Numbered from the stretch's first letter, positions 1 to 64,000 are shown. The stretch is DNA of 64,000 nucleotides from an uncultured Candidatus Saccharibacteria bacterium (GCA_937903325.1 CALCZR010000058.1:193034-257033), one strand, 5' to 3'. Made by a program: numbers and translations. The notes: a model not told the origin generated them from the letters alone.

Positions 1-1
1 C

Positions 2-292
2 CCTCTAGATCGTGACGCACTCCACGACTATCTTATGCCGGAAGGATTTACTCTAGTAGCTAAGGTTGTTCGAATTGACCAAATAGAAGAGCCAGCGTTA
101 GCAATTGCTGAGGGTTTCGCAAAAATTCAGCGAGTTATAGATCGTCGATATTTTGGACGATTCGCACAGATACACCATCGCCCATGGCTATGGGACATGC
201 GCAATAGCGGGAAACAGTTCATATACGGACGAGATGCCCTAACGCAAACAGAGCAGTTCTGGATGTCTGACCTTGATCCACGTCTTAGATAA
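2..292 (+). CDS. hypothetical protein, probably the C-terminal part of a gene that starts left of the window
   Basis: ORF track 35..292; the same frame has no stop between nt 2 and 35; no family motif recognised. Confidence 0.35.
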   Translation, partial: PLDRDALHDYLMPEGFTLVAKVVRIDQIEEPALAIAEGFAKIQRVIDRRYFGRFAQIHHRPWLWDMRNSGKQFIYGRDALTQTEQFWMSDLDPRLR

Positions 293-295
293 TAC

Positions 296-311
296 GAACA
301 ATTTACGAACA
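296..311 (+). repeat. 16-nt direct repeat, left copy (GAACAATTTACGAACA)
   Basis: 15/16 identical to 846..861; TACGAACA also occurs at 293..300. Confidence 0.6.
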
Positions 312-481
312 AGAGATTACAGTCGTTCGTTGTAGGTAAATATAGCAGTAAGCCCAGAACCTAGGGTTTTTGGATGAATATATGCAGGGCAGGACAAAAC
401 AAAAAATGAAACACGGAAAAGTAGGGCTATAAAAGCTGAAAGCCAGGCGCGCAGAGCAACAAACAAAAGCATACATGCAAC

Positions 482-505
482 GTCGCACAATGTATATTTT
501 GCGAC
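482..505. other. candidate Xer/dif-like recombination site (GTCGCACAA-TGTATA-TTTTGCGAC)
   Basis: two 9-nt inverted arms around a 6-nt TGTATA spacer; 484..501 matches the E. coli dif core CGCATAATGTATATTATG (recalled) at 16/18; sits where gene orientation converges. Confidence 0.3.
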
Positions 506-705
506 TCGAGTATGGTGTTTAGAGTTGAGTATACATACCTCTTCTGCAGGGGACTATCTCCCATTATTACCATACGTGGGTGTAATTACTCTATTCGTAA
601 GTGCTAACATGTATTGCTTATAGTTATTAATATCCCCCACGGTATGTCGCATTATATATGCACAGCCTATGTCGCTTTCCACAACAAGTTTTCCACAGTC
701 GCTAT

Positions 706-722
706 TTGCATTATTTGACTTT
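706..722 (+). repeat. 17-nt direct repeat copy 1 (TTGCATTATTTGACTTT)
   Basis: 16/17 identical to 771..787, 65 nt apart, in an AT-rich intergenic region. Confidence 0.6.
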
Positions 723-770
723 TGTTACCTTTTATATAGTTTTATAGTTTTCCCTGCACTATGTCCAAAA

Positions 771-787
771 TTGCAATATTTGACTTT
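771..787 (+). repeat. 17-nt direct repeat copy 2 (TTGCAATATTTGACTTT)
   Basis: 16/17 identical to 706..722. Confidence 0.6.
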
Positions 788-845
788 AGCACTACCCTGC
801 AGTGTAGTATAGTTTTTTATTCACCATCAATAACAGCAAACATGT

Positions 846-861
846 GAACATTTTACGAACA
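846..861 (+). repeat. 16-nt direct repeat, right copy (GAACATTTTACGAACA)
   Basis: 15/16 identical to 296..311. Confidence 0.6.
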
Positions 862-1036
862 CGCGGGCAGGGAGATCAGGGGACTTCCCAAGGTTCGCTC
901 GCTATGCTGGTATGCATAGATCCTGTACATGATACGAGCTTGCCCAGTAATAGAGTGCATGCTATTGCAGGCGTCATAGGTTCCTACCCTCTCCTCCTCG
1001 CTATATACCGCACATACCCTGCTCCGCCTGGCTGGG

Positions 1037-1591
1037 TTATTTTTTATTCTCTACTCGGGCTATTACTAGATCAAATACTTCTATGGGGGTCAGTCCTGGA
1101 GTATCAATAACCCAACTGGGGTCGATAGAGCCATCTTCGAGACACGCTATCTGGCTCACGGCATAACTGTTTCGGTTTTCTAGATCATTTAGATCACCTG
1201 GACGACCTCGCTGGTGCATCTGAGCGACGATCGTACTAAGATCCGGCTTCAGAACTACTACATTAAGGGTGGTATTTGTCTTACGTAAGGATGCAATGTA
1301 TTTCGTCAGTGGATTAGGAGGTGTCTTATACAAGATAAACTCCAGTGCCACGTTCTGGCCTTGGTCTACAAGCTTACGTAGATCCTGCATGACTTCTTTT
1401 TGTACGGTCGTTTCTTGTTCTTCAGTCCGGAGGCCGTGCCACTTGTGCCGCGCCCAGTAGTCGTCTTCGCTTATTCTAACCCAACCAGGAAGCTCTGCTA
1501 CCACGGCAGCCAAGGTTGTTTTACCACTGGCTGCGGGGCCAGTAATGAGCAGTACGGTGCCTGGAGTTTTAGTTTCTATCTCATGTTTCAT
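1037..1591 (-). CDS. P-loop NTPase / small-molecule kinase-like protein
   Basis: Walker A motif GPAASGKTT near the N-terminus; 184 aa, the size of AAA_33/zeta-toxin-like kinases. Confidence 0.6.
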   Translation of the reverse strand: MKHEIETKTPGTVLLITGPAASGKTTLAAVVAELPGWVRISEDDYWARHKWHGLRTEEQETTVQKEVMQDLRKLVDQGQNVALEFILYKTPPNPLTKYIASLRKTNTTLNVVVLKPDLSTIVAQMHQRGRPGDLNDLENRNSYAVSQIACLEDGSIDPSWVIDTPGLTPIEVFDLVIARVENKK

Positions 1592-1608
1592 GATTTCAGT
1601 CTATTGTA

Positions 1609-2550
1609 CTACTTGTAGTAGATACGTTCTTCCACCCGTGAGTCCACGTATTCAGTGGGAGTTATCCTGTCTGCTTCAAGCTTCTTCTTCAGGGCAAAGT
1701 ACTGTCCGGCGGCAATACGAGCTTCAGACTGTAAGTTAAACTTAATATAATATGGCTGGCCTGTGATTCGTACATGCAACTCTGAGGCCAGTGTAGGTAA
1801 CGTCATGGAAGATACTTCGATATCTTTGGCCTTGAACTGTTGATAGAGTGTTGTGATAAATGTAACATCCTGTTCTGCTAGCCCTCCCTTCCCTGGCTCG
1901 ATAGAAAGTTCGGCTTCATCTCGCACATTAGGAATATCCGGCAGACCTCCGTTGAGATCGGTAGCCTTCATGAGAACTCGCCCACTTGATCCGACAACAA
2001 ATACACCCTGTTTACTAGCTAGTAGCAGTGCCGGTTTTTCAGATATAGCTTGGATGATTGGACGGTGGCCCGTCAAAGGTAGTACTACGCTTACATCACT
2101 GAGTTCAGGAAACTTTTTTTGGAGGTCAGTCTGCAGACCTTTCGTATTAACAGTCAACTTACTCTTGTTAAGGATCGATCCTCCCAGAAGGTCATTGGCG
2201 GCGTCCTGGTACGTCGCAACAGGACGCAGAACCTTAAAGTCATCTCCAGGGCCGTCTATCACAACTTTGACATTTGTAGATAGCGTCGTCATATACAGCC
2301 CGCTCGCAAGAACCACCAGTAAGGCTAGGACGGCTGGTAAGCGCTCCTTACTTGTGAACTTCTGGACAGAACCAACACCCATGGGCGTTCTCGTTGGTCG
2401 ATCCGCTACTGACGACTGTCTAGTGACGTGATGACGGGAACTGGCATCCAAGGTCTGTCGGCTGGCGTGGTAAGAGAAGAATTCCTTCTTGGGAGTTTGA
2501 CTAAGCCGAGGCTGGCGTCCAGTTTGCTGGGGCTGTCTTCTCAGTGCCAT
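1609..2550 (-). CDS. ftsQ: cell division protein FtsQ/DivIB-like
   Basis: basic low-complexity N-terminus, single TM (LPAVLALLVVLASGLYM), extracytoplasmic domain; lies directly downstream of murG in the dcw block. Confidence 0.55.
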   Translation of the reverse strand: MALRRQPQQTGRQPRLSQTPKKEFFSYHASRQTLDASSRHHVTRQSSVADRPTRTPMGVGSVQKFTSKERLPAVLALLVVLASGLYMTTLSTNVKVVIDGPGDDFKVLRPVATYQDAANDLLGGSILNKSKLTVNTKGLQTDLQKKFPELSDVSVVLPLTGHRPIIQAISEKPALLLASKQGVFVVGSSGRVLMKATDLNGGLPDIPNVRDEAELSIEPGKGGLAEQDVTFITTLYQQFKAKDIEVSSMTLPTLASELHVRITGQPYYIKFNLQSEARIAAGQYFALKKKLEADRITPTEYVDSRVEERIYYK

Positions 2551-2556
2551 TGGGCT

Positions 2557-3729
2557 TTATGCCTTAGCTTTCTGAAGCGAGTCTAAGATAAGTTCTGCCA
2601 ACTGTTCTGCAGCGTCACTGGTACTTGTTTTATGCAGTTCTCGGGCGAGACTTAGCCGAGCCCTCGGGTCATCGAGGAGTCGCTCCACCTGTTGCAAGAG
2701 AAGTTCGGGGTTCTTTTGGACGGCTTCATCGGACACGCTCACAATAGCTCCAGCTTTCTCAAGCACTTCGGCATTCTTGAGTTGGTGACCACCCGTAAGC
2801 TGCTGATTAGGAACCACAATGCAAGCTTTAGCCTGGGCTGCGAACTCTGCTAAGTTAGTGGCCCCTGCCCTTGCGATAATAACGTCAGCAGCACCGCTAT
2901 ACCGATAGAACCCATCTACAAACTCTTCTACCACTACCTGTGCCGCTTTAATACCCAGCGCCTTCTTGTACAAAGCAGTAAGTGAATCTACCTTACCCCG
3001 CCCTGCAACGTGCACAATACGGAGACGTGCGTGGCGTGCTATGAGGGCCTTGGAAATCTGTGCCACAGCTTCGTTAAGACGTTGAGCTCCGAGTCCACCG
3101 CCCGTAACCAGAACTACTGGGTTCTTGGGATCAAGGCCTAACTCCGTCTTATAGGCTGTCTGTCGTTCGGCCGTCACCATAACGTAGTCAGCTGAAATAG
3201 GAACTCCCGTCTCATATGTCTTACCTTTGGGGTAGCTATATACTTCTTTCGGCATAGCGACCGCGTGTGCGACTGCCCACCGTGCAATGATACGGTTCGC
3301 TAGGCCCGGTACGGCGTCAGAGTCGTGCGTGATATAAGGAATGTGTAGTAACGCTGCCATAAGGCCTAGAGGCACTCCGACGAACCCACCCTTAATAAAC
3401 AGAATGTCGGGACGTTCTTTACGGAGAAGAAAGAACGATTCAACAATACCAGCCAGAATCAAGAACACGTCCCGGATATTCTTAAAGAGTGTTGGGATAT
3501 CTAGTAATTGTCTCAGGCCCTCGCCGTGATACCGACGGAGTTTCCCTGAATGAATTGCCCGCACCCCGTCAATAATTGGATTGTTAGTGACGACGTCGCC
3601 AAGCTTGTCGCCTTTGCCAATGACATAGATAAGTTCAGCTGACGCAGCTTGCTGCTTAAGTTCGTGCGCGACCGCCAGCGTTGGGGTGATATGCCCCCCT
3701 GATCCGCCGCCGACTAGAAATATTTTCAT
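2557..3729 (-). CDS. murG: UDP-GlcNAc:lipid I N-acetylglucosaminyltransferase MurG
   Basis: N-terminus MKIFLVGGGSGGHITP and a GT28 C-terminal half (LVTGGGLGA ... TGGHQ); dcw context. Confidence 0.9.
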   Translation of the reverse strand: MKIFLVGGGSGGHITPTLAVAHELKQQAASAELIYVIGKGDKLGDVVTNNPIIDGVRAIHSGKLRRYHGEGLRQLLDIPTLFKNIRDVFLILAGIVESFFLLRKERPDILFIKGGFVGVPLGLMAALLHIPYITHDSDAVPGLANRIIARWAVAHAVAMPKEVYSYPKGKTYETGVPISADYVMVTAERQTAYKTELGLDPKNPVVLVTGGGLGAQRLNEAVAQISKALIARHARLRIVHVAGRGKVDSLTALYKKALGIKAAQVVVEEFVDGFYRYSGAADVIIARAGATNLAEFAAQAKACIVVPNQQLTGGHQLKNAEVLEKAGAIVSVSDEAVQKNPELLLQQVERLLDDPRARLSLARELHKTSTSDAAEQLAELILDSLQKAKA

Positions 3730-4909
3730 TCGTTGTACCCTCGGTATTTTGGTCTGTAATGACGCTATAGCTAGTATACCGTGAAATCTGGAATACCAGG
3801 CCTATTGCCGCTGTTATAAAGATAATGCTGGTGCCACCATAACTAATAAACGGTAGTGTTATGCCCTTTAATGGTAGTAGTCCTATCATGGCCCCAATAT
3901 TAATCATAGTTTGGGTGCTAAGCCACGCCAGTACGCCTACTACTAGTAGTCTACTGAAGTCATCCGGCGTACGTTCAATAATACTCTTAAGACGAGCGAA
4001 AAATGCCACAAAGAACGCCAGCAGAATACTGACCCCAATAAAGCCGAACTTCTCCGCGAATATCGCAAAGATCGAATCGTTAGCCGCTTCAGGTAGATAC
4101 CCATAAGCCTGCACGCCTCTCCCGAGTCCAAGGCCCGTTAAACCACCTGATCCAACGGCAATGAGAGCCTGACAAGCTTGATAGCCGCTCGCTTGGCAAT
4201 CCCGTGTAGGATTAAGGAAGGTTTCCACGCGGCCTCGTCGGTAGCTTGAGGAAGCAATTAACAGCGTCGTACCAATAGCGATAATGCCCCCGATCATAAG
4301 GATCTTCTTAAGTGGCAATCCAACTACAAAGATCATACTGGCCATCATCATGACCATTACACCAGTAGAACCCAGGTCACTCTGGATTTTCGCCACTACG
4401 AGAGCAACAAGCCCTAGTGCAATCAGAATTGGTTTGAAGGTTAGCTTTTCATCTGCCAGCTCACCTCGCCTGGCACGATCTACCAAGAATCCAGCTAGCC
4501 AAACTAGTAACGCAAACTTAACCAACTCAGCCGCCTGGAAAGATAAGCCACCCACCTGAATCCAGCGGTAGGCCCCGTTAACCTCTTCACCAACAAAGCG
4601 CACGGCGATGGCAGCAACAGCGGCAGCAATAATTAAGGGCTTTTCAAAGCGTCGCCACCAAGTGATCGGAATGTTAGAGGTAATCAGAAACGCCACAATA
4701 CCAAGCGTAACTGCAAGTAGTTGTTTACCTACATAGTAGTTTTCACCTACCCCTTTTTGGGCACTGAGCCCCGGACTAATGGCGTAGACCACCACCAGAC
4801 CAAGTGACAGTAGCACAATACTCAGAAGCAGCAGGATGTAGTCCGGCTTGTGCCGCCTATGTGCTTTCTCGTTGGCGACTGGTCGACGCCGTGCACTTCT
4901 AGCGTCCAT
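3656..4909 (-). CDS. ftsW: SEDS-family peptidoglycan polymerase FtsW
   Basis: about 10 TM segments, SEDS-like motifs (SDLGS, PLPFISYGGTS-like LPFISYGGTS); lies between ftsI and murG; its 3' end overlaps murG by 74 nt. Confidence 0.85.
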   Translation of the reverse strand: MDARSARRRPVANEKAHRRHKPDYILLLLSIVLLSLGLVVVYAISPGLSAQKGVGENYYVGKQLLAVTLGIVAFLITSNIPITWWRRFEKPLIIAAAVAAIAVRFVGEEVNGAYRWIQVGGLSFQAAELVKFALLVWLAGFLVDRARRGELADEKLTFKPILIALGLVALVVAKIQSDLGSTGVMVMMMASMIFVVGLPLKKILMIGGIIAIGTTLLIASSSYRRGRVETFLNPTRDCQASGYQACQALIAVGSGGLTGLGLGRGVQAYGYLPEAANDSIFAIFAEKFGFIGVSILLAFFVAFFARLKSIIERTPDDFSRLLVVGVLAWLSTQTMINIGAMIGLLPLKGITLPFISYGGTSIIFITAAIGLVFQISRYTSYSVITDQNTEGTTNENISSRRRIRGAYHPNAGGRART

Positions 4910-4959
4910 ATAACCTCTGTGATTTCCTGATTGTTTTTGTTTTAGTCATTACCATCTTT

Positions 4960-4967
4960 ATTATACC
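4960..4967 (-). promoter_or_regulatory. GGTATAAT -10-like element, 50 nt upstream of the ftsW ATG
   Basis: plus strand reads ATTATACC; one of 7 exact GGTATAAT copies, all upstream of and co-oriented with a start codon. Confidence 0.45.
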
Positions 4968-4974
4968 GTGCCGA

Positions 4975-6744
4975 CTACGACTTCGGGGTGACATTAAAGT
5001 TATTAATGAGCATATTAGTAAGACTCGTGAATATTGGAGCTGCCGCCTTAGAACCGGCGTAGCCCTTAATACCGGGTTCGTTAACGCGCACTACAATGAC
5101 GTACTCCGGTTTATCACCACCAACAAAGCCCATAAATGTTCCGTTAAAGCGATCTTCATAATACCCACCACCCGGCTTGGTTATTTCAGCAGTTCCGGTC
5201 TTACCGCCTACTAAATACGTACTAGGACGCTCTTTAAAGCCGTACAGCGCGTAATTCTTGTCCACCACACCCTTCATAAGCGTTTGCATTTCACCACTCA
5301 CCTGCCCACTTACAACATTGCTCTGGAGCACTTCAGGTTTGTGGTCGTGCACTTTACCCTGGCCGTCTGTGGTCTTGTCAACGAGGTGTGGTCGGTAATA
5401 GGTACCTCCGTTAATAACGGAACTCAAGGCGGCCCCCATCTGTAGTGGCGTAGCTGTCATACCCTGCCCGAATGAAGTGTTAGCATACTGGATGTTTAAA
5501 CCGAAGCCGTCATTAGGATCTGGCACACTGCCATCAGCTTCGTACCCCTGCTCTATCCCTGTAGCTTTACTGAAACGGTAGTGATTAACCATGTAGTCGT
5601 GCCATGTCTCGCGGGCTTTCTGGTTTACTTCACCACCACCCATCTGCATGAGTAGCCAGGTAGCACCAGTGTTAAGCGACATCTCTAGAATATCTGCCAC
5701 ACTACGCGTCCCTGCTCCACCATCTTCTTCGATGTTGGTAACTTTAGCGTCACCAATCTGGTAGAAGCTGGGGTCGTAATAGGTTGTGCCCGGACTTACT
5801 ACTCCCTGATTAAGTGCAGCTGCCGCAGTTAAGGGCTTCATAATAGACCCAACTTCCAGTGGTGAGCTAACAGCAGCATTGTTAAAGGTTTCACCGTCCT
5901 CCACCTTGTAAAACTCTGCTGGGCTATACGTTGGATAATTAGCCATGGCTTTAATAGCTCCGGTATACGGATCCATGATAATGGCACTACCGGACTTAGA
6001 CTTGGCCGAATCCAAGCCGCTCTTTAATAGATCTTCTACTTGGCGCTGCATGGACACGTCAACGGTAAGTAGTACTCGGTCGCCAGACTTGGGTTGAGTG
6101 ACAATGTTATCGGTATTAGCAACCAGTGGCACACCCTGTGCATCAGTGATAGCCTTAAGCTGACCTGGTGTGCCTTTAAGTTCTTTGTTAAGAGCTTGCT
6201 CTAGCCCGTACTTGCCTGTTCCCTCGTCATCAACGAAGCCCAGTAGTTGTGCTGCGAGATCACCCTGCGGATAGGTACGAATAGCTTCTTCGCGTGTCCC
6301 TACCCCTTTGAGATCTAGCTTGTCGAGTGCGTCTTTCTTATCTTTAGGGAGCTTCTTGGCCAGAATAGCGTAGCGCGTGTCGCTTTTGAGTTTCTTCTCA
6401 ATGTCGCTTTGGTTACCACCAATGACTTTCTGTATTTTGTCTGCTACTTCTTCGGTTTTCTTGATGTACTTTGGGTCAGCAAACAAGGTATAGCGCTTCT
6501 CGTTTAGCACGATTGGTACTACCGAATCACCGTCATGGGCTTCGATGACTCCTCGATCAGCAACGATCTCGTACTGCTTTAATTGCCCTGATAGTGCGGT
6601 CTTCTTGTAATAGTCGTGCCGAATTATCTGTAAGTAAAAAAGTCGAATACCAAAGATCGCCATCACCACAAGCAATGCTGCGTACCATACTCGTACACGC
6701 TGCACTGGTCCTGATGTGGAATGAGATGTTTGTCTTGGATTCAC
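4975..6744 (-). CDS. ftsI: class B penicillin-binding protein (FtsI-type transpeptidase)
   Basis: SxxK (SIMK), SxN (SLN) and KTG (GGKTGTA) motifs; N-terminal TM anchor; GTG start; dcw context. Confidence 0.9.
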   Translation of the reverse strand: MNPRQTSHSTSGPVQRVRVWYAALLVVMAIFGIRLFYLQIIRHDYYKKTALSGQLKQYEIVADRGVIEAHDGDSVVPIVLNEKRYTLFADPKYIKKTEEVADKIQKVIGGNQSDIEKKLKSDTRYAILAKKLPKDKKDALDKLDLKGVGTREEAIRTYPQGDLAAQLLGFVDDEGTGKYGLEQALNKELKGTPGQLKAITDAQGVPLVANTDNIVTQPKSGDRVLLTVDVSMQRQVEDLLKSGLDSAKSKSGSAIIMDPYTGAIKAMANYPTYSPAEFYKVEDGETFNNAAVSSPLEVGSIMKPLTAAAALNQGVVSPGTTYYDPSFYQIGDAKVTNIEEDGGAGTRSVADILEMSLNTGATWLLMQMGGGEVNQKARETWHDYMVNHYRFSKATGIEQGYEADGSVPDPNDGFGLNIQYANTSFGQGMTATPLQMGAALSSVINGGTYYRPHLVDKTTDGQGKVHDHKPEVLQSNVVSGQVSGEMQTLMKGVVDKNYALYGFKERPSTYLVGGKTGTAEITKPGGGYYEDRFNGTFMGFVGGDKPEYVIVVRVNEPGIKGYAGSKAAAPIFTSLTNMLINNFNVTPKS

Positions 6745-6753
6745 TTATGGACC

Positions 6754-6761
6754 ATTATACC
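6754..6761 (-). promoter_or_regulatory. GGTATAAT -10-like element, 9 nt upstream of the ftsI GTG
   Basis: plus strand ATTATACC at 6754..6761; start codon at 6744..6742. Confidence 0.45.
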
Positions 6762-6790
6762 GCTTTTGGCTAGTTTATAGGTAGAACGGA

Positions 6791-7138
6791 TTAGTTAGAA
6801 AGTGTACCTGCTGGGGTTGCCTGTACGAGGCTTTTGGCCACCGTGCTGTTCTTAACGCGGTCGAGTGCTTGCAGACGTGCTGAAGCAACTTCAAGTTCGT
6901 CATGTTCTTGCTGAAGGTCACTGGCCTGAGTAGTCAGTGCGTTGATTTTATAACCGTAGGCATTAGTCTTTGTAACTTGTGTCAGGTACAAAAGACCTAA
7001 TACGCACGCGAGTACGATAAGGATAATAGTGTTACTAACTGGACCGAGCGCTGCTTCATTAGCTCGGAACTTAGTAGTGTTTTGATTATTCGCTACGAAG
7101 CGTCGCTGGCTTGTAGCTAGGGAGTGTGAGTATGTCAT
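6791..7138 (-). CDS. ftsL: FtsL/DivIC-like septation protein
   Basis: 115 aa, one TM (IILIVLACVLGLLYLTQV) followed by a coiled-coil segment; lies between rsmH and ftsI. Confidence 0.55.
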   Translation of the reverse strand: MTYSHSLATSQRRFVANNQNTTKFRANEAALGPVSNTIILIVLACVLGLLYLTQVTKTNAYGYKINALTTQASDLQQEHDELEVASARLQALDRVKNSTVAKSLVQATPAGTLSN

Positions 7139-7172
7139 TGGTGTTTGTTTTTGTTACTTTCTTATTCGTGGT

Positions 7173-7195
7173 GGTCCCGCCTGGGAGGCGGGACC
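7173..7195 (-). other. GC-rich stem-loop (9-bp stem, 5-nt loop) between rsmH and ftsL
   Basis: GGTCCCGCC-TGGGA-GGCGGGACC; no U-tract on either strand. Confidence 0.4.
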
Positions 7196-7286
7196 GATTG
7201 GCTTACAGTACTTTTACTTTTACTTTGTAAGCACGGGATTGGCTTTTTACCTGGATCGGCATTAGTCTTCCCTTTCTTTTTGTTTT

Positions 7287-8162
7287 TTATTTTTTCACTG
7301 CGGCTCGTAATTTTGCACTACGGGCACGCGGATTAGAAACTATTTCGGTTTTGTCGCCTACGACTGGTCGTTTGGTCAGTAGTCGTAATTCGGCGTCATA
7401 GGTGTCTCCAGCCTGATCGGATAAAGCGTTTTTAACGATTCTATCCTCTAAGCTATGGAAACTTATGACGACGATGCGTCCTTTTGGCTTCAGAAGCTTA
7501 ATCCATAACGGTAAGGCCTCTTTCACCTGGCCTAGCTCATCGTTTACGGCGATTCTCAGCGCCTGGAAGGTGCGAGTTGCCGGATGCGTTTTGCTGTGGC
7601 CTCGGAACGTACGAGCGACGGTGGTTGCAAGCTGAGCAGTGCTGGTGATTGGTCGCGCGGCAATAATTGCTCGAGCGATGGTGAAAGCCCTGGGCTCTTC
7701 ACCGTATTCACGCAGGATTTGGACAAGATCTTCTTCGGAGTAGCTGTTAACGATTGTTTCAGCTGTTAGCTCCTGAGTCTGGTCCATTCGCATATCCAAC
7801 GGTCCATCCTGTTGGAAAGCGAATCCTCTGCTTGCATTATTAAGGTGCACGGATGACACGCCGAGATCAGCAAGTATCATGTCGAACGTTCTACCTTGAT
7901 CCACAAGATTTCGGCTCGCCTCCAGAAAATCTGAATGGATAATCTCGTCCTGTGCGGTAAAGCGTTCTCGCAAACGACCAATGGCCATTTGATCTCGATC
8001 GACAAGTGTAACTGGTGCAGTGGTGACGTGTTGTACTGCTGAGGCGTGACCTCCGTAGCCTGCTGTCAGATCGAGGTATGATTCCCCGACTACTGGCGCA
8101 AGATACTGGAGTGTCTCGGTCAATAGCACCGGCACATGCAACTCTATCGTCTTGTCTGTCAT
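7287..8162 (-). CDS. rsmH: 16S rRNA (cytosine1402-N4)-methyltransferase RsmH
   Basis: HVPVLL N-terminal motif, DLGVSS motif, 291 aa; dcw context. Confidence 0.9.
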   Translation of the reverse strand: MTDKTIELHVPVLLTETLQYLAPVVGESYLDLTAGYGGHASAVQHVTTAPVTLVDRDQMAIGRLRERFTAQDEIIHSDFLEASRNLVDQGRTFDMILADLGVSSVHLNNASRGFAFQQDGPLDMRMDQTQELTAETIVNSYSEEDLVQILREYGEEPRAFTIARAIIAARPITSTAQLATTVARTFRGHSKTHPATRTFQALRIAVNDELGQVKEALPLWIKLLKPKGRIVVISFHSLEDRIVKNALSDQAGDTYDAELRLLTKRPVVGDKTEIVSNPRARSAKLRAAVKK

Positions 8163-8538
8163 GTTTGTTTTTGTTTTGGCGTTTTTGTTTTATTACGCTA
8201 ACGGTAGTGTACTACCTTCCAACGTATTATTCAAGATCACCTAATCAGCAGCCAACTTTTTGTTTTTTTGGTGGTTTTTGTTTTTGTTTGTTAGAGATCA
8301 TATAGGGAGTTGTTTTGTGCAGGTTGCCCTGTAAAACGCTCCTTAAATCTTTAACTAAGTTTGAGAGACTTATGTGTGAGGTGGAGTTTTGGGAGGTGTT
8401 TTTTTGAGAAATGTACAAAGGTTTTTTGAGTGGTTTTAAAGATCCTTCTACCCACTTGTTGACTGCCGAATAGCTAATCTTGAGATCAGATACTCGTCTG
8501 CTGTGTTGCTTCTAATAAATTGTTAAAGATCTTTGGGA

Positions 8539-8910
8539 TTATGCGGCTATCAAGCGCCAATATCGGCCTGCACGCACTGCAGTTACTGCTCGGTCAATAC
8601 CGGCAAACTCTAGCAATGCTGGTTCTATAGTGATTCGCCCCTGTTTTTGGTCCAATGGGCTTTCACTTTTCCCCGTCCGGAACCGAACGTTAAGATCCGC
8701 AATGCGCTCATCCAGGATATTTCCTTGGAGCTGCGGTTCGACTTGTTCGTCCCAAACTGCTTTGGGATATACGTGAAGGTATTTTGAGAAGCCTTTCGTC
8801 ACTACTACTCCGCTCACAAACTCGTCTCGAAGCTCAACAGGAATTGTTAACCTGCGCTTGTCGTCAAGTTTACGTTCGAAATAATCGACAGTAGCCATCT
8901 CACCTTTCAC
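8539..8910 (-). CDS. mraZ: transcriptional regulator MraZ
   Basis: LDDKRRLTIP (the MraZ LDxKGRxxxP-type motif) and a second repeat GRITIEP; first gene of the dcw block; GTG at 8910, but ATG at 8898 (MATVDYF) fits the family N-terminus better. Confidence 0.75.
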   Translation of the reverse strand: MKGEMATVDYFERKLDDKRRLTIPVELRDEFVSGVVVTKGFSKYLHVYPKAVWDEQVEPQLQGNILDERIADLNVRFRTGKSESPLDQKQGRITIEPALLEFAGIDRAVTAVRAGRYWRLIAA

Positions 8911-8979
8911 CTTAACTTGATATTTTTGTTTTTGAAGTGCCGCGGTTGTCTTGGAATAAGCCAGTTGTTGTTTTGAGGC

Positions 8980-9028
8980 TTACCCACGATTACCCACTAA
9001 CATGAGCATACTACCCACTGCTACCCAC
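8980..9028 (-). promoter_or_regulatory. array of four GTGGGTA(A) direct repeats: putative MraZ operator
   Basis: plus-strand TACCCAC at 8981, 8991, 9012, 9022 (spacing 10/21/10 nt), 70-120 nt upstream of mraZ. Confidence 0.55.
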
Positions 9029-9086
9029 AAGCAAGCACTTTCTACCTAAAATGCTTGCGTTTTACGCAAAGTTATCCACAGAAATA

Positions 9087-9129
9087 TAAAAAAGGACTTA
9101 TCCACACAACATATGGTGGATAAGTCCTT
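9087..9129 (-). terminator. rho-independent terminator after the 9151..9687 gene
   Basis: perfect 14-bp stem AAGGACTTATCCAC / GTGGATAAGTCCTT (9092..9105 and 9116..9129), 10-nt loop, followed on the minus strand by a U-run. Confidence 0.7.
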
Positions 9130-9150
9130 GGCTAATACGCTAACGGTTTA

Positions 9151-9687
9151 TTAGTTTCGTGCAGTAGCAATGTCTGATGCAGCAATATCACGCATAGCTT
9201 CTGCAAACTGCGCGGTATCTGCGATGTGTACGGGTATAACTTCTGCGCCAGCCGCGATACAGGCGGTTTCACCTGCTACGACAGTTAGCTTGTCACCTTC
9301 GCGAATTTTTGTCACCGCTTCGTTACCCAACGCATCATCCATCCCTCGATCAAGAGATGCAAGTGGTCGATCCTGAGAGTCACGAGCATCTACTACACTT
9401 CCCTTACCGACATGTAATCCATTGGTAATGGTACTTAGGCGATCACCATCTTTCACCGTTACGATACACGCAATTGCGTCCTGAGCTGTACGGTCAACAG
9501 CGGAGCCGTCGACAGAAGTTTGTGCACCAGCCTTATTAGCACTAGCAATGCTAGCATCGGTTGCACCAGGGCTCAATAGTGAACCTACGCCACCTGCTGT
9601 AAGAAGGCCGACCGCTACTGTTTTGCGTACTGTTGGTGAAATTCTTTTCATAAGCATTATCATAACAAACATTAGCGTTTTTGTCAA
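9151..9687 (-). CDS. hypothetical secreted protein
   Basis: N-terminal hydrophobic signal-like segment; Ala/Asp/Gly-rich; no family recognised. Confidence 0.5.
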   Translation of the reverse strand: MTKTLMFVMIMLMKRISPTVRKTVAVGLLTAGGVGSLLSPGATDASIASANKAGAQTSVDGSAVDRTAQDAIACIVTVKDGDRLSTITNGLHVGKGSVVDARDSQDRPLASLDRGMDDALGNEAVTKIREGDKLTVVAGETACIAAGAEVIPVHIADTAQFAEAMRDIAASDIATARN

Positions 9688-9726
9688 TGTTTATGCTTAA
9701 ATATACTACTCACGGCTTTACTTTAG

Positions 9727-10857
9727 CTAAAGTTCGTTGGGGTGCTTGCCTGCAGCGCCGGCTTTAAAGCCCCGAGCATAACTAGCACCGGCCAACAAAG
9801 TAACCTCGCCACTCTTCAGATACTTTAGATTACTATCAATGGCACTCTGGGGCATGTCAGTTCTTACTCTATACAGAGCAGACACTATAGATCTTACGCA
9901 TAATTGCTTCGCAAATGGCTGTCGTATATTTACACTAACAGGCACAATGCCGTCTGCATCAGGAAGACTTAAAGATAGCGAGATATTGCCTTCATGGGGA
10001 TATTGCTGTTTTAGGCCAGCTTCTTTTAGTCTCCCTAGTGAGTAGCCTGCCATAACAGGCACTCTTTGATACAAGTACCTAAGCATATCCATCGGGCGGT
10101 ACGGATTGAGCCCTTCCATGAATACTGGCGTCTGTGCTGCGGCTACCCTCATCGAACGTGTGAGTATTTGTTGCGCCAGATCACTTCCTAGACCACCTTT
10201 ATATAGGTCCCAAAGTCGATAACTATTAGGCATCTGGCGAATGGCTATAACTGGCTGAAGTGCCGGATTCCTACGGTTGTAAGGCAAAAGGTAGGGTTGT
10301 ATTCGGCGGTAACTAGACATAGCATCATGAGCAGGTCTTACGCCATCTTTAGTTGGCATTTCTACAAGCTTGGCAACAGCAAGAATCTGTTCACCAAAGT
10401 CAATCCCACGCTCCTGCATAAGCGTACTGCCCTTGTGTGCCGCTTCAGCATCACGGTAATACATGCCGAATCTAAAATCCCTATATGGTAGAAGATGGCT
10501 ATCCCAATCAGTTTTCAAACCCGGTTCCACCAAAGTGCCACCTTTTATACTGATATCACCCGCTCCATCTAGTAATTCTACTTTGGGTACATCAAGTGAA
10601 CGATGGTGTTGTTGAGCAATTCGCACAAGCGAAAGACCTCTCTTTAGTCCTTCTGTGGGCATTTCTTCTGGGAACAATACCGGTACCTGCCCTGCTTGCA
10701 TCCATGACTCAACTAGTTCCTTGGCGGGGCTTACAGCAAGTTTATCAGGTTGCGTTAGCTCTGGATCGAACTCTGCATTAACCATCACGGTCTGCAGCTC
10801 GTTATCAAGTGCCGGTGCATATCCTACGGCAGGACCACCAAATTCAAAGAAACTCAT
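9727..10857 (-). CDS. hypothetical protein (376 aa)
   Basis: long uninterrupted ORF with only short antisense shadow ORFs; no family motif recognised. Confidence 0.5.
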   Translation of the reverse strand: MSFFEFGGPAVGYAPALDNELQTVMVNAEFDPELTQPDKLAVSPAKELVESWMQAGQVPVLFPEEMPTEGLKRGLSLVRIAQQHHRSLDVPKVELLDGAGDISIKGGTLVEPGLKTDWDSHLLPYRDFRFGMYYRDAEAAHKGSTLMQERGIDFGEQILAVAKLVEMPTKDGVRPAHDAMSSYRRIQPYLLPYNRRNPALQPVIAIRQMPNSYRLWDLYKGGLGSDLAQQILTRSMRVAAAQTPVFMEGLNPYRPMDMLRYLYQRVPVMAGYSLGRLKEAGLKQQYPHEGNISLSLSLPDADGIVPVSVNIRQPFAKQLCVRSIVSALYRVRTDMPQSAIDSNLKYLKSGEVTLLAGASYARGFKAGAAGKHPNEL

Positions 10858-10911
10858 ATTACATATATTCTATAATAAATAGGCCAAAATTACAATAGTT
10901 TCACCTCTGTA

Positions 10912-12192
10912 CTATATATCTTTGGTTGGGAGATCACCACGCTGCAGTGATTTGATCTTCTTGGCAAACCAGATAGCACTCGGACGTGGGGTACGCTTCA
11001 TACCATGTTCTCGGTCGACCTCCACTAGGCCGAACTTTGGCCACCAGCCATATTTCCACTCAAAGTTATCTAATAGACTCCAGTGGAAATACCCTCGGAG
11101 ATCCACTCCTTCGCTGAGTGCTCGTTCCATAGCGACTGTTGTTTCCTCTAACCACCACTGTCGGTATTGGTCTTGCCCATCTGCCACGCCGTTCTCGGTA
11201 ATATAGATTGGTTTTTTGTAATGTGCCCAGACTCTAGTGAGAAGCGGATGCAGGCCTTCCGGCTCCATGTACCACCCCAGGTCACTGAGTGGTGCATCCG
11301 GATTGTCTACCTTGCCTATTTTGTAATAGTCAGAAAAGTAATAGTTAAAACCTACAAAGTCGATCTTACGCTTTACCCTATTAAGCCACCACCAGTTCCA
11401 GAAATAGCGCATCCACCAGGTTGCCACCATATCTATAACATTATTCGGTCGCTTGGATTGTATGTTGGCCAGTGCCGGGGCCACGCCGATCTGGAGCATG
11501 GGGCTGTTCTTACGGAGTATCTTATAGGCTTGTCGGTGAGCTCGAGCCAGATTATGGTATACGCGGCCAAAGTTGATCACGTTCTTTTCCTGAGGTGTCC
11601 ACTCGCCGGTAAGGTAGCCAAAACTGGCGTAGACGTTTGGTTCATTGAGGGTAATTATGTACTTAAGCTCACTAGCGTATTCGTCCGCAATTTTCTGGAC
11701 AAAACGACGCCAGTATTTTAGGTTACTACCTTTTTTGAATTCGCCTTTAGCTACGAACCAGGTCGGCATGGTCCAGTGCCAAATGTTGAGGAACGGCTCC
11801 ATACCCCTGTTACGTAACTCACGAATGTATTGTCGGTAGTGTTCGACAGCATCTTCGTCCCATTGCCCTTCGGTGGGTTCAATACGCGACCATTCAATAC
11901 TGAAGCGAAACGCGTTGAGATTTAGCTTCTTGGCTATATCGAAGTCTTCTTGGTAACGGGCATAGTGGTTAACGCCGTTAGCGGATACATAGTTATTGGG
12001 GTTCTCAGCATGTACCTTAACCGAATCCCAGTCAGCAACAATATGCTGCAAGCGCTGCTTGGCACTTTTAGCTAGTTCGCTAGCGTGCGCTAGTTCCCAC
12101 TCGCTCCACTGGTTAACCGTCCCGCCCTCTACCTGGTGACTGGCAACACTTGCACCCCAATAAAAGTCTTTTGGAAACACGCTTTTTGTCAT
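10912..12192 (-). CDS. glycoside hydrolase family 1 beta-glucosidase
   Basis: N-terminus FPKDFYWGASVASHQVEGG, acid/base TLNEPN, nucleophile YITENG. Confidence 0.9.
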   Translation of the reverse strand: MTKSVFPKDFYWGASVASHQVEGGTVNQWSEWELAHASELAKSAKQRLQHIVADWDSVKVHAENPNNYVSANGVNHYARYQEDFDIAKKLNLNAFRFSIEWSRIEPTEGQWDEDAVEHYRQYIRELRNRGMEPFLNIWHWTMPTWFVAKGEFKKGSNLKYWRRFVQKIADEYASELKYIITLNEPNVYASFGYLTGEWTPQEKNVINFGRVYHNLARAHRQAYKILRKNSPMLQIGVAPALANIQSKRPNNVIDMVATWWMRYFWNWWWLNRVKRKIDFVGFNYYFSDYYKIGKVDNPDAPLSDLGWYMEPEGLHPLLTRVWAHYKKPIYITENGVADGQDQYRQWWLEETTVAMERALSEGVDLRGYFHWSLLDNFEWKYGWWPKFGLVEVDREHGMKRTPRPSAIWFAKKIKSLQRGDLPTKDI

Positions 12193-12199
12193 TAGAACT

Positions 12200-12207
12200 A
12201 TTATACC
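12200..12207 (-). promoter_or_regulatory. GGTATAAT -10-like element, 7 nt upstream of the GH1 ATG
   Basis: plus strand ATTATACC; ATG at 12192..12190. Confidence 0.45.
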
Positions 12208-12208
12208 C

Positions 12209-12763
12209 TTACTTAGCCGCAGGTTTTACAATTCGTTCAAGATACTGCTGGTAAGTTATATATGTTTTGGAGTCTACGACCCTATCTACGAACAACATCC
12301 CCGCCAGGTGATCTACTTCATGTTGGATAACATGTGCAGGTAATCCGCTGAACTTTTCTTTGTGCAACCTGCCTCGTTCATCTTGGTACTCAAGTTCAAG
12401 TTTTGGATAGCGTGGAACCTTAGCGAAGAAGCCTGCCTGCCCGTCGCCGCTACTGATACAGCTTTCCCACAGTTGCTTTGGCTTCCCAATGAGCTTCGTA
12501 ATCTTGGGATTAATGATGACCGCCTCAAAAGGAATGGCTTGTGGTCGGTGTGGCAGCGGCTGAATGTTGATAACAAACAGTGCGACATTCTCGCCCACCT
12601 GCGGTGCAGCCAAGCCCACACCAAGCTGCAAGGAGCTCAGTGTGTGGATCATATTAGCAATAAGCTTCTGAGTCTCTGGAGACGCTATATCTTTCTTAGA
12701 TAGACGCTTAGATTTCTGACGTAGTTTTGCGTCTCCAAATTGTAGCCGTGGCAACCACTTCAC
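12209..12763 (-). CDS. def: peptide deformylase
   Basis: motifs GVGLAAPQVG, ESCIS (EGCLS-type Cys), HEVDHL. Confidence 0.9.
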   Translation of the reverse strand: MKWLPRLQFGDAKLRQKSKRLSKKDIASPETQKLIANMIHTLSSLQLGVGLAAPQVGENVALFVINIQPLPHRPQAIPFEAVIINPKITKLIGKPKQLWESCISSGDGQAGFFAKVPRYPKLELEYQDERGRLHKEKFSGLPAHVIQHEVDHLAGMLFVDRVVDSKTYITYQQYLERIVKPAAK

Positions 12764-13494
12764 GAGCGATATTCCGGATTCTCGAAATCAAAGCGACTAC
12801 CAGCATCCCACTCCTTGCGTTGATTGCCATATGCCGGTATGCCACCTTGGTCTTTGAGTATCCGTGCCATATGAAGTAAGTTCCAGGTCATGAATGTCGT
12901 GTTACGGTTGGTGAAGTCGTTATCCAGCCCAACCTTGCCCTTCCCGCCTTCCTTTTCGTCTCCGTAGCTTGGCCCCGGCCCTGCTTCCCCGATCCAACCA
13001 GCATCTGCTTGTGGTGGTATGGCATAGCCAATATGCTGCAGGCTGTAGAGGATGTTCATAGCACAGTGTTTGATGCCATCTTCGTTACCAGTTATTAGAC
13101 AGCCACCTGTTCTGCCGTAGTAGATCCACTGCCCTTTGTCATTGAGTTCACCTGAATAGGCGTACAGTCGCTCAATGACCTTCTTCATTTCGCTGCTGTT
13201 GTCACCCAGCCAAATAGGACCTGCTAGCACCAGAATGTCTGCCGCAAGTACTTGCTTAAACAGTTCTGGCCATTCATCTTTGTCCCAACCCTTTTTGGTC
13301 ATGTCCGGATACACTCCAGTGGCAATATCATGGTCGACTGCACGAATAACAGAGGTTTTGACACCCTGCTTCTTCATGATGCTTTCACTAAGTTCAATAA
13401 GTAGCCCCGTGTGACTTACATCAGGTGATTTAGTCAGTGTGCAATTAATAAATAGCGCCGTTAGGTTGCTGTAGTCTTGTTTTGAATCAGCCAT
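12760..13494 (-). CDS. flavodoxin-fold NAD(P)H-dependent FMN reductase-like protein
   Basis: N-terminal ALFINCTLTKSP and ADILVLAGPIW segments typical of the FMN_red/flavodoxin_2 fold. Confidence 0.6.
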   Translation of the reverse strand: MADSKQDYSNLTALFINCTLTKSPDVSHTGLLIELSESIMKKQGVKTSVIRAVDHDIATGVYPDMTKKGWDKDEWPELFKQVLAADILVLAGPIWLGDNSSEMKKVIERLYAYSGELNDKGQWIYYGRTGGCLITGNEDGIKHCAMNILYSLQHIGYAIPPQADAGWIGEAGPGPSYGDEKEGGKGKVGLDNDFTNRNTTFMTWNLLHMARILKDQGGIPAYGNQRKEWDAGSRFDFENPEYRS

Positions 13495-13553
13495 AACATT
13501 CCTCCTGTAATGTTCTTATTGTAGACCTACTCTAAATTTTAGACCAATAGATA

Positions 13554-13772
13554 CTACTGTTGTTCTTCAGGAACTGGAATAGGTTGAATGCACTCATCTA
13601 GTAGAGTCGCAATACTTTCAACGACAGCTGGCGTTGTATGGTAGGCTTCTGCAAGCTCGAGTGTTTGTGGGTGAACGCCGTCAACTAGCTCAACAGGGCC
13701 AAGCTCTGGTCGCGCTCCGGCAATCTCTCTGAGGGCTTCTCTAACCTGCCCTCTGGGGTAACTATAAATCAT
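13554..13772 (-). CDS. hypothetical small protein (72 aa)
   Basis: ORF only; acidic; no motif. Confidence 0.35.
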   Translation of the reverse strand: MIYSYPRGQVREALREIAGARPELGPVELVDGVHPQTLELAEAYHTTPAVVESIATLLDECIQPIPVPEEQQ

Positions 13773-13798
13773 AGGATAATTACTATAAACTAATGGTG

Positions 13799-14383
13799 TT
13801 ATTTGGTCAATTGCCTATCAGGCTGTCTTCTTCCCCATAAGATCAGTACCGCCATAGCACCATTAATAACTACTATGTACGCTGGGTAGCTTGCTGTGTA
13901 GATACTGTAGCTGGTAAGCGCCATAAAGCTGAGTGTGCCCGAAAGCGTATCTAGCGCAAAAAATTGCCAGTTCTCACTGTATGGTAACCTATATGTTTTA
14001 ACCAATGCCGGGATATTACCTACAACATCGGCAATTATCGAAGCGTACAGTCCAAGCAGTGGCTTACCAGATACCTGCCAGATGATTACACCAACTGCTG
14101 CAATTATTAGACATATTATATCAAGCTTAGCCCAGCCACCATAGCCATGTTTAAAACTAAGCGCCAATACAACAGATGTCTGAATCATACTGGCGGCCGA
14201 AAGCCAGAAAGCTGCGCTAAAATTACTATCGATAAGCGACCAGGTGGATAATAAGGTAATAGCCCATATCACGAACCGCGTTGTTCTGTGTGGTTTTGTT
14301 TCGCCTCCTAAAATTGATCGTATGTATACGATAGGCGAAAGTAACACTAACACTGTACTGATCACTATTAATACATTTCTCAT
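13799..14383 (-). CDS. 7-TM membrane protein, paralog B (PQ-loop/SWEET-like architecture, tentative)
   Basis: about 30% identical by eye to 14380..14961; internal duplication of a loop motif (PIVYIRSILGGETKP / IPALVKTYRLPYSE). Confidence 0.55.
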   Translation of the reverse strand: MRNVLIVISTVLVLLSPIVYIRSILGGETKPHRTTRFVIWAITLLSTWSLIDSNFSAAFWLSAASMIQTSVVLALSFKHGYGGWAKLDIICLIIAAVGVIIWQVSGKPLLGLYASIIADVVGNIPALVKTYRLPYSENWQFFALDTLSGTLSFMALTSYSIYTASYPAYIVVINGAMAVLILWGRRQPDRQLTK

Positions 14384-14961
14384 ACAGACGCCTGCCTGCC
14401 CTTTTTCATTACCAGAATTAACGCAATCGCACCGTCCATGCAGAAAATATAGGATACATATAACAAACTGGTGACACTGTAGTTAGTCAACGCTAAGATA
14501 GCAAATAGCGCACTGGCAGTAGCCAGTACATACGAGCTGGCTGTTTCTTCTTGCGGCTTTAGTAGTGAGTGTCGGACAGTTGGCAGTGCCCCAATAAGAT
14601 CAATTACTACGGCGGCGATTAGAGCAATTAGCGGAGAGTTAAGTAGCCACCATAACAAAAGACCCACCAGGGCGCTGATCTGGCAGATCCAGTCGAACTT
14701 GGAGTACTTTGCATATCCATATTTCAGTCCTAGAAGTACGATCACAAAGACCTGAAAAGTTATGGCCCCTGAGAAAATAGCCGACCGATACTCATGCGCC
14801 GCTATCTGAGCTGCCGTTGCAATACCCGAGAGAATAGTCCACGTTAACCACGTCGTAATATTGGGACGAGTCTGGCCCTTAAGAATGTCACGAGCATACG
14901 GGATAATACTTACTAGACTAAGTAAACCGGAGACAAAGAGTAGTACATCCTTTAAAGTCAC
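14380..14961 (-). CDS. 7-TM membrane protein, paralog A (PQ-loop/SWEET-like architecture, tentative)
   Basis: paralog of 13799..14383, 4-nt overlap; loop motifs IPYARDILKGQTRP / LPTVRHSLLKPQEE. Confidence 0.55.
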   Translation of the reverse strand: MTLKDVLLFVSGLLSLVSIIPYARDILKGQTRPNITTWLTWTILSGIATAAQIAAHEYRSAIFSGAITFQVFVIVLLGLKYGYAKYSKFDWICQISALVGLLLWWLLNSPLIALIAAVVIDLIGALPTVRHSLLKPQEETASSYVLATASALFAILALTNYSVTSLLYVSYIFCMDGAIALILVMKKGRQASV

Positions 14962-14962
14962 G

Positions 14963-15391
14963 TTACGGTTTCAGCAGTCCTATAATCAGAGCCATTACTT
15001 CTAAAGTTACGAGTTCATGCCCTATAGCAAGTAGCGTTAGTTTGGTAGGACGTCGCTCAAACAAATCATGCGTAATTATACGGGCAGCCGTAAGACCCAG
15101 CCACAGCCAGAACGCAGTTGTTAATGCGTCCTGTAGAAATGATTCATGACCATAGAACTTATGAGACAAGAATGTTACATGAGCTAGTACGTATGCCGTA
15201 ATGAGTGACACAACAGCAGTTCCCCCAAGCGCCTTAGCATTGCCTTCTCTAAGTTGTTTGTCACTAAGATGTACCATCTTTGCCCATTCTCTCCCGAACA
15301 CACCCATAGAGTACCAAACAGCACCTACCACCATACTACTTACCATCGCGAGGAACACTGCGAGGTAGTTTACTTGCACTTCCATCACCAC
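14963..15391 (-). CDS. DUF1761-like 4-TM membrane protein
   Basis: 142 aa; N-terminus NYLAVFLAMVSSMVVGAVWYS...FGREW resembles DUF1761. Confidence 0.55.
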   Translation of the reverse strand: MVMEVQVNYLAVFLAMVSSMVVGAVWYSMGVFGREWAKMVHLSDKQLREGNAKALGGTAVVSLITAYVLAHVTFLSHKFYGHESFLQDALTTAFWLWLGLTAARIITHDLFERRPTKLTLLAIGHELVTLEVMALIIGLLKP

Positions 15392-15448
15392 TCCTTCAGT
15401 TACTTGTTGGTTTTAGTATGCACCTGGGAATAACAATAATCAATTAGG

Positions 15449-16033
15449 CTAATCGGCTTTGGCAGAAGCCGTTTTGGCCTTTCTGTATACTCGGTAAGAT
15501 AGCTCCCTACGGTGCTTATCTATCCGCTGGATGTATGAGTCGTACTTGTTATACAGACTTGAGTAATGGGAGTTGGGAGCAAGAAGATGTAACAATTTTT
15601 TCTCTGCTTGCAGGTATTCTACGAGACTGTAGAAGTCTCCGTCACCACTGACAATAACGGCCTTTTGGTAGTTCTTCATTTCTTTAACTGCCCACAGTAC
15701 TAGCTCGGCATCGACATTACCCTTCACCGGCTTCTTGTCTTCTGGCTTATCTGAGTCTTCCTTCTTCTCTACTTCTACCTTTTGAGGTTTGCTCATGTCA
15801 AAGGTGGGTTTTAGGACAATAAGATAGCCGGCGTCATGAAGCTGCAAGTACATGTCTTCATGCTCTGGCATATGACCAATAAACATGTAGGCGTCCGTGA
15901 CATTGTATTCGTCCTTAAGAAACTTCCGGAATTTCCGCCAGTCCATCTTCCAGCCAAGCTTCTGGACCCCGAGGTTTAAGTTCTGATTATCGATAAAGGC
16001 GGCGTTGCCCTTAGCGGGTCGTCTTGTATTCAT
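15449..16033 (-). CDS. NYN (LabA/DUF88) nuclease-fold protein
   Basis: N-terminal AAFIDNQNL and C-terminal VIVSGDGDF acidic motifs typical of NYN domains; acidic/Lys-rich insertion. Confidence 0.65.
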   Translation of the reverse strand: MNTRRPAKGNAAFIDNQNLNLGVQKLGWKMDWRKFRKFLKDEYNVTDAYMFIGHMPEHEDMYLQLHDAGYLIVLKPTFDMSKPQKVEVEKKEDSDKPEDKKPVKGNVDAELVLWAVKEMKNYQKAVIVSGDGDFYSLVEYLQAEKKLLHLLAPNSHYSSLYNKYDSYIQRIDKHRRELSYRVYRKAKTASAKAD

Positions 16034-16040
16034 TACCTTA

Positions 16041-16048
16041 ATGATACC
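16041..16048 (-). promoter_or_regulatory. GGTATCAT -10-like element, 7 nt upstream of the NYN gene ATG
   Basis: plus strand ATGATACC; ATG at 16033..16031. Confidence 0.35.
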
Positions 16049-16051
16049 ACT

Positions 16052-17065
16052 CTACGCACCTGGTTCGGCTGCATCGTCCTCTTTTATCTTAAGTGGACGC
16101 TTGCTAATGATCTCGTAGCGCTTACCAGTAATAGCCGATTCCATGTAGTCTTCGTTGAGCAAGTTCACAAACATATTGAGGTCTTTGGTGTCCATGATAA
16201 TAATGGCGCCGTCATTATCGGTCATGAGGTTGAGGCCTAATTCTTCAGCCTGGTTCATGAGTTCTTCTTGTTTCACTTCCCCAACTTCAATCTTTTGGAG
16301 TTTGTTAACCAAACTTTTCTGACCTTGCACTAGGTTCTCCCAGCTTAGACCCTCATCAAAGTTAAAGGTAAAGTTTGCTTGGATTTCCTTCATCTTCTTA
16401 ACGGCAATGCCGTACTTCTTAGCATTGTAGCCAAACAGCTGCTCGAGCTTCGGCTGACTAAAAGCATAGATGTCGTTTTCTAGTATGAGTAATTGGTTGT
16501 CTGGTGGAATGCGCACACCACCTTCTGCATCGAATGGTACGAACTTACCGGCCTTTAGCATCCAGGAAGAAGCACCCTTCATGACCATACTGCCAGGTAG
16601 TAGCTTGATAACATAGAATGGAGCTGGTAGATCAGTATGTCGGCAACGAGCGAGTATACCTTTAATGCGCTTTAGATCGTGCTCTTCTTCTACAAACGTT
16701 TCCATCTCGGCTTCCTGGGTCTTGACCCAGTTTAGGAGCTCTTGCGCCTTCTGCACTTTGTCGAGTGTGGTGCGCTGCAGTACGTTATCTTCAGCTTCTC
16801 CATCTTCAAAGTCACGCACTTCCATGCCTTCACCAGCTCCCTGGAGTACATATTCGAGGAGTCCGTCGATAAGTAACGGCTGATACGATTGAGTCAATTC
16901 CTTACTCACTTTTGTACGGTACAAAACGTAATTTTTATTAAACAGAAACAGATCAATTTCGAGTTCTTCCTTGATTGGTACTAAGTTATTAGCCCACAGG
17001 AATACGTCGGTCCGTTTATCTTCTTGTTTCTCGTCAGCAGCGGCTGCAGCCTGTTCTTCGTTCAT
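16052..17065 (-). CDS. DUF4868/KwaB-like protein (tentative)
   Basis: 337 aa; segments LLILENDIYAFSQPKLEQLFGY and MFVNLLNEDYMESAITGKRYEI follow the pattern I recall for KwaB (DUF4868); not computed. Confidence 0.45.
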   Translation of the reverse strand: MNEEQAAAAADEKQEDKRTDVFLWANNLVPIKEELEIDLFLFNKNYVLYRTKVSKELTQSYQPLLIDGLLEYVLQGAGEGMEVRDFEDGEAEDNVLQRTTLDKVQKAQELLNWVKTQEAEMETFVEEEHDLKRIKGILARCRHTDLPAPFYVIKLLPGSMVMKGASSWMLKAGKFVPFDAEGGVRIPPDNQLLILENDIYAFSQPKLEQLFGYNAKKYGIAVKKMKEIQANFTFNFDEGLSWENLVQGQKSLVNKLQKIEVGEVKQEELMNQAEELGLNLMTDNDGAIIIMDTKDLNMFVNLLNEDYMESAITGKRYEIISKRPLKIKEDDAAEPGA

Positions 17066-17089
17066 GTTTTCCCTCGTTTGTTCTCTGCT

Positions 17090-17095
17090 ATTCTA
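17090..17095 (-). promoter_or_regulatory. TAGAAT -10-like element upstream of the KwaB-like gene
   Basis: 24-nt leader containing a GAGGGA SD-like element before ATG 17065. Confidence 0.35.
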
Positions 17096-17130
17096 CCCGA
17101 AATCACTAAGATGTGGTGGTGTAAAATTTG

Positions 17131-17811
17131 CTAGCCTAGCGTAACCGTATCAAGACTAGCCACAACTTCTGTATGGTCTTGCCAGCTATCATGTAGTTTG
17201 TCTAAGTGCGCCAGTGTTTCGCTACCGCGGTTAACGATGATTGCCCGAGCCCCTAGGTTGTTAGCGAAAAGTATGTCTACGTATTGGTCGCCAACTACGA
17301 GCGTAGTCGAACCGTCAGGTGGCGCACCATCGAAGACCTCAATAAGTGGCTTGCGATGCGGACCGTCGTCACCAGCAATTACCTGCTCGATAAGGTCCTT
17401 TAGGCTAGAGTTGGCTACGATACTTCTGGGACTACCATTGAGCCTGCCCTTGTGCGCACGGTTCGTAACAATGACTTGCTTAATACCCGCCTCCTTGGCT
17501 CGACGAGCAAGTTCTAGCGCGTCAGCAAACAGATGTTGCTCAGCAACTTCATAGTGTTTGTTCTGCACTTTCAGCCAGTCTTTCATAACAGCCTCTAGTA
17601 CGTCAGGTTCAAGTCCACCGGCAGAATTGTTAACAGAATCCTCAAGTGAACCATGGAAGTTTTGTGACATTACCTCAATAATCGGTACTGGACGTCCGTG
17701 AAGCTTAAGAACCTCACTTGTCACCTCGCAGAAAACCCCGAAGCTGTTAATAAGTGTCCCGTCAAAGTCCCAGACTATAGTCTTGATACCCTTATAGGAC
17801 ACTCCGCTCAT
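17131..17811 (-). CDS. HAD-superfamily phosphatase
   Basis: motif I VWDFDGTL, motif III VGDQYVD. Confidence 0.8.
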   Translation of the reverse strand: MSGVSYKGIKTIVWDFDGTLINSFGVFCEVTSEVLKLHGRPVPIIEVMSQNFHGSLEDSVNNSAGGLEPDVLEAVMKDWLKVQNKHYEVAEQHLFADALELARRAKEAGIKQVIVTNRAHKGRLNGSPRSIVANSSLKDLIEQVIAGDDGPHRKPLIEVFDGAPPDGSTTLVVGDQYVDILFANNLGARAIIVNRGSETLAHLDKLHDSWQDHTEVVASLDTVTLG

Positions 17812-18224
17812 AGCTGTTCGCCTGCTCTTGCTCGGTTAGCCCATTCATCTGCCAGCTCATTACCAGGATCGTCGGCATGGCCGCGCACCCATGTTAACGT
17901 TGCTTGAGATGCCTGGTAGAGCGGGAATACTTCCTGGACGATATCTAAGTTCTTAATAGGTCCACTTTTCTTTTTCCAACCGTTGGCTGCCCAGCCTGGA
18001 GCCCACTTAGTAATCACGTTGATCCAGAACTCACTGTCAGTAAATATCTGACACTGCTCTCCGCCAGAATCCTTAAGGGCCGCCACGATAGCCAATCCTT
18101 CCATACGGATATTAGTTGAGTTCGGATCATTACCGAGTACTGCAGGCTTCATGTTTTTTATCACGGCAAAGCCACCCGGACCAGGGTTAGGGCTGCAGCT
18201 TCCATCAGTGTAATAGGTGATCAT
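17808..18224 (-). CDS. rnhA: ribonuclease HI
   Basis: YTDGSCSPNPGPGG..., E and D catalytic positions, C-terminal GHADDPGNELADEWA. Confidence 0.9.
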   Translation of the reverse strand: MITYYTDGSCSPNPGPGGFAVIKNMKPAVLGNDPNSTNIRMEGLAIVAALKDSGGEQCQIFTDSEFWINVITKWAPGWAANGWKKKSGPIKNLDIVQEVFPLYQASQATLTWVRGHADDPGNELADEWANRARAGEQL

Positions 18225-18940
18225 TTTTGTTCTTCCTTCTGCTTAGAGTTATGGTGATTATGTAACGCTCTGTTAAGCATTTTGTCAGTATTAAAGATAT
18301 ACCACAAGATAGTTGCCGTGTGCCCCAGTCCACGTTTTCTAAACAGTTTTACTTTTACCCCTTCGTCGTGCCAACTTTTCATCTGTTTTGTAGCCGCTTT
18401 GTAATCAACTACGCGGTCTATGGTGCCATTTACAATTACAAATGACTTGTCGTTAAGCAGGCGATCTCCTTCTCGGATTTCTATCTCTTTCCAGACTTCT
18501 GCTAACTTCTCTTTGTTGTAGCCATTCTTTATGAGGGCATCACGAACTGGTTCAAAAGTCTTCATCCAGAAGATACCTTCTGACACGGCGATACCTGCTG
18601 TGGCATACGCCCCTACGAGGGCCTTGGGGATGCGTCGTTGCACATTAAAAGCTATGAAGGCACCGAGACTAACACCCATGCAAATGATGCTGTCGTATTT
18701 ATCAGCCTTTTCTTCAATATGTTCTGTTATGTGATCCATAAGGTCTAAAATCTTCTGTGGATCTCCGTCTAGTAGCACCGCGTTGTCGTAGTCAAAAGCC
18801 ATAACGTCATAGCCACGCTTCTGTAGTTTCTTAATGGAGTACTTAAACTGATTAACTTTGGCCGTAAAGCCGACAACATAACAGACTAACTGATTGTTAC
18901 GCGGCCCAATAGCCTCAAAAAATACACTTCTTGCTTTCAA
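18221..18940 (-). CDS. alpha/beta-fold hydrolase
   Basis: nucleophile elbow GVSLG; C-terminal GLGH; TTG start. Confidence 0.6.
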   Translation of the reverse strand: MKARSVFFEAIGPRNNQLVCYVVGFTAKVNQFKYSIKKLQKRGYDVMAFDYDNAVLLDGDPQKILDLMDHITEHIEEKADKYDSIICMGVSLGAFIAFNVQRRIPKALVGAYATAGIAVSEGIFWMKTFEPVRDALIKNGYNKEKLAEVWKEIEIREGDRLLNDKSFVIVNGTIDRVVDYKAATKQMKSWHDEGVKVKLFRKRGLGHTATILWYIFNTDKMLNRALHNHHNSKQKEEQK

Positions 18941-19018
18941 AGATTCCTCTAGTTCTGGTAGTTATTTCAATCAACCCACCGCATTAAGTGCCTTGCTTTA
19001 GCACGTCTCTATATTGTA

Positions 19019-19657
19019 TCAGCTTGCAACACTATAGTGACACAGCTCGGGTCCGCTCAGACTCTCGACGGCCTTACGGAATTCAACAATAGGTTTTCGC
19101 TGGTAAGCGCCGTCTCCCCGAACGTTTGGGTTATGGAAAATAACTTCTTTGTCAGTGATGTCTATAAGCACAACACGATGCACACTAAAGCCCTCTCCGG
19201 TATCAAGCAGCCTTCCATTAAGTGTCATGTCGCAGATACCTGGTTGCTTTACTGAATCAATAATCTCATTCCAGGTAACGTGCTTTTGGGTATACGTAAA
19301 GTTTGGATGACTGGAAGTTTTTCGTAGTTCATTGGTAACTTGATTGAGATCGTAAGTATTCTTCTCGTAGAACGCGAATTCTTTTTCCGAGACTGAGTTT
19401 CGAAGCCCATCTACCCCATCTTTAAGCCACATCTCGTTACTGCTGACATCCTGGTCGTGAATAATAATTCCATGGTCCATTAGCCAACTCCATACAGGAA
19501 ATGCCCAGACGACATATCCCTCGCGAGCATCTGCTAGCTTTTTGAATTTCCCAAACGTAATTCCCGCGTCAGGCAGTAAGTACTGCCCTACCATGACATA
19601 GCAAGCAAGCGCACACCAGTCGTTATTTGGGTTGCTATAGTATGGAACTTTTTTCAT
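19019..19657 (-). CDS. papain-fold (C39-like) cysteine peptidase, tentative
   Basis: N-terminal NDWCALACYVM (candidate catalytic Cys) and downstream FSVHRVVLIDI...FHNPN (His/Asn). Confidence 0.4.
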   Translation of the reverse strand: MKKVPYYSNPNNDWCALACYVMVGQYLLPDAGITFGKFKKLADAREGYVVWAFPVWSWLMDHGIIIHDQDVSSNEMWLKDGVDGLRNSVSEKEFAFYEKNTYDLNQVTNELRKTSSHPNFTYTQKHVTWNEIIDSVKQPGICDMTLNGRLLDTGEGFSVHRVVLIDITDKEVIFHNPNVRGDGAYQRKPIVEFRKAVESLSGPELCHYSVAS

Positions 19658-19681
19658 GACTTACTTACCAATGACAAAGAA

Positions 19682-20005
19682 TTATTGGACTACGATAACG
19701 CCTTCATCACCAAAGTGATGAGTTATTCTACTACGATCAGGGTCAACAAAAGGATCCATATCTACCTGTTCGATTGTTACCGGAAATGTCGTGCCTAGCG
19801 GCAGATAAACCATGACATCTGAATCTCCATCAATCTGTACAGCTGGTGCTTCTGTTGTTGGCATATCTGTCCGCACCCACGTCTTGGTATCGCTGCCACA
19901 CAAACCGTTGCGGTCCATAACAAAATCGCCGAACGCAAGTTTCCTCTTTTCGTCGTCAGTTAAAGTTATAACCATGTTACCTGGTCGACGGTGTTCAATA
20001 TCCAT
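19682..20005 (-). CDS. hypothetical protein (107 aa)
   Basis: ORF only. Confidence 0.4.
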   Translation of the reverse strand: MDIEHRRPGNMVITLTDDEKRKLAFGDFVMDRNGLCGSDTKTWVRTDMPTTEAPAVQIDGDSDVMVYLPLGTTFPVTIEQVDMDPFVDPDRSRITHHFGDEGVIVVQ

Positions 20006-20070
20006 ACACTACTCCTATTGGACACAGTATACCCTTGCTTGCTGGTTTTTACAGTATTACTAATTACTTA

Positions 20071-21219
20071 TTAGCTATACTTCGGCTCATTCATCCAGAA
20101 GATTACCCACATGACCACCGAGATAACACCAGATGCCAGCAAACCGTATGACAACTCGTAGTTACCAATGAAGTTAACTAACAGCACCAACGTACTGGTT
20201 ACTACTCGGTACAACATACCATACACAGACAAAGCCGTAGCCTGGATATCTTCAGGAACCACTTCCTGGATGTAGGGCTTCACACGAGCAGTGTTAATAC
20301 CCCGAGCAAAGCTGGTGAGCAAGAATAGCGTTACCGTGAATAGGCTTAGCTGCCAACCCATAGCAAAGTACGCCACTGCCGAAATCAGGAACGGCGTAGC
20401 TGGCTTCATCTTTTTGTCACGTGCAACAAACTCACTACCAGCTATAGCGATAATAGAAACAGCAGCAAAAAGTAGGCCGTGGAACTGTATGTCTATACCC
20501 GCTGCCAGCCATGAGGGCGTCATGAACCAGACCATCATCATGGTCGAACCCATCAGACAGGCACCGAGTGCAGAACGCCAAGCTAGCTGCGGATGACCGC
20601 GCAGACAGTACCGCACGATACGACTAACGTCTCGCAGCGGATGGACATCAGTTTTTCGTTTCTCTCCCGCATTCTTAATCTGAAACGCTAGAATTGCAGC
20701 TATCGCGAAGATAATCGCTTGAGCCAAGAAAGGCCACCGTATGTTATGCGCACCCATGAAACCACCTAATATGGCACCTATTCCACTAGCTACGAATCCA
20801 ATGCTTTGCATGCGAGATGCTAGCTTTAGATATGGTAGCTTGCGCTTCTCTGCGTGTGCCTTTAACAGCGCACTGTCTGCGCCACTCGTCAGGCTATACC
20901 CAATACCAAAGAGTACTTCAGCGATAATGGCGTGCCAAAAGCCGGTCGCAACAAAGTAGATCAGCACACCACAGGCCATGAAGATATCTCCACTGGCGTT
21001 ACTAATCTTGCGGCTAACCCTATCGGCGAAGTAGCCGGTAGGAACTTCAAACAATAGCAAAGTAGCCGCAAAGACGAATTGCGTTACACCGATCTGGAAT
21101 TGGTTCATACCCAGACTTTTAAATAGTAGGTATGCTACGGGCATAAACAGGACGAAGCTGGTCATTGCTGATTCTGCAAACAACAGCCATATGTCCCTGC
21201 CCAGTTTGGGGGTTTTCAT
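20071..21219 (-). CDS. MFS transporter
   Basis: about 12 TM segments; GYFADRVSRK loop motif between TM2 and TM3. Confidence 0.7.
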   Translation of the reverse strand: MKTPKLGRDIWLLFAESAMTSFVLFMPVAYLLFKSLGMNQFQIGVTQFVFAATLLLFEVPTGYFADRVSRKISNASGDIFMACGVLIYFVATGFWHAIIAEVLFGIGYSLTSGADSALLKAHAEKRKLPYLKLASRMQSIGFVASGIGAILGGFMGAHNIRWPFLAQAIIFAIAAILAFQIKNAGEKRKTDVHPLRDVSRIVRYCLRGHPQLAWRSALGACLMGSTMMMVWFMTPSWLAAGIDIQFHGLLFAAVSIIAIAGSEFVARDKKMKPATPFLISAVAYFAMGWQLSLFTVTLFLLTSFARGINTARVKPYIQEVVPEDIQATALSVYGMLYRVVTSTLVLLVNFIGNYELSYGLLASGVISVVMWVIFWMNEPKYS

Positions 21220-21252
21220 ATATTTCCTTTGATTAATTGTGAGGTTTTAGTT

Positions 21253-22596
21253 TTAAAGTTCGTCGATGGCTATTCGAGTTTGTTCGGTGGTGTCACGATC
21301 GCGAACGGTGACGGTATTATCTTCGAGTGTCTGGAAGTCGATGGTTACACACTTAGGTGTTCCTATCTCATCTTGGCGACGATAGCGCTTACCAATATTG
21401 CCGTTATCATCCCAGATGACTGATCCGTATTTCTTCTTCATTGCTCCGTAGACTTCACGGGCTTTCTCTACGAGTTCCGGCTTGTTCTTCAACAGCGGTG
21501 ATACCGCCATTTTAATGGGCGCAAGATGGGTTGGAAGTTGTAGATACGTACGGGTTTCCCCATTCTGTTCATCTTGTCGATACGAGCTGTCTATGACTGC
21601 TAGTAAGAGTCGGTCGAGACCAAAGGTTGGCTCAATAACGTGCGGTAGGTACGCGGGACTTCCATCTTTTGGTATGTATTTAAGGTTCTTGCCAGACGCA
21701 TTAGCGTGGGCGTTTAGGTCGTGGTCGGTACGATACGCACACCCACCGAGTTCTTTCTGCCCAATGCTGAAGTCGAATTCGGTATCGATTGAGTGCTTAC
21801 TGTAGTGCGCTCGATCTTCTGCAGGTACTTCAATCTTGTGGAGCTTCTCTGCGGGGAGACCAAGGCTGAGGTAAAAGTCTTGCTGTAGCTGGAGCCACTT
21901 CTCAAACTGTTCTTTCCAAGTATCTGGATGGACAAACAGTTCGATCTCCATTTGCTCCAGTTCCCTAACCCGGAAGATAAAGTCACGGGGACTAATCTCA
22001 TTCCGGAACGCCTTACCAACTTGCGCTAATGCAAATGGTACATCTGGGCTAAAGCTGTCTACCACGTTCTTGAAGTTTACGAACATACCTTGGGCAGTTT
22101 CAGGACGGAGGTAGCTAATAGAGTTTTCGTCGTCTGTTGCACCAACAGCTGTCTTGAACATCATATTGAACTGTCGGATATCGCTGAGTGCATTGCCGTC
22201 CGGACTCTTAATGCCCTTTTCTTTAATGACTGCATCCATTTGTTCAATAGACATTGCAGCGACACCTTCGATACCAAGATCTTCTAGAAGGTTATCTGCA
22301 CGGTAACGCTTCTTGGTCTTTACGTCTTCTACAAGAGGATCGTTAAAGCCATCTACATGACCACTTGCCTGCCAAACCTTCTGGTTCATCAGGATTGCTG
22401 CATCCACACCATAAACGTCGTCGCGACTTTCTACGAAGAAGTTCCACCAGGCGTTAACAATGTTACGCTTCAGTTGAATACCGAGCGGACCGTAGTCCCA
22501 CGTACCAGCTAGACCACCATAGATCTCAGAGCCCTGGAAAATAAAACCACGGCGCTTACACAAACTAACTATGTCTTCTAGCTTAACTTCACTCAT
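21253..22596 (-). CDS. glyQS: glycine--tRNA ligase (alpha2 type)
   Basis: N-terminus IVSLCKRRGFIFQGSEIYGGLAGTWDYGPLG; 447 aa. Confidence 0.9.
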   Translation of the reverse strand: MSEVKLEDIVSLCKRRGFIFQGSEIYGGLAGTWDYGPLGIQLKRNIVNAWWNFFVESRDDVYGVDAAILMNQKVWQASGHVDGFNDPLVEDVKTKKRYRADNLLEDLGIEGVAAMSIEQMDAVIKEKGIKSPDGNALSDIRQFNMMFKTAVGATDDENSISYLRPETAQGMFVNFKNVVDSFSPDVPFALAQVGKAFRNEISPRDFIFRVRELEQMEIELFVHPDTWKEQFEKWLQLQQDFYLSLGLPAEKLHKIEVPAEDRAHYSKHSIDTEFDFSIGQKELGGCAYRTDHDLNAHANASGKNLKYIPKDGSPAYLPHVIEPTFGLDRLLLAVIDSSYRQDEQNGETRTYLQLPTHLAPIKMAVSPLLKNKPELVEKAREVYGAMKKKYGSVIWDDNGNIGKRYRRQDEIGTPKCVTIDFQTLEDNTVTVRDRDTTEQTRIAIDEL

Positions 22597-22604
22597 TAGC
22601 GGTG

Positions 22605-22610
22605 ATTATA
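22605..22610 (-). promoter_or_regulatory. TATAAT element, 8 nt upstream of the glyQS ATG
   Basis: plus strand ATTATA; ATG at 22596..22594; no SD in between. Confidence 0.4.
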
Positions 22611-22617
22611 ACAGATA

Positions 22618-23223
22618 TTAGCCCCGCAAGGCGAGCTGTCCTAAATCAGGATAAGGTACGTCAACTGGACGAGGAGCAGAAATACCTTCCCTAAATGGAA
22701 CACTTAACATACGTGATATCACATTAAGTGCTTCAACGTATCCATTCGTGTGAGGGCTCGAGGTGCTAAAAACTGACTCCCACTCACCGTCCTTGAAGCC
22801 ATTAATAGCAACATCTCCTGCTCGCCCCAGACCAAAGACCAAGGTATCGTACAGATTTGGTTCAACCTGTTCTGAAAACAAGTCACTGCTGGCATCGCCA
22901 ATCACCGGAAGTGCTAGAGGCAAGCGCTCAGTATGATGGCGAGACCTGTGGAGATTATCAATCGATACCACTATGCCATCTTGATCAGCCGCAACCCCAA
23001 GATCTAGCCTCATCTTACTGGTCCTACCTGCCGCAATAATTTCGTGATCAACGACAGGGCGACCCCCTGAGAGTACCGGTACACTTACGTCCCAAGCAAC
23101 TTGCGCGCCTTCGCCGTAGAAGTCTGTGAATGCTTTGAAATGCTCACCAGAAAAAATATTCCTAGAGAGTACATTACCTAGGGGTGCTCCACGCTGTGAT
23201 TCTGTAACGCTGTAAGCAGTCAT
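22618..23223 (-). CDS. hypothetical protein (201 aa)
   Basis: ORF only; lies between glyQS and recO. Confidence 0.45.
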   Translation of the reverse strand: MTAYSVTESQRGAPLGNVLSRNIFSGEHFKAFTDFYGEGAQVAWDVSVPVLSGGRPVVDHEIIAAGRTSKMRLDLGVAADQDGIVVSIDNLHRSRHHTERLPLALPVIGDASSDLFSEQVEPNLYDTLVFGLGRAGDVAINGFKDGEWESVFSTSSPHTNGYVEALNVISRMLSVPFREGISAPRPVDVPYPDLGQLALRG

Positions 23224-23262
23224 AATAAGTATATTGTAACATAAATAGTAATATTTTACAAT

Positions 23263-23952
23263 CTATACCCTCACGTTTTGGGCCAGCATGGTTTTGGTCA
23301 ACTGAACCAAGGGTTTAAGTAGGTCCTGCACCCCTTCTACCTTTGCCAGTTGCATCGGTGTCGTACGTTGCACAAGCCGCAATAGTTTCAAGTGTTTACC
23401 ACTAAATCTACCCGACGGATGCTCAGCAAACGTCATGTCTTCAAAACTAAAGTTATACAGCCCGGCTTCTGCCAATGCTTTCCCCTCTGTATCTGTTAAC
23501 AGGTTTGGAGAGTGCCCGCTAAAATCCAATAGTCGCACAGTCAGCCACAGCTGCACATATTCAGTTCCAACGTCTGCAATATTAAGCGCCGTAAGGCAGT
23601 TCTGGAGGATATCGAAGTACTCGGACTCAGGTGAATCTTCGGTAACCTTGTTAAGGAGCTTTAATACCTCGTAGGCATACATCGTCCGGTTTACATCTTT
23701 AATAATATTGCCGTAGTTGGTCTGCAAGCGCGAAGATATGAGCGTTCCCAGTTCACTCCGCCCCTCTATATAGGTAATATCGTTCACACTAAATAACTCA
23801 ATGCCGCCAGCCATGCGACTTTTAATCTTCCGCACTCCTTTGGCGAGTAAACGAATCTTCCCTTTATCTGGGGTGAGTACCGTCAGTATGCGGTCTGCTT
23901 CACCATAGTTAGTCCGGGAAAGCATAATGCCAGTCGTTACTTGTTGCTTCAT
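23263..23952 (-). CDS. recO: DNA repair protein RecO
   Basis: N-terminal OB-fold pattern GIMLSRTNYGEADRILTVLTPDKGKIRLLAKGVRK. Confidence 0.85.
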   Translation of the reverse strand: MKQQVTTGIMLSRTNYGEADRILTVLTPDKGKIRLLAKGVRKIKSRMAGGIELFSVNDITYIEGRSELGTLISSRLQTNYGNIIKDVNRTMYAYEVLKLLNKVTEDSPESEYFDILQNCLTALNIADVGTEYVQLWLTVRLLDFSGHSPNLLTDTEGKALAEAGLYNFSFEDMTFAEHPSGRFSGKHLKLLRLVQRTTPMQLAKVEGVQDLLKPLVQLTKTMLAQNVRV

Positions 23953-24332
23953 GTCGTCAATGCTGGTTGTAGTATTTTCTCAATAGCCTGTACAAGTTGT
24001 GCAAGTGTTGTACTTGGCTTATACAGATAGTCGGCGATATTTAGTCGAGCTAGTGCATCCTCTGCAAGCTGACCTTTACGCACATTCGTGTGTAGTATCA
24101 CTGGTATACTTTGCCACTCGCTGTAAGATCGCATTTCATACAGGAACTCCACACCGTTGTGTACAGCCAAGTTTAGTTCAAGAACAACGACGTCAACGGA
24201 TGCTTCATCCAACGCCATGACGGCACTCTCGGCTGTTTGTCGCCAGACTACTTTGTAGTCTTTACGTTCCAAATACGTTTGCTGGGTCTGTGCAAGTAGC
24301 TTGTCCGGTTCAATAAGCAGAATAGTCTTCAT
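23949..24332 (-). CDS. stand-alone receiver (REC) domain protein with Glu at the phospho-acceptor position
   Basis: REC pattern with conserved T (ILHTN) and K (YKPS), but VVVLELNL where DxxMP-type Asp is expected (E52) and IEPD instead of the DD pair. Confidence 0.7.
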   Translation of the reverse strand: MKTILLIEPDKLLAQTQQTYLERKDYKVVWRQTAESAVMALDEASVDVVVLELNLAVHNGVEFLYEMRSYSEWQSIPVILHTNVRKGQLAEDALARLNIADYLYKPSTTLAQLVQAIEKILQPALTT

Positions 24333-24335
24333 GCC

Positions 24336-25067
24336 CTATACCAGTACAAGTTGTTGGCTTGGCACAAAGGTTGCCGCCAAACCTGTTAGTTTCTGGTGGT
24401 GAGCTACACGCAGCCCTCCGGACATATTCTTGAGCAGTGCGTCGGCTACGAATATGCCAGCGCCAGTAGTAGATGTCACCTGGTTAAGTGGCGTAGCTGC
24501 TTGTCCGTATACCTGCCGTGCTCGACGAAACATATCGGTACTTAGTCCTTCTACGTCAGCGAATATACCAGCTACAATGCCATGCCTCGTACGATGTGCT
24601 GCAAGCTTCAAAACCGGCCGATGAGTGTGCGTCCGCTGACTTTGGGTTTCGAGAAAAACCGTTCCAAGATCTAGTAGTGCTGCCGACAGCCCTGCTGAAT
24701 GCGCCATGATCGGCTCATATCTCCCGGCGATATGGAGTTCAATGTCACAGAGATACTGTTGGGCTGCCTTCTCTAGTTTATGGGCCACTTCTGTCAGGCT
24801 GGCAGCTAAAGACACCGGCTCTAGATTCAGCTCTGTTCCCGCTCGCTGCAACCGAAGGCTCAAGAGGTAATGGTCGAGTAATTGAGTAGCGGCGTCTGCC
24901 GTAGACTCGATATTCCGTAGCAAAACTACATCTGGACTTTCTACCAGTAGTTCTGCCGTACGGGCGATGGTTGTAAAGGGTTGTTTGAGGCTTTCAGCTA
25001 GCACTGCAAATAGCCGTGCCTCCGGCAAATCTGCATAACTTTTTTGATCATTTTGCAAAGCTGTCAA
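24336..25067 (-). CDS. cytoplasmic histidine-kinase-like protein lacking the phospho-acceptor His
   Basis: H-box-like FAVLAESLKQPFTTI aligns to SHELRTPLTSI with Glu (E25) at the His position; degenerate N/G1 boxes, G2-like TTGAGIFV; no TM; TTG start. Confidence 0.55.
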   Translation of the reverse strand: MTALQNDQKSYADLPEARLFAVLAESLKQPFTTIARTAELLVESPDVVLLRNIESTADAATQLLDHYLLSLRLQRAGTELNLEPVSLAASLTEVAHKLEKAAQQYLCDIELHIAGRYEPIMAHSAGLSAALLDLGTVFLETQSQRTHTHRPVLKLAAHRTRHGIVAGIFADVEGLSTDMFRRARQVYGQAATPLNQVTSTTGAGIFVADALLKNMSGGLRVAHHQKLTGLAATFVPSQQLVLV

Positions 25068-25142
25068 AACCGTCCCCTCGCTTAGCTACTCGTAGTATAC
25101 ATGAGCCGAACCTGCTGTTCTGTTTTAGTTTTGACTACGAGG

Positions 25143-25811
25143 CTATGGAACAAACGTCAGATTAGGCAAGATAGTATCGTTAAAGTCAGGTACAAACTGT
25201 GAAGCTTCGGTCCAGATCTTCAATGTCTTATCTCGAAGCGGTAACAGAACCAACGCACCAGTCTTTCCGGTCATTATTTCACCTTCAGCCCGTACGCCGA
25301 TGGCACTTCGTACCTTAGCAGCTACAAACGGTGTGGTCCTGATCTTCCCTGACTTAACAAGTGCCTCAAGGCTTCGAGCATTCGTAGCGTATGTACTGTT
25401 AATAACCTGGAAGCGAAGTGCAACATTAGAGTTTGTTTGCAATCCTGGTACAAAAGCAGGGTTTAAATAGCCGTCTACCGGACTACTGCTACTGGATTTA
25501 CCTGATTCATCGATATACGCTGCCCAGGTTTTTGGGTAGCTAATCGTCAAGCTACCGTAAGCCGTTGGACCGGTATAGGTACGAAGTGGGTTTTTCTCTT
25601 TTTCAGCAAACTCAACTTCTTTTTTCTCGCTGAGTTTCTTTTCGGCATCTTCTACCGCTGCAGAAATCTTGGTCTCTACGTTATTCTTGTAATCCTGCCG
25701 AGATGAAAACATCGACATACCAAAGCCAAGTGCCGCAATAAGAAGCACGACCGTCAGCCCAAATGCAATAAGCCAGGAATCAACAACACCTTGCTGATTT
25801 AGTTTCTTCAT
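25143..25811 (-). CDS. hypothetical membrane-anchored protein
   Basis: single N-terminal TM (WLIAFGLTVVLLIAALGFGM), then a soluble domain. Confidence 0.5.
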   Translation of the reverse strand: MKKLNQQGVVDSWLIAFGLTVVLLIAALGFGMSMFSSRQDYKNNVETKISAAVEDAEKKLSEKKEVEFAEKEKNPLRTYTGPTAYGSLTISYPKTWAAYIDESGKSSSSSPVDGYLNPAFVPGLQTNSNVALRFQVINSTYATNARSLEALVKSGKIRTTPFVAAKVRSAIGVRAEGEIMTGKTGALVLLPLRDKTLKIWTEASQFVPDFNDTILPNLTFVP

Positions 25812-25852
25812 ACCGCTAATGGTAGCATATCTGGCCAGTGCTGCGCTAGCAG

Positions 25853-26041
25853 CTACTCGCCCTTTAGCTTCAGTACTTTATTCTCAGCTTGTTTTAGATA
25901 CGTTTCGAGCTGCTTAGTGAGCTTAATAGCATGTTCGTACTTAGCTATTGCCTCATCTACATCAATGTCTTCACCCTCGAACCACATGAGTAATTCATCT
26001 AGCTCTGTTCGGAGGTCTGCATATGTTTTAGTAGTTGCCAT
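25853..26041 (-). CDS. xseB: exodeoxyribonuclease VII small subunit
   Basis: 62 aa helical protein directly downstream of xseA; typical L..IV..LE-like pattern. Confidence 0.8.
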   Translation of the reverse strand: MATTKTYADLRTELDELLMWFEGEDIDVDEAIAKYEHAIKLTKQLETYLKQAENKVLKLKGE

Positions 26042-26045
26042 TGTT

Positions 26046-27155
26046 CTAGTATACCTCTTTCACGTCAGCAGATAGACTACCATCACTCAAGCGTAGTGTC
26101 AGGCTATCCCCTGCTTTTACATCTTTAATAGACAGAACAGGCTGTGCATCTTTTCGGACTAGTGCGTAGCCCCGCTGCAGAATCCTTCGTGGGTCATATC
26201 CATGCAACTGCAGTTCGGCTCGCTGTAGCCACTGTTGCTGCTCATGGATTACATGCTGCACACTACTGCCTGCATTATCTAGCGAACGTACCACGTTAGC
26301 ACGAGTTGACTCTACGATACTAGAGATATATGCCCCAATCGTTCGTAAATCTCCCTGCATCTGCATACTTACTGCCACGCGGTCTGGTACTAGCAATTCA
26401 GCTGCATTACTCGGCGTACTAGCCCTCGCGTCGGCTGCGAGCTCTGCCAGACTCTCATCTATCTCGTGTCCAATAGCCACTAGGGTTGGTGTTCTACTGG
26501 TCGCCACGGCTCGCACCACTTGCTCCGTACTAAACGCAGCGAGGTCGTCTGCACTACCGCCACCGCGGGTCATGACAATAACATCTAGGTCGTTAGTGGC
26601 GTTCAGCCGCTCAATGGCAGAAACGAGTTGCGGAACAGCTAACTCACCTTGCACCTGCGTCTCTGCATGAATAATCTCTACCCCACCCCATCGAGCACCG
26701 AGGACTTTTATAAAGTCGGCATATGCGGCTGATTCCCCTGAAGCTACTAAACCGATGCGCTGCGGCGGAAATGGTAAGCTACGTTTCCGTTCTGGGGCAA
26801 AAAGACCTTCTGCCGTCAGCTTTGCTCGTAGTAGATCTGCGGCTTTCTTGAGAGACCCCTCGCCTACTGGGCGAATACTACGAACGTTAACGGAGAACCC
26901 AAAACTTTGGTGCATCCGTGGTGCACCAGTAACCTGCACTACCATACCATCTTCTAATGGTCCCGGTAGCGAGTAGATGGTGCCAAAGAATCGTACGCTC
27001 GACTGTTCGTCTTTGAGGTCAAAATAGATCCACTTGCCTTTACTAATCTTGAAGTTACTGAGCTCGCCGACAATAGTGACAGATGGGTAGGCATATTCTA
27101 GGGTTTGGTTTAAAACCGCAACAAAATCACTGACCGAGAAGACTGCGTCGTTCAT
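26046..27155 (-). CDS. xseA: exodeoxyribonuclease VII large subunit
   Basis: N-terminal OB fold (VSDFVAVLNQTLE...VTIVGELSNF), central TRGGGS, HEID. Confidence 0.85.
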   Translation of the reverse strand: MNDAVFSVSDFVAVLNQTLEYAYPSVTIVGELSNFKISKGKWIYFDLKDEQSSVRFFGTIYSLPGPLEDGMVVQVTGAPRMHQSFGFSVNVRSIRPVGEGSLKKAADLLRAKLTAEGLFAPERKRSLPFPPQRIGLVASGESAAYADFIKVLGARWGGVEIIHAETQVQGELAVPQLVSAIERLNATNDLDVIVMTRGGGSADDLAAFSTEQVVRAVATSRTPTLVAIGHEIDESLAELAADARASTPSNAAELLVPDRVAVSMQMQGDLRTIGAYISSIVESTRANVVRSLDNAGSSVQHVIHEQQQWLQRAELQLHGYDPRRILQRGYALVRKDAQPVLSIKDVKAGDSLTLRLSDGSLSADVKEVY

Positions 27156-28180
27156 GACACACGGCGTACACGACGTTGGTAAAAGTAGTAACCTGGCACT
27201 AGTTGAATGATCATACTCAGTACTCGGTACATAACTGTTACGGGGATGCTAATCGCTGGTGGGACACCACCAATTGCCAGCACACCAGTCATAAGGGCTT
27301 CGTACACACCTACGCCACTTGGTAGTACCGACAAAAGACCAGCGAAGTTAGCCAGTGCGTACGCTAGGATAACCGCACCAGGATTTACCAGGTGGCCGAA
27401 TGCTAAGTAAACAGTGTAAACGGTCAGGATCTCGGTCATTACCGCAACCAATGACCATACTAATGGCCACTTCAGGACCCGGTAGTCGTTTTTAATAATG
27501 GCGTAGTTCTGGTGCAAGTCTTCAAAGGCATTCTTAGCACGCGCTACGTTAATAGTTTCCGGGTGCTTTGGACGTACGACATGGATTGCTCGGTTAATCG
27601 TCTTTGTTAGGAATCCAAAGAAGGCGTTAATACGCCGCTGACTGCCAATGACAAAGGCCATAGCTATGGTACCCACTACAATTAGAGTAGATATGGAGCC
27701 CCCTGCTAGCAGAACGAAACGATTTACCTGCCCGCTAAAGCTGAGCATGATAAGCGCCACGATCAATGGCACCATGAAGGCTATATACACCAACACAAAC
27801 CTAAACAACTGCACCAGTGATGCCTGCGCCCCACTGACGTTCTTGTCTTTGAGTCGCAGACTAAAGTATGAGAACCCTGACACGCCACCACTGGGGAAAA
27901 CATGGTTAACAAAGTTTAGTTCCAGATTCACCTTGTATAGAAACTTGTATCTAAGGTCCTTACCCAGGATTCTAAATAAATCCCTGTTCTGCCGAGCATA
28001 GGCGTCATAGTTAAGAAGTTGCCAAACAGGCAGAAGGAGTAGCCACCACCACCGTATATGGCCAATAGTCCTAAAGCTCTCGGCAATCTGGTGTCGGATG
28101 GCAAAGACTAATATCAACAATCCTAAGAACGTCGCAACATTCAAGATAACTTTCCATCGAGCTTTGGATTGTTGACTCAT
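27152..28180 (-). CDS. flippase-like/UPF0104 (LPG-synthase TM region) membrane protein
   Basis: 8-10 TM segments; general resemblance to the YbhN/UPF0104 family. Confidence 0.5.
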   Translation of the reverse strand: MSQQSKARWKVILNVATFLGLLILVFAIRHQIAESFRTIGHIRWWWLLLLPVWQLLNYDAYARQNRDLFRILGKDLRYKFLYKVNLELNFVNHVFPSGGVSGFSYFSLRLKDKNVSGAQASLVQLFRFVLVYIAFMVPLIVALIMLSFSGQVNRFVLLAGGSISTLIVVGTIAMAFVIGSQRRINAFFGFLTKTINRAIHVVRPKHPETINVARAKNAFEDLHQNYAIIKNDYRVLKWPLVWSLVAVMTEILTVYTVYLAFGHLVNPGAVILAYALANFAGLLSVLPSGVGVYEALMTGVLAIGGVPPAISIPVTVMYRVLSMIIQLVPGYYFYQRRVRRVS

Positions 28181-28249
28181 TACAGGTCAGTATAATGCAG
28201 ATCACCTAAAGTGGAAAGAGTCCACCTCTGGTAGAAAGTGCTAAAAAGC

Positions 28250-28257
28250 GGTATAAT
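28250..28257 (+). promoter_or_regulatory. GGTATAAT -10-like element, 3 nt before ATG 28261 and 6 nt before ATG 28264
   Basis: read directly on the plus strand. Confidence 0.45.
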
Positions 28258-28260
28258 GCA

Positions 28261-29430
28261 ATGATGCAATCTTTATTAATTCTTGGTCGGCAACCAGCAC
28301 TTGGCCTGGCGGAACTCGAAAGCCGTTTTGGTGCTGACGCGCTTACTCTTGTTGGTCAACAAGCTGCAATCCTAGACAAAGATCCTCAAGAGGTTCCTTT
28401 GCAGCGCCTTGGTGGCAGCATTAAGCTTGCCAAGCTACTCACTGAACTCCCTACGACCAACTGGAATCAACTTATTAGTCTTGTCGAGAAAGCACTTCCA
28501 GAACACCTTGGATACTTGCCCGAAGGCAAGCTCAAGTTTGGTCTCAGCGCCTATGATCTTGGCGTAGATGCCGGCATGGTAAGCCGCAGTACACTTCGAA
28601 TCAAGAAGGTTGTTAAGTCTACTGGGCGTTCCGTACGAGTAGTGCCAAATAACGAACCAGCACTTAATAGTGCGCAGGTACTATACAACCAACTTACCGG
28701 CCCACTCGGCATGGAACTACTTTTAGTACGCAGTGGCGACAAAACCCTTCTGGCTCAAACTGTGACTGAACAAGTTATCGATGCCTACGCCGCCCGTGAC
28801 CAAGGCCGGCCCAAGCGAGATAGCAAAGTTGGCATGCTTCCTCCTAAGCTTGCGCAGATAATCGTTAATCTCAGTAACATTACTAAAGGCACTTTACTGG
28901 ATCCCTTCTGCGGCACAGGGGTAATCTTGCAAGAAAGTCACCTTATGGGACTCAGCGTATACGGCACTGACCTTGAGCAGCGCATGATCGACTACACCAA
29001 TGCCAACTTACAGTGGCTTGAGGAAAAAACGGGTAGTCACGTGCAAGGAACAACCGAGAAAGCAGATGCCACGAACCACCAATGGAAAGAGGCTTCCTTC
29101 GATGCCATCGCCTGCGAAACCTACTTAGGTCGCCCCTTCTCTGCCCAGCCCGACCCTAAGGTGCTCCAAGAAGTCATGCAGGATGTGAACCATATTCATA
29201 AGAAATTCCTCCAGAATGTAGCCCTCCAAACTGCATCAGGATTCCGAATGTGTATTGCTGTTCCAGCTTGGAAGACACCAAGTGGTTTTAAACACCTTAA
29301 AACCCTTGATGTTCTCGAGGAACTGGGGTATAATCGTATTGAATTTGTTCACGCTCGGTCGGAGGATCTTATCTACCACCGCGAAGGCCAAGTGGTCGCC
29401 CGTGAACTTGTAGTACTACAAAAGAAGTGA
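28261..29430 (+). CDS. SAM-dependent RNA/DNA methyltransferase (UPF0020/Trm11-like)
   Basis: motif I LLDPFCGTGVILQES; N-terminal non-catalytic domain. Confidence 0.65.
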   Translation: MMQSLLILGRQPALGLAELESRFGADALTLVGQQAAILDKDPQEVPLQRLGGSIKLAKLLTELPTTNWNQLISLVEKALPEHLGYLPEGKLKFGLSAYDLGVDAGMVSRSTLRIKKVVKSTGRSVRVVPNNEPALNSAQVLYNQLTGPLGMELLLVRSGDKTLLAQTVTEQVIDAYAARDQGRPKRDSKVGMLPPKLAQIIVNLSNITKGTLLDPFCGTGVILQESHLMGLSVYGTDLEQRMIDYTNANLQWLEEKTGSHVQGTTEKADATNHQWKEASFDAIACETYLGRPFSAQPDPKVLQEVMQDVNHIHKKFLQNVALQTASGFRMCIAVPAWKTPSGFKHLKTLDVLEELGYNRIEFVHARSEDLIYHREGQVVARELVVLQKK

Positions 29431-29445
29431 TTAAGGATGTAATAT

Positions 29446-29718
29446 ATGTCACACGTCAAAGCCGGCGGTACCAGTAAAAATAACCGAGATAGTCAAGGAC
29501 AACGTTTAGGCGTTAAGCTATTCGGTGGTCAAAAAGTTAAGCTCGGCGACATCATCGTTCGTCAAGTGGGTCTTACAAAGCGTGCTGGTAAAGGCACCTC
29601 TCTAAGCCGTAACTTCACTATTCATGCAGCCAAAGATGGCATTGTAGCCTTCAAGTCTCGCAAAGTCCGTACCTTCAGCGGCAAGTCAGTACGTCGTACC
29701 GAAGTTACTGTTGAATAA
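29446..29718 (+). CDS. rpmA: 50S ribosomal protein L27
   Basis: SHVKAGGTSKNNRDSQGQRLGVKLFGGQ. Confidence 0.95.
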   Translation: MSHVKAGGTSKNNRDSQGQRLGVKLFGGQKVKLGDIIVRQVGLTKRAGKGTSLSRNFTIHAAKDGIVAFKSRKVRTFSGKSVRRTEVTVE

Positions 29719-29746
29719 TATCGACAGCTCCACTTACAGCTTACTA

Positions 29747-31162
29747 TTACCCAATAACAATGGCGGTCTTGTCATCGCGCTTGCGAGACATATCAACGAG
29801 CTGTACTGAAGCTGCCTCGGGACTTGGCGCCCAATGCAATACACTGCGGATTTCATCATCTCCAAGTATATCGCTACCGTAGTCACCAGTTATACCGTCA
29901 GAACAAAGCATTAGTCGATCATACGCATCAAGCTCAAATGTACCCACCTGCTTGACCTTCGCATTTCGGCCGCGATCACCACCAAGACAGTTATCTAGGT
30001 ATCGTCCCTCGCCTTCATCCTTGCTAATCATCTTTAAGCGACCAGATTGAGTATTGTAAACGTACAAGCGACTATCACCTACTGATGCCCATGTAGCATA
30101 CTCTTTTCCACCTTCATGATGAATCTTTACAACGACAGCCGTTGTAACACCATGGCCTGCCACTTCACTACCTTCACGTAGTGCGTGTCGTAGCGTATCT
30201 TCAATTTGGCGTGAGGGTGCCTTAGGGTCAAGTGACTTCATAATCTCACCAACCTTCTTAGCAGCACCTTGTGAAGCCTCTGAGGCACCACCGTGGCCAC
30301 CGGCACCATCAAATACTCCATATAATCCCTGTTCACGATCTACTAACGAAGCGTCTTCGCCCTTTAATGCCTTTTCAGCAAGTCCTTCACGGAAATATCG
30401 AGGAGGACGTTCTCCGATGTAGTTACCGTTTACATCAACATAGTCTTCACGACGACCGTGAGGCTTAGCAGTAGGCTGTACGTAGTCAGCGGTAACATCA
30501 TCATCAAATGCAGTTTCTGTACCTTTATTCCTTATAGCACCAGTATAAGTGCCGTTTAAAGAACCCTTGTCTAGTACTGCTACACTGTTAGCTTCTGGTA
30601 CAAATAAAATCTCTGCATGATTTCGAGAAACACTTGCATCCCTAGGAGTGACTATATCCTTAGACACATCTCGTCCGACCGTAAGAGGAATACCTGCCTT
30701 AAGGAAGTGCATTTGGGGCTTTCCGTAGGCATCACGAACGGCATCAACTTTTCCTTCTCCGTCGCGCTGCAATAAGACAGCTGCTAGTCCGCTTTCTCCT
30801 GCATTAAAAGCCATGCTTTCTTGCCCTGGTCCATGAGGACCTGCCCAGATAACACCACTAGGGGTCATGCCCTTAGCTTTCTGATAGGAATCACGATCTA
30901 CAATACCGATGGACGTATGCTTACCGACATTTATTTCGAGTACGAGATCGCCCCAAAGTCCGGTAGTTTCTGTAAATTCGTTGCGATCAACGATTGGCTC
31001 TAATTCATCAAGCTTAAATCCTGAACCGTCGCGCACTGGACTCCGCTCAATATTAGGGTTATTACTAGTAATCATGCTTTGCATATTTCGCACTTCAGCA
31101 GCAGATACTCCCCCTGTTAATGATGGGTCGAAGCCTGGATTGCCTGGATTGCCGTGTGCCAT
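29747..31162 (-). CDS. FHA-domain protein fused to a PP2C Ser/Thr phosphatase
   Basis: FHA: TVGRD...VSRNHAEILF...LDKGSLNGTY; PP2C: YGVFDGAGGHGG ... VGDSRLY ... LCSDGI. Confidence 0.75.
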   Translation of the reverse strand: MAHGNPGNPGFDPSLTGGVSAAEVRNMQSMITSNNPNIERSPVRDGSGFKLDELEPIVDRNEFTETTGLWGDLVLEINVGKHTSIGIVDRDSYQKAKGMTPSGVIWAGPHGPGQESMAFNAGESGLAAVLLQRDGEGKVDAVRDAYGKPQMHFLKAGIPLTVGRDVSKDIVTPRDASVSRNHAEILFVPEANSVAVLDKGSLNGTYTGAIRNKGTETAFDDDVTADYVQPTAKPHGRREDYVDVNGNYIGERPPRYFREGLAEKALKGEDASLVDREQGLYGVFDGAGGHGGASEASQGAAKKVGEIMKSLDPKAPSRQIEDTLRHALREGSEVAGHGVTTAVVVKIHHEGGKEYATWASVGDSRLYVYNTQSGRLKMISKDEGEGRYLDNCLGGDRGRNAKVKQVGTFELDAYDRLMLCSDGITGDYGSDILGDDEIRSVLHWAPSPEAASVQLVDMSRKRDDKTAIVIG

Positions 31163-31218
31163 GATTTCTAGTGATCCTTATGTTTAATTAACTGAACATA
31201 TACTAGCATAAGTATTAC

Positions 31219-31248
31219 AAAAAAGCAATAGCGTTATATGCTATTGCT
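31219..31248 (-). terminator. rho-independent terminator after the CheY-like gene
   Basis: 9-bp stem AGCAATAGC/GCTATTGCT, 7-nt loop, U-run on the minus strand. Confidence 0.6.
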
Positions 31249-31272
31249 TTCTGTTTTTGCGTTGTGTATCTA

Positions 31273-31713
31273 TTAAACAGTCAGGTGGTGCTTAATGCGC
31301 TCTACTACATCAGCGATTACAACCTGTGATTTCACGAGGTAGTCATCTGCTCCAAGTTTCTGGGCTCGTTCCTTGTCACTGTCCTGGCTGAGAGCCGTCA
31401 ACATGACAACCTTTACTTTGGCAGTTTCTGGGGTGTTACGGAGGATGTCGAGTACGTCAAAGCCACTTACTTTGGGCATCATGACATCAAGGACGATAAG
31501 GCTTGGCTTGTACTCAAGAGCACCAGCAAGGGCGTCCTCACCATTCGGTACACGCTTTACATCGAAGCCTTCGGCTTGAAGTCGCGTTTGATACACACTG
31601 GCTAGCGCATCGTCGTCCTCAACGAGAAGAATTTTATACTGTTTTGTAGGCGCTGCATTAGTAGTTGGTTCATCCATAGTGCTTATACTAATATATCTAG
31701 CGCTTGGCTGCAA
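31273..31713 (-). CDS. stand-alone CheY-like response regulator (canonical)
   Basis: LLVEDDD, LIVLDVMMP, VVMLTA, DYLVKS all present. Confidence 0.8.
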   Translation of the reverse strand: MQPSARYISISTMDEPTTNAAPTKQYKILLVEDDDALASVYQTRLQAEGFDVKRVPNGEDALAGALEYKPSLIVLDVMMPKVSGFDVLDILRNTPETAKVKVVMLTALSQDSDKERAQKLGADDYLVKSQVVIADVVERIKHHLTV

Positions 31714-31746
31714 CTACTACTAGTGTAAACAAAGGTTATTTGTAAA

Positions 31747-33348
31747 CTATTTCTTGCTGAGACTATCTACAAATCCGAGGAACATTGGGTGCGGAACGTT
31801 TGGTCGAGATAAGAATTCTGGATGGAACTGACTTGCTACGAAGAATGGGTGGTCGATGGCCTCGATCATTTCGACTAGCTGGCCGCTTGGTGACTTACCA
31901 ACCGGCTTAATACCCCATGATTCATATTGGTCAACGTAGTCGTTATTAGCTTCGTAGCGGTGTCGGTGTCGTTCGGTAATCTTAGTCGTCTTATACAGCT
32001 TAGCCGACAGGCTCTGCTTATCTATAACGCAGGGGTAATCACCAAGTCGCATAGTACCTCCAGTGTTTTCCTTGCCCTTTTGGTCGGTCATGGTTGCAAT
32101 CACCAGGTTGCTGCCATTTGGATCAAGTTCCTGTGAGCTGGCGTCAGTTAGTCCAGCATTACGAGCAGCTGCGATAACACCTACCTGCATACCTAAACAA
32201 AGACCGAGATACGGTAGTTTGTGTTTCAGTGCGTACTGAGCAGCCTTGATCTTACCCTCAACACCACGCACACCAAAACCGCCAGGAACCACGATACCGT
32301 CGAGTCCCTTGAGTAGCTCTTCTGGATCTGCATCTTTGCCGAGCTTCTCTGCATCTACCCACTTGATGTCTAGATCTGCCTTGTGAGCCCATCCAGCAGC
32401 CTTTAGTGCCTCGAAGACGCACATGTAAGTATCTTGATTGTCCATGTACTTAGCTACTACGCCAACAGTTAGAACGGGCTTGTTTGGAGCCAAGATAACA
32501 TCTACCATCTTCTTCCAGACCTTCATGTCTGGCTTCTTAGCCTTCAGGCCAAGTCGTTGTACGATGTAATCGCCAATACCTTGCTGTTCTAGCGTGAGCG
32601 GAACTTCATATACCGTTCGGGCATTCGGTAGGATCGCCACACCCGCTTCAGGTACACCACAGAAAGCACTGAGCTTAGCCCTGGTATTACCATTAGTTGG
32701 CACTTCACTACGAGCAACCAGTACATTCGGCACAATACCGATACTTCTGAGGTCTCTGGCAGCGTTCTGTGCAGGTTTAGTCTTGATCTCTTTACTGGTA
32801 GACAGATATGGCATATACACCACCTGGACGTTCAGACTGTTGTCTGAACCGACTTTGTAACCGAGTTCACGAATGGCTTCGAAGAATGCAGGACTTTCGT
32901 AATCACCAACTGTACCACCAATTTCTACAATATGTACGTCAAAGCCTTTAGCAGCCTCTTCGACTACCTTCATGATGGCACTGGTGAAGTGCGGCACGAC
33001 CTGGACGGTCTTACCAAGGAATTTCCCGGCACGTTCATCTTCGATGAGCTGTCGGAGGATACGGCCACTCATGACCGAACTCTTGTTGGTCAGCTGAATA
33101 TTCAGGAATCGTTCGTAGTGACCAAGGTCAAGATCGGTTTCAGCACCATCTTGCGTTACAAAACATTCACCGTGTTCGGCAGGATTAAGTGTCCCGGCAT
33201 CTACGTTCAAATAAGGATCGAGTTTTTGGATGTTTACACTGAGGCCGCGGGCTTGAAGTATATTGCCGATTGAGGCGGCGGTGATACCCTTTCCTAATCC
33301 GGAAAGCACTCCACCTGTAACAAAGATATACTTAGGCTCTTTAGCCAA
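31747..33348 (-). CDS. pyrG: CTP synthase
   Basis: KYIFVTGGVLSGLGKGI N-terminus; GATase GLCLGMQ; 533 aa. Confidence 0.95.
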   Translation of the reverse strand: MAKEPKYIFVTGGVLSGLGKGITAASIGNILQARGLSVNIQKLDPYLNVDAGTLNPAEHGECFVTQDGAETDLDLGHYERFLNIQLTNKSSVMSGRILRQLIEDERAGKFLGKTVQVVPHFTSAIMKVVEEAAKGFDVHIVEIGGTVGDYESPAFFEAIRELGYKVGSDNSLNVQVVYMPYLSTSKEIKTKPAQNAARDLRSIGIVPNVLVARSEVPTNGNTRAKLSAFCGVPEAGVAILPNARTVYEVPLTLEQQGIGDYIVQRLGLKAKKPDMKVWKKMVDVILAPNKPVLTVGVVAKYMDNQDTYMCVFEALKAAGWAHKADLDIKWVDAEKLGKDADPEELLKGLDGIVVPGGFGVRGVEGKIKAAQYALKHKLPYLGLCLGMQVGVIAAARNAGLTDASSQELDPNGSNLVIATMTDQKGKENTGGTMRLGDYPCVIDKQSLSAKLYKTTKITERHRHRYEANNDYVDQYESWGIKPVGKSPSGQLVEMIEAIDHPFFVASQFHPEFLSRPNVPHPMFLGFVDSLSKK

Positions 33349-33419
33349 TGTGACACCCCTCGTTTAATACCTAACGAGTCTATCAGATAATGCCTGATCA
33401 GACAATCGGAAAGTAGATT

Positions 33420-34667
33420 TTACTGCAAATGCTTAATTGCGGCGTCTAACTGTGGATCTTTGTCGTTCTTAATGTCATCCACGGAGCGTTCTACCTTTTC
33501 GTCAGGTGTAATACCTTCCTTGTCGATGTTCTTGCCCTTAGGAGTAAACCAGCGAGCGATTGTTACCTTAAGTAGTCCGCCGTTCTTCAGGGTCTCTGGC
33601 TGTTGCACACTACCCTTACCAAAGCTCTTGGCCCCGATCAGTGTGGCCACCCCGTTATCATGAAGCGCTCCTGCCGTAATTTCGCTGGCACTGGCACTAC
33701 CACCGTCGATAAGCACCACTGTAGGTAGATCTTTAAGCACTGCTTCGCCACTAGACCGGTAGGTCTTAATAGTTGCACCACCACGCTTCTCTTCAAGTAC
33801 TGTCTTGTTAACCATCCAGAGACTTGAGACGCTTACCGCAGAATCAAGATATCCACCCGGGTTACCACGCAGATCCAGTACTACAGACTTCACATTCTTT
33901 TCTTTAAAGGAGTTAGCTGCTTCTCGGGCCAGAGTTGAGGTGTCGTCCCCAAACTGCGAGATCTTAATATAGCCAATATCACCATCAAGCACCTTATACT
34001 CCACACTTGGGATATCTATCTGCGCACGAGTAATGTCAAAGCTGAGGTCTTCTGCGCTGTTACGAATAACTCGTAGCTTCACGACTGTGCCCTTCTGACC
34101 GCGAATCTTGTCTACCGCTTCGTCAACAGTCCAGCCCTTAGTACTCTTACCGTCTACTTCAGCAATTACATCATTAGGCATCAACCCAGCCTTCTTTGCG
34201 GGGAAACCGTCGATCGGCGAAACAATGACTATATTACCAGCGTCGTTCTTGCCGAGCTGTGCGCCAATGCCCTCAAAGGTACCGCTCAGCTGACTCTGAA
34301 ACTCTTTAGCCTTATCAGGGCTCATGTACTCGGTATATGGGTCGCCACTAGCTGCTACAAGCCCTTGTTTGAGGCCGTCCATAAGCTTGGTTTGGTCTAA
34401 TTGACCGTCATAGTTTGCCCGGAGTTCGTCATATACTTGCTCGACTGTGGTGTAGTCAAGGTTAGCTGGAAGGCCCTTCTGAGTACTCTTTAATCCACCA
34501 CCAAGAAGTCGGAAGCCTCCCTGTCCTGTTTGCATGCCAGCAAGGAATATTAGTGCGGCCAGTAGTAGTGCAGCCAGCTTTTGCCTGACACTATATTCTC
34601 TTTGCCCATTAGTAGATTTTTTAGACACAGCAGACCCAAGCTTTGACACACGCCCTCCTCTAACCAT
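33420..34667 (-). CDS. ctpA: S41 C-terminal processing peptidase
   Basis: PDZ segment, LRGNPGG, GGSASASE (Ser) and KSFGKG (Lys). Confidence 0.85.
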   Translation of the reverse strand: MVRGGRVSKLGSAVSKKSTNGQREYSVRQKLAALLLAALIFLAGMQTGQGGFRLLGGGLKSTQKGLPANLDYTTVEQVYDELRANYDGQLDQTKLMDGLKQGLVAASGDPYTEYMSPDKAKEFQSQLSGTFEGIGAQLGKNDAGNIVIVSPIDGFPAKKAGLMPNDVIAEVDGKSTKGWTVDEAVDKIRGQKGTVVKLRVIRNSAEDLSFDITRAQIDIPSVEYKVLDGDIGYIKISQFGDDTSTLAREAANSFKEKNVKSVVLDLRGNPGGYLDSAVSVSSLWMVNKTVLEEKRGGATIKTYRSSGEAVLKDLPTVVLIDGGSASASEITAGALHDNGVATLIGAKSFGKGSVQQPETLKNGGLLKVTIARWFTPKGKNIDKEGITPDEKVERSVDDIKNDKDPQLDAAIKHLQ

Positions 34668-34720
34668 TAGTACATATATTGTACATGAGACTGCTTGTAT
34701 ATACGCCTAAACCGCAATAA

Positions 34721-35896
34721 TTAGAAGCTTCTCGTCTGGTAACTCAATGTACCAGTAAGATACGTATTGTATTCAGAGGTAGTAAACGTACTACCGGAAA
34801 CAGATTCTACATACATTGCATGACCCCAGTATCCTGCAGTGCTAATCGCTACGTCTCCAGGTTGTGGTGAACGAGATACGGTAATACCGCGAGAGTAAGC
34901 TGCAGCTACCCAGTCACGTGCGTTGCCGTAGTACATAGGAGGCGTACGACCTGATGCAAGCACAGCCCATGCGGTGTAGGATACACACTGACGAGTACAG
35001 TAACCCCAAGGGTCAGGACCGTCATTGTCGACACAGCCAGGACCAGGACTCATACCGAAACCCCCACCTGCATACGGGTAACTAGACGGACTAAAGCTGT
35101 TAACTGCACCCGGGAAGCGGAGGAAGTAATACCCACCATCTGGGTTAAAGTTAGCTCGCCTCTGGGAAGCGATTAGACCGTCAATTTTACTTTGGTTGTC
35201 TTTGGTCTTCTGATTAAATTCTGCCTGTTGTCCTTCGTTATATGCAAGAAGGTTTGCTTGCTCTGCTCGACTACTTGCTAGTTGGTCCTGCTGGCTGTGC
35301 TGTTCTTTAAGAAGTGATTCTACACTTTCTTTCTTAGCAGTAAGTTCGAACTTCAGCTTAGTAATCTTATCTAATGTCGTTTTGATCTTACTCTGTACAG
35401 AGTTGCGATACTGTTGCTTGTCGACAAAGTCACTCAGGTTCTTACTGGAAGCAAGCATCTCTAAGGTACTAATTTGCCCTTCGAGATACATGGTCTTAAT
35501 GTTTTCACCGAGGACCTTCTTTTGCTTCACGAGCTCTGCTTCAGCAGCAGTTATTTCAGACTGCAAACGTGCCTGCTCAGCAGTGTTGGCATCTATCTGC
35601 CCCTGCAATGTATCTATCTGAGCCTGGAGCTTGGTAATAGCGTCGTTATAGCTGGTTGCCTGGTTACGTAAGTCTGCAACAGCCTTCTTATTCTGGGCAT
35701 TTTCTTGCTCCAGCGCAGCAATCTGCTCAGATATACTTAACGCTTCGGTATGCAGGCGTGGGATAGCCCCCATCACCAGAACGGCGATAAGCACTAATAC
35801 CCCTGCCGTAGCAAGAGGTCGTGATGTTACTATCTTTTTTAGTTTTTGTTTTAGCATATCCGCTAATAACATACCACTCCTGACCTGAGTTTGCAA
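34721..35896 (-). CDS. PcsB-like peptidoglycan hydrolase (coiled-coil + CHAP domain)
   Basis: N-terminal TM/signal, about 230 aa of heptad-rich Q/A/L sequence, C-terminal CHAP (QCVSYTAWAV ... GHAMYVES). Confidence 0.7.
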   Translation of the reverse strand: MQTQVRSGMLLADMLKQKLKKIVTSRPLATAGVLVLIAVLVMGAIPRLHTEALSISEQIAALEQENAQNKKAVADLRNQATSYNDAITKLQAQIDTLQGQIDANTAEQARLQSEITAAEAELVKQKKVLGENIKTMYLEGQISTLEMLASSKNLSDFVDKQQYRNSVQSKIKTTLDKITKLKFELTAKKESVESLLKEQHSQQDQLASSRAEQANLLAYNEGQQAEFNQKTKDNQSKIDGLIASQRRANFNPDGGYYFLRFPGAVNSFSPSSYPYAGGGFGMSPGPGCVDNDGPDPWGYCTRQCVSYTAWAVLASGRTPPMYYGNARDWVAAAYSRGITVSRSPQPGDVAISTAGYWGHAMYVESVSGSTFTTSEYNTYLTGTLSYQTRSF

Positions 35897-35905
35897 GACG
35901 CTCGC

Positions 35906-36856
35906 CTAGCGGCTGGTCTTGAATTTAAGATAGCGCCGCGTCGCGATGAGCGATGACATGGCCCCGATAAAAATACCTGCTGATAGCTGCAATCCAATGA
36001 AACCCCACAAGTGATTACTAAAGTACTGGTTTGAGAAGTTAATATCCAGAAGCCCGAGGCTACTCGCCTCAAAGGTCTTGGCAGATATAGAGAAGATGGC
36101 ACGGACGATTATGATAGATATCACTCCTGACACCAACCCATACATAATACTCTCAACAATAAACGGACCTCTAATAAAGTTCGTACTTGCTCCAAGCAAA
36201 CGCATTATGGTCAATTCATCTCGACGGTTGAATATAGCCATCTGGATAGTATTAAAGATGATTAGCATAGAGATGACTGCGAAAATAATTACACCCGCCA
36301 CACCTGCTCGCCTAAAGAAGCTGGTGGCACTGGTAATCTTATCAATGGCTTCCTTACGGTCTCCTGAATATGACGTCTCATCAGACTGCTGGGCCTTAAT
36401 CTCTTTTTTCTCGAGGAAACCTCGAATATCTTCAATCTTATTTGGATCTTTTGGCTTGATCTGCAGACTCACCGACAATGGATTGTCAGTTTGAGAGATA
36501 GCTTCGAGCAGCTCTGGATTGTCTGAGTTCTGCTCACGGTACTTCTTGAGTGCCTCTTCTTTACTGACTCGTGCTACATCTTTAACGTTTTCAAGTCCTT
36601 TTATCTGTGCAATCAGTTGGTCTTGTTGCTTAGTCGTAACCTCGTCCTTTAGATATACCGAGATGTCTATCTTGTCAGTAATGGTCTGTACGGTATTAGA
36701 AAACGTTGCATTAGCGATTATAGAAAACAGAATGATAGTCAGGGTTATGACCATGACAGCGATAGCGGCAATCCCCAGCCAGGCATTACGAGCAAAGTTC
36801 AGGACTCCGGTCCTCACAATCCGTCTGAACATTATGGCACTGCGGCGAACGTTCAC
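35906..36856 (-). CDS. ftsX: cell division permease FtsX
   Basis: 4 TM segments with a large first extracytoplasmic loop; overlaps ftsE by 4 nt. Confidence 0.8.
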   Translation of the reverse strand: MNVRRSAIMFRRIVRTGVLNFARNAWLGIAAIAVMVITLTIILFSIIANATFSNTVQTITDKIDISVYLKDEVTTKQQDQLIAQIKGLENVKDVARVSKEEALKKYREQNSDNPELLEAISQTDNPLSVSLQIKPKDPNKIEDIRGFLEKKEIKAQQSDETSYSGDRKEAIDKITSATSFFRRAGVAGVIIFAVISMLIIFNTIQMAIFNRRDELTIMRLLGASTNFIRGPFIVESIMYGLVSGVISIIIVRAIFSISAKTFEASSLGLLDINFSNQYFSNHLWGFIGLQLSAGIFIGAMSSLIATRRYLKFKTSR

Positions 36857-37533
36857 GAATGGTACTCCGCATTAGCTCGGTCACTAACAATATTGCCGTC
36901 CTGCATAGTAATGACACGGCGCTTCAACTTGTTAACAATTTCTTGGTTGTGGGTTGTCAATAGTACGGTGGTACCAAATCGGTTGATCTTCTCTAGCACC
37001 CTAATAACATCCCAGGCGTGCTTAGGGTCAAGGTTACCGGTGGGCTCATCTGCAATAAGGATCCGTGGCTGCCGCACAATAGCTCGGGCAATAGCTACAC
37101 GTTGTCGCTCACCACCAGATAGCTCACGGGGCATACGCTTTTCCTTGCCCTTTAGCCCGACAATGTCGAGCACCCGGGGCACGGTATGATTAATCTCTTT
37201 GTTACCCATACCTACTATCTCAAGTGCAAAGGCTACGTTCTCGAAGACTGTCTTATTCGGTAAAAGTTTAAAGTCCTGAAAAACCGTACCAATCTTACGG
37301 CGTAGTAATGGTATCTCTTTGTCCTTAAGGGTTTCGTAATCAATACCACCGACGATAATCTTGCCGCTGGTCGGCTTCTCTTCCCTAGTTAGCAGTTTTA
37401 GTAGTGTCGACTTACCAGCGCCACTGGGGCCTACGATAATGACGAATTCCTTCGGTTCAACGTGTAAGCTAATGCGCTCTAACGCTGGTCCATATCGGTT
37501 GTATTTCTTTGTTACCCTGTCCAGTAGAATCAT
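36853..37533 (-). CDS. ftsE: cell division ATP-binding protein FtsE
   Basis: Walker A GPSGAGKST, signature LSGGERQR, Walker B ILIADEP. Confidence 0.9.
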   Translation of the reverse strand: MILLDRVTKKYNRYGPALERISLHVEPKEFVIIVGPSGAGKSTLLKLLTREEKPTSGKIIVGGIDYETLKDKEIPLLRRKIGTVFQDFKLLPNKTVFENVAFALEIVGMGNKEINHTVPRVLDIVGLKGKEKRMPRELSGGERQRVAIARAIVRQPRILIADEPTGNLDPKHAWDVIRVLEKINRFGTTVLLTTHNQEIVNKLKRRVITMQDGNIVSDRANAEYHS

Positions 37534-37541
37534 GTCTATGT

Positions 37542-37549
37542 ATTATACC
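37542..37549 (-). promoter_or_regulatory. GGTATAAT -10-like element, 8 nt upstream of the ftsE ATG
   Basis: plus strand ATTATACC; ATG 37533..37531. Confidence 0.45.
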
Positions 37550-37561
37550 AAACCATTAGCA

Positions 37562-37987
37562 CTAAGCTTCCATCGAATCGAAACTTTCAATTCCGGGGAG
37601 GAGCATTCTGAGATAGTCTGGCGGCACCAGATCGCCTTCGCGCGCCTGGAACGTCAATGAGAAGTAACCACCGTGTCGATTTATTGACCAGTCGTCCCAC
37701 CACTTTGCAGCTTCAGATCGATCGAATAACTTTAATGCCTTTATCGCATCAATCGTTCGTACCTCTATAGCATCAGGGACAACATATAGCCCTATTGGGC
37801 CAACCTCATTAACATCTGCAGTCATGGTTGTGATGGGTGCCTCTTGAGAACGATCATAGCGAAGCGGAAGTGGAACACCGATCCACTGGTCTTTAATCTC
37901 GTCCGGAGCAGCACCAAAAGGCTGATTCCGGATTACAAACCAGCTCCTTATCTCCCCGCCTGGAGCAAGCGTATCTCTCCCAGCCAT
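37562..37987 (-). CDS. hypothetical protein (141 aa)
   Basis: ORF only; lies between prfB and ftsE. Confidence 0.45.
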   Translation of the reverse strand: MAGRDTLAPGGEIRSWFVIRNQPFGAAPDEIKDQWIGVPLPLRYDRSQEAPITTMTADVNEVGPIGLYVVPDAIEVRTIDAIKALKLFDRSEAAKWWDDWSINRHGGYFSLTFQAREGDLVPPDYLRMLLPGIESFDSMEA

Positions 37988-37989
37988 CC

Positions 37990-39078
37990 CTAATCTCCAC
38001 CGAGATTCTGTTCCAAATACGCATTGATAAGCTCTCCCAGATTGCCATCCAGTACGCCCTCTACATCACTTGTCTCATAACGCGTACGTAAATCTTTCAC
38101 TTGCTTATACGGATGCAGTACGTAACTCCGAATCTGGTTTCCCCACTCTGCAGACTGGTTTGGTCCTTTTAGTTCACTCAGCTTTTCTTGGTGCTGCTCT
38201 AATTGCATAGCTGCAAGTCGTGAACGCAGAATCGTCATGGCTACTTCTTTATTCTGCAACTGAGAACGTTCGTTCTGGATAGCTACGGTTACACCTGTTG
38301 GGATATGAGTTATACGGACTGCTGAATCAGTCGTATTCACACTCTGGCCACCATGACCGCCTGCTCGGTATACGTCTATTTTTAGTTCCTTGTCATCTAT
38401 TTCAAGTTCAGTCGGACTATCTATCTTGGGCATGATCTCCACCTTAGCAAAACTCGTTTGCCGTAGACTATCCGAATTAAACGGGCTCAGCCGGACTAGC
38501 CGATGTACCCCAGCTTCTGAGAGTAGTTTGCCGAATGCAAACGGCCCAGATATTTCTAGTGTTGCACGCTTGAGGCCTGCTTCGTCTCCAGCTGATTCTT
38601 CGATAAGCACAACCTGGAAGTCTTGTTTCTCAGCCCAGCGGGTATACATGCGTAGCAGCATCGCCGTCCAATCCTGAGCATCCGTACCACCTGCTCCGGC
38701 AGATAACGTCAGGATGGCATCATGGTCATCATAGGGGCCGCTGAATTTGAGGTCTTCTTTCAGGCCACTGAAGTCTGTCTCTAATTTGTCGGTCTGTGCC
38801 TTAATGTCAGCTGCCAAACTAGCATCATTTAGTTCGAGCAACTCTTTAACGTCTTTGAGTTCTTGTTCAAGCTTCAACCATGGCTCCGCGCGAGCCTGCA
38901 AAGCAGACAGCTTCTTCATGGTATCTTGAGCCGATCGGTTATCATTCCAGAAGTCTGGCTTTTCAGATTCTTTCGTTAACTTCCCTAACTCTACATTCAA
39001 ATCGGCAATATGCAGCTGCTGTGCAGCTGCAGCGTAGTCTGCCTGCAGTTGTGTAATCTGTTTTCGAACCTCATCCAT
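37990..39078 (-). CDS. prfB: peptide chain release factor 2 (single uninterrupted frame)
   Basis: SPF tripeptide (RLSPFNS), GGQ (GGHGGQSVN); 362 aa. Confidence 0.9.
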   Translation of the reverse strand: MDEVRKQITQLQADYAAAAQQLHIADLNVELGKLTKESEKPDFWNDNRSAQDTMKKLSALQARAEPWLKLEQELKDVKELLELNDASLAADIKAQTDKLETDFSGLKEDLKFSGPYDDHDAILTLSAGAGGTDAQDWTAMLLRMYTRWAEKQDFQVVLIEESAGDEAGLKRATLEISGPFAFGKLLSEAGVHRLVRLSPFNSDSLRQTSFAKVEIMPKIDSPTELEIDDKELKIDVYRAGGHGGQSVNTTDSAVRITHIPTGVTVAIQNERSQLQNKEVAMTILRSRLAAMQLEQHQEKLSELKGPNQSAEWGNQIRSYVLHPYKQVKDLRTRYETSDVEGVLDGNLGELINAYLEQNLGGD

Positions 39079-39086
39079 TGCACCCT

Positions 39087-39092
39087 AGTATA
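39087..39092 (-). promoter_or_regulatory. TATACT element, 8 nt upstream of the prfB ATG
   Basis: plus strand AGTATA; ATG 39078..39076. Confidence 0.35.
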
Positions 39093-39112
39093 GGGTATGT
39101 GCCCAAGCGAAG

Positions 39113-40408
39113 CTACTTCTTGCCGTCCCAGAGACCTGCGGCCTGAGCTTGTAGTTCTTTCACGAACTTTGGGCTAGCGTTGCCGAGTGCACCGATTCCC
39201 CATATGTTATCTGCAAATAGAGATTTACTAACCTTAATGATTCCTTCTTTAGTAATAGCCTGGATACGTTCAGGAACTTTGTAGTAGTCGTCTATCTGGT
39301 CATCAAAGAAATATCTAAAGCTGTAGCCGTTAGCCGTGCCACCAACTGTTTGGCCACTGCGCTGGTAACGCCCGAGAGCATATTGCTTAGCAGACTCAAT
39401 GTCTTCATCAGAAATGTTGCCAGCGAATACTTCACTCAGCTCATGGACCATGATGTCAAACAATGCTGGAGCGTTCTTAGGCATAACCTGCGCCCCAAAC
39501 CACCAGTTAGCGCTGTTCTTAGACTGCCCAATACCAGAACTCATGCTGTATACAAGTCCTCGCTCACGAGCTGCACCGAGTATCTTGGAGTACAGCGTTT
39601 CGGTCAGCATGGTATTAATGAGGCTCAGGTTATCTGACTCCGGGTCGCTCAGCCGGTGTCCGGCAAAAGTATCTAGGTAGAAGTACAGGTTATCTACTGT
39701 CTCGTTATGTATATATAACGGTGCGCGAACTCTTTTAGGAAACTCATCTGGCAGTTCTGTGCGACCCTCACCCTGGGGTAGTTCTATGTTCTCGAGCAGC
39801 TGTTCAACTGACTTACGGCGTGCAGCTAAAAGATTACCAGCAATAACAAATCGTAGGTTACTGCTGGTATGAGTTTTCTTGTAGTGGCTGGTTATGTCTT
39901 GCATGTTAACGTTTTCCATGAGGCCTAGCCGGTCTTGGTCAGTGAGCACATGGAAGCCATACTTCTTGCGAAGCGCGAGACTCAAGTGCCTAAAGTGGTT
40001 GTTAGATCGAGCCGTCAGCTCTTCGCGAACGTTGCCAAACTCAGCTTGAAACTCTTCGTCTAAGAAGAGCGGCTTCGTAATAGCAGTGAGCATGAGGCCC
40101 AGGATTCGGTCCCATTCAAAGTCCGCACATTCAGCTTCATAGATAATGTCATAACTACCGGTTGAGGCGTTACAGTACGCACCGTTCTTCTCAAACTCAG
40201 CCTGGAAGGCTCGGGCCTTAGGGATCATCTGGTTAGCACCCAGTAGCATATGTTCCATAATGTGGGCAGTTTCCCACTTAGACTTCTCTACTAAGTACTC
40301 GCCCGCCCGAAAGTTAAATTCAAAGGTCATGACACTAGCGTCAGGAATGTGAATTAACAGTCCTTCGGTGCCATTGGCAAGTTTAATGTTGTGTACTGTA
40401 TGCTTCAT
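39113..40408 (-). CDS. M16-family (pitrilysin-like) zinc peptidase
   Basis: inverted zinc motif HIMEH (HxxEH); 431 aa. Confidence 0.75.
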   Translation of the reverse strand: MKHTVHNIKLANGTEGLLIHIPDASVMTFEFNFRAGEYLVEKSKWETAHIMEHMLLGANQMIPKARAFQAEFEKNGAYCNASTGSYDIIYEAECADFEWDRILGLMLTAITKPLFLDEEFQAEFGNVREELTARSNNHFRHLSLALRKKYGFHVLTDQDRLGLMENVNMQDITSHYKKTHTSSNLRFVIAGNLLAARRKSVEQLLENIELPQGEGRTELPDEFPKRVRAPLYIHNETVDNLYFYLDTFAGHRLSDPESDNLSLINTMLTETLYSKILGAARERGLVYSMSSGIGQSKNSANWWFGAQVMPKNAPALFDIMVHELSEVFAGNISDEDIESAKQYALGRYQRSGQTVGGTANGYSFRYFFDDQIDDYYKVPERIQAITKEGIIKVSKSLFADNIWGIGALGNASPKFVKELQAQAAGLWDGKK

Positions 40409-40427
40409 GGAATAACTTCACGAAACA

Positions 40428-43031
40428 TTAACGTTTCTTGCCCTGTTTTCGTCGTTTACGTTCTGCTTTGTGTGCTTTTTTGCGTTTGTTTGCAGTCGTA
40501 ACTTTCTTACTACCACCCTTAGGAGCATTAACATCTCCGACAAAGTCTTCTTCGGTAAATTCATCTGCTTCAATAATCTTGTCCGCATTATCGACAGACT
40601 GGCGAGCAGCGCGAGTTAGTTCTGTTTCAACAGGAGCATTGTTAACATCTGCTGGTTCTGCATTGAAGACTGCCCGCATAACGTCATGTCGCAGAGTATC
40701 CTGCATTTCTTCGAACATGTGCTGACCTTGGCGACGGTACTCTACCAACGGGTCACGCTGTCCAACACTAATCCAGTGAATACCTTCACGGAGGTGATCC
40801 ATATTCTCGAGGTGCTGCATCCAGAGGTTGTCGAGAATCTGCAGGTAGATATCTCGCTCGATCTTGCGCATTGATTCTTCGCCAAACTCTTTGACACGCT
40901 CTTCGTAGAGCTTTTTAGCTTGTTCTAGTAGTGCCTCTTCAAACTTCTCTGCTGGAGTATCAAACAGCTTATCGAGTGTCTTTTCGCTGAATGGGAAGAC
41001 TTCTTTTAGGAGTGCTTCGTACTTGTCAGTAGTAGCCAAATCAGAAGCGGCAAGTACTTTTGCTTCTTCTTCAATGTATAGCTTAATACGCTTACTGATA
41101 TCGGTCTGGTGGAGGATTTCACGGCGCATGGCATATGTTGCCTTACGGTGACGGTTCATAACATCGTCGTATTGCACCACGTTCTTACGCTGGTCGAAGT
41201 TGTGACCTTCCACCTTCTTCTGGGCACCCTCTAGGCTCTTGCTAATAATACGGTTTTCAATGGGAGTTTCGTCGTCTACATTGAGTCGCTCCATAACACC
41301 GGCGATACGTTCACCACCAAAGATACGCATTAGGTCATCTTCAGTACTGACAAAGAACTGAGTTACACCAGGGTCACCTTGTCGACCAGAACGTCCTCGA
41401 AGCTGGTTATCAATACGTCGTGACTCGTGTCGCTCTGAACCAAGTACGAATAGTCCACCAAGCTTCTTTACTTCTTCACTAAGAACAATGTCAGTACCAC
41501 GACCGGCAATGTTCGTAGCCAGCGTTACTGCACCTCGTTCACCTGCTTTAGCAACAATAGCTGCTTCACGTTCGTTATTCTTGGCGTTTAGTACCTGGTG
41601 TGGAACACCTTGCTTATCCAGCAAACGTCCTAACTCTTCGTTCTTCTCAATAGAAACTGTACCAATAAGTACGGGCTGGCCCTTTTGGTGTAGTACTTTC
41701 ACTTCCTGAGCGATGGCCTTAAACTTACCAGCTTCGGTCTTGTAGATACGGTCAGATCGGTCGATACGTGCTAAACCTCTGTTAGATGGGATATCCAGAA
41801 CGTCTAACTTGTAGATCTGATGGAATTCTTCGCTTTCTGTCTCTGCTGTACCGGTCATACCAGCCAGCTTCTCGTACAAACGGAAGTAGTTCTGGAAGCT
41901 AATGGTCGCCAGTGTCATAGACTCTTCTTGTACTTCTACACCTTCTTTGGCTTCAATTGCCTGGTGGAGACCTTCGTTATAGCGACGACCCTTTAGGAGG
42001 CGTCCGGTGAATTCGTCCACGATAACCACTTCACCATCACTGGTAACAACGTAGTCTTTATCTCGTTTAAACAGTGCTTCGGCTTTTAGAGCCTGATCTA
42101 GGTGGTAGATATTCCTAATGTTGTCGCTTCCGTACAAACTATCTATACCAAGTGTCTTCTCGATGTGTTCAACGCCTTCGTCGGTAAGCACGGCAGCCTT
42201 ACGCTTCTCATCGATCTCGTAATGCTTCTCAGCCTTGAGGCCGCGAGCTATCTTGGCAAACTGGGCATAGGCATTTCCACTGGTCGCGGCTGGTGCAGAA
42301 ATAATGAGTGGCGTTCGCGCTTCGTCAATAAGAATGGAGTCGACTTCGTCCACGATGGCAAAGTGCAGATCCCGCTGGCGGAGCTGGTCAAGCTCACGCA
42401 CCATGTTGTCTCGGAGGTAGTCAAAGCCAAATTCGTTATTCGTGCCATAGGTAACGTCAGCAGCGTAGGCTTCTTGTCGAGTACAAGGTTTTAGGTGGCG
42501 GAAACGTTCGTCTTCGTGCGCTTCGTTAGTAAAACTAGCATCATAGATATATGACTCATCTGCAATGATCACACCAGTAGTCAGACCCAGGAATCCATAT
42601 ACCTGACCCATCCAACCAGCATCACGCTGGGCTAGATAGTCGTTAACGGTCACCACGTGTACGCCCTTACCAGTTAGTGCATTCAGATACACGGGTGCCG
42701 TAGCCACCAAGGTCTTACCTTCACCGGTCTTCATTTCGGCCACACTACCTTCGTGCAAGGCCATACCACCGATTAGCTGTACGTCGAAGTGACGCTGCCC
42801 AAGCGCACGGGTTGCTGCTTCACGAACTACCGCAAAAGCATCTGGCAGGATCTTATCAATAGCTTCTTTTTCAAGACGCTTCTTGAGCTCAGCAGTCTGT
42901 TCTTTTAATTTCTTGTCAGACAGCTTTGCATACTTGTCTGCTAGGGCATTAATGTCCTTAACTCGTTTTCGCAGGCGTTTGACGGTCTTTGCCTGAGGGT
43001 CACCTAAAACTTTCTTAAATACCTTATTCAT
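40428..43031 (-). CDS. secA: preprotein translocase ATPase SecA
   Basis: MKTGEGKTLV Walker A, DEVDSILIDEARTPLIIS, 867 aa with a basic C-terminal tail. Confidence 0.95.
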   Translation of the reverse strand: MNKVFKKVLGDPQAKTVKRLRKRVKDINALADKYAKLSDKKLKEQTAELKKRLEKEAIDKILPDAFAVVREAATRALGQRHFDVQLIGGMALHEGSVAEMKTGEGKTLVATAPVYLNALTGKGVHVVTVNDYLAQRDAGWMGQVYGFLGLTTGVIIADESYIYDASFTNEAHEDERFRHLKPCTRQEAYAADVTYGTNNEFGFDYLRDNMVRELDQLRQRDLHFAIVDEVDSILIDEARTPLIISAPAATSGNAYAQFAKIARGLKAEKHYEIDEKRKAAVLTDEGVEHIEKTLGIDSLYGSDNIRNIYHLDQALKAEALFKRDKDYVVTSDGEVVIVDEFTGRLLKGRRYNEGLHQAIEAKEGVEVQEESMTLATISFQNYFRLYEKLAGMTGTAETESEEFHQIYKLDVLDIPSNRGLARIDRSDRIYKTEAGKFKAIAQEVKVLHQKGQPVLIGTVSIEKNEELGRLLDKQGVPHQVLNAKNNEREAAIVAKAGERGAVTLATNIAGRGTDIVLSEEVKKLGGLFVLGSERHESRRIDNQLRGRSGRQGDPGVTQFFVSTEDDLMRIFGGERIAGVMERLNVDDETPIENRIISKSLEGAQKKVEGHNFDQRKNVVQYDDVMNRHRKATYAMRREILHQTDISKRIKLYIEEEAKVLAASDLATTDKYEALLKEVFPFSEKTLDKLFDTPAEKFEEALLEQAKKLYEERVKEFGEESMRKIERDIYLQILDNLWMQHLENMDHLREGIHWISVGQRDPLVEYRRQGQHMFEEMQDTLRHDVMRAVFNAEPADVNNAPVETELTRAARQSVDNADKIIEADEFTEEDFVGDVNAPKGGSKKVTTANKRKKAHKAERKRRKQGKKR

Positions 43032-43142
43032 TCGCTACCAGGCCTCCACATCCATGCAGTCAATAAATTTGTTGATTAGCAGCTTATATTGTAACGCACT
43101 TCTTGTGTCTTACAGAAGTAATTTTTACGTTAATCGAAAGTC

Positions 43143-43514
43143 TTAGTTTGCGTTAGTAACGGCTCGCTTAACGCGGGACAGAATACGGTGGTGCAACCGT
43201 CCCGCACCATGCTTGCCCTTATACTTAGTCAGCTGGTTCTTAAGCTTCTCTTCCACTACATCTACGGCAGCAAACATATTTACAGTCGTTTCTTTAGTTG
43301 CAATCACTTCTTTTGGCAGGTGCAGAATGACTTCACAAGTACAACTGACACGTGCCTTATTCTTCTGCTCTTTGAGCTTAACTTCGGCATGGGCAGATTT
43401 ACGGGCATGAGGAGACATGTACTGGTCGAGCTTACCGATCTTCTTCATGATATATTTGTTCAAATCTTCAGTAACTTCAGTATGAATACCGCTGACTTCT
43501 ATTTTTTGGATCAT
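43143..43514 (-). CDS. hpf: ribosome hibernation promoting factor (short form)
   Basis: S30AE pattern (ITGIH-like VSGIHTEVTEDL ... FAAVDVVEEKL); hpf-secA-prfB synteny. Confidence 0.8.
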   Translation of the reverse strand: MIQKIEVSGIHTEVTEDLNKYIMKKIGKLDQYMSPHARKSAHAEVKLKEQKNKARVSCTCEVILHLPKEVIATKETTVNMFAAVDVVEEKLKNQLTKYKGKHGAGRLHHRILSRVKRAVTNAN

Positions 43515-44806
43515 ATTTTTGCTCTCCCACCCATATATGGTCTTAATACTTCTGGTACAACTACGTCACCTTCCGCATTCTGGTAGTTCTCGAGGATCGC
43601 TACTGGCCCACGACTAAGCGGCAAAGCAGTGGCGTCATTAGTGTGGATTAGCTCCGCTCCGTTAGCTCGTCGAACACGTGTTTTTAGACGTCGCGCCTGG
43701 TAGTCAGTCATGTAGTCAGCAGTATGTGTTTCACGATACTTATCTTGTCCTGGCATCCAAGCGTTAATATCAACACCATGTGCATTAGGCTTACCAATAT
43801 CAGCCGTACACTTATTCATAACTTCGTACGGAATACCCAAGAGAGTCATGAGTTTTTCCTGGATCGCAATCATAAAGAGATGCTCTTGCATTCCAGCTTC
43901 GGCAACACCCAGACTTTCCATTTCAAGCTTATCGAATTGGTGCATACGGAAGATACCTTCCATATCTTTACCATATGTCCCAGCCTCTTTGCGGAAGCTG
44001 GTTGCATAGCCGATAAGGCGTATAGGCAATTCAGCTTCAGGGATAATCTCGTCGGCATACATACTTCCAAGAACGTGCTCGGCACTACCCTGTAGCCATA
44101 GCTCTTCACCTTCAATCTTGTAACGATCGTCACTAGGCTGCAAGCGATCCATAGCATCGTACATATCGGTGCGGATCATAAATGGAGGCAATACGGGTGT
44201 AAACGGTTTGTTGCTTACCTGAAGATTATTCTCCTGAATAACCTTATTAATAAAAGTCTTGTCTGAGAGCTTGTCCATTACGAACTGGATTATGGCAAAC
44301 TGTAGTTTTACGAGATCACCCTGGATGTACGCGAATCGAGTTCCGGTTACCTTGGCAGCACGTTCTTTATCAAGCCAACCTTTTGCCTCAGCGATTTGCG
44401 CATGATTTTTTGGCGTAAAATCGAATTTTGTTGGCTCACCAACACGCTTGGTAACTACATTCTCATCCTCACTAGCGCCAATAGGAACACTCTCAAGTGG
44501 CATGTTAGGTATATCTTTAAGGAGTTTAAGAACGTCCAATTCCAATGGTGCGAGCTTTTGCTCAAGCAGAGTAACCTCGTCTTTGAGATCCTTACCTTTT
44601 TCAATCTGCTCTGGGGTTGGCTTGCCTTGTTTCAGCTGCCCACTGTGGTTATTGCGCCGCGCACGGGCATCTTCGAGCTCTACTAGAACATTACGTCGAT
44701 CTTCGTCAGCTTTCAGAAGCGCCTTAACGTCAACTTTGTAGCCCTTTTGTTTTGCTTTTTCTTGGACTAGATCTGGATTTTCTCGGACAAACTGGATATC
44801 TAACAT
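43511..44806 (-). CDS. serS: serine--tRNA ligase
   Basis: MLDIQFVRENP N-terminus, coiled-coil arm, class II core; 431 aa. Confidence 0.95.
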   Translation of the reverse strand: MLDIQFVRENPDLVQEKAKQKGYKVDVKALLKADEDRRNVLVELEDARARRNNHSGQLKQGKPTPEQIEKGKDLKDEVTLLEQKLAPLELDVLKLLKDIPNMPLESVPIGASEDENVVTKRVGEPTKFDFTPKNHAQIAEAKGWLDKERAAKVTGTRFAYIQGDLVKLQFAIIQFVMDKLSDKTFINKVIQENNLQVSNKPFTPVLPPFMIRTDMYDAMDRLQPSDDRYKIEGEELWLQGSAEHVLGSMYADEIIPEAELPIRLIGYATSFRKEAGTYGKDMEGIFRMHQFDKLEMESLGVAEAGMQEHLFMIAIQEKLMTLLGIPYEVMNKCTADIGKPNAHGVDINAWMPGQDKYRETHTADYMTDYQARRLKTRVRRANGAELIHTNDATALPLSRGPVAILENYQNAEGDVVVPEVLRPYMGGRAKI

Positions 44807-44812
44807 AACCCT

Positions 44813-44820
44813 ATTATACC
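44813..44820 (-). promoter_or_regulatory. GGTATAAT -10-like element, 6 nt upstream of the serS ATG
   Basis: plus strand ATTATACC; ATG 44806..44804. Confidence 0.5.
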
Positions 44821-44840
44821 TCAGATACCCTGCACCTTAT

Positions 44841-45632
44841 TTAAGATTTCTTATTTGCCTGCATAGCCTTCAGTGTTAGCTCGGTTCGCGCTCGGGCATA
44901 CGTACAGTAATCACACGGCCCACCCATGGCCGCCGTACCAACAGGAGGCATATCGCCTTCCATGCAGTCCTTCATTTTCTGCAGAGTGTCTTCTACCCAT
45001 GCATCACTGCCTTCATGTGGGAATACATTGGTACGAAACTCAACAACATCGTTAAAGCCGTCCTTGCTAGCGTCTCCATTAGCGTACACAAAATAGCCGG
45101 TATTACTAACACTGAAGCCGTTAGCCCGAAGTAACCATTGGTAGACTTCCATCTGTCGACGGTAGCTATCTTGCCAACCACCAACCGGACCAAGACTGGT
45201 AATCTCTTTATCTTTTGCCGTAGCCTTGTAGTCTACTACGATGAGCTCACCAGCGTCATTAACCCAGACATCATCTACAGCCCCAAAGACATGTAAGTTT
45301 GTTGGCTTATGCACCGTAAAAACTCCTACAAAGTTCTCACGCCAGGTATCCAGGTCTTTGTGGACATACGGCTTGGCAGCAATCTTAAACTTCACCTGTA
45401 GTGGATGCTGCGTACCGGCCGCACGATGCACATCAAACTCTTTCTTAAACAGTTCGTCTATCGCTTTATTAATATTGAACGGTGGACTACTTGGTCGAGT
45501 GATTTTGTGACGTACGTCGAGCCAGAAACAGCGCGGGCACTGGGTATACAGTTCAATCTTACTGCGGCTAACCTTAAATGGCGCCGTTTGACCAGGCGTA
45601 TACGGCCGGCTTCGTTCCCTCCAATAACTCAT
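44841..45632 (-). CDS. PD-(D/E)XK nuclease with Cas4/AddB-type cysteine cluster
   Basis: CPRCFW near the N-terminus, GAVDDV...VVDYKAT, QMEVYQWLL, C-terminal C...CDYC; ORF track extends to 45698 but ATG 45632 removes the overlap with rsmE. Confidence 0.6.
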   Translation of the reverse strand: MSYWRERSRPYTPGQTAPFKVSRSKIELYTQCPRCFWLDVRHKITRPSSPPFNINKAIDELFKKEFDVHRAAGTQHPLQVKFKIAAKPYVHKDLDTWRENFVGVFTVHKPTNLHVFGAVDDVWVNDAGELIVVDYKATAKDKEITSLGPVGGWQDSYRRQMEVYQWLLRANGFSVSNTGYFVYANGDASKDGFNDVVEFRTNVFPHEGSDAWVEDTLQKMKDCMEGDMPPVGTAAMGGPCDYCTYARARTELTLKAMQANKKS

Positions 45633-45636
45633 CCTT

Positions 45637-46320
45637 CTATTGTAGCAGTTTGGTAATTGCCGTGAGCGCCGCAGTTTCCGCCCGAAGCGTGAAGTCATGC
45701 AGGTTGAGGTGTTTAATCTCTAAGTCCTTAAACAGTTGTTTTTCGGTATCACTCCAGCCACCCTCGGGACCAATGAGCACACCGAGATCTTCGCCAGCTA
45801 ACTCACCTTCACTACTATCCTGTTCGCAGATATACAGAGTTGCTTTGTCCTGGTACTGCTCAATGGCTTTTGCCACATGCATAGTATCTCGCACATTGGG
45901 GATGTCGCTCCGGCCGCATTGTTCGGCTGCTTCAATAACAATCTTTCGAGCACGTTCAATGTTAAAGCCTGTCTTTTCAGAGCGATCTGCTAGCAGTGGA
46001 ATAAAGTGACTAACTCCTAATTCGGTGGCCTTTTGTAATACCCAGTCATTCTTGTCTTTCTTAAGCAAAGACCAGAACAAATAGATATTTTTACGCGGCA
46101 GTTGGCGCTTGTAGTCTGTAACCAATTCTAAATGTGCTTCGTCAGAACTCAGCTCTGTAATCTTGTAGAGACGGTCGTGTTCTAGACCATCAAACAATAC
46201 GATTTGCTGTCCTGCACGGAAACGTAGAACCTTGTTCCATTGGTGTAGCAATACTTCTTCCTTAAACCAGAAGTCATGTTCAAGTTTTAGTTCGGGTACG
46301 TAAAAGCGATGTATCTTCAT
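45637..46320 (-). CDS. rsmE: 16S rRNA (uracil1498-N3)-methyltransferase RsmE
   Basis: MKIHRFYVP N-terminus, C-terminal IGPEGGW SPOUT motif. Confidence 0.8.
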   Translation of the reverse strand: MKIHRFYVPELKLEHDFWFKEEVLLHQWNKVLRFRAGQQIVLFDGLEHDRLYKITELSSDEAHLELVTDYKRQLPRKNIYLFWSLLKKDKNDWVLQKATELGVSHFIPLLADRSEKTGFNIERARKIVIEAAEQCGRSDIPNVRDTMHVAKAIEQYQDKATLYICEQDSSEGELAGEDLGVLIGPEGGWSDTEKQLFKDLEIKHLNLHDFTLRAETAALTAITKLLQ

Positions 46321-47579
46321 TTCTTTTCTAGTATACAGAGTGTTTCAATGTGTGGCGTCCGTGGGAAGAAGTTGTAACAAACAAAGTCACGAATCGTGTA
46401 GGTATCCTGAAGTAGCGCTACATCACGAGCCTGGGTTGCTGGGTTGCATGATAAATAGCAGATTTGCGCCGGGCCTGCTTCAAGAATTCGCTCTATCACG
46501 TCTTTATGTAGACCGCTTCGTGGCGGATCAACAATAAGACAGCTATCAGGCGTTATGTACTCCAATGCTTGCTCAGTACTAGCTTCAATGACTTCAATGT
46601 CTTTATTGCCAGCATTCTTTTTGGCCATAGCCACGTTAGCTGAATCTAACTCCACCAAGGCCTTCGTGTCGCCAATTGGTATACCAATACTGCCGACGCC
46701 GGCGTACATATCTACTTTGTTTTTAGTGCCGTGACTTACCTGATCTATTTTCTGTAGTGCCAATTCAAAAACCGGTAAGTTAACTTGGAAGAAGCCAATA
46801 ACGTCATATTGCATCAAGGTTCCAAGCAGTGTGTCATCAAGTTTCGTATCACCAACTTCATACAGTAATTTGGTCGCCACTGACGCCGGACTTTTAGGGT
46901 TTGAGTGGTAAACTTTGATGCCACTAATGCCTTCTGGTAGTTTGAACTTTGAGAAGGTTTCAGGTTTCACAAATAGTGCAGCAACTACCTTCCCGGCCTG
47001 ATTACACCTTAGGATTACAGATTTTAGATCTCCAGCCCGAACACTATTTTTGTTCAATTCGACTAAAAGCGCCTGTGCTGCATCATTAATGGCTGGCAGC
47101 GCCAACGCACTACCCTGCACTATTTGCTTACGATGCGTGCCGCGATTGTAGAACGCATAGTGCAGTCCTTCGTCGTCTCCGTAGAACGAAAACTCAATCT
47201 TATTACGATACCCAAACTCATTGCCATCACTCACTACCTCAAAATCTGGCAATGTCACGCCTTCCCGCTTAAACGTCTCCTGCACAATGTCGTGCATGGC
47301 AATATGCTCTGCGTTAAGGGTCATATTCTGCCATGGAGATGTTGCAAGATAGATCGATTCCTTTGGCTCGATGCGCTCAGCAGACGCCTCTAGAATCTCT
47401 TCTGCAATACCTTCAACAAAGTCTTTCTTTCGCTTCGTAAGGAGCGCCCTAACTTGCTCACTTGGCAACGCATTCCATATAAAGGCCTTGCGTCCATCTG
47501 CTAGCGTGCCGAATCCTTGGCCACCGTGAACCAATTTCTCAATAGCTAGTTCTTCATAAATTGGTGTTTTTTGCTTCAT
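46317..47579 (-). CDS. RNA (uracil-5)-methyltransferase, RlmD/TrmA family
   Basis: VDPPRSGL and YLSCNPATQARD motifs. Confidence 0.8.
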   Translation of the reverse strand: MKQKTPIYEELAIEKLVHGGQGFGTLADGRKAFIWNALPSEQVRALLTKRKKDFVEGIAEEILEASAERIEPKESIYLATSPWQNMTLNAEHIAMHDIVQETFKREGVTLPDFEVVSDGNEFGYRNKIEFSFYGDDEGLHYAFYNRGTHRKQIVQGSALALPAINDAAQALLVELNKNSVRAGDLKSVILRCNQAGKVVAALFVKPETFSKFKLPEGISGIKVYHSNPKSPASVATKLLYEVGDTKLDDTLLGTLMQYDVIGFFQVNLPVFELALQKIDQVSHGTKNKVDMYAGVGSIGIPIGDTKALVELDSANVAMAKKNAGNKDIEVIEASTEQALEYITPDSCLIVDPPRSGLHKDVIERILEAGPAQICYLSCNPATQARDVALLQDTYTIRDFVCYNFFPRTPHIETLCILEKK

Positions 47580-48046
47580 TAGATCTCAATCTCGGTTATA
47601 GAAGCCTGACTAGGAATAAAATGTTCAGGGTCTGATTGGCCCAGTGCGGTTAATAGTGCTGCGATAACAAGACCATGCGTTACCCAGATACGTTCTTCTG
47701 GTAGATTCCGTAGAATGGCTTGAGCTGCTTCTATAGCTTCTTTGGGAAGCTTACCTTGCTCTACACCTTCTTGCGTTCTCTTTGGATCACCAGTATTTAT
47801 CTCATCTATTATTTTATTGACGTTTAGATCCGTAAAACCTGCCAAACGCGCTGTTTCTTGTGTCCGAATAAAGTCAGAAACAGCTACAGGCTGACTGAAG
47901 TCTATACCTCGTTTTACCAACTCTTGCTTGAGTTTGGCTGCCTGCTTCCTTCCCGCTTCATTGAGAGGTGCGCCATGCTTACCCTGCAAGGCCCGTGTAA
48001 GTCGATTGGCGTCAGTTGCAGCGTGTCGAATAAGAAGATATTTCAT
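47579..48046 (-). CDS. histidine phosphatase (phosphoglycerate-mutase-like) family protein
   Basis: LLIRHAATDAN (RHG-type catalytic His) and a downstream THG; 155 aa. Confidence 0.6.
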   Translation of the reverse strand: MKYLLIRHAATDANRLTRALQGKHGAPLNEAGRKQAAKLKQELVKRGIDFSQPVAVSDFIRTQETARLAGFTDLNVNKIIDEINTGDPKRTQEGVEQGKLPKEAIEAAQAILRNLPEERIWVTHGLVIAALLTALGQSDPEHFIPSQASITEIEI

Positions 48047-48052
48047 GTTCGA

Positions 48053-48874
48053 CTACGGACGGAGGGTACCGAAGAATACCTGCCATGCAAGCGCTGTTTT
48101 AGCTACCAAGCTTAAGATCATATAGACACGTTCACCGTATAGGTAGTTAGCCCATTGCCCCTTCTTGGCGTACTGCAGATACATATTAACTGCAAAGCTA
48201 GAGAAGAATACGAACATACTTCCGTAGATAAAGTATACGAACGTTGGAATGCCGCCAGAACCATATGCGTTAGCGCCAATTACGTAGATAGCGAACACGA
48301 TCCATGGCACTATACCAGCAACACAGCCAAGGTTGTAGGTAATCCAGTTGGTCTTCTTTGCTCCTTGGTTTGTAAGTTCCATAACCAACCCCATGCTATT
48401 CATGAGAAGATCTAAGATAAAGATCATAAGAAGTGCTGAAAAGTCGTACACGCCGCTTAAGAGTGCAATAGCCACCATCATGACACTGGCGCTGAGGCCA
48501 TATTCAATCCAACGAGCTTTGTTAATCCCCTTCTTGAGATCTGCTTCGTAGGTTTTACGATACTTTGTTGCAATTACAGCGTGAGCAATCGCTGACATAA
48601 AGAAGAAGGTCGCTACGAGATAGGCCAAGTTGACGTTGAAAATGTTATGTATAGCAGGAGCTAGTACCGGCTTCTCGGCGATCTTAGATGCTGCAGTGTC
48701 CTGTGTAAGGAACGTTGTATGTACGGGCCATGAATTAGCTTTACTGAGTACCAGTACAAGGATACCTTGCACTGCGTGCAGAACTGCAAGCCACTTGTTC
48801 CATGAGTTAAGTGAGTTTGGTGTAATGGTGAGCGGTGTTTTTTTGCGTAATTTCATGTCTGCACTATACCACAT
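48053..48874 (-). CDS. heliorhodopsin
   Basis: 7 TM; RWIEYGLSASVMMV, GCVAGIVPWIVFAIYVI, NYLYGERVYMILSLVAKTALAWQVFFGTLRP match heliorhodopsin 48C12 as recalled, including the Schiff-base Lys and counterion Glu; likely true start is ATG 48856. Confidence 0.85.
   Translation of the reverse strand: MWYSADMKLRKKTPLTITPNSLNSWNKWLAVLHAVQGILVLVLSKANSWPVHTTFLTQDTAASKIAEKPVLAPAIHNIFNVNLAYLVATFFFMSAIAHAVIATKYRKTYEADLKKGINKARWIEYGLSASVMMVAIALLSGVYDFSALLMIFILDLLMNSMGLVMELTNQGAKKTNWITYNLGCVAGIVPWIVFAIYVIGANAYGSGGIPTFVYFIYGSMFVFFSSFAVNMYLQYAKKGQWANYLYGERVYMILSLVAKTALAWQVFFGTLRP
48863..48870 (-). promoter_or_regulatory. GGTATAGT -10-like element, 6 nt upstream of the internal ATG 48856 of the heliorhodopsin ORF
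   Basis: plus strand ACTATACC. Confidence 0.4.
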
Positions 48875-48913
48875 AATAGCCGTCCCGAAGATGTTATACT
48901 GGGCGTAAGCACT

Positions 48914-49582
48914 ATGAAACCAAAACTAGCTATCCCCCAACGCAACTCCCTGAACTATAACGCCACCAAGAAGAACAAGCGCTCACTAAAATCGAAGCTT
49001 GTGCTCATAATCTTAGGACTAATCGCTCTCGGTAGTTTTACCTTACTGGCACTCCCTTACCTGCCTCGGCTCCGCTATCTCATATTCAAACCAAAGATAG
49101 ATGCCACGTCATACCAACAAGCTGCTCAGTCGACAAAGGAAGGTAAAGAAGCCCCTATCGACAACGAAGCTCAAAAGCCCGGTAACCGCCTAGTCCTACC
49201 CGGTATTGGTGTCGACACCCAGATCATAGACGGCCGGAACATTTACGTTATCGGCAAGAACCAGGGAGTCTGGCGCGAGACTGGGAACATCGACCCCACA
49301 CAAGAAGGTAACATTGTCATTGCGGGACATCGCTTCCTTTACACCGCTACGAATGGTGGCTGGTTCTACAACCTCCCGGAGCTCCAGAACGGCCAGAAAA
49401 TCTATATTCGCTGGGACAGTAAAGTATATGAATATGAGATCTACAACTCTAAAACAGTTCTACCAACCCAAGTAGATATACGAGATACCGATCCAGATGT
49501 TCCCAAGAAACTCACGCTGTATACTTGCTACCCTCTCGGAAGTACTGCTAAGCGATTCGTTATTGAAGCCAAGCAACTTTAG
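48914..49582 (+). CDS. sortase-family transpeptidase
   Basis: N-terminal TM anchor, IAGHR (His), TLYTCYP (TLxTC Cys), C-terminal R. Confidence 0.8.
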   Translation: MKPKLAIPQRNSLNYNATKKNKRSLKSKLVLIILGLIALGSFTLLALPYLPRLRYLIFKPKIDATSYQQAAQSTKEGKEAPIDNEAQKPGNRLVLPGIGVDTQIIDGRNIYVIGKNQGVWRETGNIDPTQEGNIVIAGHRFLYTATNGGWFYNLPELQNGQKIYIRWDSKVYEYEIYNSKTVLPTQVDIRDTDPDVPKKLTLYTCYPLGSTAKRFVIEAKQL

Positions 49583-49620
49583 CACAAGCAGTTGATCCTA
49601 TCTGTTAGACGCGGTATCCT

Positions 49621-50448
49621 GTGCCTATGTCAGTACCAAACTACGAACACTTATTCAATCCTCTGCTCGAGGCGCTTAGGAAACTTGGCGGTTCTGCCAC
49701 AATCGAAGAACTCGAATCTGAAGTGTCTATAATTCTTGCTCTGAGCGAAAAGGACATCAACGAACTTCATAGAGGGAGTCGAACCAAACTTTCTTATCGC
49801 CTAGCCTGGGCCCGGACCTATCTCAAACGTTATGGATTACTCGAAAACTCAGCTCGTGGTGTTTGGTCATTGACTGACAAAGGAGAGAAAACCAGTAAGG
49901 TCGACATAAAAGTAGTACAGCAGACCGTCAGGTCTCTGGATAAGAAACAAACCGGGACCGCATCTTTCACTGAAGATAGTCTTGTAGACGAATGGGAAGA
50001 AAGACTTCTTGCAGAGCTGCAAAGCGTATCTCCTGCAGGTTTTGAACGCCTCTGCCAAAGACTTCTGCGTGAAGCCGGGTTTATAGATGTCGACGTTACG
50101 GGTCGCCCCGGAGATGGTGGCATAGATGGCATTGGGACTATACGTATCAATCTCATTAGTTTTAGAGTGATCTTTCAATGCAAACGATACAAAGGAAGCA
50201 TTTCCTCTCAACAAATACGCGAATTTAAAGGTACTATGTCCGGGCGAGCTGAGCGAGGCCTATTTATAACAACGAGCACATTTACCAAGGACGCCCGAGG
50301 TGAAGCCAATAGAGACGGGTCTACCCCCATCGATCTGATCGACGGCAAACGACTCGTAGAACTCATGAAGGAATATCAGCTAGGCGTTACCGTAAAAACC
50401 ACGGAACAAATAGATATTCAGCCCGAGTGGTTCAAAAGCTTCCACTAA
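49621..50448 (+). CDS. mrr: Mrr-type (type IV, modification-dependent) restriction endonuclease
   Basis: N-terminal winged-helix Mrr_N-like region; catalytic core GDGGIDGIG ... FQCKRY ... LFITTSTFT. Confidence 0.8.
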   Translation: MPMSVPNYEHLFNPLLEALRKLGGSATIEELESEVSIILALSEKDINELHRGSRTKLSYRLAWARTYLKRYGLLENSARGVWSLTDKGEKTSKVDIKVVQQTVRSLDKKQTGTASFTEDSLVDEWEERLLAELQSVSPAGFERLCQRLLREAGFIDVDVTGRPGDGGIDGIGTIRINLISFRVIFQCKRYKGSISSQQIREFKGTMSGRAERGLFITTSTFTKDARGEANRDGSTPIDLIDGKRLVELMKEYQLGVTVKTTEQIDIQPEWFKSFH

Positions 50449-50975
50449 GCTAGTAGCTTCTGGAACTTCTGGCGTAGTTTAGCGAGCTTCGGATTAATAA
50501 CCACCTGGCAATACCCGGCTTCAGGATGTTTCTGGAAATAGTTCTGGTGTTCATCTTCTGCTGGGTAAAACACCTCAAGCTGCTTCACTTCAGTTACTAT
50601 TGGATCTTCCCAAAGCTTGGCCACTTCTCTGAGAGACGTATTTATAACCGCCTCTTGCATAGCATCAGTGTAGTAGATAGCCGAGCGATACTGACTTCCT
50701 TCGTCAGCTCCCTGTCGATTTAATGACGTAGGGTCGTGCATAGCCCAGAAAATGTCTAGTATATCTTCCAGGCTGATCTTGGAAGAATCAAAAGTAACTT
50801 TCACTACTTCGGCATGACCAGTATCGCCGCCAGCTACCGCGTAGTAGTGCGGATCTTTTGTATTGCCACCGGCATACCCAGATATGACTTCAGTAACACC
50901 GTCTACGAGACGGTAGCCGGCATCTAAGCACCAGAAACAACCGCCTCCGAGTACAATGCTCTCTTGTTTTGCCAT
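50445..50975 (-). CDS. msrA: peptide methionine (S)-S-oxide reductase MsrA
   Basis: GGGCFWC active site, GHAEVV. Confidence 0.9.
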   Translation of the reverse strand: MAKQESIVLGGGCFWCLDAGYRLVDGVTEVISGYAGGNTKDPHYYAVAGGDTGHAEVVKVTFDSSKISLEDILDIFWAMHDPTSLNRQGADEGSQYRSAIYYTDAMQEAVINTSLREVAKLWEDPIVTEVKQLEVFYPAEDEHQNYFQKHPEAGYCQVVINPKLAKLRQKFQKLLA

Positions 50976-50978
50976 GAG

Positions 50979-51281
50979 CTACTCCGTAACAGCAACGTCA
51001 CGCCAGAACGCAACATAGTTTGAAAAGTCTTTTTTAACCTGGTCGATACCTGATTTTAAGGGTTCTGGGTAACTCCAGGCATTGTCTTGACTCTGATCAT
51101 CGCCTTTGCCTATGTTAAAGTACTGGCAAACACCTTTCCATGGACAAGTATATGGTGTTGGGCTTTTACTGAGGAACTCTTGCTTTACTGAACTCGGTGG
51201 GAAATACCAATTCCCTTCGATATAGATGAGATCTTTTCTATCTGCTTCTGCAATTACTTGGTCTTTCCAAACTGCTTTCAT
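50979..51281 (-). CDS. DUF427-domain protein
   Basis: 100 aa; YIEGNWYFPP and CPWKG motifs typical of DUF427. Confidence 0.65.
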   Translation of the reverse strand: MKAVWKDQVIAEADRKDLIYIEGNWYFPPSSVKQEFLSKSPTPYTCPWKGVCQYFNIGKGDDQSQDNAWSYPEPLKSGIDQVKKDFSNYVAFWRDVAVTE

Positions 51282-51292
51282 AGCTTTCTCCT

Positions 51293-52669
51293 TTATTCTG
51301 TTCTTAGTGCTTCGATCGGATCAAGCTTAGCTGCTTTACGAGCCGGTAAGTACCCTGCCACCATAGCGACCAAGATAAGTACTGCAATCAGGGCAATAAT
51401 CTGTGCTGGTCGGAAGATAAGCAAGCTATTACCTGCGCCTAGATCAAGTTTCTTAGTTACCCATGGATTGAGCGGGATTCCAACGAGTAATGACGCAACG
51501 GATCCAATAAGACCGCCGAGGAAGCCAATCCAGCCTGCCTCGAGCATGAACAGCCGACGTAAGTCACGCTTGCGCATGCCAAGGGCCTTCATAAGGCCGA
51601 TTTCTCGAATACGTTCTAGTACACTGATGTATTGAGTATTCACGATCCCAAAGATCGAAGCGATTAGCGTTATCAAGCCGAATACCCCCACTAACGCTTG
51701 GAGAATATTTACTATCTGAGTAATAGACTGCTGTATATCCTTACTACTCTGGGTGAAGTAGTCCTTGGACTTCAAGTCATTCTGCGCAGTCGTAATCTTG
51801 GCCGCATCTTTACCGTCCTTCACTCGCACAAACACATAGCTGTACTTACCGTAATTAGAGGTGCCTTCCGTGGTGTAGTCGTAGATATTTTTAGCATCCG
51901 CTGTAGACACGAGTACCGGCAAAGTACCAAAGTTAATACTAGTTGCAGCCTTCTTAGTGACAGCAACGATCTTAAAGCTTCGTTGCTCAGATGCTGGCTG
52001 CAAGGTCTTTAGGTCTCGGCCCTCACGAATAGCTTGAATTACTTCCTCACCAGTTGAGTCAACAAAAGGTTTCTGGACATCGATCTTAATAGTTTTGCCA
52101 AGCGCATCGTTGGCACTCTTAAAGCCAAGAGCCTTAATGTAACCATCCGGCAAAGTTGCTTGGCCAGCAGCGATGTCACCTTCTGTCGGTAACTTACCTG
52201 CCTCAACCTCTGGCTTCTGTGCAGGGTTATATGCAGTTGCGCTCAACGTAAAGCGCTTCTGACCATCACGGGTAACGTAGCGCGCATTGAGGATGTAGTT
52301 AGCCCGTACCTGCTCAATATATGGTAGCTTTTCTAGTTCCTGAATATCTTCAGTGGTAACTTGTTTAATCTGCAGACTTGAGCCGTCTCCGCCCACCGTG
52401 AGCGAGGATACTGATTCATCATATTCCTTAGGTTCAGTACTTGGAGCACCATTATTGGCAATCTCTTTATCACGACCCACAATAAGCTCTGCAGGATCGA
52501 AGTTACTAGCTACTAATCGGTCGGTATAGGCTCGGATGCCGTTACCGGCAGCTAGCGTAGTTGTTAGGGTAAAACCACCAACTGCAATAGCCAGTGAAGT
52601 GAGAATTGTACGGAGCTTTGCATTACGCAAACTTCGGCCACTTCGTCGAACAGTGTCAGTAATGCGCAT
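51293..52669 (-). CDS. ABC transporter permease, FtsX/MacB-like
   Basis: TM1, large periplasmic-type domain, then 3 C-terminal TM segments with the FtsX-fold motif (REIGLMKALG). Confidence 0.8.
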   Translation of the reverse strand: MRITDTVRRSGRSLRNAKLRTILTSLAIAVGGFTLTTTLAAGNGIRAYTDRLVASNFDPAELIVGRDKEIANNGAPSTEPKEYDESVSSLTVGGDGSSLQIKQVTTEDIQELEKLPYIEQVRANYILNARYVTRDGQKRFTLSATAYNPAQKPEVEAGKLPTEGDIAAGQATLPDGYIKALGFKSANDALGKTIKIDVQKPFVDSTGEEVIQAIREGRDLKTLQPASEQRSFKIVAVTKKAATSINFGTLPVLVSTADAKNIYDYTTEGTSNYGKYSYVFVRVKDGKDAAKITTAQNDLKSKDYFTQSSKDIQQSITQIVNILQALVGVFGLITLIASIFGIVNTQYISVLERIREIGLMKALGMRKRDLRRLFMLEAGWIGFLGGLIGSVASLLVGIPLNPWVTKKLDLGAGNSLLIFRPAQIIALIAVLILVAMVAGYLPARKAAKLDPIEALRTE

Positions 52670-53397
52670 TATTTTTTCCCCTTCTTGGCTACTTTGGTCT
52701 TAGCACTCTTTGCCTTAACAGCGCTTCCAGTAATACTCTCGATGCGGCCGTCTTTGAGACGTACTTGCATCTGGCAACGAGCGGCAAGATCGTTATCGTG
52801 CGTCACAATCACCAAGGTACTACCAATACTCTTATTGATATTAAACAGTAGATCAATGATCTTATCTCCCGTAGCACTGTCTAGGTTACCTGTTGGTTCG
52901 TCTGCAAAGATAAGTTTTGGCTTGTTCACAATGGCACGAGCAATAGCTAGACGCTGCTTCTGGCCACCAGATAAGTTACGGGCCTTAGAGTTAACTTTCT
53001 CGGCTAGATCTACCGCCTCAAGTGCCTCAAGCACTCGTTGCTTGCGATCCCGTCCGCGTACTTCAGCAATCTCAAGTGGTAACATAACGTTCTGGTAACA
53101 CGTTTGGTTACCCTCTACGAAGAAAGCCTGGAAGATAAAGCTCATAGACTCTGCTCTAAAAGCATCCATCTGCTTTGCCTTCATTTGGCTTAGTACTGTT
53201 CCACTGACGCTAATATGCCCGTCACTTGGGGTGTCCAGCCCACTCATAATATGCATGAGTGTCGATTTACCGGAGCCACTCTTACCAATAATGGCAACAG
53301 TAGCACCTTCCTTAATATTCAAACTAACATCGTTCAGTGCCGTAAATGCACTATCCTTCTTCCCATACGTCTTAGTGACGTTAACAACCTCTATCAT
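52669..53397 (-). CDS. ABC transporter ATP-binding protein (MacB/LolD-like)
   Basis: GKSGSGKST, LSGGQKQR, LIFADEPTG; start moved to ATG 53397 (MIEVVNVTK) because the 29-codon extension overlaps the lysK 3' end. Confidence 0.9.
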   Translation of the reverse strand: MIEVVNVTKTYGKKDSAFTALNDVSLNIKEGATVAIIGKSGSGKSTLMHIMSGLDTPSDGHISVSGTVLSQMKAKQMDAFRAESMSFIFQAFFVEGNQTCYQNVMLPLEIAEVRGRDRKQRVLEALEAVDLAEKVNSKARNLSGGQKQRLAIARAIVNKPKLIFADEPTGNLDSATGDKIIDLLFNINKSIGSTLVIVTHDNDLAARCQMQVRLKDGRIESITGSAVKAKSAKTKVAKKGKK

Positions 53398-53403
53398 GCT
53401 ACT

Positions 53404-53409
53404 AGTATA
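53404..53409 (-). promoter_or_regulatory. TATACT element, 6 nt upstream of ATG 53397
   Basis: plus strand AGTATA. Confidence 0.35.
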
Positions 53410-53423
53410 GCAAGACGGGTAAA

Positions 53424-54959
53424 CTATTTCTGGAGTTTTAGTCTTGCAATAAGCCAATCCCGAGGAAGGATACTCAAGAACCAACCAGCACGCGGACCAG
53501 AGTCTTGGCCAATCAGGGCCTGGTATAGAACCGTGAATAGTTCTTTGGGCGCCAACTCAGCTTTATCTTTGAATTCGTAGATAGCCTGATGGAACCACGT
53601 GCCGTCAGCTTCTGCTGGGGCATCACTAATCTTATCTGCTAAGTCCTGTAAATACTGCTTTTGGGGACCGGTAAGTTGTAGCGATGAAAGATCTTCACGA
53701 AGCGCAAACTTAACTTCATCAGGAGCCCAAGTATCGAGCCACTTATCTATAAACTGCAGCTCATGGAGAATTACTTCCTTGTCAGCCTCAACCTGGTCAG
53801 CATGTTCAGTCCGCTTCATAATCTCAATAGTCTTTGCAGGGTCACGAAGTGCTGCTTGGTAACTCGCAACGAGATGCGAGAATGGCACCCTGCTCACTAC
53901 TACGCGGTCTCCAAGAGGACCTCGACAAAGATCTAGTAGCTGTTCTTCTTGAGGTGTTTTATCTTTCTTTGCCAGTAGTTCAGCGAACTCATCAAAGAGA
54001 CGTACAACTCCTACTCCTTGATCAAAGTAAAGACGCTTGCTTGGTGGGAAAGATAGGACAAAGTAGCGAACTAACTCAGCAGGAAGCACCTGACTAACTT
54101 CTTTAGCACTAATTCCGGTACCCTTACTGGCGCTCATTTTCTTGGTATCACCCGCTCGGTTAATAAAGTCGTATGGCACCGGAATAGGAGCTGGGGTTTC
54201 AAAGATATCCTTCATAATTGCTACACCGGTGTCATAGGAGCCGCCCGCACTGGCATGGTCCCGTCCAAAAGGCTCCACATGGACGTTAAGCTGCCACCAG
54301 CGAGCTGGCCAATCAAGACGCCAATCTAGCTTTATCTCGCCCTTGTCGTATCCTGTAGTCTTCTCTTCACCATCTGCATTCTGGTACGTAAGCTGCTTGC
54401 TTTTATTGTCGATGGAGATAAATCGACGATTCTTTAACCGTCCAGACTCCATAATCTGGATAGGTGACCAATGTTCATCAAGCTGACGACCGGCCACAGT
54501 CTCAAGTGTCTTGCGTGCTAATGGAACATTAGCTAGAACCTTTTCAATAGAAGGCACGAAGAAACCAGCACGGTACTTCTTGTGACTTCGTTCAACACCC
54601 ATGTCTATGCCCAGTTCACCTGCCACACCTATAAAGTCATCGACAAAGTAGTCCGCGAAGTTTCGGTCGCTGCCATCGGGAGCCGGGATATCACAAAGAG
54701 GCATGCCAAGATACTGCTCAAACTCAGCTGGAATATTCACAGGAATCTTACGAAGTCCATCGAGATCATCCACGAACTGGATATGACGCGCCTCTCGGCC
54801 ACGTCGCCTAAGCTCTAGCATGATAGCATCTGAGGTAATAATCTCGCGCAGGTGACCAAAGTGATACGTTCCCGAAGGAGATGCACCGGACTCAATTAAA
54901 ATCTCACCGGTTGGATACCGGTCGATAATCTGGTCAACAAGTTGGTTTAGCCATTGCAT
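53424..54959 (-). CDS. lysK: lysine--tRNA ligase, class I
   Basis: class I signatures SPSGTYHFGH (HIGH-type) and KMSASKG (KMSKS-type); 511 aa; no class II motifs. Confidence 0.85.
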   Translation of the reverse strand: MQWLNQLVDQIIDRYPTGEILIESGASPSGTYHFGHLREIITSDAIMLELRRRGREARHIQFVDDLDGLRKIPVNIPAEFEQYLGMPLCDIPAPDGSDRNFADYFVDDFIGVAGELGIDMGVERSHKKYRAGFFVPSIEKVLANVPLARKTLETVAGRQLDEHWSPIQIMESGRLKNRRFISIDNKSKQLTYQNADGEEKTTGYDKGEIKLDWRLDWPARWWQLNVHVEPFGRDHASAGGSYDTGVAIMKDIFETPAPIPVPYDFINRAGDTKKMSASKGTGISAKEVSQVLPAELVRYFVLSFPPSKRLYFDQGVGVVRLFDEFAELLAKKDKTPQEEQLLDLCRGPLGDRVVVSRVPFSHLVASYQAALRDPAKTIEIMKRTEHADQVEADKEVILHELQFIDKWLDTWAPDEVKFALREDLSSLQLTGPQKQYLQDLADKISDAPAEADGTWFHQAIYEFKDKAELAPKELFTVLYQALIGQDSGPRAGWFLSILPRDWLIARLKLQK

Positions 54960-54998
54960 TTGCTTTATTCTACCCCATTCACCCCTGTAAATCCAGCC

Positions 54999-55334
54999 TT
55001 AGTACAGCTTGCCACCAAGTGGAACAGCCTTATCGGTCGTAATGAGCATACAGTTATCCGTGCCGTCAGGAATACCAAGCGTCAAAACTTCACTCATAAA
55101 TGGCCCAATTTGCCGTGGCGCAAGGTTAACAACCGCAAGCACTTGCTTGCCCTTAAGCTCTTCCTTTGTATAGTTAGCAGGAAGTTGCGCACTAGACTTC
55201 TTAACGCCAAGCTCTTCCCCGAAATCAATGGTCAGCTTATATGCCGGCTTACGTGCCTCAGGAAAATCCTGGATGTCTATAATCTGCCCAACTCGAATAT
55301 CTACCTTCTCGAAGTCATCGTAACTAATAAGCAT
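54999..55334 (-). CDS. csaA: tRNA-binding domain protein (CsaA-like)
   Basis: FEKVDIRVGQI...A.K....IDFG pattern of the EMAP/CsaA OB fold; 111 aa. Confidence 0.7.
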   Translation of the reverse strand: MLISYDDFEKVDIRVGQIIDIQDFPEARKPAYKLTIDFGEELGVKKSSAQLPANYTKEELKGKQVLAVVNLAPRQIGPFMSEVLTLGIPDGTDNCMLITTDKAVPLGGKLY

Positions 55335-55348
55335 ATGTGTACCTGTTA

Positions 55349-55810
55349 CTAGGAGATATCTACAATCTTGTAGGTAGTAGTCTCAGCAGGAGTGGTAATC
55401 TCTACTTCATCACCCTCTTTTTTGCCAAGAAGTGCCTGACCAATAGGTGATTCATCTGAGATCTTACCATTCAGCGGATCTGCCTCAACAGTACCAACTA
55501 CTTGGAATTCTTTAGTGGTACTACCACCGTTCTTAAGCTTCACCTTAGAGCCAATCTGGACCTTGCTGTCACCTTTTGGCTTAGTAATAACCTTCACGTT
55601 CTGTAGGATGTTCTCGATTTCAGCGATTCGGCCTTCAGCACGTTCCTGCTCCTGACGAGCTGAGCTATATTCGGCGTTCTCACTTAAATCACCGAATTCT
55701 CGAGCAGTTTTAATGCGGTCTGCAAGTTCGCCTCGCTGACCAACAAGTCCTGCGTGCTCTTGCTTTAGTTCTTCTACACCTTCTTTGGTTAACAAATACT
55801 CTTTCTTCAT
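55349..55810 (-). CDS. greA: transcription elongation factor GreA
   Basis: coiled-coil N-terminus with DLSENAEY, C-terminal SPIGQALLGKK. Confidence 0.9.
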   Translation of the reverse strand: MKKEYLLTKEGVEELKQEHAGLVGQRGELADRIKTAREFGDLSENAEYSSARQEQERAEGRIAEIENILQNVKVITKPKGDSKVQIGSKVKLKNGGSTTKEFQVVGTVEADPLNGKISDESPIGQALLGKKEGDEVEITTPAETTTYKIVDIS

Positions 55811-55849
55811 AATTATTCTCCTTCTACCTTCTTTAGCAGTTATTGTTGT

Positions 55850-57112
55850 CTAGCCCCTGGATACCCCTGATGGTGTGGCTAGGAATTCCAGTATATCATC
55901 AATGGCTAGCATCCGCGGCTCTGTTTCTGTGCGGCCCTTTAATTCGTGTTGGCCCGCTGCCACGGTCTTTTCACTAACCACTAATCGATATGGAATGCCC
56001 ATCAGGTCGGCATCAGCAAATTTCTGGCCTGGGCGGGTGTCACGGTCGTCCCAGAGCACTTCGATACCTGCGTCCGTCAGTTGCTTATAGATTGCCGCAG
56101 CCTCATCGTTAACGTCACCGATCGTGGCCATATAGACCTTAAACGGTGCAATATTCTCCGGCCACACCAAACCTTTGTCGTCACATAGTAGCTCGGCAAT
56201 GGTACCCACTAGTCGACTGACTCCGATGCCATAACAGCCCATGATAACCGGATGATTTTTACCTTCTGCATCGTCGACAGTTATTTCAAACGGCTCAGTA
56301 AACTTAGTACCAAGGCTAAAGATGTTACCTACTTCAATGGCCTTAACTTCTTCCAGGTCTTCACGCTTCAGCCCGATGTGCTCGATAACGTCATCGGTGA
56401 ATACTTCCTTGTTAATAGCGATGCCCTTGGCGCGGTCGAGGTAGATAATATCCTCACCTGCTTCAGATAGTGTCTGGAATTCATGACTAAACTTGCTGAA
56501 TACTCCACCGCTAGCAAAGGTCTTAAAGGTTCGTTCACCGATACCGAGACGAGCGTAGACTCGGTCGTAAGCCTCGGCAACCTTCTCATAGAACTCTTCA
56601 TGCTGGTCCTGCGTCAGTGCATAGGAATACATATCCTTCATGAGGAACTCTCGTCCACGCATAAGACCACTTTTAGAACGTAGTTCATTCCTGAACTTCG
56701 TCTGAATCTGGTATGGTGCAAACGGCAAATCCTTATATGAGTTTAGATAGGACTTCACGATAGGAGATAGGTTCTCTTCGTGTGAGAAGCCTAGACCAAT
56801 ATCTGCTCCGTTCGCAAGCTTGGTCTTAAACCAGTTGTCTACAACCTTGTCGTCCCAACGGCCGGTCTTCTCATACCGCTCCTTAACCTGAAGTGCTGGC
56901 ATTTGAATCTCTTGTCCGCCGATGGCGTCCATTTCATCACGAACAATATCCGCGATCTTGTTGAGTACCTTTAAGCCGAGCGGTAGGTAGCTATATACTC
57001 CAGCCATCTCTTTATGCACAAAACCGGCCTGAATTAGCAGCTGTGCGTTCTTAGCAGTCTCGTCTGCAGGGACATTCTTGCTCGTCTTAGTGAATAGTCC
57101 TGACATTTTCAT
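55850..57112 (-). CDS. proS: proline--tRNA ligase (short form, no room for an INS editing domain)
   Basis: N-terminus LLIQAGFVHKEMAGVYSYLPLG, class II motifs, C-terminal anticodon-binding domain; 420 aa; AAGGAG SD. Confidence 0.85.
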   Translation of the reverse strand: MKMSGLFTKTSKNVPADETAKNAQLLIQAGFVHKEMAGVYSYLPLGLKVLNKIADIVRDEMDAIGGQEIQMPALQVKERYEKTGRWDDKVVDNWFKTKLANGADIGLGFSHEENLSPIVKSYLNSYKDLPFAPYQIQTKFRNELRSKSGLMRGREFLMKDMYSYALTQDQHEEFYEKVAEAYDRVYARLGIGERTFKTFASGGVFSKFSHEFQTLSEAGEDIIYLDRAKGIAINKEVFTDDVIEHIGLKREDLEEVKAIEVGNIFSLGTKFTEPFEITVDDAEGKNHPVIMGCYGIGVSRLVGTIAELLCDDKGLVWPENIAPFKVYMATIGDVNDEAAAIYKQLTDAGIEVLWDDRDTRPGQKFADADLMGIPYRLVVSEKTVAAGQHELKGRTETEPRMLAIDDILEFLATPSGVSRG

Positions 57113-57149
57113 AATTTTCTCCTTTTTCTTTCTCTTGGTAGTAGCCTAT

Positions 57150-57170
57150 TAAAAAACGGCCCCTTGGCCG
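57150..57170 (-). terminator. rho-independent terminator, 40 nt upstream of proS
   Basis: minus strand ACGGCC-AAGG-GGCCGT followed by TTTTTT. Confidence 0.7.
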
Positions 57171-57290
57171 TCGTATCACTTATTTTTGGGATAATCTAGC
57201 CAAGCCTCCGTTGTGTGAGCGGGGTGACCGGCTTCATGATTGCAAGTGATTTATGGTAAATCATACCCCCACTATACTATGTTTTGGTTC

Positions 57291-58151
57291 TCAGACAAGA
57301 TGAAAAACAAACAGACTTAAGAAGGCTATTAAGTTCTTTAGAGCATGCAAACAGATAGGTGCCCACAAATTCCCGGTCCGTTCCTTGAGGTTAATAAGGA
57401 CCATAGACAAAATAAAGGTATCGATTGCTGCTACCCATAGCAGCGGCGCTCCACTACCAGCCTGCAAATGAGCCACTCCAAAAATAACACTAGTGAGTAA
57501 TGCTGCTCTTAGCCGTGGCAGTTTCTGCTTGAGACCTGTATACAGGAAGCCTCGAACGACCAGCTCTTCAACCAGCGGCGGAAGAATGACAAGACTAATA
57601 AATACAAAGGGCAGTTGTGCTGAGCCTACTTTATCGAAGCCTAGCTGTTGTTTCTGGTCCAGATCAACGGCCGGTATAAGCACCTCTACGAGCTTAGAGG
57701 CCACGATAAAGAGCGCGATATAGACCCCGTAACCAAGTATTGCGTACCCACCATCCCGGAATTTTGGTCGACCTTTGAACCCAATGGTCTTGAGGTTTGC
57801 TTTACGCCGCTTCAAGAATAAAAGCAATAACCCAACGGTAACTATTTGAATAGCAGACCCTAAGATAAACTGGCTATATACTGAACCGCTAAACCAATCT
57901 GATATACGGTCTTGATTCCAGCCCATGACACCAAGTACCACAGCAAATATCATGCCTACGAAAAGCTGACTAAAGAAGTAAATAAAGAGGGTTACCGCTG
58001 CAGACTCCAGGGGTGACCAGCGTATCCCCTTTTCACTTTCCTGCCCCTTCAAGAAATACGATACAAACCCGAATAGCCCTAAGAGGTACAGTATGGGGAC
58101 AATAATAGTACCTGCCGTAACTTCTCCAAACAGGCTGAGTAGAGGCGCCAT
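57291..58151 (-). CDS. CPBP-family intramembrane glutamic endopeptidase
   Basis: EELVVRGF and FGVAHL motifs, multiple TM segments. Confidence 0.75.
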   Translation of the reverse strand: MAPLLSLFGEVTAGTIIVPILYLLGLFGFVSYFLKGQESEKGIRWSPLESAAVTLFIYFFSQLFVGMIFAVVLGVMGWNQDRISDWFSGSVYSQFILGSAIQIVTVGLLLLFLKRRKANLKTIGFKGRPKFRDGGYAILGYGVYIALFIVASKLVEVLIPAVDLDQKQQLGFDKVGSAQLPFVFISLVILPPLVEELVVRGFLYTGLKQKLPRLRAALLTSVIFGVAHLQAGSGAPLLWVAAIDTFILSMVLINLKERTGNLWAPICLHALKNLIAFLSLFVFHLV

Positions 58152-59276
58152 CTAGAGCCTCTTAATGTCTACAAAGGTAATAACGGCCATGAGCGCCAGT
58201 AGGAACATAAAGCCCGTACCGTGGATACGTTCTTCAGTTTCCTGACTTAACGGCTTACGGAGCACCAGACGATATAACAATGTTACGAATAATCGCCCAC
58301 CGTCGAGAGCTGGGATAGGTAGTACATTCATAATTGCCAGCGTCAGTGAAATAAGCGCAATGATCATAATCATAAATTGGATACCGATAGTACTGCTATC
58401 CTTTAGGAGTACAAAGATACTTACCGGACCAGCTACCTGCTCACTGGCCTGCTTACCGTGCCCACGAAGTGCATTCCATGCAGCCGTTCCGAGGCCCTTA
58501 AAGGTCGCGATCGTAAACTGCTTCATCGTCCCAGCAGCCACAACAGGTGCTGACCATGTTGAGCGCGTTAGGGTAAATTCACCGGGTGAAACACCTAAAT
58601 ACCCCTTGGGATTGTCTGTCTTACGACTTTCTTCTACGGTTTTCTTGTCACGGAGCTGCGCAGACAGGGTACGATCCTTGCCATCTCGCTTGACCGTAAT
58701 GTCTACCTTCTGGCCAGCGAATTGCTGTGTTATAACCGGCAATGAACTGGCAGCCTCAACTGACTTTTGGTGACCTTTCGGCCCAATAGCAACGAAGGTA
58801 TCTTTGACCTGCAGACCTGCCTCAGAAGCCGGTGATCCATCTTCGACTGACCCAACCAATACTTGGTTCCGCACTACTTTAGCATCTGACTGTACGACAA
58901 ACTGGTCGTCGATAAGCTTTGGCATGCCTACTAGGGCTAATATTGTAAACAGCACAAAAGCCGCCAACAGATTCACCCCAACACCGGCTAGCATAATAGC
59001 TATCTTGGTTCGCAGCCGCGCTGCACCAAAGCTACCCCTAGCTTTAGCTGAGTCATGCTCACCTTTTAATCGTACAAATCCACCAAGTGGCAGCCAGTTA
59101 ATGGTAAACAGGAGACCACTCTTTAGCTTCTTCCCCCAAGCTTTTGGTGGGAAGCCCAGACCAAACTCTTCAACTTCTACTCCGCCCCTGCGAGCAACAT
59201 AGAAATGACCAAGCTCGTGTATTACGACGAGACCGATAAACATCAGAAGCCCAAGGATTAGCAGGAGTATAGTCAC
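58152..59276 (-). CDS. rseP: RIP site-2 metalloprotease RseP (M50)
   Basis: HELGHF, PDZ segment, NVLPIPALDGG. Confidence 0.85.
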   Translation of the reverse strand: MTILLLILGLLMFIGLVVIHELGHFYVARRGGVEVEEFGLGFPPKAWGKKLKSGLLFTINWLPLGGFVRLKGEHDSAKARGSFGAARLRTKIAIMLAGVGVNLLAAFVLFTILALVGMPKLIDDQFVVQSDAKVVRNQVLVGSVEDGSPASEAGLQVKDTFVAIGPKGHQKSVEAASSLPVITQQFAGQKVDITVKRDGKDRTLSAQLRDKKTVEESRKTDNPKGYLGVSPGEFTLTRSTWSAPVVAAGTMKQFTIATFKGLGTAAWNALRGHGKQASEQVAGPVSIFVLLKDSSTIGIQFMIMIIALISLTLAIMNVLPIPALDGGRLFVTLLYRLVLRKPLSQETEERIHGTGFMFLLALMAVITFVDIKRL

Positions 59277-59975
59277 TTACTTACCAAACCTTCTCTGTCG
59301 GGCAGCAAAGTCGTCGAGTGCTGTTTGCATGTCAGCTTCGGTAAATGCTGGCCAATGTACATCTGTAAAATACAACTCACTATATGCAGCCCGCCACAGC
59401 ATGAAGTTGCTAATGCGTTGCTCGCCCGAAGATCTAATAATCATGTCGACAGCTGGTACTTCTGGTCTGTATAGGTTTTTCTCGATCAGCTCCGGCGTAA
59501 TCTCTGTGATACCCGAATCTTTAGCCAGAAGCTTGTTCACTGCAGTAGCAATTTCCTGCTGGCCACCGTAGTTAAGACAGAGTAGTAACGTGCCGCCCGT
59601 ATTATCTTTGGTACGCTCCTCAGCACTCGCCATAGCCTTGAGAACACTTGGAGACAAGCGTTCTTCTTCCCCCAAGAACTGCACTTTAATATTCTGCTTA
59701 TCCAGCTCTTTAATCTCGTTCTTTGAGACCCAAATAAGCAGCTTCATGAGGTAGTCTACTTCTTCAGTAGAGCGCTTCCAGTTCTCGGTTGAGAAAACGT
59801 AGGCCGAAACGTACTTAACTCCGCGATCAAAGGCGTACTTAGCAACCGTCTTGAGGTTTTCGTAGCCCTTCTTGTGCCCCTCCATGGTCGGAAGCCCTTT
59901 GTCTTTCGCCCAACGACGATTACCATCAAGAATAAGACCAAGGTGGGTCGGTACAGTTAAAGTAGGGTCAGACAT
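59277..59975 (-). CDS. uppS: undecaprenyl-diphosphate synthase
   Basis: HLGLILDGNRRWA, FSTENWKR, RSSGEQRISNF; the ORF track starts at TTG 59984, which lies inside the -10-like element, so ATG 59975 is preferred. Confidence 0.9.
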   Translation of the reverse strand: MSDPTLTVPTHLGLILDGNRRWAKDKGLPTMEGHKKGYENLKTVAKYAFDRGVKYVSAYVFSTENWKRSTEEVDYLMKLLIWVSKNEIKELDKQNIKVQFLGEEERLSPSVLKAMASAEERTKDNTGGTLLLCLNYGGQQEIATAVNKLLAKDSGITEITPELIEKNLYRPEVPAVDMIIRSSGEQRISNFMLWRAAYSELYFTDVHWPAFTEADMQTALDDFAARQRRFGK

Positions 59976-59983
59976 ATGGGACA

Positions 59984-59991
59984 ATTATACC
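59984..59991 (-). promoter_or_regulatory. GGTATAAT -10-like element, 8 nt upstream of the uppS ATG 59975
   Basis: plus strand ATTATACC. Confidence 0.5.
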
Positions 59992-60000
59992 GGATTAGAC

Positions 60001-60564
60001 CTAAACGGTCATGATTTCTTGTTCTTTTGCTTTGGCGACGGCTTCAGCATCAGCCTTAGCTTTAGTCATCGCTTCTTCTACTTGTGCTGCATAGCGCTTA
60101 GCATCATCTTCGCTGATATCTTTATCTTTCTTAGCCTGGTCGAACTCATCTAACGCGTCATGTCGGACGCCACGCATTCGCACCATGCAATCCTCAAGCT
60201 TGGTACCCACCTGCTTGGTAATTTCTCGGCGTCGCTCTTCAGTCAGTGGCGGAATACTAATGCGCACCACTCGACCGTCATCGGATGGATTAAAGCCAAG
60301 ACTCTGATTGTCGCGAATTGCAGTAGAGATTGCCTGCAGGTTACTGGGGTCAAACGGTGTAATTTGGAGAAGTTGTGCCTCTGGAGCGGTCACATTAGCT
60401 ACTTGATTTAATGGCATAGGGCTACCATAAGCCTCAACCATAACACCATCCAGCATACCCGCACTGGCGCGACCGGTACGTAATCTCTTTAATTCTTCTT
60501 CAAAATGACTAACCGCCTCGGCTAGCTTGGCTTTAGCTTGATCAACAACCTGATTTGGACTCAC
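60001..60564 (-). CDS. frr: ribosome recycling factor
   Basis: RTGRASAGMLD, ITPFD, NPSDDG, IPPLTEERR. Confidence 0.9.
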   Translation of the reverse strand: MSPNQVVDQAKAKLAEAVSHFEEELKRLRTGRASAGMLDGVMVEAYGSPMPLNQVANVTAPEAQLLQITPFDPSNLQAISTAIRDNQSLGFNPSDDGRVVRISIPPLTEERRREITKQVGTKLEDCMVRMRGVRHDALDEFDQAKKDKDISEDDAKRYAAQVEEAMTKAKADAEAVAKAKEQEIMTV

Positions 60565-60628
60565 TGTAACTCCTTACTTTTCTCCTATTAGTATACACCA
60601 GGAAAGTCGACCCGGCAGATATGGTTAG

Positions 60629-60657
60629 TTGACGTAAAAGTAATCAAATGTTATTAT
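60629..60657 (+). promoter_or_regulatory. sigma70-like promoter (TTGACG - 17 nt - TATTAT) for the 60753 gene
   Basis: read directly; about 95-nt leader contains an 8-bp inverted repeat, CATATCTC 60686..60693 / GAGATATG 60708..60715. Confidence 0.45.
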
Positions 60658-60752
60658 AAGTCTCAGTAACCAGTCAGCATTGACACATATCTCGTAAATG
60701 GTCGCTTGAGATATGCCGAGCTAATAGCGAATCCACGGCTGCCTCTCTTTAT

Positions 60753-61550
60753 ATGAGGGCCGCATCACACGACGGCTACTTATATTATGTATGGAGAAAT
60801 ATTAACGTGCCGAGTCCCCGAGAGTTAGACAGAATCACTATTGATTTAGGTGGAGCAAAAGTCCTCGATATTGATACTTTCCTGCAGCGCAAAGCTGAAA
60901 CGGGAGCTATTACCGAGGAACAATTAGCTGCTCGACAAGCCCGCTTAAAGGCTGCCCGCCTCATGACCAAGGCTGGCTTGCTTGATGATACTCCACGTAT
61001 TTATGGGGCTACTGCGGACGAAGAGCTCATGATCTTCCCCCATTTCAAGCCGCGAACTATAAAACCCATGTCCGTCGCTCAGCAGACCGCCCATGATCTC
61101 AGCATCCTGGAAGGTACTTTCGACAAGCGTAACAGTGACATACAACGCACACTAAGAGGCAAGCTCCTTACCCGCATTGATGCCGATGAAATCCCTGTTA
61201 ACTACTGGATCGGTGTTCACAACTTATTTGGAAATGGTCGCCCTCCGCTCGTTCCAGAGTTTTTCTCTGAAATGTACGAAAAGTTTGCAGCCGACTTTAA
61301 TATGACTCCTATGGAGTCACTCCAAAAACTCCAGGTTGGATTTTTTACTGTCTCTGCATGCTTCGGCGCTCGCATTATGGATGAACAAGGACGCCCGCGC
61401 TACATGGAAGCCGTCCAACTAGCAGAAGAGGCTTGGCCACCGAAGATCGACATGATCAAAGCCACTTTCTCAGAAGAATTCTTATCTCAAAAAGGCAATA
61501 GCGGTAGCGAGCAATCTCTACAGTCGAATGTTCCTATAATTGTTGGGTAA
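60753..61550 (+). CDS. hypothetical protein (265 aa)
   Basis: ORF only; one of the few plus-strand genes. Confidence 0.45.
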   Translation: MRAASHDGYLYYVWRNINVPSPRELDRITIDLGGAKVLDIDTFLQRKAETGAITEEQLAARQARLKAARLMTKAGLLDDTPRIYGATADEELMIFPHFKPRTIKPMSVAQQTAHDLSILEGTFDKRNSDIQRTLRGKLLTRIDADEIPVNYWIGVHNLFGNGRPPLVPEFFSEMYEKFAADFNMTPMESLQKLQVGFFTVSACFGARIMDEQGRPRYMEAVQLAEEAWPPKIDMIKATFSEEFLSQKGNSGSEQSLQSNVPIIVG

Positions 61551-61553
61551 ACT

Positions 61554-61585
61554 AAAAGCTCCGAGGACAAACCTCGGAGCTTTTT
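61554..61585. terminator. bidirectional rho-independent terminator between convergent genes
   Basis: AAAAGCTCCGAGG-ACAAA-CCTCGGAGCTTTTT; 13-bp stem with A/T runs on both sides. Confidence 0.75.
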
Positions 61586-61609
61586 AGAACAATTTTGTTT
61601 GCGTAGTAC

Positions 61610-62206
61610 TTAGCTAACTTCGCCAAGTGCAAGTCGCTCAAAGCGACGTACAACAACGTTCTCACCAAGACGTGCGTTAGCTTCTTTTACAAGATCGCCA
61701 ACGGTCTGGTCTGGGTTCTTTACGAATGGTTGGTTAAGTAGACAAAGTTCAGCAAAGTGCTTCTTGAGCATGCCTTCCACAATGTTATCCAGCATGTTAT
61801 CTGGCTTGCCTTCACCCTTAGCCTTTTCGGTAAACTCAGCCTTCTTGGCCTCTCGGTCTTCAGCTGGAATATCTTCGAGGCTTACGTATACCGGAGCGGC
61901 TGCTGCAACATGCATAGCAACATCTTTAACGAGCTCAGAAAAACCTTCGGTGCGAGCAACGAAGTCAGTCTCACAGTTAACTTCCACCAACACGCCGATA
62001 CGGTTATCATGGTTATAGGTACCAATAACACCGGCACGAGCTTCACGCTCACCACGCTTTTCAGCCTTGGTTAGGCCTTTTTTGCGCATAGCCTCAAGTG
62101 CCTTATCAAAGTCACCACCAGCTTCTTCAAGTGCTTTCTTAGCGTCGGTCAGACCAACACCAGAAAGGCTTTTTAGTCGCTTAATGTCTTCAATAGATAC
62201 GTTCAT
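61610..62206 (-). CDS. tsf: elongation factor Ts (short form)
   Basis: N-terminal UBA-like IKRLKSLSGVGLTDAKKALEEAGGDFDKALEAMRKKG; 198 aa. Confidence 0.85.
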   Translation of the reverse strand: MNVSIEDIKRLKSLSGVGLTDAKKALEEAGGDFDKALEAMRKKGLTKAEKRGEREARAGVIGTYNHDNRIGVLVEVNCETDFVARTEGFSELVKDVAMHVAAAAPVYVSLEDIPAEDREAKKAEFTEKAKGEGKPDNMLDNIVEGMLKKHFAELCLLNQPFVKNPDQTVGDLVKEANARLGENVVVRRFERLALGEVS

Positions 62207-62940
62207 TATTTGTCTCCCTCACCCTTATCTGCTGCTGGCTTGGTAGCCTTTTGTTTGCTCTTACCTTCGGCGATTGCCTGCTTGATGTAATCAAGGATCA
62301 GGTCGATGGTCTTAATAGCGTCGTCGTTAGCAGGAATAACAAAGTTAATATCAGTTGGATCTACGTTGGTATCGGCAATAGCAATGGTCTTAAGACCAAG
62401 CTTCTTAGCTTCGCGTAGTGCGTTAGCTTCGTTAATAACATCAACGACGAACACTGCACCAGGTCGAGCATCAAGATCCTTGATACCACCGTATTGGTGG
62501 TTCATCTGGTCAATTTCTTCTTGGAAACGCTGTACTTCAAGTTTGTTGTACTTAGATTCAAGCGCGCCAGCAGCCATTCGAGTCTCAAGATCCTTGAGGT
62601 GCTTGATACGCTCACCAATGGTTTGCTTGTTAGTAAGCATACCGCCAAGCCATCGCTCAGTTACGTATGGCATGCCTGTTTCCAGAGCCGCAGCTTTCAC
62701 GATATCTTTAGCTTGTCGCTTAGTACCTACAAATAGAATTTGCTTGCCTTCGCTAACCTGCTTAGTAATAAATGGTAATACTTCTTCCAGAGCCTCTACA
62801 GTTTTTGTAAGGTCGATAATGTGTGTACCGTCTCGCTTACTGTGAATGTAAGGAGCCATTTTAGGGTGCCAACGACTGGTCTTATGACCAAAGTGTGCTC
62901 CTGCGCCCAATAGTTGTTTAATGTCTACTTCTGTAGCCAT
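62206..62940 (-). CDS. rpsB: 30S ribosomal protein S2
   Basis: LLGAGAHFGHKTSRWHPKM, FVGTKRQA, ERWLGGMLTN. Confidence 0.95.
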   Translation of the reverse strand: MATEVDIKQLLGAGAHFGHKTSRWHPKMAPYIHSKRDGTHIIDLTKTVEALEEVLPFITKQVSEGKQILFVGTKRQAKDIVKAAALETGMPYVTERWLGGMLTNKQTIGERIKHLKDLETRMAAGALESKYNKLEVQRFQEEIDQMNHQYGGIKDLDARPGAVFVVDVINEANALREAKKLGLKTIAIADTNVDPTDINFVIPANDDAIKTIDLILDYIKQAIAEGKSKQKATKPAADKGEGDK

Positions 62941-63053
62941 AGTTGATAAATCCTTTCACTTCGGTGGAGTACTGCCCGGACCGCCCTACATGAGTCGGTA
63001 CAGGAGGATTAATTACTCACCTGCTTAATTAATAGTGAGCCTATTGTAACAGA

Positions 63054-63875
63054 TTACATTGCCTGCTGCAACAGATGAAGGAGAGCTTCAGCCTCTTCGA
63101 AGCTAACAAGTCCAACTCCCTCGGATCGATCATTCATAATTAGATCGATTTCAGCGCCAGCCACGAGCTCCTCTATGGCATGCGGCTCTTTTGCATTTGG
63201 CTCATATGATTCTGAAGCCATATACCTCTGATGTTCGGCGAGCTCTTCCTTAATTATGTCCTCAAAAGTTGGCTCATCATTAGCAACGTGCTCAAGATCA
63301 ACAATCCCCCTTCGAATACTCATCTCTTCCATTTGCCTTTGGAACAGTTGCCCTCCAAGCTCATTCGATTGTAAGTTAGTAACTACTCTCGTAAGTAGCC
63401 CTTCTGAGCTTCTATGCAAAAGTATACTTCCGTCTTTTCCTTCCCAAATCTGATACTCCAAGTCTTGCCGCAACGAACGAGGAGCGACATGCGACTCAAC
63501 ACTATGGACTAAACTTACCTCTCCTCTGAGGGTATGGTTTTCACCTGGTACAAGCTCTACATCATAGGCCGAACAATAAATAGCGGTTCTCCCTGCACTT
63601 CGAGCAAAACGCGTAAGCCACATGTTATTCCGATAAAATCTTCGTATGGTTTCGGGTGACATGTCTACAAAACTACCCAGTATCTCGTCTCTGCCTGTTG
63701 AGTCAAAGCTCCCCAATGCGTAGACATCATAAAAGGAGTTATGAAGAACATCAGGCAGACTCTCTGTTGGCGTAACTGGCAACTCAAGATTAAGATCACC
63801 GTCAATAGTGCGAAGCTGCCCAATCAAAGCTTCTGCCTGCTCAGGAGTCGATAATTCTAGGCCCGGTGATACCAT
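63054..63875 (-). CDS. hypothetical protein
   Basis: ORF track runs to 63980, but that extension covers the rpmE promoter; ATG 63875 (MVSPGLEL) has a TATAAT (63886..63891) 10 nt upstream. Confidence 0.4.
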   Translation of the reverse strand: MVSPGLELSTPEQAEALIGQLRTIDGDLNLELPVTPTESLPDVLHNSFYDVYALGSFDSTGRDEILGSFVDMSPETIRRFYRNNMWLTRFARSAGRTAIYCSAYDVELVPGENHTLRGEVSLVHSVESHVAPRSLRQDLEYQIWEGKDGSILLHRSSEGLLTRVVTNLQSNELGGQLFQRQMEEMSIRRGIVDLEHVANDEPTFEDIIKEELAEHQRYMASESYEPNAKEPHAIEELVAGAEIDLIMNDRSEGVGLVSFEEAEALLHLLQQAM

Positions 63876-63921
63876 AATTAATACAATTATAAAACTTTTG
63901 TATCTTAAATGCAAATAGTAG

Positions 63922-63950
63922 TTGACCATGTGACCCCTGATGTGTATAAT
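63922..63950 (+). promoter_or_regulatory. sigma70-like promoter (TTGACC - 17 nt - TATAAT) for rpmE
   Basis: read directly; 12 nt from the -10 to ATG 63963. Confidence 0.55.
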
Positions 63951-63962
63951 TAGGCCTTGATT

Positions 63963-64000
63963 ATGAAAAAAGATATCCACCCCAAGAACTACCGCCTTGT
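63963..64000 (+). CDS. rpmE: 50S ribosomal protein L31, N-terminal fragment (runs off the window)
   Basis: translation MKKDIHPKNYRL matches the L31 N-terminus (MKKxIHP). Confidence 0.55.
   Translation, partial: MKKDIHPKNYRL

Follow-up and report, generated by a model that had tools for sequence, protein, structure and literature searches.

A histidine phosphatase gene behind a heliorhodopsin gene in one Saccharimonadales lineage, probably a recent insertion into a conserved housekeeping string

In an uncultured Candidatus Saccharibacteria bacterium, the heliorhodopsin (HeR) gene is directly followed by a gene for a minimal histidine phosphatase. This phosphatase is probably a recent insertion into a conserved string of housekeeping genes headed by HeR, and not the sign of a conserved functional partnership. 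The two genes are neighbours in a single Saccharimonadales species-level lineage, represented by the genome analysed here and one sister strain. Where the phosphatase gene sits is therefore only weak evidence that light regulates it through a partnership with HeR. The DNA analysed, called the window below, is the whole stretch of 64,000 nucleotides taken from that bacterium (GCA_937903325.1 CALCZR010000058.1:193034-257033).

The gene string and its heliorhodopsin

These genes belong to a long and dense run of housekeeping genes, all on one strand, in a Saccharimonadales (CPR) genome. The minus strand carries 64 of the 72 ORFs of the window, and genes on the same strand are separated by a median of 20 nt. 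Coding density reaches 94% and 39% of the same-strand junctions measure 10 nt or less, so that tight spacing is normal here. The five genes described in the earlier note, from HeR to a nuclease, are all found on the minus strand where it had placed them (Table 1), and the junctions it reported (+6, -1, -4 and +4 nt) can be read straight from the sequence. TCGAAC (6 nt) separates the HeR stop codon, TAG, from the phosphatase ATG; phosphatase and methyltransferase overlap by 1 nt in TAATG, methyltransferase and rsmE by 4 nt in ATGA; and AAGG (4 nt) lies between the rsmE TAG and the nuclease ATG at 45632.

Table 1. Features of the heliorhodopsin region, in window coordinates
Feature	Position	Strand	Basis or remark
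Upstream context (sortase, Mrr-type endonuclease, MsrA, DUF427-like gene)	48914..51281	both	Pfam and NCBIfam matches
DUF427-like gene (Pfam NTP_transf_9)	50979-51281	-	Pfam/NCBIfam
MsrA	50445-50975	-	Pfam/NCBIfam
Mrr-type endonuclease, strain-specific	49621-50448	+	Pfam/NCBIfam
Divergent sortase	48914-49582	+	Pfam/NCBIfam
Extended -10 promoter-like element TGgTATAGT	48863..48871	-	ends 6 nt before HeR ATG 48856
HeR, 267 aa from conserved start	48053..48856	-	PF18761, NCBIfam HeR; longest ORF from 48874
Minimal histidine phosphatase (His_Phos_1 branch), 155 aa	47579..48046	-	PF00300
RlmD/TrmA-family RNA m5U methyltransferase, 420 aa	46317..47579	-	PF05958, E 9e-21
RsmE-family 16S rRNA m3U methyltransferase, 227 aa	45637..46320	-	TIGR00046, PF04452
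Extended -10 element TGcTACAAT	45639..45647	-	inside rsmE 3' end; ends 6 nt before nuclease ATG
Stand-alone PD-(D/E)XK (RecB/Cas4-like) nuclease, 263 aa	44841..45632	-	PF12705 (PDDEXK_1), E 8e-14
Backbone continuation (serS box, serS, hpf, secA)	40428..44818	-	ORFs
TATAAT -10 box of serS	44813-44818	-	ends 6 nt before serS ATG; in 13/16 relatives
serS	43511-44806	-	ORF
hpf	43143-43514	-	ORF; 4-nt overlap with serS
secA	40428-43031	-	ORF

HeR matches both the Pfam profile PF18761 (E 8e-88, 294 bits, cutoff 26.7) and the NCBIfam HeR model (NF038020, 296.5 bits, cutoff 100), and its alignment to the solved structure of TaHeR (6is6) has E 1e-63. The retinal lysine is present in SLVAKTALAWQ, where SLVAK aligns to the lysine of TaHeR (SxxxK, last helix). 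The counterion glutamate of helix 3 is present as well, RWIEYG aligning to RWFEYS of TaHeR, with the counterion position indicated by the E-to-D mutant entry 7clj. Both columns are invariant across 31 HeR homologues, and the homologues bear the names Saccharibacteria or Saccharimonadales. Homology to the TaHeR and 48C12 structures suggests an inverted topology (N-terminus inside), retinal binding and no ion pumping.

Downstream, two of the earlier labels have to be narrowed. While one of the two putative rRNA methyltransferases is an RsmE-family enzyme (m3U1498; TIGR00046 152.6 bits vs cutoff 41, PF04452 E 6e-41, PUA_4 domain), the other is best described as RlmD/TrmA-family, a level at which rRNA and tRNA methylation are not distinguished: it scores 148.7 bits against TIGR00479 RlmD (cutoff 183.55) and lies above the cutoff of Pfam tRNA_U5-meth_tr. 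It is called RlmD below. The Cas4-like nuclease is a PD-(D/E)XK protein, but the name Cas4 does not hold, its profiles scoring below their cutoffs (TIGR00372, 35.9 bits against 65; PF01930, 21.8 against 22.7); no cas genes were found among the Pfam-annotated neighbours of the nuclease in the loci examined. The nuclease gene belongs to the Saccharimonadales core: it adjoins serS at all loci examined and has at least 7894 homologues at E<=1e-30, the best 120 being all at least 70% identical. The order PDDEXK-SerS-HPF-SecA recurs in about 35 related loci, and relatives devoid of HeR retain HAD-(RlmD)-nuclease-SerS-HPF-SecA. The HeR slot heads a backbone that also exists without it, which offers a natural presence/absence comparison for the function of HeR.

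A phosphatase restricted to one lineage

Membership of the 155-aa protein in the histidine phosphatase family, as previously proposed, is borne out by its match to His_Phos_1 (PF00300, E 1.5e-20, 74 bits vs cutoff 21.7). Residues R7, H8, R61, E82 and H124 are invariant among 24 homologues. The structural model (pLDDT 94.1), searched with Foldseek against the PDB, matches TTHB049 and Rv3214 with TM 0.66-0.69 and probability 1.0, and the closest folds in the PDB are those of small phosphatases of the PhoE/CobC type. The protein thus has its fold in common with TTHB049 (1v37/2p77), Rv3214 (2a6p), PhoE (1h2e) and CobC (6e4b), and its catalytic set, Arg-His ... Arg ... Glu ... His, in common with small branch-1 phosphatases. 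It differs from the latter in an identity of 24-27% only, a shorter chain and a reduced cap region, and its motif is RHA where most homologues have RHG. Assignment to a specific family (CobC, GpmB, PspA) was rejected, the best NCBIfam match being TIGR03162 with 40 bits vs a cutoff of 162.9; no SixA match was found among the NCBIfam models, and all equivalog scores are far under their cutoffs. With a dN/dS of 0.08 against the sister strain, the phosphatase looks catalytically intact and under purifying selection; it seems to be functional, though a small phosphatase of a generic kind. Its invariant catalytic residues, its dN/dS and its occurrence in several samples together argue that it is not junk and that it could hold a lineage-specific role.

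Compared with the sister strain, the phosphatase gene has a dS of 0.84, and the genes on either side have 0.23 (HeR) and 0.29 (RlmD). Its GC3, 0.327, is the lowest of the 72 ORFs (0.452 +/- 0.051). The identity of its homologues falls from 88% directly to 59% for the next one. The phosphatase family is small: at E<=1e-30, a library of 1.84 billion representatives contains 48 clusters of it. HeR has 4095 at E<=1e-20 in a 90%-identity collection, two counts that differ in library and in threshold.

The idea that this phosphatase is a conserved partner of HeR does not withstand a comparison of gene order across genomes, the check that the earlier note had itself proposed: apart from the sister strain, none of the genomes examined has the pair. 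Of the 82 further HeR loci that were informative, one has the phosphatase directly behind HeR, that of the sister strain, whose HeR is 99% identical and whose junctions are those of the window. RlmD is the commonest gene directly downstream of HeR in the clade (17 loci; the gap is usually about 10-35 nt, and RlmD has no -10 box there); next in frequency come HAD (10), RsmE (4) and the nuclease (3), while 40 loci place HeR in unrelated contexts. HeR relatives at 82%, 78% and 74% identity all have RlmD directly behind HeR. At the loci of 80 species representatives, the phosphatase-family profile has no match within about 10 kb of HeR, even at E<=10, and tblastn with the phosphatase gives none at E<=1e-5 over at least half of the query; nor was a remnant found in the spacers by relaxed tblastn. 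Conversely, none of 14 other loci with phosphatase homologues has an HeR; homologues at 31-59% identity adjoin isochorismatase, radical-SAM or dUTPase genes. The HeR-phosphatase arrangement itself recurs on contigs from several samples.

The clade order is HeR, then mostly RlmD, rsmE, nuclease, serS, hpf and secA, and the phosphatase would have been recently inserted, or moved, into the short spacer between HeR and RlmD. This location is probably just one where an accessory gene could settle harmlessly in a very compact genome. We infer insertion, rather than repeated loss, and likewise the absence of a functional link. Tight spacing and even overlap are the default in compact CPR genomes, and adjacency to HeR alone therefore cannot nominate a partner. 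Conservation across genomes is a needed filter for HeR partners, and one that does not retain the phosphatase.

Promoter-like elements and putative transcription units

A TAnnnT box lies 5-7 nt before the HeR ATG in 21 of 22 locus rows (HeR identity 63-99%, duplicate contigs of three taxa included), at exactly 6 nt in 18 of them, and is also preceded by TG in 20; the flanking bases vary between species. In the window this extended -10 element ends 6 nt before ATG 48856, and its conservation makes that codon, M7 of the longest ORF, most likely the true HeR start, instead of 48874 as given before. The conserved box thus also corrects the HeR start. Its spacing fits a leaderless HeR mRNA, with HeR putatively at the head of one transcribed segment. 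The accessible parts of two papers on Saccharimonadia and CPR heliorhodopsins (Chiriac et al., 2022, PMC9166423; Bulzu et al., 2021, PMC8612252) contain neither a leaderless-type HeR promoter nor the HeR-RlmD arrangement.

The extended -10 element of the nuclease is found in 20 of the 22 locus rows and is retained whether the site is coding or intergenic (for example in L004, L006 and L098). Within the RlmD coding sequence, TATACT at 46330-46335, 9 nt before the rsmE ATG, is a candidate promoter element present in 9 of 14 relatives. No conserved -10 box was seen upstream of the phosphatase or of RlmD. Across the window, -10 boxes are enriched at gene starts (p=0.002). With boxes in front of HeR, of the nuclease and of serS, and none in front of the phosphatase or RlmD, the string would likely divide into three units, HeR-phosphatase-RlmD(-RsmE), the nuclease, and serS-hpf, a division suggested by motifs only. 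HeR plausibly heads a unit, as the earlier note had it; the single five-gene operon it described is not retained, the nuclease having its own box. Co-transcription of HeR and phosphatase is plausible. Lacking a promoter-like element, the phosphatase gene would most likely be transcribed when RNA polymerase reads on from the HeR promoter, and its translation would be coupled over a short range. More generally, the -10 box may be useful as a sequence-based way to divide Saccharimonadales gene strings into transcription units.

Other readings of the locus

HeR might be tied to its conserved neighbours, either in a light/oxidative-stress unit with MsrA or through light-dependent co-expression of the methyltransferases and the nuclease. 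Of 79 loci, 21 have MsrA within the three genes upstream of HeR and 24 have the nuclease within the three downstream, and RlmD directly behind HeR in 17 loci lacks its own promoter box. A role of HeR in oxidative-stress mitigation has also been proposed from context analyses, CPR bacteria included (PMC8612252, PMC9166423). We nevertheless consider such a tie unlikely. HAD-(RlmD)-nuclease-SerS-HPF-SecA exists in the absence of HeR, the nuclease has its own promoter box, a divergent sortase lies between MsrA and HeR in the window's lineage, and 40 of 82 HeR loci show quite different contexts; a gene order common to related genomes is expected from descent alone.

Heliorhodopsins do bind and modulate the products of adjacent genes (PMC9529153, PMC11109279), and the premise from which a light-regulated phosphatase had been proposed is sound in that respect. 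Such operons have been established by experiment for glutamine synthetase, the partner of AbHeR (PMC9529153), and for the OmrDE ABC transporter, the partner of OcHeR (PMC11109279). As in these cases, the window has HeR on the same strand as, and directly beside, an enzyme gene with which it is presumably co-transcribed. There, however, measurements showed binding and modulation by light, and the partner falls into one of the ten neighbour groups that recur across HeR-bearing genomes; the phosphatase of the window is confined to one species-level lineage. The captured phosphatase could still be a lineage-restricted cytoplasmic client, co-expressed with HeR and modulated by light through it as are the glutamine synthetase and ABC transporter of Actinobacteria. 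The 6-nt gap, the common strand, the lack of a promoter box, the intact catalytic set, the dN/dS of 0.08 and the published precedents (PMC9529153, PMC11109279) would all suit such a client, as would other phosphatase-type genes just behind HeR elsewhere (HAD_2 in 10-12 species, PAP2 in one). HAD, however, is a backbone gene present without HeR too, and therefore lends no independent support. The adjacency is not conserved beyond one species-level lineage, phosphatase homologues are never close to HeR (14 loci), no phosphatase figures in the ten groups of genes published as frequent neighbours of HeR (PMC11109279), and a literature search found no HeR-phosphatase link. We regard this client as very unlikely, and nothing beyond adjacency favours a lineage-restricted partnership. 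It is highly improbable that, in one species, a captured minimal phosphatase placed on a leaderless HeR promoter became a light-modulated client; were it so, this would be the first heliorhodopsin light control of a phosphatase activity, and HeR would gain partners through gene insertion.

It is extremely unlikely that the phosphatase was ancestral to its slot and repeatedly lost in relatives, instead of inserted once: deletions do occur downstream of HeR, where RlmD, RsmE and HAD vary, but none of 80 species representatives retains the phosphatase, which would require many independent losses, relaxed tblastn recovers no remnant in the spacers, its GC3 is atypical, and homologue identity falls from 88% to 59%, those homologues lying elsewhere in their genomes.

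The HeR locus is ordinary, with little to pursue. Set beside the Saccharimonadia and CPR heliorhodopsins of PMC9166423 and PMC8612252, the window HeR is likewise canonical, with SxxxK and a nearby MsrA, and its locus is one more example in which nothing material differs. Missing retinal synthesis has already been documented in Saccharibacteria with type-1 rhodopsins (Jaffe et al., 2022; PMC9296517). There, as presumably here, the rhodopsin occurs in a group without a blh/crt pathway, the chromophore being presumed to come from host or environment; those rhodopsins, however, are type-1 proton pumps, whereas the window has an HeR. The region behind HeR is variable, with RlmD, RsmE and HAD coming and going. 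On the other side, in the sister strain and relatives, MsrA directly abuts the sortase, without Mrr.

Gene content and spacing of the string

The five minus-strand ORFs that the earlier note had described are present in the ORF calls on the window, and all four junctions between them match the sequence as read (see table). The first encodes a heliorhodopsin (HeR) that, judged by its sequence, is canonical: it matches PF18761 with an E-value of 8e-88 and the NCBIfam HeR model with 296 bits (cutoff 100), aligns with the solved TaHeR structure at E 1e-63, and retains both the retinal lysine (in SLVAK) and the counterion glutamate (in RWIEYG). The 155-aa protein encoded behind it matches His_Phos_1 (E 1.5e-20), the aligned part being the N-terminal half only of the 194-position profile. 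Two rRNA methyltransferases had been proposed to follow. This holds for the second, a member of the RsmE family (152.6 bits against a cutoff of 41), but the first can be named only as an RNA m5U enzyme of the RlmD/TrmA family (hereafter RlmD): its Pfam match exceeds the cutoff and its RlmD equivalog score, 148.7 bits, stays below the cutoff of 183.55. The nuclease matches PDDEXK_1 (E 8e-14), and Cas4 models score below their cutoffs. Beyond it the same-strand run extends through serS, hpf and secA. HeR and phosphatase share one reading frame, with TAG-TCG-AAC alone between them (window 48046-48055); a read-through fusion would put the phosphatase on the extracellular C-terminus of the HeR and is probably without meaning.

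Genes, junctions and promoter-like boxes of the string, in window positions (counts are locus rows, including duplicate contigs of three taxa)
Feature	Position	Sequence	Conservation of box
HeR box	48863-48871	TGgTATAGT	TAnnnT 5-7 nt upstream in 21/22 rows (6 nt in 18); upstream TG in 20
HeR/phosphatase junction		TAG, TCGAAC, phosphatase ATG	
Phosphatase gene	47579-48046 (-)		
Phosphatase/RlmD junction		overlap in TAATG	
RlmD gene	46317-47579 (-)		
RlmD/rsmE junction		overlap in ATGA	
rsmE gene	45637-46320 (-)		
Nuclease box	45639-45647	TGcTACAAT	20/22 rows
rsmE/nuclease junction	nuclease ATG at 45632	TAG, AAGG, nuclease ATG	
Nuclease gene	44841-45632 (-)		
serS box	44813-44818	TATAAT	13/16 rows

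Such tight packing is the rule in this DNA. Coding sequence takes up 94% of the window, and 64 of its 72 ORFs share the minus strand. Genes on the same strand are separated by a median of 20 nt, and 39% of such junctions span 10 nt or less; spacing is therefore no distinguishing mark of the HeR cluster.

Neighbourhoods of the heliorhodopsin and of the phosphatase

The premise that HeRs bind and modulate partners encoded next to them is accurate (PMC9529153, PMC11109279): an HeR binds and regulates an adjacently encoded glutamine synthetase (PMC9529153) and an adjacent ABC transporter (PMC11109279). The further proposal, that the phosphatase is a conserved, light-regulated partner of this kind, failed the synteny test. 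The 80 loci tested come from different species, encode HeRs with 49-75% identity and include up to 10 kb of flank on either side; they belong to species-representative genomes that are nearly all Candidatus Saccharibacteria or Saccharimonadales, the names also borne by the organisms of the HeR homologues. The phosphatase gave zero tblastn matches in them at E<=1e-5 with at least half of the query covered, and loosening the search to E<=10 added two noise matches and nothing else. A profile of 24 family members, which retrieves the window protein at 3e-75, matched none of their ORFs even at E<=10, and tblastn at the same threshold found no remnant of the gene in the HeR-RlmD spacers of relatives. 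In the closest relatives the order is FtsX, a DUF427-like gene, MsrA, sortase (reverse strand), HeR, RlmD, RsmE, nuclease, SerS, HPF and SecA. Exact-protein look-ups, which date the presumed insertion, show that in the next relatives (HeR 82%, 78% and 74% identical) RlmD lies directly behind HeR, after 58, 13 and 14 nt, respectively. Across 82 informative loci the gene directly behind HeR is RlmD in 17, a HAD hydrolase in 10, RsmE in four, the nuclease in three and the phosphatase in one, this last being the sister strain (HeR 99%, RlmD 95%, phosphatase 88% identical), where the junction spacing is that of the window. Unrelated contexts account for the other 40; the neighbours annotated in some of these are of mixed kinds (PAP2, DUF5684, DUF1295, Bact_hydrolase, a CRP-type regulator, an ABC ATPase, an SDR and unknowns).

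The converse search gives the same picture. The family of this phosphatase is small. A word-indexed search returned 40 clusters; when all 1.84 billion representatives were searched exhaustively with a profile, 48 passed E<=1e-30 and 188 passed E<=1e-10. Homologues at 52-58% identity lie after isochorismatase, between radical-SAM genes or after dUTPase, and no HeR was found in the flanks of these three loci or of 11 metagenome loci with homologues at 31-58% identity. The adjacency is therefore limited to one species-level lineage. Within that lineage the arrangement is stable: eight contigs, drawn from several samples, encode the identical phosphatase protein, and its neighbours are the same in the two places shown. 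Samples that contain this species include SRR6231148, ERZ650287 and SRR28520273, and the longest contig given for the phosphatase cluster measures about 425 kb.

The genes behind the HeR also occur without it. The nuclease, a core Saccharimonadales gene, has at least 7894 homologues at E<=1e-30, and five loci were sampled through them. In three, HeR heads the string and the next gene is RlmD, RlmD and HAD, respectively; in the other two (nuclease 72-73% identical) the order is HAD, a TM2 protein or RlmD, nuclease, SerS, HPF, SecA, M16 peptidase and RF1, with no HeR. On this housekeeping backbone HeR is thus an optional first gene, and descent explains the genes behind it. A phosphatase theme behind HeR, with HAD_2 in 10-12 species and PAP2 in one read as non-homologous replacement, had been entertained. 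The HAD genes of the two HeR-less loci are orthologous to those behind HeR (profile E 1e-71 to 1e-72), and at L013, another related locus, HAD comes after RlmD; the sole hint of such a theme therefore falls, HAD being a backbone gene independent of HeR.

Several features of these loci may be recorded here. The HAD protein is a Gph/PpaX-like hydrolase; in one Saccharimonadales subclade its gene precedes that of RlmD or the nuclease (compared: L105:6329-6967 and L106:5810-6442 with L025:10834-11454). At loci lacking HeR this gene carries a -10 box, which is missing at L104, where HeR ends 4 nt ahead of it. In two species (L062 and L065) an ABC ATPase and FtsX/MacB-type permease pair is encoded directly behind HeR, resembling the published HeR-ABC transporter operon group; the window HeR lies downstream of such a pair. 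Three contigs with HeRs 54-58% identical to that of the window (L035, L052, L063) are binned as Methanofastidiosum, Dormiibacterota or Woykebacteria MAGs; that of L035 is merely 1.6 kb long and may be mis-binned. At L104:11700-14309, on a 1.12-Mb contig, secA is broken up into four or more ORFs, probably by long-read frameshift errors and not as a pseudogene.

Upstream, MsrA lies within three genes of HeR in 21 of 79 loci. This agrees with the published proposal of a link between HeRs and oxidative stress (PMC8612252, PMC9166423), and could equally be inherited gene order. In several species MsrA directly adjoins HeR, both genes having the same orientation. In 10 of 79 loci the three genes upstream include a DUF427-like one (Pfam NTP_transf_9); window 50445-51281 holds MsrA and this gene.

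Promoter-like boxes and predicted transcription units

When the upstream regions of orthologous genes were aligned across species, an extended -10 element, TGnTAnnnT, proved to be conserved; it ends 6 nt ahead of the ATG, a spacing that is a signature of leaderless transcripts. The nuclease box is retained both where its site is rsmE coding sequence and where it is intergenic. The longest ORF would start HeR at 48874; the box, homologue alignments and relatives of 267 aa favour instead the ATG at 48856, which gives a 267-aa protein, equal in length to the homologues P0002 and P0004. Before window gene starts, -10-like boxes at 5-9 nt occur in 15 of 72 cases, against 9.3% of all ATGs (p=0.002). 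Neither the phosphatase nor RlmD has an extended -10 box ahead of it in the species aligned, and the RlmD of relatives holds the same promoter-less place behind HeR. In the case of rsmE, 9 of 14 relatives share a TATACT 9 nt before the gene, which is ambiguous since it sits within RlmD coding sequence. Terminators inside the string were rejected: a scan found no more terminator-like sites than in shuffled controls, and none at any junction.

We infer from these boxes that the string may be divided into HeR-phosphatase-RlmD(-RsmE), nuclease and serS-hpf units. The view that HeR heads an operon thus survives in part: the phosphatase, having no box of its own, is probably co-expressed with HeR, but a single five-gene operon is not supported, the nuclease having a box of its own.

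More widely, strong -10 boxes (TATAAT, TACAAT, TATAGT, TATACT, often with TG upstream) stand 6-9 nt before many starts with no Shine-Dalgarno sequence, including those at window 12192, 22596, 37533 and 39078. The HeR, nuclease and serS boxes are conserved in roughly 20 species. This suggests that leaderless transcription may be widespread in this Saccharimonadales clade.

The phosphatase as a probable accessory gene

R7, H8, R61, E82 and H124, which make up the whole catalytic set of a branch-1 histidine phosphatase, are invariant in 24 homologues. The AlphaFold model (pLDDT 94) matches small PhoE/CobC-like phosphatases (TTHB049, Rv3214; TM 0.66-0.69, 24-27% identity), and no NCBIfam equivalog model comes near its cutoff. 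A SixA-like phosphoprotein phosphatase, considered for the small size, was set aside, as no SixA profile matched and the best folds are PhoE/CobC-like. Compared with the sister strain its dN/dS is 0.08, which indicates a functional gene under selection. Its dS of 0.84 makes it the most diverged gene of the block (flanking HeR 0.23, RlmD 0.29), and its third-position GC, 0.327, is the lowest of the 72 window ORFs (0.452 +/- 0.051). Composition alone is a weak sign; together these features are consistent with an accessory gene that was acquired or relocated recently. Traces of mobile-element insertion were rejected, since no direct or inverted repeats bracket the gene, short chance matches only.

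We therefore think it quite likely that a generic small phosphatase was inserted, in this lineage only, into a permissive slot behind a promoter. A lineage-restricted, light-regulated partnership of HeR and phosphatase would draw on their plausible co-expression and stable adjacency; set against the HeR loci of other species, the literature searched, which links no HeR with a phosphatase, and the ten frequent HeR neighbour groups listed in PMC11109279, none of them a phosphatase, it is very improbable. The locus is ordinary, one further example of the Saccharimonadia HeRs already catalogued (80 occurrences in PMC9166423). As to the chromophore, Saccharibacteria with type-1 rhodopsins lack blh and likely take up retinal from hosts (PMC9296517).

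Divergence from the sister strain (L095) is uneven along window 44841-50975, with dS values of 0.47 for MsrA, 0.68 for the nuclease, 0.69 for RsmE and 0.75 for the sortase, a mosaic that points to recombination inside the block. An Mrr-type restriction endonuclease gene (Mrr_N and Mrr_cat; window 49621-50448, plus strand) lies between sortase and MsrA; in the sister strain and all related loci it is absent and MsrA abuts the sortase; apparently this is a defence-type gene inserted in the one strain. Finally, serS exists as two allele types, about 45% identical, swapped among close relatives (window 43511-44806; L095:5487-6614). The SerS of the sister strain is 47% identical to that of the window and groups with those of the related loci L016, L002 and L023, its flanking genes being 95-99% identical, which suggests that recombination replaced serS, the breakpoint lying where the nuclease gene and serS meet.

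Follow-up and report, generated by a model that had tools for sequence, protein, structure and literature searches.

The minus-strand open reading frame (ORF) at 48053..48874 of the DNA stretch analysed here (64,000 nucleotides, hereafter the window) is a genuine, intact and full-length member of the heliorhodopsin family, whose members are light receptors that bind retinal and sit in the membrane in inverted orientation. It encodes 273 amino acids, from ATG to TAG, and in all sequence and structure comparisons made here it behaved as a heliorhodopsin and not as a type-1 rhodopsin. The Pfam family PF18761 was matched over its complete profile (1-242 of 242) with E = 8.2e-88 and 294.3 bits (cutoff 26.7), and the NCBIfam equivalog NF038020, 'heliorhodopsin HeR', was likewise matched from end to end (1-244 of 244) with 296.5 bits (cutoff 100). 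These two full-profile matches confirm the family assignment made in a first-pass annotation of this DNA. No Pfam family beyond PF18761 was matched by the ORF up to E = 1, and the type-1 family PF01036 (Bac_rhodopsin) gave no match at E <= 1. The best sequence matches among PDB chains were TaHeR (6is6, E 1.3e-63) and 48C12 (6su3, E 1.4e-49), with identities of 50% and 43%, respectively, in a three-way alignment. The annotation had described a match to 48C12 along the whole length. The two proteins are indeed collinear (residues 20-273 of the ORF against 10-255), but the nearest relative of solved structure is TaHeR and not 48C12. The motifs that it quoted (RWIEYGLSASVMMV, GCVAGIVPWIVFAIYVI and NYLYGERVYMILSLVAKTALAWQVFFGTLRP, together with LAVLHAVQ and SAIAHAV) were all found in the ORF, and its 48C12 strings agree with the sequence of the chain in the PDB. 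A pseudogene or relic was ruled out, since the ORF is full length, none of its key residues is lost and several independent assemblies carry an identical protein; this was found on contigs of two ENA assemblies, in a Logan assembly and in an NCBI record (425-kb contig).

Database searches gave 4097 relatives of the protein; among those with a name, the closest are 'heliorhodopsin HeR' of Candidatus Saccharibacteria or Saccharimonadales (NCBI naming). Relatives of 64-82% identity are abundant, some of them named 'heliorhodopsin HeR [Candidatus Saccharibacteria bacterium]'. Among species-representative genomes, 129 stretches encode relatives of the heliorhodopsin, and the best 80 of these 129 loci are nearly all in MAGs of Saccharibacteria, sampled from habitats such as lakes, bogs and activated sludge. 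The window is gene-dense, with about 47% G+C and nearly all genes on the same strand; its genes have cell-division, translation and envelope functions, and tRNA and Rfam scans of it returned nothing. A survey of 1326 genomes of CPR bacteria (Chiriac et al. 2022, PMC9166423) reported 98 inverted rhodopsins; Saccharimonadia account for 80 of the 98, and SLVAK is one of the commonest TM7 motifs. Given this survey and the NCBI naming of close relatives, the occurrence of a heliorhodopsin in Saccharibacteria is a correct finding that is already known in kind, and ordinary. The first-pass annotation had pointed to a notable copy in a streamlined genome; the genome is indeed that of a member of the Saccharibacteria, but 'notable' was an overstatement, as Saccharimonadia heliorhodopsins have already been catalogued (PMC9166423). 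The family has been described as restricted to monoderms (Bulzu et al. 2021, PMC8612252). The taxon agrees with this rule, the nearest relatives of the protein coming from genomes of Candidatus Saccharibacteria / Patescibacteria, and a sortase gene adjoins the heliorhodopsin gene. The same study reported histidine kinases in the heliorhodopsin neighbourhoods of several phyla, Patescibacteria among them.

Chromophore site, fenestration and predicted fold

Residues are numbered below according to the 273-aa ORF; six has to be subtracted for numbering from the conserved start (267 aa), K259 for instance becoming K253. The positions that align with the chromophore-site residues of 48C12 and TaHeR are encoded as follows:

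48098..48100 (-), AAA codon of the Schiff-base lysine K259 (K253), TM7, in SLVAK; aligned with K241 of 48C12 and K238 of TaHeR
48503..48505 (-), GAA codon of the counterion glutamate E124 (E118), TM3, in RWIEY; aligned with E107 of 48C12 and E108 of TaHeR
48581..48583 (-), codon of His98 (H92), TM2; aligned with H80 of 48C12 and H82 of TaHeR
48776..48778 (-), codon of His33 (H27), TM1; aligned with H23 of both 48C12 and TaHeR

The three-way alignment further places S76, N101 and E149 of 48C12 at S94, N118 and E166 of the ORF, and S237 at S255, the serine of the SxxxK motif (S255-L-V-A-K259). The counterion and Schiff-base residues named in the first-pass annotation, as well as the two histidines that it had described as conserved and that belong to the proton-accepting cluster, are therefore those expected from both solved structures. 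In an alignment of 46 Saccharibacteria homologs, the Schiff-base position is K in 46/46, the counterion position is E in 45 (D in the remaining one) and both histidine positions are His in all 46; altogether, the mapped equivalents of 48C12 residues (H33, S94, H98, N118, E124, E166, S255 and K259) are invariant or near-invariant.

The residues framing the lateral fenestration, as named in a 2025 preprint (bioRxiv 10.1101/2025.11.27.691015), are mostly kept in the ORF: Y180, C184, G187, F224 and A228, the counterpart of Y180 being F162 in 48C12 and Y164 in TaHeR. Asn207 of 48C12, said to be conserved beside the fenestration, is replaced by Ser225, at a position that varies among the 46 homologs (N in 21, S in 18, other residues in 7).

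From the alignment of the 46 homologs, AlphaFold2 gave a model with a mean pLDDT of 91.4, which comprises seven long helices and a beta hairpin in the first (AB) loop:

Residues 13-37, 77-96, 113-133, 139-162, 172-198, 205-230 and 238-264, predicted helices
Residues 43-52 and 65-75, predicted strands of the AB-loop hairpin

K259 falls within the last model helix (238-264), which places the lysine inside TM7. When the model was compared with the PDB using Foldseek, the top matches were heliorhodopsins only, with TM scores of 0.87/0.93 and an rmsd of 1.7 A for TaHeR (6is6) and TM scores of 0.85/0.89 for 48C12 (6su4); type-1 rhodopsins reached TM scores of at most 0.63, with 10-16% identity. With the helix boundaries of the model, 13 Lys and Arg residues lie on the N-terminal tail and the loops of the same side (even-numbered), against 4 on the opposite side. 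By the positive-inside rule this charge bias predicts a cytoplasmic N-terminus and an outside C-terminus, i.e. the inverted topology that the first-pass annotation had anticipated.

Start codon and candidate leaderless promoter

The ORF contains a second in-frame ATG at 48856..48854, and comparison with related loci pointed to this codon as the start of translation. The features concerned are:

48053..48856 (-), coding sequence of the heliorhodopsin when read from the conserved start, 267 aa followed by TAG; relatives begin at the equivalent Met, with MK[LF][KR]K
48857..48874 (-), six codons (MWYSAD) in frame with the conserved start and 5' of it, included by gene callers
48863..48871 (-), candidate extended -10 element TGGTATAGT, its last base 6 nt before ATG 48856
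48892..48900 (+), candidate extended -10 element TGTTATACT of the divergent sortase gene, placed back to back with that of the heliorhodopsin gene

Among the best 80 of the 129 loci, relatives of 68-81% identity mostly have no ATG in the frame upstream of the Met equivalent to M7, and in some related loci a stop codon closes this frame a few codons upstream of that Met. The residues read as 'WYSAD' or 'CYSAG' before the conserved Met are the translation of a conserved TGnTATAGT, the 'YSA' codons corresponding to the TATAGT box. A TAnnnT element was present 6-8 nt before the candidate ATG in 57 of 78 usable loci (from the best 80 of 129), and 41 of these 57 combine the TG of an extended -10 element with a spacing of exactly 6 nt. 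When only loci with a single candidate ATG were considered (same best 80), the element was found in 42 of 60, a binomial probability of about 4e-40 against the window background. Thirteen of the 78 usable loci lack the element and carry a Shine-Dalgarno-like sequence instead. Segment 48857..48874 is thus probably untranslated promoter DNA.

Alternatively, a conventional mRNA with a leader could be translated from ATG 48874 into a protein of 273 aa. This ATG is the first start codon of the ORF, every database copy is called at 273 aa, and an ATG is found at the equivalent place in locus L011. However, among the close relatives compared (best 80 of 129) L011 is the only one to have kept it: there is no ATG at this place in L004-L009 and no start codon of any kind in L005-L009. 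In addition, no Shine-Dalgarno-like sequence precedes 48874, and the six codons overlie a promoter element whose spacing to the second ATG is conserved in 57 of the 78 loci. We regard initiation at 48874 as unlikely.

A scan of 47400..49100 with the -35/-10 consensus reported no promoter at the heliorhodopsin start, which is explained by the lack of a good -35; the case for a promoter consequently rests on the extended -10 element and its conservation. In sigma-70 promoters the usual distance from the -10 element to the transcription start is 7 nt. As the last base of TATAGT (48863) lies 6 nt from the ATG, the transcription start is expected to fall on the A of ATG 48856, and a leaderless transcript beginning at this base is, as a prediction from comparative sequence data, well supported. 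The first-pass annotation had made the same proposal from the element GGTATAGT, which does read on the minus strand at 48870..48863; the starts of the relatives and the 57/78 occurrence of TAnnnT now support it. In the window as a whole, 16 of 68 genes have TAnnnT 6-9 nt before the start, against about 4.7 expected (P about 1e-5). These genes lack Shine-Dalgarno-like motifs, which operon-internal genes tend to have. Judged from these 16 of 68 window genes, the leaderless habit is genome-wide. A literature search on leaderless transcription in Saccharibacteria gave nothing relevant. As to the divergent sortase element, its reverse complement (AGTATAnCA) recurs 5' of the heliorhodopsin gene in close relatives.

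Gene neighbourhood and candidate partners

The heliorhodopsin gene is flanked by the following genes:

48914..49582 (+), sortase gene (Pfam PF04203), divergent from the heliorhodopsin gene
47579..48046 (-), His_Phos_1 mini-phosphatase gene (155 aa, PF00300), 6 nt 3' of the heliorhodopsin stop codon
46317..47579 (-), U5-methyltransferase gene (PF05958), RNA methyltransferase
45637..46320 (-), RsmE-like RNA methyltransferase gene (PF04452)

Genes 3' of the heliorhodopsin gene are separated by gaps of 6 nt or overlap by 1-4 nt, the start and stop codons of the two methyltransferase genes overlapping, and no intergenic terminator was found between the downstream genes in a scan of 47400..49100. 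Tight packing and the lack of a terminator-like site make co-transcription likely, and from this arrangement the heliorhodopsin gene likely heads a packed operon with His_Phos_1 and the two RNA methyltransferases.

In relatives of at least about 60% identity, the syntenic order is ABC ATPase, MacB-type permease, NTP_transf_9, MsrA, sortase (on the opposite strand) and heliorhodopsin, and the block continues with the U5 RNA methyltransferase, RsmE, a PD-(D/E)XK nuclease, SerRS and HPF. Among the best 80 of the 129 loci, the two methyltransferase genes follow the heliorhodopsin gene in 17-21 related loci, and in 12 of the 81 loci formed by the window and these 80 the sortase gene occupies position -1 on the opposite strand. 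Two genes of the window depart from this order: the His_Phos_1 gene 3' of the heliorhodopsin gene and a gene for an Mrr restriction enzyme between the sortase and MsrA genes. As both are absent from the equivalent positions in all related loci (best 80 of 129), they are lineage-specific insertions.

We then clustered the ORFs lying within four genes on either side of the heliorhodopsin gene in these 81 loci (the window plus the best 80 of 129). No conserved partner gene was found in this set, the top neighbour family being present in 21/81, and the frequent neighbour families are all part of a single syntenic block of housekeeping genes. None of these families is shared by the more distant heliorhodopsin loci among the best 80. 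His_Phos_1 was rejected as a conserved partner: it stands beside the heliorhodopsin gene only in the window and in locus L039 and is absent from the other 79 loci (best 80 of 129). In L039 the homolog lies directly upstream, i.e. on the other side than in the window, and four other members of the 40-protein His_Phos_1 family lie among unrelated nucleotide-metabolism or housekeeping genes. From gene order, His_Phos_1, the MacB-type ABC pair and MsrA may be taken as weak hints, too weak to name a partner.

In 18 loci (best 80 of 129) with heliorhodopsins of 58-81% identity to the ORF, the MsrA gene (50445..50975 in the window) precedes the heliorhodopsin gene by one to three genes on the same strand, and it is the direct neighbour in L018, L022, L025, L026 and L030. 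Since an oxidative-stress role has been proposed for heliorhodopsins generally and for those of CPR bacteria (PMC8612252, PMC9166423), the protein might sense light for the defence against photo-oxidative stress, in a functional link with MsrA. Yet unrelated housekeeping neighbours (NTP_transf_9, RsmE, PDDEXK and SerRS) are conserved equally well in the same loci, so that synteny explains the adjacency. MsrA is moreover missing near the more distant heliorhodopsin genes (best 80 of 129), the heliorhodopsin gene has its own candidate promoter, and the divergent sortase gene intervenes in the window clade. A functional tie to MsrA appears improbable to us.

Slightly less probable still is a role of the heliorhodopsin as a specific regulator of the MacB-type ABC transporter encoded close by, with its ATPase gene at 52669..53484 and its permease gene at 51293..52669. 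Homologs of the pair occur near the heliorhodopsin gene in varied arrangements: in the window clade they precede it by three to five genes, and they adjoin it on the downstream side in L056, L063 and L065 and on the upstream side in L066. Light modulation of an ABC exporter by OcHeR has also been published (PMC11109279). That exporter is, however, a heterodimeric MDR exporter and not of MacB type, and about 50 of the 81 loci (window plus best 80 of 129) have no ABC gene nearby. As these loci all have a single ancestral block in common (LysRS ... SerRS-HPF), an inherited gene order with some local rearrangement can account for the proximity, and in the window itself four to five genes lie between the pair and the heliorhodopsin gene, together with a change of strand.

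Retinal supply and proposed function

Pfam searches of the 64-kb window found no genes for retinal (blh) or carotenoid (crt) synthesis and none for type-1 rhodopsins; the sole isoprenoid enzyme in the window is undecaprenyl-diphosphate synthase. This agrees with a study of Saccharibacteria with type-1 rhodopsins, which lack blh and must get retinal from their hosts (PMC9296517); retinal uptake by heliorhodopsin is described there as fast. By analogy with these rhodopsin-bearing Saccharibacteria, and given that no carotenoid genes lie in the window, retinal is probably scavenged from the host or the surroundings.

Very probably, in our reading, the gene encodes a functional heliorhodopsin that works as a photoreceptor or regulator, pumps no ions and uses scavenged retinal; sensory or regulatory roles have been put forward for other heliorhodopsins (PMC8612252, PMC11109279). 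The extended -10 promoter would produce a leaderless mRNA from ATG 48856, reading into the operon with His_Phos_1 and the two RNA methyltransferases. As in 48C12 and TaHeR, the apoprotein would take up all-trans retinal through the fenestration and form a protonated Schiff base with K259, for which E124 would serve as counterion. Green light would isomerise the retinal to 13-cis, and the Schiff-base proton would move to the Glu/His cluster and stay in the protein, without net ion transport. The long-lived intermediate may then alter the Lys/Arg-rich cytoplasmic loops and modulate a partner protein, so that the heliorhodopsin would work as a slow-cycling photosensor or regulator.

A different use of the fenestration has been suggested for most heliorhodopsins in the preprint cited above (bioRxiv 10.1101/2025.11.27.691015), namely two-antenna light harvesting with an exogenous xanthophyll bound there, rather than pure sensing. 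The ORF keeps Y180, C184, G187, F224 and A228, and the position of the conserved Asn carries the smaller Ser225, which varies in the clade (N 21, S 18, other 7). The same residues serve retinal uptake too, however, and light harvesting needs an energy-converting activity, of which none is known for 48C12 and TaHeR; as far as the accessible text goes, carotenoid binding is putative, and support for the hypothesis comes from structure, docking and the statistics of sequences. We give an antenna function a low probability here.

The slow photosensor or regulator with scavenged retinal remains our preferred reading. A more elaborate form of it, to which we attach little credence, would be an epibiotic sensor of 'host contact plus light': constitutively expressed from the leaderless extended -10 promoter, the protein would become light-active only after capturing host retinal, perhaps also xanthophyll, and would act on envelope and stress functions of the ancestral block (MacB-type ABC, MsrA, sortase). 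This idea draws on the weak neighbourhood hints and on the absence of retinal synthesis genes from the window. Ion transport by the protein is very improbable, as TaHeR (50%) and 48C12 (43%), its nearest relatives of solved structure, are not known to transport ions. The fold and chromophore site are shared with other heliorhodopsins, some of which are reported to move protons (PMC9448325), but the fenestration/carotenoid-site motif, which according to preprint 10.1101/2025.11.27.691015 is missing from the viral subfamily of transporters, is kept in the ORF.

The present copy does not introduce a new type of object: the family and the motif have been published, as has the occurrence in Saccharimonadia, and the exact protein is in public databases. 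What is added here is the start codon, which on comparative grounds we correct to ATG 48856, together with evidence, from the comparison of related loci, that an extended -10 promoter for leaderless transcription is conserved before Saccharibacteria heliorhodopsin genes, the negative result that no operon partner is conserved in the 81 loci (window plus best 80 of 129), and the description of the synteny block with its lineage-specific His_Phos_1 and Mrr insertions. Saccharibacteria genomes are tiny, with roughly 700-1000 genes and no retinal pathway. A heliorhodopsin kept in many such lineages presumably pays its way, which makes these bacteria a reasonable system in which to find a partner.

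Comparison with known systems

The ORF protein is closer overall to TaHeR than to 48C12. TaHeR, from the Thermoplasmatales archaeon SG8-52-1 (PDB 6IS6, 7U55), is 50% identical over the aligned region and has in common with it H23, S78, H82, E108, S234 and K238, the fenestration residues Y164, C168, G171, F203 and A207, and the C-terminal ...WQVF.GTLRP. They differ in host, archaeal for TaHeR and bacterial (Saccharibacteria) for the ORF, in the lengths of the AB loop and of the TM5-TM6 loop, which are 6 and 5 residues longer in the ORF, and in two substitutions, Ser for Asn204 and Asp155 for Thr139. With 48C12, from an actinobacterial fosmid (PDB 6SU3, 6UH3), identity is 43% over a collinear alignment (ORF 20-273 versus 10-255), and the common residues are H23, S76, H80, N101, E107, E149, S237 and K241. 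Here the ORF has Met for Q213, as in TaHeR, Ser for N207, Tyr for F162 and Asp for N138.

The SacR type-1 proton pumps (Jaffe et al. 2022, PMC9296517) come from the same phylum, and their dependence on external retinal is the one proposed here; they resemble the ORF heliorhodopsin also in taking up retinal rapidly through an opening in the protein. They nevertheless belong to another family, with DxxxK in place of SxxxK (SLVAK) and the opposite orientation, and no pumping is expected for the ORF protein. The heliorhodopsins of Saccharimonadia and other CPR bacteria (PMC9166423) come from the same class of organisms, and they have the same SLVAK motif and the same predicted inverted orientation as the ORF protein, which belongs to this set in all tested respects, with no essential difference.

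Putative leaderless gene starts

A TAnnnT box was found 6-9 nt 5' of the start codon in 16 of the 68 window genes, against about 4.7 expected (P ~1e-5). The box is often preceded by TG, giving a sequence of the TGnTAtAAT type. The starts concerned are as follows.

Gene starts with a TAnnnT box 6-9 nt upstream
1591, 6744, 10857, 12192, 16033, 22596, 23223, 25811; minus strand
28180, 31713, 37533, 39078, 44806, 46320, 54959; minus strand
48856; heliorhodopsin gene

Genes with the box lack Shine-Dalgarno-like motifs, whereas such motifs are present at other genes of the window. The excess of TAnnnT boxes, together with this absence of Shine-Dalgarno-like motifs, suggests that this Saccharibacteria genome commonly uses leaderless mRNAs. 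A search of the literature library revealed no paper on leaderless mRNAs in Saccharibacteria.

Organisation of the window

The minus strand holds about 64 of the 68 genes, and the GC skew is negative along the whole window (1..64000, cumulative -1.2). Gene-strand bias is strong, and the whole window seems to belong to one replichore. Scans of the window for tRNA genes and Rfam families gave zero matches. Fourteen window ORFs of 107-376 aa had no Pfam match at E <= 0.001; these are typical CPR 'dark' proteins.

Ranges of Pfam-unmatched ORFs
1609..2550, 9151..10857, 13799..14961, 19019..20005, 22618..23223
24336..25811, 37562..37987, 60753..61550, 63054..63980

Neighbours of the heliorhodopsin gene and other window genes

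The following genes were considered.

15449..16033, minus: NYN-domain protein, adjoining the next gene
16052..17065, minus: protein with a KwaB-like domain (E 6e-10)
23949..24332 and 31273..31713, minus: stand-alone response-regulator receiver proteins
29747..31162, minus: FHA + PP2C phosphatase
47579..48046, minus: 155-aa 'mini' His_Phos_1 phosphatase, partial Pfam match
49621..50448, plus: Mrr-type restriction endonuclease (Mrr_N + Mrr_cat), between the sortase gene and MsrA
51293..53484: ABC ATPase + MacB-type permease pair, 3-5 genes upstream of the heliorhodopsin gene

Of the 194 positions in the Pfam profile, the mini-phosphatase covers only the first ~90. Its family is small (only ~40 database proteins), and the named members are all from Saccharimonadales. 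It adjoins the heliorhodopsin gene downstream in the window and upstream in the related locus L039 (5499..5960); four other family members neighbour dUTPase, MazG, NUDIX, HAD or isochorismatase genes.

Four more distant Saccharibacteria loci have a homologous ABC/MacB pair immediately beside the heliorhodopsin gene and in the same orientation. Relative to the heliorhodopsin start, the pair lies at about +800 to +1600 in L056, L063 and L065, and at -2162 to -1455 in L066. The heliorhodopsin genes of L056, L063 and L065 are preceded by an SD-like motif in place of the leaderless promoter.

None of the related loci has the Mrr-type gene at the sortase-MsrA position, and it thus appears to have been inserted recently. 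KwaB is a component of the Kiwa anti-phage system, and the adjacent NYN and KwaB-like genes may be a gene pair with a defence-related role, within a reduced genome.

An association of heliorhodopsins with two-component systems has been published. The distance from the heliorhodopsin gene to the receiver-protein and FHA + PP2C genes is 17-25 kb, and no histidine kinase was seen within the 64-kb window.

The fenestration position

The Asn beside the heliorhodopsin fenestration has been described as conserved. Among 46 Saccharibacteria homologs this position varies (N 21, S 18, M 3, A 2, G 1, T 1). In the window protein it is occupied by S225 (273-aa numbering; codon 48200..48198), whereas both characterised references carry Asn (N207 in 48C12, N204 in TaHeR).
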